From an uncultured bacterium (GTDB lineage: Bacteria; Fidelibacterota; Marinisomatia; Marinisomatales; TCS56), in assembly GCA_964490885.1 (NCBI GenBank), contig CAZBEL010000001.1:1-30715 (forward strand): a DNA stretch of 30,715 bases, given 5' to 3'. The position numbers and the translations under genes were made by a program. The notes beneath the pieces are model-generated. The model did not search any database and was not told the origin of the DNA. It saw only the letters and a list, made by a program, of their open reading frames with translations. Shown here piece by piece: positions 1 to 30,715 of this stretch; within the stretch, counting starts at the first letter, position 1, and the number at the start of each line of letters is the position of its first letter.

Positions 1-437
1 TCAATGAAAATCCCAAACTTGGCCGGTTCCTTGCCCTGTTTGGCGGGAACCTTGGAGAACTTATTGGTGTCGGCCCACTGATCGGTTATCCAACCCTTTA
101 GCTCCCCCGACTCTAATTCATCCATAGCAGTGGCCAACTGCGACTCGGGGATGGCTTTTCCTAAAATAGCCGTGTCTGGGCATTCGGTGACACACTCCAT
201 GCAGGCCACGCAATTCTCAGCGATAAATTCGGGTATGTCCGGTGCAATATAACTGAAGTCCCGTAGGGCGGCCGTCCCGGCGGGAATGAGGCTGCGCGCC
301 GTAGAGAGATCGGCCGGGAGACCTTCTTCGGCGGTCCCATCATTGTAGGCCCCCACAATGCGGTCGTTAAAATCAGCCACATCCAGAAGGTTCCAGGCGG
401 TGGTTTTATTCAGTACAGAAACATCTTTGTCGCTCAT
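1..437 (-). CDS. Pyruvate:ferredoxin (2-oxoacid:acceptor) oxidoreductase, second subunit (ferredoxin/delta part; TPP-binding beta part expected beyond the edge); partial, runs off the left edge
   Basis: Not in the ORF track. Hand translation from the ATG at 437 (ATGA overlap with the upstream stop, GAGGT Shine-Dalgarno) gives MSDKDVSVLNKTTAWNLLDVADFNDRIVGAY...FIAENCVACMECVTECPDTAILGK..., open to base 1. A CxxCxxCxxxCP 4Fe-4S motif lies at 177-212. Confidence 0.88.
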   Translation of the reverse strand, partial: MSDKDVSVLNKTTAWNLLDVADFNDRIVGAYNDGTAEEGLPADLSTARSLIPAGTAALRDFSYIAPDIPEFIAENCVACMECVTECPDTAILGKAIPESQLATAMDELESGELKGWITDQWADTNKFSKVPAKQGKEPAKFGIFI

Positions 438-2416
438 GCTAATACCTCATCTTTTTCAGTGGCTGCTTTTCCTGTGGGGGAAGACTGCACAATAATATCC
501 CGGGGAATTTCGAACACTTCAGTAAACCCGCGCCGCACCGCGTTCAGGTTATCCTGAACTACCTGTTCACCACGCTTGCCAAAATACTTGCGTAGCGATT
601 TCTCCACTCCGGCCATCAGTTCTTGTTCCGTTATTCCAGACCGGGACAGGAAGGGGGTTACCTTCAAGAAAATTCCCAAGAGAACGATCCCCTGCATGCG
701 TTGTACCAGGTCCGGCTTCGTGGCCACCTCCCGGGCAATGGTCACTGTATCTAAGGCGAAGACGCGAATGTCCTGCTCGCGAATTTCCCGCTGGGCCCAT
801 TTGGGAATATCCTGCCAGATAGCCTGGGGATCCGTTTTTGGGGTTTGTACGAACAGCAGCCCACCACGCTGAAGTCCCTTTAAAGGATTGGCCAGGTTAA
901 AAGCATTCACATCATTCAGGGGAACGAATTCCACAAATTCTAACTCGTTGTGCGTACGGATTTTCTTCGGGCTCACCGTGAGATAGTAAGTAGTAGGCAA
1001 GCCCTTTTTCTCCGAACCGTACTTGGGGTAGGCCTGGACATACATGTCAAATAAATCTTCTACGATAGTGGCGATGATCTTATTGGTGGTTACCGATCCG
1101 TAACCGCCTACGGAGTGCCCGCGCATGGAAAATGTGCCTTGGGGACGAATATCCGGGTTACGATCGGGTATTAAGGCTGTCTCGTGGTCTATGCCCAGGC
1201 TGAAATACCGCTTTCCGTCCCGGACCATATTCTCCACAACAGCGATAAGATCGGCAGGGCGGATGTCTCGGGATCCCAAGCCGGCAGAACCGGAATAGAT
1301 ACGCGGTAAGGTGATATTTCCCTTTTCGTTTTCCGTTAAATAATCGGTGAAGGCGGCCTTGATCTCCAGGGTAAGGGGATTGCTCTCGGCCAGGGGATTA
1401 TCCATGCGCTCGATGATTGAGAGTCCCTTCACATGCCTTAGGGCGTCCACTAATTGGCGCCCGGGGAAAGGCCGAAAAGAGGTAACATGGATGACCCCAA
1501 CTTTGAGACCCTCCGCCTCTCGGAGATAGTCTGCTACTGCCTCGGCGGTCTCTACCATGCTCCCCATGCCTACGATGGCCCAATCGGCATCCTCCATGAG
1601 GTAAGTATTGATCAAACCATAGCGGCGACCAGTGAGTTGGGCATACTCCTCCATGGCTGCCAATAGGTGTTTATCCACCTGATCTGTGTAGAAACGCTGG
1701 GCCACTTTACCCTTCATGTATGCATCCTGGTTTTGCACCACTCCTGACATCACCGGGTGGTAGGGGTCCATGAAGTTCACTAATTTTTCTTGGGGTGCCG
1801 AGACGAATTGGGCCATGAGTTCTGGTTCTGGGAGCTGGACATTCTCGATGGTGTGGGTGGTCAAGAAACCGTCCATGATATTCAGAAAGGGCGTGTGAGA
1901 GTCTTCGGCGGCGCGCCGGGCGATGAGGGCCAGGTCCCCCACTTCCTGAGCATTGCGGGCAAACAACATTCCCCAACCACAATCGGCCACAGCCATAACA
2001 TCATCGTGACCCGCATGGACGTTCAACGACTGGGAGGTAAGGGCACGGGCACCGATATGGAAAACCGCGGGGAGGCGTTTGCCGGAAATGGTGTACAAAA
2101 CCTCTTTCATCAAGACCAATCCTTGACCAGAGGTGAAGTTGGTTACCCGTCCCCCAGCCAGGGCAAAGCCTTCGCAGGTAGAGGCGGAACTGTGTTCCGA
2201 TTCCAGCTCCATGAACGCCAGGGGTTCGCCCCATACATTCTGGCCTCCATTGGCCACGACGGCCTGGTAGCCAGAACCCATGGTAGTAGAAGAGGTGATG
2301 GGGTAGGCACAGGCGCCCTGGGAGATGTGGGTTTCTACCCAGACCACCATACCAGCCCCATCAGATGTGGATCGTATACCGGGATACTTCACGGTATCAC
2401 TAGCAGAATTAGACAT
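434..2416 (-). CDS. Pyruvate:ferredoxin oxidoreductase, NifJ/Por-like N-terminal subunit (alpha + gamma domains)
   Basis: Motifs YPITSS, FTSGQGL, HIGARAL, FRPFPG, GGYGSVT and YGSEKKG match PFOR domains I-III. There is no ferredoxin or TPP domain in this ORF. Confidence 0.92.
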   Translation of the reverse strand: MSNSASDTVKYPGIRSTSDGAGMVVWVETHISQGACAYPITSSTTMGSGYQAVVANGGQNVWGEPLAFMELESEHSSASTCEGFALAGGRVTNFTSGQGLVLMKEVLYTISGKRLPAVFHIGARALTSQSLNVHAGHDDVMAVADCGWGMLFARNAQEVGDLALIARRAAEDSHTPFLNIMDGFLTTHTIENVQLPEPELMAQFVSAPQEKLVNFMDPYHPVMSGVVQNQDAYMKGKVAQRFYTDQVDKHLLAAMEEYAQLTGRRYGLINTYLMEDADWAIVGMGSMVETAEAVADYLREAEGLKVGVIHVTSFRPFPGRQLVDALRHVKGLSIIERMDNPLAESNPLTLEIKAAFTDYLTENEKGNITLPRIYSGSAGLGSRDIRPADLIAVVENMVRDGKRYFSLGIDHETALIPDRNPDIRPQGTFSMRGHSVGGYGSVTTNKIIATIVEDLFDMYVQAYPKYGSEKKGLPTTYYLTVSPKKIRTHNELEFVEFVPLNDVNAFNLANPLKGLQRGGLLFVQTPKTDPQAIWQDIPKWAQREIREQDIRVFALDTVTIAREVATKPDLVQRMQGIVLLGIFLKVTPFLSRSGITEQELMAGVEKSLRKYFGKRGEQVVQDNLNAVRRGFTEVFEIPRDIIVQSSPTGKAATEKDEVLA

Positions 2417-2616
2417 GTAATACTCGGTTCAATTTTTAGGTGTAAGAAATTCACGATTCTATTCACATAAATAGACATCCAATTTACCATTCTTTTTTCA
2501 TATTAAACCACTTTAGACCCGGCCTTAATGGGTGGTGTAGCATTGACATATCTACTGGAGATTGGGCCCCATACAACGGGTGGGAAACGACTGACCTAAC
2601 TGGCCGCGTTGGCGTG

Positions 2617-4050
2617 TTAAACCTCAATTTTTTTCCAGTCACCTTGAAGGATCTTCCATACCATGGCCATGGCAAAAAGCAAGAGGTAGGCACCCAGGGA
2701 AAACCACGGACCAATAAACCCCAGCCCCCACACGACGCCCGTTAAGTAGATGGCAGGGAGGAACAAGAACCAGACAATCCCGGTTTCCACTGCGGCTGGG
2801 AATCGGGTATTGCCGGCACCGGAGAGGGCAAACCAGAGCGTCATGCCCACGGCATCGGCAAATTGCACCAGTCCCGCCAAACGCAATCCAGTAGTCCCAA
2901 TGGAAATTACCTCCGGATCATCGGTAAACAGGGGCAAGATTAGTTGGGGTATAGCCATAAACAGTATTCCTAATGAACCCATAATCCACAGGGCCCACCG
3001 CACACTTTCCACAATACTGGTTTCAGCACTACGGTGATTTTTCTCACCTAAGTGCTTGCCCACTAATGTAGCGCAAGCCTGACCAATTCCGGCAGCAGGC
3101 ATGAAGGAGGCCTGAAGAATAGTGAAAACCACCTCTGTGGCTGCCAATTCCACTACTCCGATCATGCCGGCAATTTTATAGAAAAGGGCAAAGCCCACCA
3201 TGACGATCATCTCCTGCGACCCCTGGGGCCAGGCCAGAGAGATTTGCCTCTTTAACATAACTGTATCAACTTTAAAACCGAAAACGCCGAACCGCCTTCG
3301 AATAACCGGTGCCCACAAATAGAGGCCATAATGTATCATAAGCCACCCAGAAGCGATGACCGTAGCCAGGGCGGCACCCTTCACGCCCAGCTGGGGAAAG
3401 GGAAACCAGTTCCATAGGTGCGCCAGCCAGGAAAAATCCCCCAAACCGGAAGTTTCCAGGCCGGCGCGGACACCTTCACGGCCATAAATCAACCCCGCGT
3501 TCAGGTAGACGTTCAACGCGTTTGCTGTGATGGTCACTTTCATGTGGATGCGTGTTCGTTCAATGCCGGTAAAGAAACCCTGGAAAACGAACCCAATGGT
3601 GGAGAACAACACGCTTAAAAAGGCGAGGGAGGTATACTCCACGCAAAGGCGAATGATAGCCGGGTCGGAAATAAACAAGGGCACCAACCTATCAGCAAAG
3701 AGAAAACCGCCAACGGATACGGGGATTCCATAGATTGCAGCTAAAAGATAGCCGTTATGCAGGGCCGTGCCGCATTCGGTGAACTTCTTTTGTCCCAAAC
3801 GCCGAGAGGCTACCGTTTGAGTGGCCGTACGGAGACTGATAGCAAAGCTGAGCAACACCCAGACAAGCATGGATCCCATACCGGTGGCGGCCAGGGCCAC
3901 GGCACCTAACCGCCCCACCATGGCCACATCAGCCAGATTCATCAAGACGCGGCTAAGGTTGCTTAGAATAACCGGTAGAGCCAAGCCGATAACTGTTTTA
4001 GAAATGGGTTTGTGGCGGTGGAGCAAGCGGGTCCGGAGGTTGCGATGCAT
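2617..4050 (-). CDS. MATE family efflux transporter
   Basis: LALPVILSN...DVAMVGRLG...LAATG opening, an internal two-fold repeat (GxERT / GAGNTRFP), NVYLNxxLI and LGVKGAALAT motifs, and about 12 hydrophobic segments. Confidence 0.93.
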   Translation of the reverse strand: MHRNLRTRLLHRHKPISKTVIGLALPVILSNLSRVLMNLADVAMVGRLGAVALAATGMGSMLVWVLLSFAISLRTATQTVASRRLGQKKFTECGTALHNGYLLAAIYGIPVSVGGFLFADRLVPLFISDPAIIRLCVEYTSLAFLSVLFSTIGFVFQGFFTGIERTRIHMKVTITANALNVYLNAGLIYGREGVRAGLETSGLGDFSWLAHLWNWFPFPQLGVKGAALATVIASGWLMIHYGLYLWAPVIRRRFGVFGFKVDTVMLKRQISLAWPQGSQEMIVMVGFALFYKIAGMIGVVELAATEVVFTILQASFMPAAGIGQACATLVGKHLGEKNHRSAETSIVESVRWALWIMGSLGILFMAIPQLILPLFTDDPEVISIGTTGLRLAGLVQFADAVGMTLWFALSGAGNTRFPAAVETGIVWFLFLPAIYLTGVVWGLGFIGPWFSLGAYLLLFAMAMVWKILQGDWKKIEV

Positions 4051-4188
4051 GGTACTTAAATCGTGCGCTTGATAACTATCCTGAGTTAGGATTCACATTT
4101 ATAGACGGCAAAGTTACTATGAGAGAACCTCTCCATCTAAACAATATACTATCAGGTAGCATCAAAGCCCGAATCACAGGTCATAGAC

Positions 4189-4217
4189 TTGCCATTCTGC
4201 TTTTTTCTGTCTATACT
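4189..4217 (+). promoter_or_regulatory. Sigma70-type promoter for the carbon-nitrogen hydrolase gene
   Basis: TTGCCA (4189-4194), exactly 17 nt, then TATACT (4212-4217). The TTG that the ORF track uses as a start is this -35 box. Confidence 0.6.
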
Positions 4218-4251
4218 ATCTTTTAACAAACCAACAATCCTTGGGCTTCTT

Positions 4252-5334
4252 TTGAAGAATTATTACCTTGCCGTTACCTTTTTTCTTCTGTTGTCTCATC
4301 AGTCAATTGCTAGTGGACTGGTGGCTGTTATCCAGCCAAAATTAACGGAACAGGATTACCGCACGGCGGAGACGCTCCAGTCATCGTTGGAACCTTATTT
4401 CCAGGAGATTCGGGCGAAACGCACCTCCAACGAAGCCGTACTAGCAGTCCTGCCAGAATATATTGGAACCTGGCTGGTGGCCAGCGGTGAGGATGAGCGC
4501 GTATTCCGCGCCCAAAACGAAGAGCGGGCCATGATATGGGTGATCCTGCACCATCCCTTCCGCTTTCTAAAAACCTTACTGGGCAGCCTTTTATGTAGCG
4601 ATTTTCATGGCTCTTTCATGGGGCACGTCCGGCGCTCCATCTTTTTAATGCAAGCAACGAAAATGCTACAATCTTATGAGAAAGTATTCTCTAATTTGGC
4701 CGGTACGTATCAATACTGGATTGTAGCGGGTTCAATTCTACTACCCGAGTGCGAGATTATCGATGGAAGAATCAAGTTTAAAGAACGGCGGAGACTCTTG
4801 AACCAGAGTTTTGTCTTCAACCCCCGGGGTGAGGCCGTTTTAGTAACGAAAAAAGTTTACCCTTTAAAGGAAGAGTTGGAATTCATGGACAGCGGGGAAG
4901 TCAGCACCCTACAGATAGTGGAAACCGATCTGGGGCGTTTGGGCGTCTTGGTGTGTGCTGATAGCTGGTATCCCGATACATATACCGCCCTGCGGGAAGT
5001 AGGGGTGGACATCATTGCCGTGCCCAGTTTCGTTACGCCGGGCAACCTGTGGAAGGCTCCCTGGAAAGGCTACAATCCCCAGGAAAACGAGCCAGAGGAT
5101 GTGGATCGGGGAGATATGGGACGCTACTTGGAAAAGGATATGTGGGAAAAGTACGCCGTGTGTGGACGTGTGGGGATCAGCGGGGCAGCGTTGGGAACGA
5201 ACAGTTTCTTAGTTGGTAGCTTCTGGGGCATGACCGGCGCTGGCCAGTCCACCATCGCTACTCCGGAGGGAATCGTCGCCAAAGCCCCGGAAGCGGAACT
5301 AGGGCACGTTCTCTATTATGCGTTCACAGAGTGA
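4252..5334 (+). CDS. Carbon-nitrogen hydrolase (nitrilase superfamily) protein with a probable signal peptide
   Basis: Glu-Lys-Cys triad contexts VLPEY, TKKVYP and VLVCADSW. I moved the start from 4189 to the in-frame TTG at 4252, which lies downstream of the promoter and gives the signal-like N-terminus MKNYYLAVTFFLLLSHQSIA. Confidence 0.8.
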   Translation: MKNYYLAVTFFLLLSHQSIASGLVAVIQPKLTEQDYRTAETLQSSLEPYFQEIRAKRTSNEAVLAVLPEYIGTWLVASGEDERVFRAQNEERAMIWVILHHPFRFLKTLLGSLLCSDFHGSFMGHVRRSIFLMQATKMLQSYEKVFSNLAGTYQYWIVAGSILLPECEIIDGRIKFKERRRLLNQSFVFNPRGEAVLVTKKVYPLKEELEFMDSGEVSTLQIVETDLGRLGVLVCADSWYPDTYTALREVGVDIIAVPSFVTPGNLWKAPWKGYNPQENEPEDVDRGDMGRYLEKDMWEKYAVCGRVGISGAALGTNSFLVGSFWGMTGAGQSTIATPEGIVAKAPEAELGHVLYYAFTE

Positions 5335-5414
5335 AACAACTGGTTGGTGAGATGTTTTAATCGCAACTTATTAGTCGTTTAAAGTCTATTTCATCCTCGG
5401 TGGAAGGTTATCCA

Positions 5415-5720
5415 CTAAATATCCTCAGCAGTTAAATAAACCACCTTCACACCGTGTTCCCGCAAATACGCTCTGGTCTTGCTACAAACAGGTGCCGTCG
5501 TGGCGACTTCCACCGCCACGCTAGGCAAGTGGCTTTTAATCCGTTGGGCTTGTTGTAATAGCCGTTTTCCGTCCTTCATAATGATGCGGCTCTTCCGTCG
5601 TTTGATGATCCGGATACAGTTAGATCCAACTGCTTCCAAAACAACCCGCCGGGATAAGCCGAACTTGGTTGGATCAACGGGTTTAGGTTCACTCGCCTTA
5701 CTTAACTTTTTATCCTTCAA
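5415..5720 (-). CDS. Small basic hypothetical protein (101 aa)
   Basis: Its TTG start overlaps the udg stop (TTGA), and it fills the gap up to the convergent hydrolase gene. The sequence looks like an ordered alpha/beta protein (RRKSRIIMKDG...TTAPVCSKTRAYLREHGVKVV). Confidence 0.7.
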   Translation of the reverse strand: MKDKKLSKASEPKPVDPTKFGLSRRVVLEAVGSNCIRIIKRRKSRIIMKDGKRLLQQAQRIKSHLPSVAVEVATTAPVCSKTRAYLREHGVKVVYLTAEDI

Positions 5721-6316
5721 AAGAGACTCTCCTGTCCTGGGGGTGGTTTTAAGGTTGGGTTAGACTCAAGGAAAATTTTCAAATCCTGGAAGTCCTTTTT
5801 AATGAGGGGCAGATAATCTGATCTTCTTAAGGCAGCGGCAGGGTGAATCATGGGAAATAGAAAATAATGCTGGGTGGGAATGGCTTTTCCATGATACTGA
5901 AGTATGGGAACATTCTTTCGCAGCAGTATTCTCAGGGCCAAGTTCCCTAAGGGACAGACGACCATTGGGTGAATGATTTCAATCTCTCTCAGGAGGTAGG
6001 GGGCACAAGCGCGAACCTCCCTTTGGATAGGAAGACGTTCTTCTGAAGGCAGGCAGCGGGTGACATTGGTGAGCCAGAGGTCCCTCCTTTCCACCCCGAA
6101 AGTAGTTAAGAGGTGGTTCAGCAAATCGCCTGCCGGACCGACAAAAGGGATTCCTGCAGCGTCTTCATGTTCTCCCGGTCCTTGGCCGACTAACACGATC
6201 CGCGCCTGGGGGTTGCCAGCACCAGGAATGGCCCGACCCCGCGTCAAGTGCAAGGGACAGCGGATACAGGTGCGAATCTGCTCACTAAGGTCGTTCAATT
6301 CCTGGGAGGAAATCAT
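5717..6316 (-). CDS. udg: Uracil-DNA glycosylase, family 4 (Fe-S type)
   Basis: Four Fe-S cysteines (CIRCPL, TRCLP, RACAPYL), motif A GQGPGEHEDxxGxPFVGPAG and motif B HPAAALR. Confidence 0.9.
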   Translation of the reverse strand: MISSQELNDLSEQIRTCIRCPLHLTRGRAIPGAGNPQARIVLVGQGPGEHEDAAGIPFVGPAGDLLNHLLTTFGVERRDLWLTNVTRCLPSEERLPIQREVRACAPYLLREIEIIHPMVVCPLGNLALRILLRKNVPILQYHGKAIPTQHYFLFPMIHPAAALRRSDYLPLIKKDFQDLKIFLESNPTLKPPPGQESLF

Positions 6317-6427
6317 ATCGAAGCCTAACCGCAGTCAATTTACAACTTCGGGCGCTCTTGATTCATCGGGAAAGCGCCTACACAAAAGAATGGTACCATT
6401 AGGGGTAAATAAACCAACTTTCGATCC

Positions 6428-7342
6428 GTGAGCAAGAAACAATTTTACTTTTCTCCTGAGGTGGAAGAGGCCCTGAGTCGCAGGGCACCCGTCCTAGCGT
6501 TAGAGTCCACCATCATCGCCCACGGTATGCCCTTTCCCCAGAACATAGAATTTGCCCGACAAGCCGAAGAGAAAGCTCGTCGCCAAGGAATCGTTCCCGC
6601 CACAATCGCCCTGATTGATGGCGCGGTCAAGATCGGTTTAAATAAGGATGACTTAAAAAGAATTGCCACGGACGACACTGTGGAAAAGGTGGCTTACCGG
6701 GATCTAGGAACGGCACTAACCGCAGGCGTGTTGGGCGCCACAACCGTTTCTGCCACTTCCTGGTTAGCACACCAAGCGGGTATCCGTGTCCTGGCTACCG
6801 GGGGTATCGGTGGTATCCACACTGGCGCAGAGAAGACCTTTGACATTTCTCAGGATCTCCCCATATTGGCCCGCGTGCCGATCGTTGTAGTTTCAGCCGG
6901 CGCCAAGGCAATCTTGGATCTACCGAAAACAGTGGAGTATCTGGAAACGCTGGGGGTGCCGGTTGTCGGGTACGGCACGGATCAATTTCCCGCTTTTTAT
7001 TCCCGCCAGTCCGGTTTGCCTGTTTCTCACCAGGCTGATTCGGTTGAGGAAATTAGCTCTATCTATCAGCAGCAGCGTGAGCTGAGTATGTCCTGTGCCC
7101 TCTTGGTGGGGAATCCTGTACCGGAAGCTGACGAAATCCCGTGGGAGGAAATGCAAACGCATCTAAAAACTGCCTGGGAAGATCTTTCGCACACCGAACT
7201 AAGCGGCAAGGAAGTCACTCCCTACCTTTTGAAAAGACTGACCGAATTGACCGCCGGGCGAACGTTACAAACCAATATTTCCCTCGCTTTAAATAACGTG
7301 AGCCTAGGGGCTCAGATCGCCAAAGCGCTGGCTAACGTTTAA
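6428..7342 (+). CDS. psuG: Pseudouridine-5'-phosphate glycosidase
   Basis: ALESTIIAHGMPFPQN, VPATIA, ATTVSAT, ATGGIGGIH, DISQDL, GAKAILDLPKTVEYLET and GKEVTPYLL are all PsuG/IndA signatures. Confidence 0.96.
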   Translation: MSKKQFYFSPEVEEALSRRAPVLALESTIIAHGMPFPQNIEFARQAEEKARRQGIVPATIALIDGAVKIGLNKDDLKRIATDDTVEKVAYRDLGTALTAGVLGATTVSATSWLAHQAGIRVLATGGIGGIHTGAEKTFDISQDLPILARVPIVVVSAGAKAILDLPKTVEYLETLGVPVVGYGTDQFPAFYSRQSGLPVSHQADSVEEISSIYQQQRELSMSCALLVGNPVPEADEIPWEEMQTHLKTAWEDLSHTELSGKEVTPYLLKRLTELTAGRTLQTNISLALNNVSLGAQIAKALANV

Positions 7343-7350
7343 AACTCAAC

Positions 7351-7914
7351 TCAGGGAGTAAGCCCCAGTTGGGGCACTTCGGTCGTTAAAGACACCTGAG
7401 TTGGATCCCCTCCCAGGGCAGAGAATTGGTGCCCCAGGTAGTGGAATATAGGGGCCACGAGCCCCACCGCCTCGCTCCAGACAATACCGGGCTCCTGGGG
7501 AGGTGTTTGGAGCCGCTCCGGGCCCAGCGTGTGGACTACAACTTGCTGGTAACGTGGGACCGGGTTGTAAATATGGCTCATGTCGGGAAATTGGGGCCGT
7601 CCTTCGTAAGGTGTGTTTCCAATCAGCATATTGGTGCCCGAACGATTCACATGGCCCACGATAGAGATTAACCCATCCACCCCATGCACCCTGTCCAGCA
7701 GGAGCAGGCCGTCGTGTGGCAACTCTCTAAATAGGGCATCCATACTCTTTGGGCTTGCTGTTTCAAAATCAATTTTCCCCGGCCAGACAATATATTTATC
7801 ATTGATTTGGGTGAAAAAATGGCCAGCGAGGTCCTGGTCCATAGCAACCTGTACTCCCCACTTCTCGGGGTCAGAACAGACATATAATACTGAAAATGGT
7901 TGGGAAAAAGTCAC
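7351..7914 (-). CDS. Degenerate purine-nucleoside-phosphorylase (PNP/MTAP family)-like protein, 187 aa
   Basis: IVGHVNRSGTNMLIG...QFPDMSHIY resembles the PNP motif IxDHINxxGxNPLxG...RFPDMSxAY. Its GTG start overlaps the yggS stop (GTGA). The CDS itself is well supported; the family call is by eye. Confidence 0.6.
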   Translation of the reverse strand: MTFSQPFSVLYVCSDPEKWGVQVAMDQDLAGHFFTQINDKYIVWPGKIDFETASPKSMDALFRELPHDGLLLLDRVHGVDGLISIVGHVNRSGTNMLIGNTPYEGRPQFPDMSHIYNPVPRYQQVVVHTLGPERLQTPPQEPGIVWSEAVGLVAPIFHYLGHQFSALGGDPTQVSLTTEVPQLGLTP

Positions 7915-8603
7915 GTTCGGCGGGGTCCAAACAACATAGTGCCCAGGCGAACCATGGTACTCCCCTCCTCAACCGCAATCTCGTAATCTCCGCTCATGCC
8001 CATGGACAATTCCGAGAGCAGTGCTGCTGTGTCTGGTCTCTGGTTATTCAAACTATCCATCAACTGGCGTAGTTGAACAAATGCCTCCCGGATGCGCCTT
8101 TTATCTTCCGTAAAGGGACCAATAGTCATGAGGCCCTTCACCGAGAGGCCGGGAATCTCCAGGCAAGCCAGCATTTCGTCTATCGCTTCGGGAGAGAAGC
8201 CATACTTGGTGACTTCACCGCTGGTGTTCACTTCTAGCAGAACGTCAACAGGTTTCCCCCTACTCTGTGCATGTCGGCCAATTTTCCCTGCCAATTTTAG
8301 GGAGTCAATGGCGTCGATAGTATCGAATATATCCAGGGCGGTTTTTACCTTGTTGCTCTGAAGATGCCCGATCATATGGTAGGTCATCCCCAGGGGCTTG
8401 GAACCAGCAGAAAATTTTCTTTGAGCTTCCTGGACCCGATTCTCACCAATATGAACAAGGCCCGCCCGGTGGGCTTCTAAGATTGTTTCAAAAGGGTGGG
8501 TCTTGGTGACTGCTATAATGGTAACAGAATGGTGAAGTCCAGCGCGGTCTAAGGCTACCGCAATCGTTTCCCTAACTTTGGTGAGATTAGAGAATAAGGT
8601 CAC
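7911..8603 (-). CDS. yggS: YggS family PLP homeostasis protein
   Basis: IAVTKT (PLP lysine), GENRVQE, HMIGHLQSNK, GLMTIG and LSMGMSGDYxxAVEEGSTMVRLG. Confidence 0.97.
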   Translation of the reverse strand: MTLFSNLTKVRETIAVALDRAGLHHSVTIIAVTKTHPFETILEAHRAGLVHIGENRVQEAQRKFSAGSKPLGMTYHMIGHLQSNKVKTALDIFDTIDAIDSLKLAGKIGRHAQSRGKPVDVLLEVNTSGEVTKYGFSPEAIDEMLACLEIPGLSVKGLMTIGPFTEDKRRIREAFVQLRQLMDSLNNQRPDTAALLSELSMGMSGDYEIAVEEGSTMVRLGTMLFGPRRT

Positions 8604-8614
8604 GCCGTTGGCGT

Positions 8615-11119
8615 TTAGTCTCCCTCCGGTGTTGTGCTAGAGGAGTCCTCTGCCGGAGTTTTGGACTCTTCCTCCTCGCCTTCAATGGGAGCATCTTCGT
8701 GAACCACCCTGGAAATGGAAGCGATCTCAGAACCCGCGTCTAATTTCACCAGCCTAACCCCCTGGGTCACCCGACCAATGGTCCTTATCTCCGCCACGGC
8801 CTGGCGCATGAGCACGCCCTTGCTGGTGATGACCATCAAATCGTCGCTGTCTACCACCTCCATAATAGCTACCATTTTACCCACGCGTTCGGTAGTCCGC
8901 ATGGTCATGATGCCTTTTCCGCCGCGCTTTTGGGTGCGATACTGGATAGCCTCGGTGCGTTTCCCGAAGCCCTTCTCAGTCGCCACTAATATTGTTCCTT
9001 CGCGCTTGACGATAACCATTCCAACGACCTTATCGTCAGGGGTAGACAGAGAGATACCTTTCACTCCCATGGTTTTCCGTCCACTGGGACGAATCTCCGA
9101 CTCTGAGAAACGAATGGACTTGCCCTCACGCGTTCCTAAAATGATATCGCGCTTGCCATTTGTGATTTCCGCATCGATTAGCCGGTCATTTTCCCGTATG
9201 TCAATGGCGTAGATGCCACCCCTGCGGGGCCTTCCGTAGGCTGACAGCACCGTCTTCTTTACAATCCCCTTCTGGGTGGCCATGATAATGTAGTGCTCAT
9301 CATCGAATTCCCGCGCCGTAACAAAGGCCTCTACCCTTTCTCCAGGCTCGCAGTTAATTAGGTTTACAATGGCCCGGCCACGGGTAGCGCGCCCCCCTTG
9401 GATGATGTCGTAGACCTTGAGCCAGTAGCATTTCCCTCGATCCGTGAAGAACAAGACGTAACTGTGGGTATTGGCAATAAATAAGTGTTCAATAAAATCA
9501 TCTTCTTTGGAAAAAGCACCCTGGACGCCACGGCCTCCGCGACGCTGACTGCGATAAGTGGTAACGGGGGTCCTTTTAATATAGCCATTATGGGTGATAG
9601 TAATGACCATGTCTTCTTCGGCAATCATGTCCTCCAGTGAGACGTCGGCCCCAACGGTGATAATCTCGGTGCGGCGTTCGTCCCCATACCGCTCGCGTAT
9701 TTCTTCCAGTTCTTGCTTGATAATGGCCATCCGCTGAGCCCGACTATCGAGAATACCTTTCAAGGTGGCGATGAGCTTAATCACCTCCCGGTACTCCGCG
9801 ACGACCCTGTCTACTTCCAAGCTTGTTAGCCGCTGGAGACGCATGTCCAGGATAGCCTTGGCCTGTTTTTCTGATAGGTCAAAGCTGTTCATCAACCCTT
9901 CGCTGGCCTGCTGTGGATCCTTGCTCCCCCGAATGATTTTGATCACTTCATCAATATTGTCCAGGGCGATTTTTAAACCCTCGAGGATATGGGCCTTGTC
10001 TTCGGCAATCCGCAAATCATAACGTGTCCTGCGAACAATAACTTCATGCCGGAAATCAACGAAGTGCTGTAGGGCCTGTTTCAACGTGAGCAGTTTGGGC
10101 ACTCCGTTTACCAGCGCCAGCATAATGATCCCAAAGGTATCTTGAAGCTGAGTAAACTTGTACAGTTGATTCAATATTACATGGGGATTGGCATCCCTTT
10201 TAGTTTCTATGACAACGCGAATCCCTTCTTTGTCAGATTCGTCTCGTATATCGCTCACACCTTGAATGCGTTTTCCCCTCACCAAGTCGGCAATGCGTTC
10301 TATTAAGTTAGCCTTATTGACTTGATACGGCAGCTCACTTATAATGATGTTGGTTCGGTTCTGCTTGGTGGTTTCCATATAGGCCCGGGCCCGCACTGTA
10401 ATTTTGCCCCGGCCGGTTTGGTAAGCCTCGCGGATGCCATCACCACCAAAAATAATAGCGCCCGTTGGAAAGTCGGGGCCTTTGACATAGGTTAGCAACT
10501 CATCCAGAGTAATATCCGGGTTGTTAATTAAGGCAATCAGGGCATTAATAATCTCAGTAAGATTGTGTGGTGGAATTTTTGTCGCCATGCCCACGGCGAT
10601 ACCTTCGGAGCCATTGGCCAATAAACAGGGAAATGCCGTCGGTAGAACGCTGGGTTCCTTAAGAGTTTCATCAAAGTTGGGTACCCAGTCGATGGTATCC
10701 TTGTCGAGATCACGTAGGCTTTCACCGCCCAACCGGGACATGCGCGCTTCAGTATACCGCATGGCTGCGGCGCCATCACCGTCCACAGAGCCGAAGTTCC
10801 CCTGCCCTTCGACCAAACGGTAGCGCATGGAAAAAGGTTGGGCCATACGGACCAATGCATCATAAACCGAACTATCACCGTGAGGGTGATACTTACCCAA
10901 CACATCCCCAACAATGCGGGCAGATTTCTTATACGGCCGGTTCCACTGAACCCCCAGCTCCTCCATCCCAAAAAGTATACGGCGGTGAACTGGCTTTAAT
11001 CCGTCCCGTACATCGGGCAGTGCCCGGGACACGATGACAGACATGGAATAATTGAGGTAGCTCTCCTTTAGTTCGTCAACTATATCCCGTTTTAAAATAT
11101 TCTCACGAACAATATCCAT
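8615..11119 (-). CDS. gyrA: DNA gyrase subunit A
   Basis: [27 protein letters not shown], catalytic AAMRYTE, GyrA-box QRRGGRG, beta-pinwheel repeats and an acidic tail. Confidence 0.99.
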
Positions 11120-11142
11120 CGATCAATAATCCTTCAATAGCA

Positions 11143-13385
<2,243 letters not shown>

Positions 13386-13396
13386 ATAAGTCGATC

Positions 13397-13504
13397 TTAA
13401 AACGGGCAGAATATCCCGAATTCAGTCAACACGGAGGCGAGTGGTTCTGATTCTACTGTAAAGCCAAACGCTTCAATCCGTCGTACCGCAACCCCGTCAG
13501 TCAT
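13397..13504 (-). CDS. Possible 35-aa micro-ORF between dnaN and dciA
   Basis: The ATG at 13504 overlaps the end of dnaN and reads MTDGVAVRRIEAFGFTVESEPLASVLTEFGIFCPF*, stopping 11 nt before the dciA start. I recognise no homology, so it may be chance. Confidence 0.2.
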   Translation of the reverse strand: MTDGVAVRRIEAFGFTVESEPLASVLTEFGIFCPF

Positions 13505-14612
13505 TCAATCTAATGGGCATTAATAGCATGGTGAGATCGCTATCATCCTTCTGCTCATCGGGGTAAAATAGACCGGCGCTGATGGGGGTCTTTAACTTCA
13601 CAATGACCTTTTCAGAATGCATGTGCGATAAGATATCGCGCAGGTAGTTAGCGTTGTACCCAATAATAAGCGGGTCGCCGGTATACTGAACGGGTAATTC
13701 TTCCTGGGCCTTAGAGGCTTTCTCTACGTCCTCCGTCGTAATGACCAATTTATCACCTTCCATTTTGAGGGCAATCTGGTGCGTGGAACGATTGGAGAAA
13801 ATGGACACTCGCCGAACCGCGGCCAACAACATCTCTCGGTCGACGACAAGTTCCTTGTCGTTATCGGTAGGGATAACACTCTCGTAGTCTGGAAAGCGTT
13901 CGTCGATGATCCTGGTGAAAATCTTGTCCGGCCCCAGGCTGGCGGTAAGGTGGTTATCCCCCATCCATATTTGGATGGGCTTATCACTACCCAACAAGGT
14001 GTTGATGAGATTCAGGAATTTATTAGGGATAATCACATCTCCCGTGAATTCTTCGGCCTGATAATCCTTGTATTGATAGCGCACCAGGCGGTGACCATCC
14101 GTGGCGGCAGCCGTTAAGCGGTCCTGCCCGAACTGGAAAAAGACCCCAGTCAAGGCTGGTTTCAACTCATCTTTGCTAACGGCAAAACTAGTGGAGTAAA
14201 TAATCTCCTTCAAAACACCGCTATCGATGCCGGTATTTTTGCGATTATCTACGTCTGGCATAGCAGGAAATTCCTCAGCCGCTTTACCCATTAGGTCATA
14301 ACGCCCAACATCCGTCAACAAATCTACATGGAGTTCGGAATCCACCGTAAGGGTAATTCTGGTATCGGGAAGTTCGTTGGTGATTTCCATGAGGGGTTGC
14401 AACGGAATAGCTGCTGACCCAGTTTCCTCGATGCTGGATTCAAGATTTGTTAAAATCGTGATTTCCAAATCAGTGCTGCGCAGTGTGGTGCCGTTTTCCT
14501 CAGCTGCAAAAAGCACACAATTCAATATGGGTAATGTTGACCGGGTTGGGGTTGCCCGGGATAATTTTTGTAGAGCAGATAATAGTTCGGTTTTTGATGT
14601 GGAAAGTTTCAT
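13497..14612 (-). CDS. dnaN: DNA polymerase III beta sliding clamp
   Basis: 371 aa with LRSTDLEI, KPALTGV, AATDGHRL, FPDYESVIP, IGYNANYL and a C-terminal LLMPIRL. Confidence 0.99.
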   Translation of the reverse strand: MKLSTSKTELLSALQKLSRATPTRSTLPILNCVLFAAEENGTTLRSTDLEITILTNLESSIEETGSAAIPLQPLMEITNELPDTRITLTVDSELHVDLLTDVGRYDLMGKAAEEFPAMPDVDNRKNTGIDSGVLKEIIYSTSFAVSKDELKPALTGVFFQFGQDRLTAAATDGHRLVRYQYKDYQAEEFTGDVIIPNKFLNLINTLLGSDKPIQIWMGDNHLTASLGPDKIFTRIIDERFPDYESVIPTDNDKELVVDREMLLAAVRRVSIFSNRSTHQIALKMEGDKLVITTEDVEKASKAQEELPVQYTGDPLIIGYNANYLRDILSHMHSEKVIVKLKTPISAGLFYPDEQKDDSDLTMLLMPIRLND

Positions 14613-14965
14613 TTAAATGTCCAGTTTGTTGTCCGTTTTTTTAGGCTTTAATGATTCTTAAAAAGCCTTCAATCTTACCTCGATATTGCTGTTATCACAA
14701 GTATTTTCACCATCCCATATGAGAGAAAACAACCGTTCCGTAATTTCTATTTCCAGCGAATTGTTAACTCTAATACTTAAGCTTACAGCTTTAAGAAATT
14801 GTTTATTATTTATTATCACTGTGGAAAAGGAGGTAAGTCTGTAATGAATTGGTCAATCTAATTCTATGATGAACGGCTAAGTAAAAGGGTTCATAATCTA
14901 CTTTATGTGGAAAAGTGAGTGAACAATGTGCATAACCTCTGTGATGGCTAGTAGAATCCCGATTA
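14613..14965. other. Candidate oriC: AT-rich intergenic region with a DnaA-box cluster
   Basis: Largest intergenic gap in the window. Hand count gives about 34% GC over 14641-14960 and about 22% over 14761-14820. It holds three same-orientation TTWTNCACA matches (14820-14828, 14906-14914, 14927-14935) plus degenerate copies (14918-14926, 14598-14606). Confidence 0.65.
14672..14700 (-). promoter_or_regulatory. Putative sigma70 promoter of dnaN
   Basis: On the minus strand: TTGTGA (14700-14695), 17 nt, TAAGAT (14677-14672). The -35 overlaps a DnaA-box-like TTGTGATAA. Confidence 0.4.
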
Positions 14966-16264
14966 TCATTGTGGAATCTGAATGAAAATTCGTTCCCGAG
15001 CATCACTTATCCACTTTGAATACCATTCCATGCGCTTCTGGTTAAGCGCCATGGCTTCGATTTCCGGCCAGTGGTCTTTTAGATTGGGCTTACCACCCGG
15101 CTTAACTCCTTCTAACCAGAATAAATGGTACCCGAAACTTGACCGCACTGGTCGGCTGCACTGATTCAGCTCCAATAAGTTTACCACCTGGGCTATTTCC
15201 GGAATAGGGGAATTCTTGGGATTGATCCATCCCAGGTCCCCCCCGATATCTTTTGTTTTTTCATCCTCAGAGTAGCGCTTAACGAGAGCGATAAAATCGT
15301 CGAGTGTTTCAGCGGAGTCTTTAAGGCTAAGCGCGTAGCTGTAAGCGCGGGATTCATCTTCTTCGGTGATTTGGGGTGTGATAAGGATGTGGCGAACGCG
15401 GATTTTATCCCCCATTTTTTCCTGGGTTTGAATGAGATGGTAGCCAAAGGGGGATTCCACAGGTGTACTGATTTCCCCCGCCGGGAGGGTAAAGGCCACC
15501 GATTCAAACTCAGGCACTAGGGAACCACGCCGTACCAGGCCCAAGGAACCACCGTTCTGACTGGATCCAGGGTCTTGGGAATACCGTTCTGCTAAGTCTT
15601 CGAAAGGTTCCCCGGCTAAAATGCGTTGGCGAATGCTGTCTAACTTCGCTAAGGCTTTACGCCGGGACCGCTCCCCTGGCTTAACCGGCACCAATAGATG
15701 GCGTAGTTTAACCATTGTGGGAAAATCCGATATGCTATCGCGATAGGTTTTGAAGAAATCCATCACCTCTTTTTTAGAAATGGTGATGGAGGACATGAGT
15801 TGTTGTTGGTATTTTTCGGTGATGAGCCGGTCTTTCATGTCCGACCAGAATTCGCGCCGGAACGATTTTAATGATTGTCCCAGTAGCTCCTCGGCGCGCG
15901 CTTCGCTTCCCGCATTGGCCACGAAAGATTCCATCTGCTGGTCAAGGGCTTGATTGACCTCCTTTTCTTCCACCTCCACCGAATCCAGCTTGGCCATTTC
16001 CAAAATTATTTTTTGGTCGATAAGTGACTGGAGAATTTCCTCTTGCATCTTGAGCAAGGCGTCCCGGTCCTGCACCGGATCGAGATTGCGCCGAAGGGCA
16101 GCCATACCTACCAACTGAGATACGTCACTCTTCAAAACAAGATTATCGTTTACAATGGCGGCGATACCGTCGATGATTTGGGATTGCTCTTCCTGGGCGT
16201 GGTATGTTCCCAGTAGGGCGGTGGTGACTAACAAAATGTTACCCAGGGTGCGGATCGATTTCAT
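14966..16264 (-). CDS. surA: SurA-like periplasmic chaperone/PPIase (N-domain + two PpiC domains)
   Basis: Signal peptide, IDGIAAIVND...VLKSD N-domain, and two parvulin domains (FEDLAERYSQDPGSSQNGGSLG...GYHLI; YSEDEKTKDIGGDLG...GYHLF). Confidence 0.88.
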   Translation of the reverse strand: MKSIRTLGNILLVTTALLGTYHAQEEQSQIIDGIAAIVNDNLVLKSDVSQLVGMAALRRNLDPVQDRDALLKMQEEILQSLIDQKIILEMAKLDSVEVEEKEVNQALDQQMESFVANAGSEARAEELLGQSLKSFRREFWSDMKDRLITEKYQQQLMSSITISKKEVMDFFKTYRDSISDFPTMVKLRHLLVPVKPGERSRRKALAKLDSIRQRILAGEPFEDLAERYSQDPGSSQNGGSLGLVRRGSLVPEFESVAFTLPAGEISTPVESPFGYHLIQTQEKMGDKIRVRHILITPQITEEDESRAYSYALSLKDSAETLDDFIALVKRYSEDEKTKDIGGDLGWINPKNSPIPEIAQVVNLLELNQCSRPVRSSFGYHLFWLEGVKPGGKPNLKDHWPEIEAMALNQKRMEWYSKWISDARERIFIQIPQ

Positions 16265-17061
16265 TTTAGATTTTCTGGAAATATTTCGATGGGGATCGTG
16301 TTTTTAAGGCTATCGAGGATTTGGTTGGCCAAGAGGGCAGAGCGCTGTTGAAAAATATATTGTTGAATTTCGTCGTAGACCTCATCTAAGCCCCGCGCGG
16401 TTCCTTGTTTGTACTTTTCTAGGATTTCGATGGTATGGTACCCATATGGCGTTTTAACCGGCCCCACAACCCTCCTGCGGGAGGCAAAGATGGCGTCATC
16501 AAGAGGTTCTAGAAGAGCGCCTTTTTTTACGGTGATTGCATTGACTCCGTAATCAGCTAAAAGTTTTTTTCGTTTCTCAGAGACACCGCTACGGAGCAGG
16601 ACAGATTTGATTTCCTGGGCCTTGCTTTTCGAATCCACCAAGAAGTGGAGTATTTTTGCCTCCTCGGTCTGGCGGGTGAAGCTGCTGCGGTGTTCCTCAT
16701 AGTAAGATTTGATATCCGCCGCTGATACTCCAATTCGTTGCTGGAGCAGAGACTGTAGGTAGGCCTTGCCGATTAGCTCCCGGCGGTAGTCGGACACGGC
16801 CTGTTGAAGCGTTTTATCCCGGTCATACCCTTGAGCCACGGCGGTTTGGAAAAGCACCTCCTGGTTAATCCATTGACTGACCACCTGGTTCTTATCAAAG
16901 TACTCGTTTTTGGGTGTAAGTTCCCAGGCGCGGGTGTCCTCCAGAGACAAAGTGGCTTTACCCACGCGAACCACGACAGGCTGGTCATTCTCTAAGGATG
17001 AAGAGCAGCCGAAGAATAGACTGAGCGATAGGGCGACAGGGATTAAAGGGGTTTTTAGCAC
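16261..17061 (-). CDS. PpiC/rotamase-type peptidyl-prolyl isomerase-like lipoprotein (degenerate parvulin domain)
   Basis: Lipobox-like LFFGC, VVVRVG N-domain, IKSYYEEH and GPVKTPYGYHTI. It has an ATGA overlap with surA. Confidence 0.78.
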   Translation of the reverse strand: MLKTPLIPVALSLSLFFGCSSSLENDQPVVVRVGKATLSLEDTRAWELTPKNEYFDKNQVVSQWINQEVLFQTAVAQGYDRDKTLQQAVSDYRRELIGKAYLQSLLQQRIGVSAADIKSYYEEHRSSFTRQTEEAKILHFLVDSKSKAQEIKSVLLRSGVSEKRKKLLADYGVNAITVKKGALLEPLDDAIFASRRRVVGPVKTPYGYHTIEILEKYKQGTARGLDEVYDEIQQYIFQQRSALLANQILDSLKNTIPIEIFPENLK

Positions 17062-17078
17062 GTCCGAAGTTACCTCTT

Positions 17079-20000
17079 TTAAGGATGAGAAAACAGACTC
17101 ACTATGGCTTCAGCAGCACCCCATGAATTATTCATATCTTTTGTGTTAACAAGTACTTGAGTGTATTTGACGGTTGTCTTTTTCCGCTCTTGCACTTCCC
17201 CCCAGGATTGTAGCGCAGTACGCACTTCCTTCGCTTGAGGTTCCGAAACCAGCCCTTTGTCCAGCTGGCAGGTTAGTCCTTTGGGCGTTATTTCCATAGT
17301 GCGGACGGGAGTATTTGTAAGCTTGGTCTGAAAGAGTGTAAGGCTGAGGAGGTTGACAACTTCGGAGGGCGGTGGCCCGAAGCGATCCTTGAGTTCTTGT
17401 TCAATGAGGTTAATATCCTCATTGGACGTTGCTGTGTTGAGGCGTTGGTAAAAGTAAAGGCGATCCTCTACAAGGGATATGTATTGGGGTGGGAGGTAAG
17501 CGTCGTCAGTTAGCTTTATAGTCGGTTTTGCAGGTGGGCTGATAGGAGCCTTCCCTTGCTGTTCGAGAACAGATTCAGATAGTAAATTGCAGTACATTTC
17601 AAACCCAATGGAAGCAATGTGACCGCTCTGCTCATAGCCAAACAAATTCCCGGGTCCGCGAATTTCCAAATCCTTTAAAGCGATTTCGTACCCTACCCCC
17701 AGGGAGGACAAACGCTCGATGGTTTTTAACCGCTGATAGGCCGGGTCGGTAAGCTTTAAACCCTTTGGAATCAATAAGTAACAGAAGGCTTGCCGGTTGC
17801 TGCGCCCGACGCGACCACGGATTTGGTATAGCTGGCTCAAGCCAAATTTATGGGCATTATTGATAATGATCGTATTAGCGTTTGAGACATCCAGTCCAGA
17901 TTCGACGATCACAGTGCAGAGCAGGATGTCTATTTCCCCAGCGAAAAAGGCAAGGATCGTATCTTCGAGCTTTCGGCTTGGCATTTTACCATGGGCGATT
18001 GCAACGGTGTGATGAGGAAATAGATCCATTAACTTTTCACAGTGGAAAGATAGGGCGTTGATATCGTTGTGAAGAAAATAGACCTGGCCGTTGCGTTGTA
18101 ATTCAAACTGTATGGGGTAGTAGATTTTTTTCCAGTCGAAATAGTGAACGCTCGTGCGAATTGGTAACCTTTCACGCGGGGGTGTCTGGAGTTGGCTCAC
18201 GGCACGAATGCCGACCAAGGCTTGTTGCAGGGTGCGCGGGATCGGCGTGGCTGTTAAAGTGAGAACATCCACCGTAGATTTTATCTCCTGCAAGCGTTGT
18301 TTATGTTTAACCCCGAAACGGTGTTCTTCATCGATGATTAAGAGCCCTAAAGATGGCGTCTGCACGTCCGGGGAAAGAAGGCGGTGGGTTCCTACGACGA
18401 TGTCCACATCACCTGTTGTTAAAGCGCGAAGAATTTGTTTCACTTCATCGCCAGGAGTGAACCGCGACAAGAGCGCAACCCGCACTCCCAGGGGTCCCAA
18501 GCGGCCCTTACAGGTGATATAGTGTTGATCGGCGAGGATAGTAGTGGGCGTTAGGAAAAAAACCGTTTTGCCAGTGGCGATGGCTTTCATAGCCGCTCGT
18601 AAAGCCACTTCTGTTTTACCGAAACCCACGTCTCCAATAAGGATTCGGTCCATGGGGCGTTCCGATAGCATGTCGGTGTAAATTTCCTTAATGGCCTGCT
18701 GTTGGTCGGGTGTTTCTTGGTAGGGGAAACTCTTTTCCAAGAGCCGGCACAATTCCATGTCAGCAGTGTAACGAAAGCCCCGAGGTTTATTCTTCGAAGC
18801 ATAATAAGCCACTAATTCATTTACGATCCTTTGAGCGCTCTGCCGGGACCGTTGGATCTGTTGTTGCCAGCGCTTGGTTCCCAAGCGTGAAAGGGTAACG
18901 GGACCCTTTTTGCTGGAGATGTAGCGATGGACTTTTGCGAAGTGATCGGGATGGACGTAGATAAAACCGCCGTCGGCGTATTCGATTTTCAGGCACTCCT
19001 GATGGCCAGTTTTAGTTTTGATTAGCTGGAGACCGCGGTAGATGCCGATACCATAATCACGGTGCACTACATAGTCTCCCCAATTTATGTCTTTTAGGTG
19101 GAAGGCGAACGGTTGGTCGCCGTAGGGATCGACATTAACCCAACGTGAGATGCTGTACTTGGGGACAGGCTTAACCTCAGAAAGGTCTAAACAGGCCAGG
19201 GAAAGATCCGCAGAATAGAAACCCTGGGGGATTCGCGAAGGGATAGTTGTTACTTTGAATGGCCATGTTGCGAATTCCTTACGCTTTAGTTCTGTCGTTC
19301 CAGTGAAGATGTAGACCTTTTTAACAGAAGCAGCCCTAAGTTTAGGCCAAAAGTCGGTGAGATTGAGGTTTTCACCATCGGGTGTTGCTATCCAGGGGTT
19401 GGTCCGGCAGGAGATCCGTACCCCATTACCGGTGGAAAGTTCTATGTGTTTATGGTTCTTGTGGACGTAAACGAAGTGGGCACCCCTGTTGGCCAGCAAC
19501 TCTCGATAGGTTCGTTGGGATGTTAGCGTTAACGCGTCCGCGGGAGGCAGCAGTTCAACGTTTTTTATTCGCTGCACCGATAGTTGAGAAATGGGATTGA
19601 ACCACCGAATGGACTCCACAGTGTTTCCGAAAAACTCCAGCCGCACGGGCCGCCGGGCATGGAGCAGAAAAATGTCTATGATCCCTCCTCGAATGGAGAA
19701 TGTCTTGGGCTGCTCAGTGCGGTCGACCTGTTCAAATCCCCAGGAAACCAAAGTTTTTGCCAGATCTCCCACGACGCATTCTTGACCCGTATGGATTTCT
19801 ATGCCTCGGGATGTGGCTGCAAGAGGGTCAGGCACTGGCTGCTGCAAGGCCTTTTCATCGGTAATAAAAAGGCCGCCACTTTTCCGTTTTAATGCATGGT
19901 AGCTTTCTGTCGTGTACCGTTCAGCCTCTAAAGCGAAACCGGAGACATCGGTAAAAGTGGATTGTAGAATAGGTATCCAATAAACGGATTTATGAAGCGT

Positions 20001-20246
20001 AGAAAGAGCGTGATGGTAAAAAGCCTCTGCTGACTGGTATTCAGGGCAAATAATGACGAATGCGCGGTATCTTTGACGGTAGACTGCAGCCAACGCTAAG
20101 ACTGCGGCGACCTCCGTCAGGCCTTCCAGGGTTACCGGTTCATTGCGAGACAGGTTTTGCACAAAAGCACGCCCCGGTGTTGAACGGAGGAGGCGGTCAA
20201 GGACTGGATTCAGGTGAGGAAAAGGCGTTTCACGTGAAACACTCAT
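17079..20246 (-). CDS. mfd: Transcription-repair coupling factor Mfd
   Basis: UvrB-like RGGIIDIF, RNAP-interaction domain GDYVVHxDYGIG, GDVGFGKTEVA, DEEHRFGV, QIRGRVGR and the TRG motif DLEIRGxGNLFG. Confidence 0.97.
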   Translation of the reverse strand: MSVSRETPFPHLNPVLDRLLRSTPGRAFVQNLSRNEPVTLEGLTEVAAVLALAAVYRQRYRAFVIICPEYQSAEAFYHHALSTLHKSVYWIPILQSTFTDVSGFALEAERYTTESYHALKRKSGGLFITDEKALQQPVPDPLAATSRGIEIHTGQECVVGDLAKTLVSWGFEQVDRTEQPKTFSIRGGIIDIFLLHARRPVRLEFFGNTVESIRWFNPISQLSVQRIKNVELLPPADALTLTSQRTYRELLANRGAHFVYVHKNHKHIELSTGNGVRISCRTNPWIATPDGENLNLTDFWPKLRAASVKKVYIFTGTTELKRKEFATWPFKVTTIPSRIPQGFYSADLSLACLDLSEVKPVPKYSISRWVNVDPYGDQPFAFHLKDINWGDYVVHRDYGIGIYRGLQLIKTKTGHQECLKIEYADGGFIYVHPDHFAKVHRYISSKKGPVTLSRLGTKRWQQQIQRSRQSAQRIVNELVAYYASKNKPRGFRYTADMELCRLLEKSFPYQETPDQQQAIKEIYTDMLSERPMDRILIGDVGFGKTEVALRAAMKAIATGKTVFFLTPTTILADQHYITCKGRLGPLGVRVALLSRFTPGDEVKQILRALTTGDVDIVVGTHRLLSPDVQTPSLGLLIIDEEHRFGVKHKQRLQEIKSTVDVLTLTATPIPRTLQQALVGIRAVSQLQTPPRERLPIRTSVHYFDWKKIYYPIQFELQRNGQVYFLHNDINALSFHCEKLMDLFPHHTVAIAHGKMPSRKLEDTILAFFAGEIDILLCTVIVESGLDVSNANTIIINNAHKFGLSQLYQIRGRVGRSNRQAFCYLLIPKGLKLTDPAYQRLKTIERLSSLGVGYEIALKDLEIRGPGNLFGYEQSGHIASIGFEMYCNLLSESVLEQQGKAPISPPAKPTIKLTDDAYLPPQYISLVEDRLYFYQRLNTATSNEDINLIEQELKDRFGPPPSEVVNLLSLTLFQTKLTNTPVRTMEITPKGLTCQLDKGLVSEPQAKEVRTALQSWGEVQERKKTTVKYTQVLVNTKDMNNSWGAAEAIVSLFSHP
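20226..20241. promoter_or_regulatory. parS centromere-like site 1
   Basis: CGTTTCACGTGAAACA is a 15/16 match to the palindrome TGTTTCACGTGAAACA. It lies in mfd codons 2-7 (SVSRET). Confidence 0.9.
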
Positions 20247-22144
20247 GTCCGGCGGCTCAACAAAACAGCCAAAACAGAGACATCGGCGGGCGAGACGCCC
20301 GAAATCCGCATCGCCTGGCCCAGGGTCTCTGGGCGGATGGTATTCAGCTTATCGCGAGCTTCCATGGATAGGCTGGTCACGGCGCGGTAGTCAAAAGAGG
20401 GTGGTATTTTTACCCGTTCTTGAGCTGATAGTCTTTTTATTTGCTGTTGTTGCCGGTGAATATAGCCGGCGTATTTAATCCTGGTTTCGGCTTCCAGGTA
20501 TAGTTCGTCCTGCAGGAAGGGTTCCCACCGGGATAGGTCTATGCCATCGAACAGACGCGAAGGTAAGCCTCCGATGGTGACTGCAGGGCGTTTTAAGATT
20601 TGTTTGGCCGGCGTTTTCTGATTGATGGGGGCTTCATTTAACACCTGAAGCAAGGGGTTAACTTCTTCTGGGATGACGGATTCATCCAAAGCCTGGATTA
20701 TTTTTTCTCCACAGGACAGCTTCGCCTCCAGATCTGCTAATACCGGCGCAGGAAGCAAATGATAGTCGGCCGCCTTTTTTAACAGCCGTTCGTCAGCATT
20801 GGAGTAGCGGAGAAGTATCCGGTACTCAGCGCGTGATGTGAACATGCGGTAAGGTTCAAAGGTGTCCTTGGTGATGAGATCGTCAATCAACACGCCGATA
20901 TAAGATTCTTCCCGACCCAGAGTGAAAGGTGGATCTTGCCCTTGAATTGTAGCGTTGATACCAGCGACTAGCCCCTGGACTGCAGCCTCTTCATACCCCG
21001 ATGTGCCGTTTATTTGACCGGCAAGGTAAAGACCCTTGAGAGCTTTCGACTCCAGGGTGGCTTTCAATTGCGAGGGCGGGAAAAAGTCGTATTCAATGGC
21101 GTAGCCGGGTCGATAAAAACGAACCTGTTCTAACCCTGGTAAGGCGCGGATGGCTTGGAGCTGAATTGACTCAGGGAGACTGGTTGAAAAACCATTGGTG
21201 TAGATTTGGTGGGAGTGGATCCATTCCGGTTCTAGAAAAAGCGTGTGCGAAGGCTGATGGGCGAAGCGTTGTATTTTATCTTCAATAGAAGGACAGTAAC
21301 GTGGTCCAACCCCATCGATATCCCCAGAAAAGAGGGGAGACAGGTGTAAGTTATTCCCAATGATTTCGTGGCACTGAGCGTTAGTTCTCACGGTATGGCA
21401 GGGAATGTTGGGCGGGTTGAAGTTCTTGGTCCGGTAAGAAAAGGGAACTGGCTTTTCATCGCCGTGAATGACCATTAGTTTGTTCCAATCGATCGTCTCT
21501 TTAATCAATCTGGGGGGGGTTCCGGTTTTGAGTCGTCCAGCAATTAACCCTCTACTTGTAAGCGCCTCGGTAAGACCGCGGCTGCTGTGCTCACCCATTC
21601 GTCCCGCCCTGATTTTGCGTTTTCCTATATGTATTAATCCGTTTAAGAAGGTTCCAGTAGTGAGAATTACGGCTTTGCTTCGGATTGCGCTTTTATCCCT
21701 TAGGACCACTCCCTCGATTCGTTCTCGATGATCCTGCAAATCGACGACTTCATCCTCTATAAGTGTAATGTTGGCAGATGTCGAAAGAAGCTTTCGTACA
21801 TGGGCCTCGTAGCACCGTTTATCTACCTGGGCACGAGGGGACCAAACTGCACGGCCCTTGGATCGGTTAAGGACTTTGAACTGTAAACCTGTCTGGTCTC
21901 CGATGTAGCCCATGACGCCTCCCAAGACGTCCAATTCACGAATCATCTGTCCTTTAGCAATGCCTCCGAGCGCAGGGTTACAGGACATACGCCCCAGAGC
22001 CTTTAAGTTCATTGTGATGAGGGCTACCGAACGCCCCAAATGGGCCGCGATTAACGCCGCTTCGATACCTGCGTGTCCTCCTCCAACCACTATAGCGTCA
22101 AAATCTGATGTCTTTAGTTGCACGTGAAACGGTTTATTTACCAA
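20243..22144 (-). CDS. mnmG: tRNA uridine-5-carboxymethylaminomethyl modification enzyme MnmG (GidA)
   Basis: VVGGGHAGIEAA, MSCNPALGGIAKG, RLKTGTPPRL, GPRYCPSIEDK and GQINGTSGYEEAA. The real start may be the GTG at 22123. Confidence 0.98.
   Translation of the reverse strand: MVNKPFHVQLKTSDFDAIVVGGGHAGIEAALIAAHLGRSVALITMNLKALGRMSCNPALGGIAKGQMIRELDVLGGVMGYIGDQTGLQFKVLNRSKGRAVWSPRAQVDKRCYEAHVRKLLSTSANITLIEDEVVDLQDHRERIEGVVLRDKSAIRSKAVILTTGTFLNGLIHIGKRKIRAGRMGEHSSRGLTEALTSRGLIAGRLKTGTPPRLIKETIDWNKLMVIHGDEKPVPFSYRTKNFNPPNIPCHTVRTNAQCHEIIGNNLHLSPLFSGDIDGVGPRYCPSIEDKIQRFAHQPSHTLFLEPEWIHSHQIYTNGFSTSLPESIQLQAIRALPGLEQVRFYRPGYAIEYDFFPPSQLKATLESKALKGLYLAGQINGTSGYEEAAVQGLVAGINATIQGQDPPFTLGREESYIGVLIDDLITKDTFEPYRMFTSRAEYRILLRYSNADERLLKKAADYHLLPAPVLADLEAKLSCGEKIIQALDESVIPEEVNPLLQVLNEAPINQKTPAKQILKRPAVTIGGLPSRLFDGIDLSRWEPFLQDELYLEAETRIKYAGYIHRQQQQIKRLSAQERVKIPPSFDYRAVTSLSMEARDKLNTIRPETLGQAMRISGVSPADVSVLAVLLSRRT
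22116..22131. promoter_or_regulatory. parS centromere-like site 2
   Basis: AGTTGCACGTGAAACG has an intact GTTNCACGTGAAAC core (14/16 to TGTTNCACGTGAAACA). It sits at the mnmE/mnmG junction. Confidence 0.75.
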
Positions 22145-23492
22145 CGCAAAAATGGCTGAATATGTTGTCTAGAATGTCCTCTGCTGTGGTTTTTCCCAAC
22201 AGACGGTCGATGGCCTCCAGGGCCTCTCGTAGATTAACTGCGATGAGTTCATAAGGGATCACTTTGGAGTCAAGCAGAGCCAACCCTTCTACGAGATGTT
22301 TTTGGAAAGTTTCCAAGGCATCGCGCTGGCGTTCGGTTGTAAGGCAGACATTTGACGAGAGGTTGGGGGATATTTTCAACATTTCGCGCAGCCGATTTTT
22401 CAGGGCGGTAATTCCTATCTTGTGGAGGGCTGACAGGCAGATATCAGCCCCCATCTTTACTTTGACAGTCTTTAATTCTGATTTATTTAAAAGGTCGATT
22501 TTGTTCAAAATAGTTAGTGTTTGTGCGTCCGTAAGTTCTTTATAATTAATATATTCTACATTGTTAAAAGGATCATTCAATATTAAGACTACATCGGCGT
22601 CGCGCATGTGCCTTTTTGTGCGCTCTACTCCTTCGCGTTCGATGGCGTTTTCACTATCGCGGATGCCGGCCGTATCGATTAACCTGATGGGTACACCTTC
22701 CAGGAAAAGGGAAACATCAATAGGATCGCGGGTGGTTCCAGGGATCGGGTGGGTAATGGCCCGATCAGAATCTGTAAGGGCATTTAATAGGGTGGACTTC
22801 CCAGTATTAGGTGGGCCGGCGATAACCACCAGCGCCCCTGTATTCAGCAAGCGGCCGTGATAGTACGAGGCTAAAAGCGCTTTCGATTTGCTGACCAGAG
22901 ACCTCAAACGGTCAGTAATTCTTTTGGGTAAACCGGGAGTGAAATCGGTTTCGGAGATATCTAATTCATACTCCACGTGGGCGATGAGTTCAATTAATTT
23001 CTCTTGTAGGTGCTTTAGTTTTTCTGATAGGGATCCCTGTAGTAAGCGGTAATTAAGTCGGCTGCTGATCTCTGATTGTGACTGAATAAGCGCCGAGACA
23101 GATTCGGCTTGCACGAGGTCTATCTTGCCGTTTAAAAATGCCCGCTGTGTAAATTCACCGGGCTCTGCCAATCGCGCCCCTAAGGTGCGGCACCGAGCGA
23201 CGATTTGTTGAACAATTACAGGACTACCGTGGCAAGAGAGTTCCACGATGTCTTCACCAGTATATGAGTTTGGTTCAGGGAAATAGGTTGCTATGCATTC
23301 ATCGAAAGGCACTCCGCCTTCATCGTGTACGTTCACCAGAGTGGCATGGCGCGGCTTCAAGAAGGAGGCATTACTTTCATCGCACAGATTGGCAACAATG
23401 AAGCCTGCTTGAGGACCGCTTAGACGAATGACAGCAAGGCCGCCAATGCCAAATGGCGTGGCCGGGGCGACAATCGTGTCGCTGGTCTTCAT
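22134..23492 (-). CDS. mnmE: tRNA modification GTPase MnmE (TrmE)
   Basis: TIVAPATP.G.GGLAVIRLSG, GEDIVELSCHG, GEFTQRAFLNGKIDL, GxPNxGKS, PGTTRD, DTAGIR, NKID and a C-terminal FCVGK. Confidence 0.98.
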   Translation of the reverse strand: MKTSDTIVAPATPFGIGGLAVIRLSGPQAGFIVANLCDESNASFLKPRHATLVNVHDEGGVPFDECIATYFPEPNSYTGEDIVELSCHGSPVIVQQIVARCRTLGARLAEPGEFTQRAFLNGKIDLVQAESVSALIQSQSEISSRLNYRLLQGSLSEKLKHLQEKLIELIAHVEYELDISETDFTPGLPKRITDRLRSLVSKSKALLASYYHGRLLNTGALVVIAGPPNTGKSTLLNALTDSDRAITHPIPGTTRDPIDVSLFLEGVPIRLIDTAGIRDSENAIEREGVERTKRHMRDADVVLILNDPFNNVEYINYKELTDAQTLTILNKIDLLNKSELKTVKVKMGADICLSALHKIGITALKNRLREMLKISPNLSSNVCLTTERQRDALETFQKHLVEGLALLDSKVIPYELIAVNLREALEAIDRLLGKTTAEDILDNIFSHFCVGK

Positions 23493-25171
23493 TTTTTCGA
23501 TTTAGTGGAGGCTACAGCTACCGTTGGGGCGGGTGTGAGGAGTTTCTGCTGGAGAATTGTGAGCACATTAAAAAGGGTGTAATATAGATTCAAACCCGAT
23601 GGGAATTGATTGAAGAGCAGTAAGAAAAAACCAGTCATGAAATAGGACATGAATTTTTGCTGACCAGAAGCCTGGGTGGGCATCATCTTCTGTTGAATAA
23701 ACATGGTGATCCCCATGATAATAGGTAGCACTGCAACGTGGTCGCCATAAATTGGAATGGTGAAGGGCAACTGCAGGATTGTGTCGGGACTGGAGAGGTC
23801 TTTGATCCACCAGACAAAGGGGGCGCCGCGCAGCTCAATGGTGGAACGAAAGACACGGAAGAGGGCGAACAGAAGCGGCATCTGTAAAAGAACCGGAAGG
23901 CAGCCGCCTAAGGGATTGACACCATGTTCTTTAAAGAGCTTCATTTGGGCCTGACTTAGGCGCTTTTGGTCGTTTTTATATTTTTCCTTTATCTCGGTTA
24001 GCAAGGGTTGGATTGCTTGCATTTTGCGGGTGGATTCGTAACTTTTTTTTGTCAGCGGGTAAACAACAATTTTAATAAGGATAGAAAAGATAATTAGCAC
24101 CACCCCGTAGTTAGGAATATAATTGTGCATCCAGGTTAGCAGAAAATGTACCCCTTTGGATATGGGCCGGATAATAGTGCCAAAACTGAGGATATGGTCT
24201 AAGTTAACCCCGATGCTTTTGACGCGTTTGTACTCCAATGGACCCAGATATAGAAGCGTGTTGTTGGCTAGCCGAGCTTCTTGTTGGAGACCGACGCTGA
24301 AAACCTTTTGCAAACCTTTCTGATAACCAGAGAGCAAAGCGCCGACGGCGGGCTGGTTCTGGGGGATTAGTGCAGCTACGAAATACTTGGTCCGGATGGC
24401 AACCCAATCGGTTTTTCCCACCACCTGTTCCACGTTCATTTCTTCGCGGCTTTTACTGGCCTTAGGGGAGTGTTGTTCACCGCCCTGGTATACATAAGCG
24501 TTGAAGTAGGCGTAGTCGTCTTTGCTGTTTTGTTCTGTTGTTGGCAGTCCTCCATCCCAAGCCAGGACATACGTTCCCTGGGAGAGTTCATCCCTTATCC
24601 CTGTTAGGTCTAAACGGACCTCGATGCGGTAATCGTCCGGATGAAAGGTCAAGGATTTGGTAACTGTCGCTCCAGCGTATTGGGTTTGGAATCGTAGTTC
24701 CTGGGATGCGTCAAGGACGATGAATTCGGTGTCTGGGTTTAGTAGTTGCCAGGGGCCGCCCAGAGCTGTTGGTTCTCCATCGTTAGAGATAAAACGAACT
24801 TGCAGGTTATTTTTATTTTCATCATCGACAAGATTAACTAACACCGAATCTAAGATGGTGTATTTCTTAAGATAGAAGGAGGTGAACGACCCACCGTTGC
24901 GCGTGCTAAGCGTAGCATCGTAGAGGGGGGTTTGGACTCTTATCCTGACCTCTGGTATTTTTTCTGGCTGGACAGCTTTTTCCATCACTTGTTCGGTGTC
25001 GTTAACGTTGGGGGCGAGTGTAATGGTAGTGTCTCGGGACCGGGTGGCGAGAGTGTCTACTGTTGTACCTGCACCGGGCGGGGGTTCGGGCGATATAATT
25101 TGGTAATACCAGGGTGTTAGGATAATAACCGCCGCTATGAGAACGAATGCTAAAAAGGTGCGTTTGTCCAT
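23489..25171 (-). CDS. yidC: Membrane protein insertase YidC (long form with periplasmic domain)
   Basis: MDKRTFLAFVL N-anchor, NYGVVLIIFSILIK, LFKEHGVNPLGGCLPVLLQMP, WIKDLSSPD and PSGLNLYY. Confidence 0.98.
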   Translation of the reverse strand: MDKRTFLAFVLIAAVIILTPWYYQIISPEPPPGAGTTVDTLATRSRDTTITLAPNVNDTEQVMEKAVQPEKIPEVRIRVQTPLYDATLSTRNGGSFTSFYLKKYTILDSVLVNLVDDENKNNLQVRFISNDGEPTALGGPWQLLNPDTEFIVLDASQELRFQTQYAGATVTKSLTFHPDDYRIEVRLDLTGIRDELSQGTYVLAWDGGLPTTEQNSKDDYAYFNAYVYQGGEQHSPKASKSREEMNVEQVVGKTDWVAIRTKYFVAALIPQNQPAVGALLSGYQKGLQKVFSVGLQQEARLANNTLLYLGPLEYKRVKSIGVNLDHILSFGTIIRPISKGVHFLLTWMHNYIPNYGVVLIIFSILIKIVVYPLTKKSYESTRKMQAIQPLLTEIKEKYKNDQKRLSQAQMKLFKEHGVNPLGGCLPVLLQMPLLFALFRVFRSTIELRGAPFVWWIKDLSSPDTILQLPFTIPIYGDHVAVLPIIMGITMFIQQKMMPTQASGQQKFMSYFMTGFFLLLFNQFPSGLNLYYTLFNVLTILQQKLLTPAPTVAVASTKSKK

Positions 25172-25186
25172 GTAATAGTAGCTGTT

Positions 25187-25441
25187 TTAGACGACCGGGT
25201 CGTACCCCCCCTCATGGAAGGGATGGCATTTAGAAAGCCGTCTTAGGGTGAGATAAAAAGCTCTAAAGAAGGATTTTGTTTTAAATGCTTCTAAAGCATA
25301 GGAAGAACAAGTAGGAGTAAACCGACAGTGGTTGCCTAACATGGGCGAGATAAGCCGTTGATATCCACGTATGGTGGTACCGACAAAGCGACACAAGAGG
25401 TCATCGCCTTTGCGGTAAAGCATTGAGCGCGTTGTGGACAC
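25187..25441 (-). CDS. yidD: Membrane protein insertion efficiency factor YidD
   Basis: [10 protein letters not shown]...[11 protein letters not shown]...[13 protein letters not shown]. An alternative ATG start lies at 25423. Confidence 0.95.
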
Positions 25442-25443
25442 TA

Positions 25444-25578
25444 CTAAGCCGTGAGGACTTTGCGGCCTTTTTTACGCCGCCTTTTGATAATGTTTCGGCC
25501 GGCTACTGTTTTCAGGCGTGCTCGAAAGCCGTGTTTGTTCTTGCGCTTGCGATTACTGGGTTGATAGGTACGTTTCAT
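25444..25578 (-). CDS. rpmH: 50S ribosomal protein L34
   Basis: Not in the ORF track. Hand translation gives [44 protein letters not shown] (44 aa), with an AAAGGA Shine-Dalgarno upstream. Confidence 0.99.
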
Positions 25579-25736
25579 TTTTATTCCTTTTAAAGCCGCC
25601 GAAAATAACGCTGAGAAGATAGAAAATACAAAGATTAAACCAAACTTAGGGACCCCACATAAAAGTATTTTACTTTCGGTTAAAATCTCCTTTGTGCCGT
25701 ACTGAATTAAAAGCTTAATTTTTAGAAAATCATTGT

Positions 25737-25756
25737 TGTGGATAACTTGTGGATAA
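25737..25756. promoter_or_regulatory. Tandem perfect DnaA boxes immediately upstream of dnaA
   Basis: TGTGGATAA-ct-TGTGGATAA (25737-25745 and 25748-25756), ending 6 nt before the dnaA ATG. Confidence 0.9.
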
Positions 25757-25762
25757 CCTAAA

Positions 25763-27106
25763 ATGCCTGTAGAAACTTTTTGGAGTGATGTAAAGACTCA
25801 GCTCAGAAAGCAACTGCCCGACCATGCTTTCAATACTTGGTTTGACCCTATACAATGTATTGGTGTGACCGATAATGAGTTGATTTTAGAGGTGCCGAAT
25901 CAATTTTTCTATGAATGGATAGAGAGCCATTACAAAGGAATTGTACAGCAAGCATTAAAAAGTAAAAACGCTGACTCTATTACAGTAAAATATACCGTCT
26001 CACCGGAAAGGTTAAAGAGAGAGGAAGAAAAACCTACCCAAGAACCGAATAGACCTTATGGCAACCGAAGCGTTTATCTTAATAAAAACCTAACCTTCTC
26101 GGCTTTTATTGAAGGCGATAATAATCGCTTTGCCAGAACAGCAGCCTTTACCGTAGCTGAGTCCCCCGGTAAGCAGGCCTTTAATCCTTTGATTATTTAT
26201 GGTGGTGTTGGGTTAGGGAAAACCCACTTACTCCATGCTATCGGGAATCACATTGTAGAAGTGTTGCCTCGCTTAAATGTGGTAATTGCCTCCAGTGAGA
26301 AATTTACCCTTGATTTCATCGCCTCGATTCAAAAGAACCGCACCGTGGAATTTTCAAGGTCTTATCGTAAGGCCGATGTTCTCCTGATCGACGATATTCA
26401 ATTCTTCCAGAAGAAAGAACAGACACAGGAGCAGTTTTTCCACACTTTTAATGAACTTTATCAGGCTGGTAAACAAATAGTATTAACGGCCGACCGGTAT
26501 CCAGGAGAAATGCACGGTTTACAGGACCGTTTATTGTCGCGCTTTGAATCTGGCTTGGCGGTGGATATTCAGCCACCGGATTTTGAAACTCGTGTGGCTA
26601 TCCTCATGGAGAAAGCCGAACAAAACGGACTAAGTCTGCCTTACGATATTGTGGAATTCGTGGCACTGCATATAAAGAAGAATGTGCGAGAGTTGGAAAG
26701 TACGATCATTCGTCTATTGGCCCATTCTTCTTTAACAAAGACTGAAATTGATTTCAATTTAGTTAGGAAAGTAGTTAGGGAAAGGGTGGGGACTAGGTTG
26801 GTGAGCGACCTAACTATGGGTGATATTATACGTCGTGTTTCTGAGGCGACGAAAGTTAGCGAGCGGGAGATTGTTGGGAATAGCCGGCGCATGCCCATCG
26901 CTGAAGCCCGGCAGATATCCATGTATCTTTGTCGGGAAATTCTGGGAACATCATTGGTAAGTATCGGCACTCATTTCGGTGGCCGAGACCACACCACTAT
27001 TTTACATGCCTGCCGTAAGATTGAAAAGAAGATAAAAGAAGACCCAAGGATAGAGCAAATGGTGGGTACCTTAAAACAGAGCTTAACCCTCCCTTTACAA
27101 GTATAA
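25763..27106 (+). CDS. dnaA: Chromosomal replication initiator DnaA
   Basis: AFNTWF domain [39 protein letters not shown] and the FGGRDHTT signature. Confidence 0.99.
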
Positions 27107-27174
27107 GGTACGATTTTTTTAGGTCACGAGGACAGTTCTCGTGCAACACAACACAAGTGGTAAGTAATCAATCC

Positions 27175-27203
27175 TTGACTCCACATTGAACATATACTAT
27201 ATT
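27175..27203 (+). promoter_or_regulatory. Sigma70-type promoter of the large secreted protein gene
   Basis: TTGACT (27175-27180), exactly 17 nt, then TATATT (27198-27203). An AAAGGAG Shine-Dalgarno at 27286-27292 lies 7 nt before the ATG at 27300. Confidence 0.65.
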
Positions 27204-27299
27204 GCACCTGATTTTTCATGTGGTGGGAGTACAAACACTGGAACCAAAACGGAATTCGTCCCCCGAAACCTATCTACTTAACCACAAAGGAGACCTCTC

Positions 27300-30200
27300 A
27301 TGAAAACTATCGCTAAAGCGCTATTTGTTATATTCTCTTTCACGCTTTTCTTTTCACTTTCCTTTGCAAAAGTTCAAGGAAAACAGGACCAGAACCGGGT
27401 CCCCAATACCCGGACTAATCAGTTCCAGGTCATGTCCAAAATGGAGCATCAACTGGATGTGGCTAAAAAAGCCACCGAGACACAGGATGATGAAGGTAAT
27501 CTGAAAGAGCGTCGGATTCTGGGGGAGGATCGGGGGCTTGATCAAAAAAATATTGAGCCGTTATCTGCCCAGATCAAATCAGCAGCAAAAAGACAATATA
27601 ATCACTCATCACAAAGTTTAAACCAAACAACCGTCAAAGCAGTTGTCTCTAGGAATTTAAACTCTTCCCCAATGGCAGAAGAGGTTGACGATCCAATAGC
27701 AAGACAGATCTTGTCTAAAATGGATAGTGGTGTTGAGCTAAATGAATCAGAGATTGCCTATGCCAAAGAGCAAAATATTGATCATGTTATTCCGTCTAAT
27801 CCTCGGACCCCAGCGAATGTATCTCGTACAGCGCTTAGCGAGGGGTTTGAGGGTGGATCCATTCCAAGCAATTGGACCATTTACAATAACGATGGAGATA
27901 CCTATGAATGGCAGGCTTATTATACATCTTCAGCTCACACTGGGAATTACGTAGCCCGCATACATTACAATTCTGCTGGCAATGATGACTGGCTTATTAC
28001 TCCTAAATTGAGTGTGGCAACAGGAGATTCAATTATTTTTTGGGCCAAGTCTTATTCTTCTTCGTATTTGGAAGATTTTAACGTGAAGCTGTCTGCAACT
28101 GATAATGCTATGGCAAGTTTTACTGTTACCATTGCGAGTGTTACCAGCACGCCTTATGATTGGACCCGTTATGCCTATCCATTAGAATCCTATGTCGGCC
28201 AAGATGTTTACATAGCAGTACAGTGTACTTCAGTTGACCAGTGGTATCTGTATGTAGATGATTTTAGCGGACCAAACATATGGGTTGACCCTAACCCAGT
28301 ATACGCGGCATCAGTGTCCGAGATAGATTTTGGCAACACAGGTACTTCAGGGGTCACAACGAATTTCAGTGTTTATAACAATGGAGGGAGCGATTTAACC
28401 ATAACCGGTATTTCCATAGCTAACACTGATTTCACCACTAGCGTTACCAGCCTGACGATTGCTTCTGGCGATACAGGGACTATTGATGTTACCTATGCGC
28501 CTACGGCGGTTGAGGGTGATACTACAGATTTGATTATTGCCCACAATGGTGCCTCATCCCCCGACACCGTGAAACTTTTAGGTGCAGGGGTTGATGCTAT
28601 TTTCTGGCAGGACTTTGAAGCTTGGGCCACGAATAATTATTACTCCGATCCGGATCCTGTGGGTTGGTCCCAAGAGGCATCATCTGGTGCCGGAAGTTCG
28701 GACGGTAAAATGTGGGAAAAGGAAACAGATACCTACTCCTTTGTCTATTCGGGATCTGTGGCCGCTGAATTCGACAGTTATGAGGGAGCTGATGGGGATA
28801 CGGGTGCTTTCATTACTCCCGAAATAGATTTTTCTATTGGTTCATCAACGGATATTACAACAGCATCGTTCAAGTTTTATTATAAGAAGAGAGGAACAAA
28901 AGCCTTCCGAGTAGAATATTCGTCTGACCAAGGCGCCAGTTGGACTACTGGCTTCACTACCACTGCCGAAAATTACCAGTCTGGTTCAGGGGGTTGGGAT
29001 TTAGTCACAATTAATGTCCCGGTTGGTTCAACGTATATTTTCAAATTCGTTGGTGAGGCAAGCGGCTCATCTACGACTGGGGATGTGTATATTGACGAGG
29101 TGTCTATGGTAGAGGTTCCTCCCACTCCCTCATTCGATTTAACGTACTCTTCCGTCACGTTTTTCCCGGCAGAGATTGGTGACATCGTAAGCGATACAAC
29201 TTTCACAGTAGGAACTAATACAGGTTCAGGCGACCTTATCGTGGACAGCATTGTGGTCACCAATAGCGACTTTATGGTTTCTTTGGCGGCGAGCATAGCC
29301 TCCGGTGATACTATCTTTGGTGGAGGTTCAATAGATATAGATTATAGTTGGATACCAACAACATTTGGGTGGGACGTGTCCGATGTCATCTTTTACACAA
29401 ACGCTGCGACCAGCCCAGACACAATGCAGATGAGGGGTGAGGCCAGCCGCCAATACGTTAACTTCGACGACGAGACCTTCCCCTATGGATGGCTTATTAT
29501 AGACAATGATACAGTTAATGCTTACGGGTACGATAATGGCTGGGAGTTTTATTCCTCCTATGGTCCAGGGTATAGCGTGCCTTATGTGCGTTCTCATTTC
29601 AACGTAGACGGTGCTAATGACTGGATGATCACCCAGAAACTATCTGTTGTGGCTGGGGACTCCATTATCTTTTATAGCAACTCATCCAGTTCGTCAATAC
29701 TGGAAGACACGATACATGTGTATGTTTCCACCACTGATAACGCCATGAGCAGTTTCACCACCCAGATTGGAGAAGTCATTTCTCAGGGGTGGACTAACCT
29801 GCGAACGGCTATTGACCTCAGTACGTGGGCCGGTACGGATATTTACTTGGCTATTGTCCACCACGGAAGCGTAGGCACCAACTACTGGAGCTATCGCAAA
29901 GTGGATGATGTCATGTTGCCAGCCCGATGGGTGGACCCGAATCCTGTTGCAGCTCTTTCCGCCACGGCTATTGATTTTGGTACAACGTATCAAAACCTAT
30001 CTTTGGTTGATGTTCTCACCATAGCCAATATGGGGGGAAGCGATTTGATAATTAGTGACATATCCACTGACAATTCCGATTTTACCGTGGACGTGTCTAT
30101 GGCAAGCCTTGCACCGGATAGCGCCCTGGATGTTACGGTTACTTTCACGCCTACGACAGCTGACACATTAACCGGTAACCTGATCATCACCTCCAACGCG

Positions 30201-30715
30201 GCAACCTCTCCTGACACCGTTGCTCTTACTGGTGTCGGAGACGCCACCTCTGGTGGACCGGATGGATTTGGTTATACATGGGTGAATAGCTACGACGCTG
30301 CCGGTCCGACCTTTAGCTGGATCGACACGTCTGGAGCTACAAGTACGGGTATTGCCAATGGTGATGACTGGCGTGGAACTGTGAACCTTCCCTTTGCCTT
30401 CCGGTTTTATGGCGTGCCTTACAACCAAATCACCGTTACTACCAATGGCTGGGTCGGTATGGGTCCATATACCAATTATAGTAGTTCTTATTGGACGAAC
30501 TACCCCATTCCTACCTCCAGCGCACCTAACAATATGATCGCAGGTTTGTGGGACGATTGGAAAGCAGGCGGAAGTTACCCTGCCGGCGATATTCTGGTGA
30601 AAACTGTCGGAACAGCGCCCAATCGACAATTTGTAGTTATTTTCTTCGAATTCGTCCGCTCCTCCTCTAACACCGATTACTATACTTGGGAAGTAATCTT
30701 GGATGAAGCCACCAG
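27300..30715 (+). CDS. Large secreted modular adhesin/surface protein (3x [cleaved-adhesin/choice-of-anchor J-like + Ig-like choice-of-anchor D/ASH-like], then a nidogen/NIDO-like domain); partial, runs off the right edge
   Basis: Not in the ORF track because it has no stop in the window. The frame is continuous for 1138 codons. It has the signal peptide MKTIAKALFVIFSFTLFFSLSFA, the motifs SEGFE...NW, NDDWLITP, YVDD, IDFG...NxGGSDL and SPDTVxLxG, then GGPDGFGYTW...FAFRFYG...TNGW...IAGLWDD. Domain names were assigned by eye. Confidence 0.9.
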   Translation, partial: MKTIAKALFVIFSFTLFFSLSFAKVQGKQDQNRVPNTRTNQFQVMSKMEHQLDVAKKATETQDDEGNLKERRILGEDRGLDQKNIEPLSAQIKSAAKRQYNHSSQSLNQTTVKAVVSRNLNSSPMAEEVDDPIARQILSKMDSGVELNESEIAYAKEQNIDHVIPSNPRTPANVSRTALSEGFEGGSIPSNWTIYNNDGDTYEWQAYYTSSAHTGNYVARIHYNSAGNDDWLITPKLSVATGDSIIFWAKSYSSSYLEDFNVKLSATDNAMASFTVTIASVTSTPYDWTRYAYPLESYVGQDVYIAVQCTSVDQWYLYVDDFSGPNIWVDPNPVYAASVSEIDFGNTGTSGVTTNFSVYNNGGSDLTITGISIANTDFTTSVTSLTIASGDTGTIDVTYAPTAVEGDTTDLIIAHNGASSPDTVKLLGAGVDAIFWQDFEAWATNNYYSDPDPVGWSQEASSGAGSSDGKMWEKETDTYSFVYSGSVAAEFDSYEGADGDTGAFITPEIDFSIGSSTDITTASFKFYYKKRGTKAFRVEYSSDQGASWTTGFTTTAENYQSGSGGWDLVTINVPVGSTYIFKFVGEASGSSTTGDVYIDEVSMVEVPPTPSFDLTYSSVTFFPAEIGDIVSDTTFTVGTNTGSGDLIVDSIVVTNSDFMVSLAASIASGDTIFGGGSIDIDYSWIPTTFGWDVSDVIFYTNAATSPDTMQMRGEASRQYVNFDDETFPYGWLIIDNDTVNAYGYDNGWEFYSSYGPGYSVPYVRSHFNVDGANDWMITQKLSVVAGDSIIFYSNSSSSSILEDTIHVYVSTTDNAMSSFTTQIGEVISQGWTNLRTAIDLSTWAGTDIYLAIVHHGSVGTNYWSYRKVDDVMLPARWVDPNPVAALSATAIDFGTTYQNLSLVDVLTIANMGGSDLIISDISTDNSDFTVDVSMASLAPDSALDVTVTFTPTTADTLTGNLIITSNAATSPDTVALTGVGDATSGGPDGFGYTWVNSYDAAGPTFSWIDTSGATSTGIANGDDWRGTVNLPFAFRFYGVPYNQITVTTNGWVGMGPYTNYSSSYWTNYPIPTSSAPNNMIAGLWDDWKAGGSYPAGDILVKTVGTAPNRQFVVIFFEFVRSSSNTDYYTWEVILDEAT
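27835..30240 (+). repeat. Three tandem protein-level modules of about 800 bp inside the secreted protein (approx. 27835-28590, 28591-29445, 29450-30240)
   Basis: Each module ends in SPDT(V/M)xxxG. Modules 1 and 3 share NDDWLITPKLSVATGDSIIF / ANDWMITQKLSVVAGDSIIF, TDNAMASFT / TDNAMSSFT and WVDPNPV / WVDPNPV. Boundaries are approximate. Confidence 0.8.

What the first reader, a model, noticed from the sequence alone, without database searches (positions are those of the whole stretch)
13497..27299. Rearranged origin locus: dnaA uncoupled from dnaN by an approximately 12-kb inversion, with oriC apparently left beside dnaN
Seen: dnaN-dciA-gyrB-gyrA (minus strand) start 11 kb from dnaA (plus strand), and dnaA is followed by an unrelated secreted-protein gene. 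Flipping the segment from about 14.97 kb to 27.1 kb restores the textbook order [..mnmG-mnmE-yidC-yidD-rpmH]<>[dnaA-dnaN-dciA-gyrB-gyrA]. The DnaA-box cluster with an AT-rich tract on the dnaN side sits at 14613-14965, resembling the usual dnaA-dnaN intergenic origin. No boxes follow dnaA, and dnaN appears to have its own promoter. Inference: the initiator gene and the unwinding origin were physically separated, and clamp/gyrase expression was uncoupled from the dnaA promoter.
Basis: partly seen in the sequence, partly recalled or inferred. Interest (0 to 1): 0.75.

Follow-up and report, generated by a model that had tools for sequence, protein, structure and literature searches.

The report
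Replication origin beside dnaN, not dnaA
In this uncultured Marinisomatota (SAR406) bacterium the chromosome most likely starts replicating just upstream of the clamp gene dnaN, 11 kb from the initiator gene dnaA, because of an old inversion shared by the whole phylum; the layout is real but of a kind already known.

Summary
gyrA-gyrB-dciA-dnaN (minus strand) and dnaA (plus strand) are 11 kb apart. Between them lie two PPIase genes, mfd, mnmG, mnmE, yidC, yidD and rpmH. A signal-peptide protein follows dnaA.

This is neither a misassembly nor a recent event. The same layout occurs in nearly every family of the phylum (Ca. Neomarinimicrobiota/Marinisomatota). Outgroups keep the textbook gyrB-dciA-dnaN-dnaA | rpmH-yidD-yidC-mnmE-mnmG order. 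One ancestral inversion explains the difference.

The origin most likely sits in 14613-14965:
- It holds the densest DnaA-box cluster in the 2.07-Mb assembly.
- All its boxes point toward dnaN.
- The last box abuts the least stable intergenic 30-mer.
- The window's cumulative G-C minimum is at 14327.
- In three complete relatives the skew minimum maps to dnaN, not dnaA. One has the same layout (G063). In the other two dnaA lies 219 kb (G055) and 91 kb (G118) away.

The two perfect boxes at 25737-25756 travel with dnaA when it relocates, so they look like its autoregulatory operator.

An oriC next to dnaN and unlinked from dnaA is already known from cyanobacteria, and this scan has noted it before in another Marinimicrobia genome. 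The case is a new member of a known kind and of modest interest.

Side find: rnpA was not found anywhere in the window's order, although RNase P RNA is present.

The parts
8615..13385 (-). gyrA, gyrB and the DUF721/DciA-like gene: the distal part of the dnaN operon. recF is not present here.
   Evidence: NCBIfam hits. Many relatives have a further gene of about 1.1 kb between dnaN and dciA. No recF over the cut-off was found in the assembly.
13497..14612 (-). dnaN (sliding clamp), transcribed away from the candidate origin
   Evidence: TIGR00663, 3.9e-81. The window's cumulative G-C minimum lies at 14327, inside its 5' part.
14613..14965 (.). Candidate oriC: 353-bp, 67% A+T spacer between the PPIase gene and dnaN
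   Evidence: Densest DnaA-box cluster in the assembly. The spacer is conserved in position, box orientation and AT tract across the phylum. The skew switch falls here in the window and at the homologous spacer in G063 and G055.
14820..14935 (-). Three DnaA boxes, all pointing toward dnaN: TTTTCCACA at 14820-14828, TTTTCCACA at 14906-14914 and TTATGCACA at 14927-14935. Weaker sites are GATTCCACA at 14970-14978(-) and TTATCCACT at 15007-15015(+).
   Evidence: The boxes are conserved islands in the alignment with G001. In 30 loci, 69 boxes point toward dnaN and 8 point the other way.
14790..14819 (-). AT-rich trinucleotide tract (GTG ATA ATA AAT AAT AAA ...) directly after the last box: candidate DnaA-trio/DUE
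   Evidence: Second least stable 30-mer of the window and the least stable intergenic one. The tract is identical in G001. Relatives carry TTA/CTA repeats at the same place, like the C. difficile oriC2 trio (PMC7561715).
14672..14700 (-). Candidate dnaN promoter: -35 TTGTGA at 14695-14700, 17-nt spacer, -10 TAAGAT at 14672-14677. It is followed by a 5' leader with a hairpin at 14643-14668.
   Evidence: Coordinates. The promoter and leader block is essentially identical between the window and G001 (one substitution), while the roughly 75 nt upstream of it is diverged. By my own reading of the sequences, TTGnnn-N16-18-TAnnnT recurs in most relatives; this was not tallied formally. The generic promoter scan did not list it (8 of 12 matches).
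14966..25578 (-). Ten-kilobase block of PPIase, PPIase, mfd, mnmG, mnmE, yidC, yidD and rpmH, transcribed toward the candidate origin and therefore head-on to the rightward fork
   Evidence: Gene identities. Plus-strand GC skew is +0.094 here against -0.075 for gyrA-dnaN, although both are on the same coding strand. Coding-strand GC3 skew of these genes is negative in the phylum but about zero or positive in other phyla. parS-like sites lie at 20226-20241 and 22116-22131.
25579..25762 (.). rpmH-dnaA divergent spacer (184 bp, 68% A+T) with a tandem pair of perfect DnaA boxes at 25737-25756 (TGTGGATAA ct TGTGGATAA), ending 6 nt before the dnaA ATG. It is probably the dnaA autoregulatory operator.
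   Evidence: It is the only such tandem pair in the assembly. A similar pair lies upstream of dnaA in G118, G055, G045 and G128, where dnaA has moved away from rpmH.
25763..27106 (+). dnaA, about 10.8 kb from the candidate origin
   Evidence: TIGR00362, 4.5e-156.
27300..30715 (+). Large signal-peptide protein with choice-of-anchor J and D domains, in the slot after dnaA (runs off the contig)
   Evidence: G001 has the same neighbour.

Best explanation
The window holds the origin region of a Marinisomatota (Ca. Neomarinimicrobiota, SAR406) chromosome.

In an ancestor of the phylum, one inversion had one end in the dnaA-dnaN spacer and the other end downstream of the rpmH...PPIase block. This turned the textbook order gyrA<gyrB<dciA<(recF)<dnaN<dnaA | rpmH>...>mnmG into rpmH>(rnpA)>yidD>yidC>mnmE>mnmG>mfd>PPIase>PPIase>[spacer]>dnaN>...>gyrA, with dnaA left divergent from rpmH.

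The unwinding half of the old origin stayed with dnaN. It consists of co-oriented DnaA boxes, then an AT-rich trinucleotide tract, then the dnaN promoter, and it lies at 14613-14965.

Inferred mechanism: DnaA made from a gene 10.8 kb away binds boxes 14927, 14906 and 14820. It then extends onto the AT tract at 14790-14819 and opens the duplex there. Forks leave in both directions. The leftward fork runs with dnaN-gyrA, and the rightward fork meets the rpmH...PPIase block head-on.

The tandem perfect boxes at 25737-25756 act mainly as the dnaA operator.

Shown here: the gene order, its conservation, the box clusters and their orientation, and the skew switches. Inferred: DnaA binding, the unwinding site and the role of the operator.
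For: Layout across the phylum:
- Wherever both genes share a contig, dnaN and dnaA are divergent and 7-15 kb apart. This holds in the window's order (about 28 genomes) and in most families of the phylum.
- The same intervening genes were found in 20 fetched loci.
- Outgroups have the textbook order.

When dnaA has moved away:
- dnaA is elsewhere in G118 (91 kb), G055 (219 kb), G139 and G124 (25-33 kb), and in G045, G128 and G150 (other contigs).
- In all of these the PPIase>spacer>dnaN linkage and its boxes remain.
- dnaA takes its tandem box pair with it.

Boxes and duplex stability:
- In 30 loci, 69 boxes in the dnaN spacer point toward dnaN and 8 point the other way.
- The window's cluster is the densest in the 2.07-Mb assembly.
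- The least stable intergenic 30-mer abuts the last box.
- The boxes and the tract are conserved islands in the alignment with G001.

Skew:
- Window: the cumulative G-C minimum is at 14327. The contrast of 0.169 between two segments on the same coding strand was matched by none of 38 comparable window pairs on other contigs.
- G063 (complete, same layout): the minimum is at 2,774,000-2,777,000, which is dnaN and its spacer. It is not at rpmH-dnaA, 13 kb further on.
- G055 (complete): a clean V with its minimum at 1.195-1.200 Mb. GC3 regression puts the best origin at 1,191,000-1,193,000 (r = 0.73). The GC3 sign flips between dnaN and the PPIase gene. There is no inflection at dnaA at 972 kb.
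- G118 (complete): the minimum is at 435-455 kb (dnaN is at 434 kb), not at dnaA at 526 kb.

Origin proximity: the only parS site with at most 1 mismatch in the assembly lies at 20226.
Against: - Nothing here shows DnaA binding or unwinding.
- The window's boxes at the dnaN side are all imperfect, while the only perfect ones are upstream of dnaA.
- With the origin at dnaN, nine genes including rpmH and yidC are head-on to replication. That orientation is usually selected against. An origin at rpmH-dnaA would make every gene co-directional.
- The trio pattern in the window is marginal: three NTN triplets with no spacer. A BUS-type scan does not separate the two spacers well.
- Two members of the window's own order (G143 and G102) have skew too weak to place an origin. 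The clear skew evidence therefore comes from other orders and classes.
- In G055 the strongest box cluster is upstream of dnaA, not upstream of dnaN.
- The genome is a fragmented MAG, so no genome-wide skew is possible.
Confidence: 0.75

Rival explanations
1. The origin is the rpmH-dnaA spacer (25579-25762), as in Pseudomonas-type origins upstream of dnaA. On this reading the dnaN-side boxes only regulate dnaN.
For: - It holds two perfect tandem boxes with a 2-bp gap, the arrangement typical of unwinding modules. They point into a 68% A+T stretch.
- The fourth least stable 30-mer of the window lies there.
- This placement would make all genes of the region co-directional with replication.
Against: - The spacer is only 184 bp and must also hold the rpmH and dnaA promoters.
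- The box pair ends 6 nt before the dnaA ATG.
- The pair moves with dnaA in G118, G055, G045 and G128. In G055 and G118 the skew shows no switch at dnaA.
- In G063, which has the same layout, the minimum is at dnaN and lies 13 kb before this spacer.
- The window's own G-C minimum is at 14327.
Confidence: 0.1
2. The origin is split and acts over a long range. The dnaA-proximal box pair (an oriC1 remnant) and the dnaN-proximal module (oriC2) cooperate by looping across 10.8 kb.
For: - The ancestral layout resembles bipartite origins, which have box clusters on both sides of dnaA (PMC4285127).
- Both clusters are conserved through the phylum.
- All boxes in both spacers lie on the same strand.
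Against: - Known bipartite origins span at most about 2 kb (PMC4285127).
- Several lineages have moved dnaA and its pair 25-219 kb away, or to other contigs, and kept the dnaN module. The pair therefore cannot be an obligatory part of the origin.
Confidence: 0.1
3. The dnaN-side cluster is only a DnaA-controlled operator or a DnaA-titrating box cluster, and the true origin lies off this contig.
For: - DnaA-box clusters outside oriC exist in model bacteria (my own knowledge; see PMC4447404 listed).
- The contig is only 30.7 kb of an 85%-complete MAG.
Against: - The skew minimum lies inside the contig, and at the homologous place in three complete relatives.
- The parS sites are on this contig.
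- No denser box cluster exists elsewhere in the assembly.
Confidence: 0.04
4. The layout is an assembly artefact (a chimeric join or a false inversion).
For: The source is a fragmented metagenome bin.
Against: - The order is the same in about 28 genomes of the order and in most families of the phylum, from independent assemblies that include closed genomes.
- Logan contigs bridge 13371-16022 and 24967-26493.
Confidence: 0.01

Closest known systems
Bacillus subtilis incC / Clostridioides difficile oriC2 (the dnaA-dnaN intergenic unwinding region with the basal unwinding system)
   Same: It lies directly upstream of dnaN. Co-oriented DnaA boxes are followed within a few bases by an A/T trinucleotide run and an unstable AT-rich stretch. 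Relatives carry CTA/TTA repeats very like the C. difficile trio 5'-CACCTACTACTATTAC...-3' (PMC7561715).
   Different: dnaA is not the upstream neighbour; a PPIase gene reading into the spacer is. The partner box cluster upstream of dnaA is 10.8 kb away instead of about 1.4 kb. In the window itself the trio run is degenerate (ATA ATA A ATA ATA).
Cyanobacterial oriC next to dnaN
   Same: The origin is adjacent to dnaN and unlinked from dnaA. The prevalent box variant is TTTTCCACA (DoriC 10, PMC6323995), and the window has two TTTTCCACA boxes.
   Different: It is a different phylum with a different flanking gene. Here dnaA is still only 11 kb away, and the layout can be traced to a single inversion of the textbook cluster.
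Escherichia coli oriC (gidA/mnmG-mioC), about 42 kb from dnaA
   Same: [quoted passage not shown]
   Different: In E. coli dnaA-dnaN-recF-gyrB stayed together and oriC moved next to mnmG.
Earlier cases in this scan in which oriC stays with dnaN after an old inversion (another Marinimicrobia genome, gut Clostridia, a Bdellovibrio relative)
   Same: The reading is the same: an AT-rich spacer with boxes in front of dnaN, dnaA displaced, and the layout shared by a clade.
   Different: Those are unchecked AI notes on other DNA. This report adds the phylum-wide survey, the outgroup polarity and the skew tests in three complete genomes.

Membership tests
DnaA-dependent chromosomal origin (oriC) | Cluster of at least three DnaA boxes less than 100 bp apart on average (rule quoted in PMC7561715) | tested here: met
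   Boxes at 14820, 14906 and 14927, plus 15007, each with at most 1 mismatch. This is the densest cluster in the 2.07-Mb assembly. TTWTNCACA is enriched, 9 against 2.4 expected.
DnaA-dependent chromosomal origin (oriC) | AT-rich, helically unstable unwinding element next to the boxes | tested here: met
   14790-14819 is the least stable intergenic 30-mer of the window and abuts box 14820. The spacer is 67% A+T against 51% for the window as a whole.
DnaA-dependent chromosomal origin (oriC) | Leading/lagging strand composition switch at the site | tested here: met
   The window's minimum is at 14327. At the homologous site, G063 and G055 show the switch, and G118 shows it within about 20 kb. G143 and G102 are uninformative.
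DnaA-dependent chromosomal origin (oriC) | DnaA binding, DnaA-dependent unwinding, autonomous replication | not testable with these tools
   This needs purified DnaA with P1/KMnO4 or strand-separation assays, or a minichromosome test.
Basal unwinding system (DnaA box(es) + spacer of at most 16 bp + at least 3 DnaA-trios; PMC8287927) | A box pointing at three or more NAN (top-strand NTN) triplets within 16 bp | tested here: inconclusive
   The window passes only minimally: TTTTCCACA with no spacer, then GTG ATA ATA. In relatives the pattern is clear, with TTA TTA TTA CTA or CTA CTA CTA TTA after a box plus a degenerate second box. The pattern also occurs by chance in AT-rich DNA: the rpmH-dnaA spacer scores similarly.
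Bipartite oriC (B. subtilis, H. pylori, C. difficile type) | Two box clusters separated by a short spacer gene, usually dnaA, spanning up to about 2 kb in total (PMC4285127) | tested here: not met
   The clusters are 10.8 kb apart and separated by nine genes, not by dnaA. In relatives the dnaA-side pair can lie 25-219 kb away.
[quoted passage not shown] | dnaA immediately followed by dnaN on the same strand, with rnpA after rpmH and recF after dnaN | tested here: not met
   dnaN is 11 kb away on the other strand. There is no room for rnpA between rpmH and yidD, and none was found in the assembly. No recF was found over the cut-off.

The most novel reading that the evidence does not exclude
The phylum-wide arrangement may be functional rather than a frozen accident. 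A 10-14 kb array that includes rpmH, yidC and mfd itself is transcribed head-on into the origin. This could help to open or to time the origin, or the dnaA-side box pair and the dnaN-side module could work together over 11 kb as a stretched bipartite origin.
Probability: 0.1. Interest if true: 0.6.

Novelty: new member of a known kind. Interest (0 to 1): 0.3.

Why it matters
This gives a well-supported origin assignment for Marinisomatota/SAR406, an abundant ocean phylum with almost no experimental genetics. That is useful for growth-rate estimates from metagenome coverage (peak-to-trough ratio), for orienting closed genomes, and for origin databases that tend to anchor on dnaA.

It also adds a case, traceable to a single inversion, in which the unwinding module of oriC stays with dnaN while dnaA keeps only its operator. 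This supports the view that the dnaN-proximal module is the core of the ancestral origin.

The conserved head-on block next to the origin is a small puzzle for ideas about replication-transcription conflict.

Tried and rejected
- Genome-wide skew of the window's own genome is impossible: it has 425 contigs and the window is the longest one.
- Skew in G143 (same order, closed genome, 400 kb fetched) and G102 (100 kb) was too weak to place any origin, by cumulative skew, by GC3 regression or by gene orientation.
- A BUS-type scan (box, spacer of at most 16, NTN runs) gave longer runs toward dnaN than in the reverse orientation (mean 4.3 against 2.1). It scored the rpmH-dnaA spacer almost as well, so I do not lean on it.
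- The generic promoter and terminator scan found nothing above shuffles and missed the conserved dnaN promoter.
- Rfam found no known RNA in the window.
- In G055, the mfd-proximal divergent spacer near the all-site skew minimum (1,200,173-1,200,399) has no boxes with at most 1 mismatch. A 3-box group at 1,200,768 is inside a gene. I therefore rejected this spacer as the origin.
- A literature search for Marinimicrobia with dnaA and origin of replication returned nothing.
- Misassembly is rejected.

Full report
**What is in the window.** The window is the whole longest contig (30,715 bp) of a fragmented metagenome bin with 425 contigs, 2.07 Mb and 85% completeness. NCBIfam profiles identify the following on the minus strand:
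- gyrA 8615-11119
- gyrB 11143-13113
- a DUF721/DciA-like gene 13110-13385
- dnaN 13497-14612
- then, after a 353-bp spacer, two SurA/PrsA-like PPIases 14966-17061
- mfd 17079-20246
- mnmG 20243-22144
- mnmE 22134-23492
- yidC 23489-25171
- yidD 25187-25441
- rpmH 25444-25578

A 184-bp spacer follows, and then dnaA lies on the plus strand at 25763-27106. After dnaA comes a large protein with a signal peptide and choice-of-anchor J/D domains.

**DnaA boxes.** Boxes with at most 1 mismatch to TTATCCACA cluster at 14820, 14906 and 14927 (all on the minus strand, so all pointing toward dnaN) and at 15007. The only perfect boxes are a tandem pair at 25737 and 25748, ending 6 nt before the dnaA start. 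TTWTNCACA is enriched in the window, with 9 sites against 2.4 expected and none of 100 shuffles reaching 9. Five of the nine sites fall in the two spacers. In the whole assembly, the four-box group at 14820 is the densest cluster and the tandem pair is unique.

**Not an artefact and not recent.** Record titles of the nearest loci name the group Candidatus Neomarinimicrobiota (Marinisomatota, SAR406).
- In about 28 genomes of the window's order, dnaA and dnaN share a contig, are divergent, and lie 7-12.5 kb apart.
- A survey of 150 genomes of the phylum finds the same divergent pair, 11-15 kb apart, in most families.
- Twenty fetched loci show the same intervening genes in the same order.
- Logan contigs from two microbial-mat runs cover 13371-16022 and 24967-26493 with 0-1 differences. 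These runs may be the source samples, so the synteny is the stronger argument.

Outgroup loci keep gyrB<dciA<dnaN<dnaA | rpmH>yidD>yidC>mnmE>mnmG. They come from Ignavibacteriaceae, Margulisbacteria, Acidobacteria, Methylococcales and Pseudomonadales. This is the conserved cluster described in the literature (PMC4285127). The Marinisomatota order is therefore derived. The event belongs to the ancestor of the phylum, not to this genome.

**What stays together.** In several lineages dnaA has moved again:
- 25-33 kb away in G139, G124 and G152
- 91 kb away in closed G118
- 219 kb away in closed G055
- onto other contigs in G045, G128 and G150
- locally inverted in G082

In all of these the array ...mnmG>mfd>PPIase>[spacer]>dnaN>dciA>gyrB>gyrA is intact. 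The spacer still carries boxes pointing toward dnaN, followed by an A/T trinucleotide run. The relocated dnaA genes of G118, G055, G045 and G128 carry the tandem pair (TGTGGATAA or TGTGAATAA, a 2-bp gap, then the same again) shortly upstream of their start. G139 and G150 keep a single clear box, and G082 has none. The pair behaves as part of the dnaA gene, most simply as its autoregulatory operator. The dnaN-side module behaves as a fixed chromosomal site.

**Anatomy of the dnaN-side spacer.** Read toward dnaN, the spacer has four parts: boxes in one orientation, a last box, an A/T trinucleotide tract immediately or within about 15 nt, and then a sigma-70-like promoter with a leader.
- Across 30 loci, 69 boxes point toward dnaN and 8 point away. 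In the rpmH-dnaA spacer, 42 point toward rpmH and 1 toward dnaA.
- In relatives the tract reads TTA TTA TTA CTA or CTA CTA CTA TTA, after a good box plus a degenerate second box. This is the top-strand form of the DnaA-trio described for C. difficile oriC2 (5'-CACCTACTACTATTAC...-3', PMC7561715) and for the basal unwinding system (PMC8287927).
- In the window and its close relatives the tract is ATAATAAATAATAA. This satisfies the published search pattern only minimally, so I call BUS membership inconclusive for the window itself.
- The tract at 14790-14819 is the least stable intergenic 30-mer of the window.
- Against the same-genus genome G001, the boxes, the tract and the promoter-plus-leader block are conserved islands, while the sequence between them has diverged.
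- The promoter is TTGTGA-N17-TAAGAT at 14672-14700. By my reading, comparable -35/-10 pairs recur in most relatives. dnaN does appear to have its own promoter.

**Where the strands switch.**
- Window: cumulative G-C reaches its minimum at 14327. Skew is -0.075 over gyrA-dnaN and +0.094 over the PPIase-rpmH block. Both segments are transcribed from the same strand, so transcription cannot explain the flip. None of 38 comparable window pairs on other long contigs shows as large a contrast.
- G063 (closed, same layout as the window): a V-shaped cumulative skew with its minimum at 2,774,000-2,777,000. dnaN is at 2,774,263-2,775,369. The rpmH-dnaA spacer lies 13 kb beyond the minimum.
- G055 (closed, strong skew): the minimum is at 1.195-1.200 Mb. 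A regression of third-position skew on leading/lagging status peaks at 1,191,000-1,193,000 (r = 0.73). The plus-strand GC3 sign flips between dnaN and the PPIase gene. The skew passes dnaA at 972 kb without inflection.
- G118 (closed): the minimum is at 435-455 kb, next to dnaN (434 kb) and far from dnaA (526 kb).
- G143 and G102, both of the window's order, have skew too weak to say anything.

In addition, mfd, mnmG, mnmE and yidC have negative coding-strand GC3 skew across the phylum (-0.07 to -0.18). The same genes average -0.04 to +0.07 in other phyla. This fits long residence on the lagging strand. The related genomes are not independent samples, so I count this only as support.

The best parS-like sites of the assembly lie at 20226 and 22116, which marks the contig as origin-proximal.

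**Reading.** The most likely account is that the unwinding module of an ancestral dnaA-dnaN origin stayed with dnaN when an inversion turned dnaA and the rpmH block around. The origin is then at 14613-14965, with unwinding at or near 14790-14819. dnaA, 10.8 kb away, keeps its own operator. dnaN-dciA-gyrB-gyrA is expressed from its own promoter. I put this at 0.75.

**Main rival.** An origin in the rpmH-dnaA spacer has the perfect boxes and the gene-orientation argument in its favour. The mobility of the pair with dnaA and all four informative skew profiles count against it. A stretched bipartite origin cannot be excluded for genomes in which the two sites are 11 kb apart, but it cannot be obligatory given the relocations.

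**Novelty.** Origins next to dnaN and unlinked from dnaA are the rule in cyanobacteria (PMC6323995). Separation of oriC from dnaA is classical for E. coli (PMC4285127, PMC8287927). This scan has already noted the same reading in another Marinimicrobia genome and in other clades. I found no paper on the origin of this phylum. The case is a new member of a known kind. It is sound, useful for annotation and growth-rate inference, and not surprising to a specialist. The one odd feature is the conserved 10-14 kb head-on array, which includes mfd, directly beside the origin.

**Seen in passing.** RnpA was not found in the window's genome or in 16 other genomes of its order. It was found in 61 of 64 genomes elsewhere in the phylum. 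RNase P RNA is present in the order. This deserves its own follow-up.

Noticed in passing
window 25441-25447 (yidD/rpmH junction); G000:C52:3832-4237: rnpA (RNase P protein) is missing between rpmH and yidD. With PF00825/TIGR00188 it was not found in this genome or in 16 other genomes of the same order (8 families, several 96-99% complete, one closed). It was found in 61 of 64 genomes of the rest of the phylum. Type-A RNase P RNA is present in G000, G001, G098 and G143. This suggests order-wide loss or extreme divergence of RnpA with the RNA kept.
   Followed up: partly
window 20226-20241 and 22116-22131: parS-like sites lie inside the start of mfd and of mnmG (1 and 2 mismatches to TGTTNCACGTGAAACA; 0.05 expected by chance). 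20226 is the only site with at most 1 mismatch in the 2.07-Mb assembly. G055 has two similar sites at about 1,200,140 and 1,200,330, 7 kb from its dnaN.
   Followed up: partly
window 13386-13496: There is no recF between dnaN and the DciA-like gene, and none over the cut-off anywhere in the assembly. Many relatives have a gene of about 1.1 kb in that slot, which I did not identify.
   Followed up: partly
window 14613-14671: The dnaN leader downstream of the candidate promoter differs from the same-genus genome G001 by one substitution until just before the ATG. It contains a hairpin (14643-14668, stem AGGCTTT/AAAGCCT) followed by an A run. It may be a regulatory leader. There is no Rfam match.
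   Followed up: no
window 14966-25578: If the origin is at the dnaN spacer, nine genes including rpmH, yidC and mfd (the factor that clears stalled RNA polymerase) are transcribed head-on toward the origin. This orientation is conserved across the phylum.
   Followed up: partly
window 27148-27282: The spacer after dnaA shows a dense patch of differences and a 1-nt insertion in a contig of run X2. This indicates a second strain that differs mainly in this spacer.
   Followed up: no
G158:C2:1107879-1108986: dnaN of this near-closed relative matches in two pieces (profile positions 1-152 and 151-367). This could be a frameshift or an assembly error.
   Followed up: no
L102-L110 (box about 80-90 bp upstream of the last box): The second-to-last box is followed by a conserved TAAAGT (TTTTCCACA-TAAAGT) in many members of the order. 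It sits a fairly constant 78-89 bp from the last box, which suggests phased DnaA sites.
   Followed up: no
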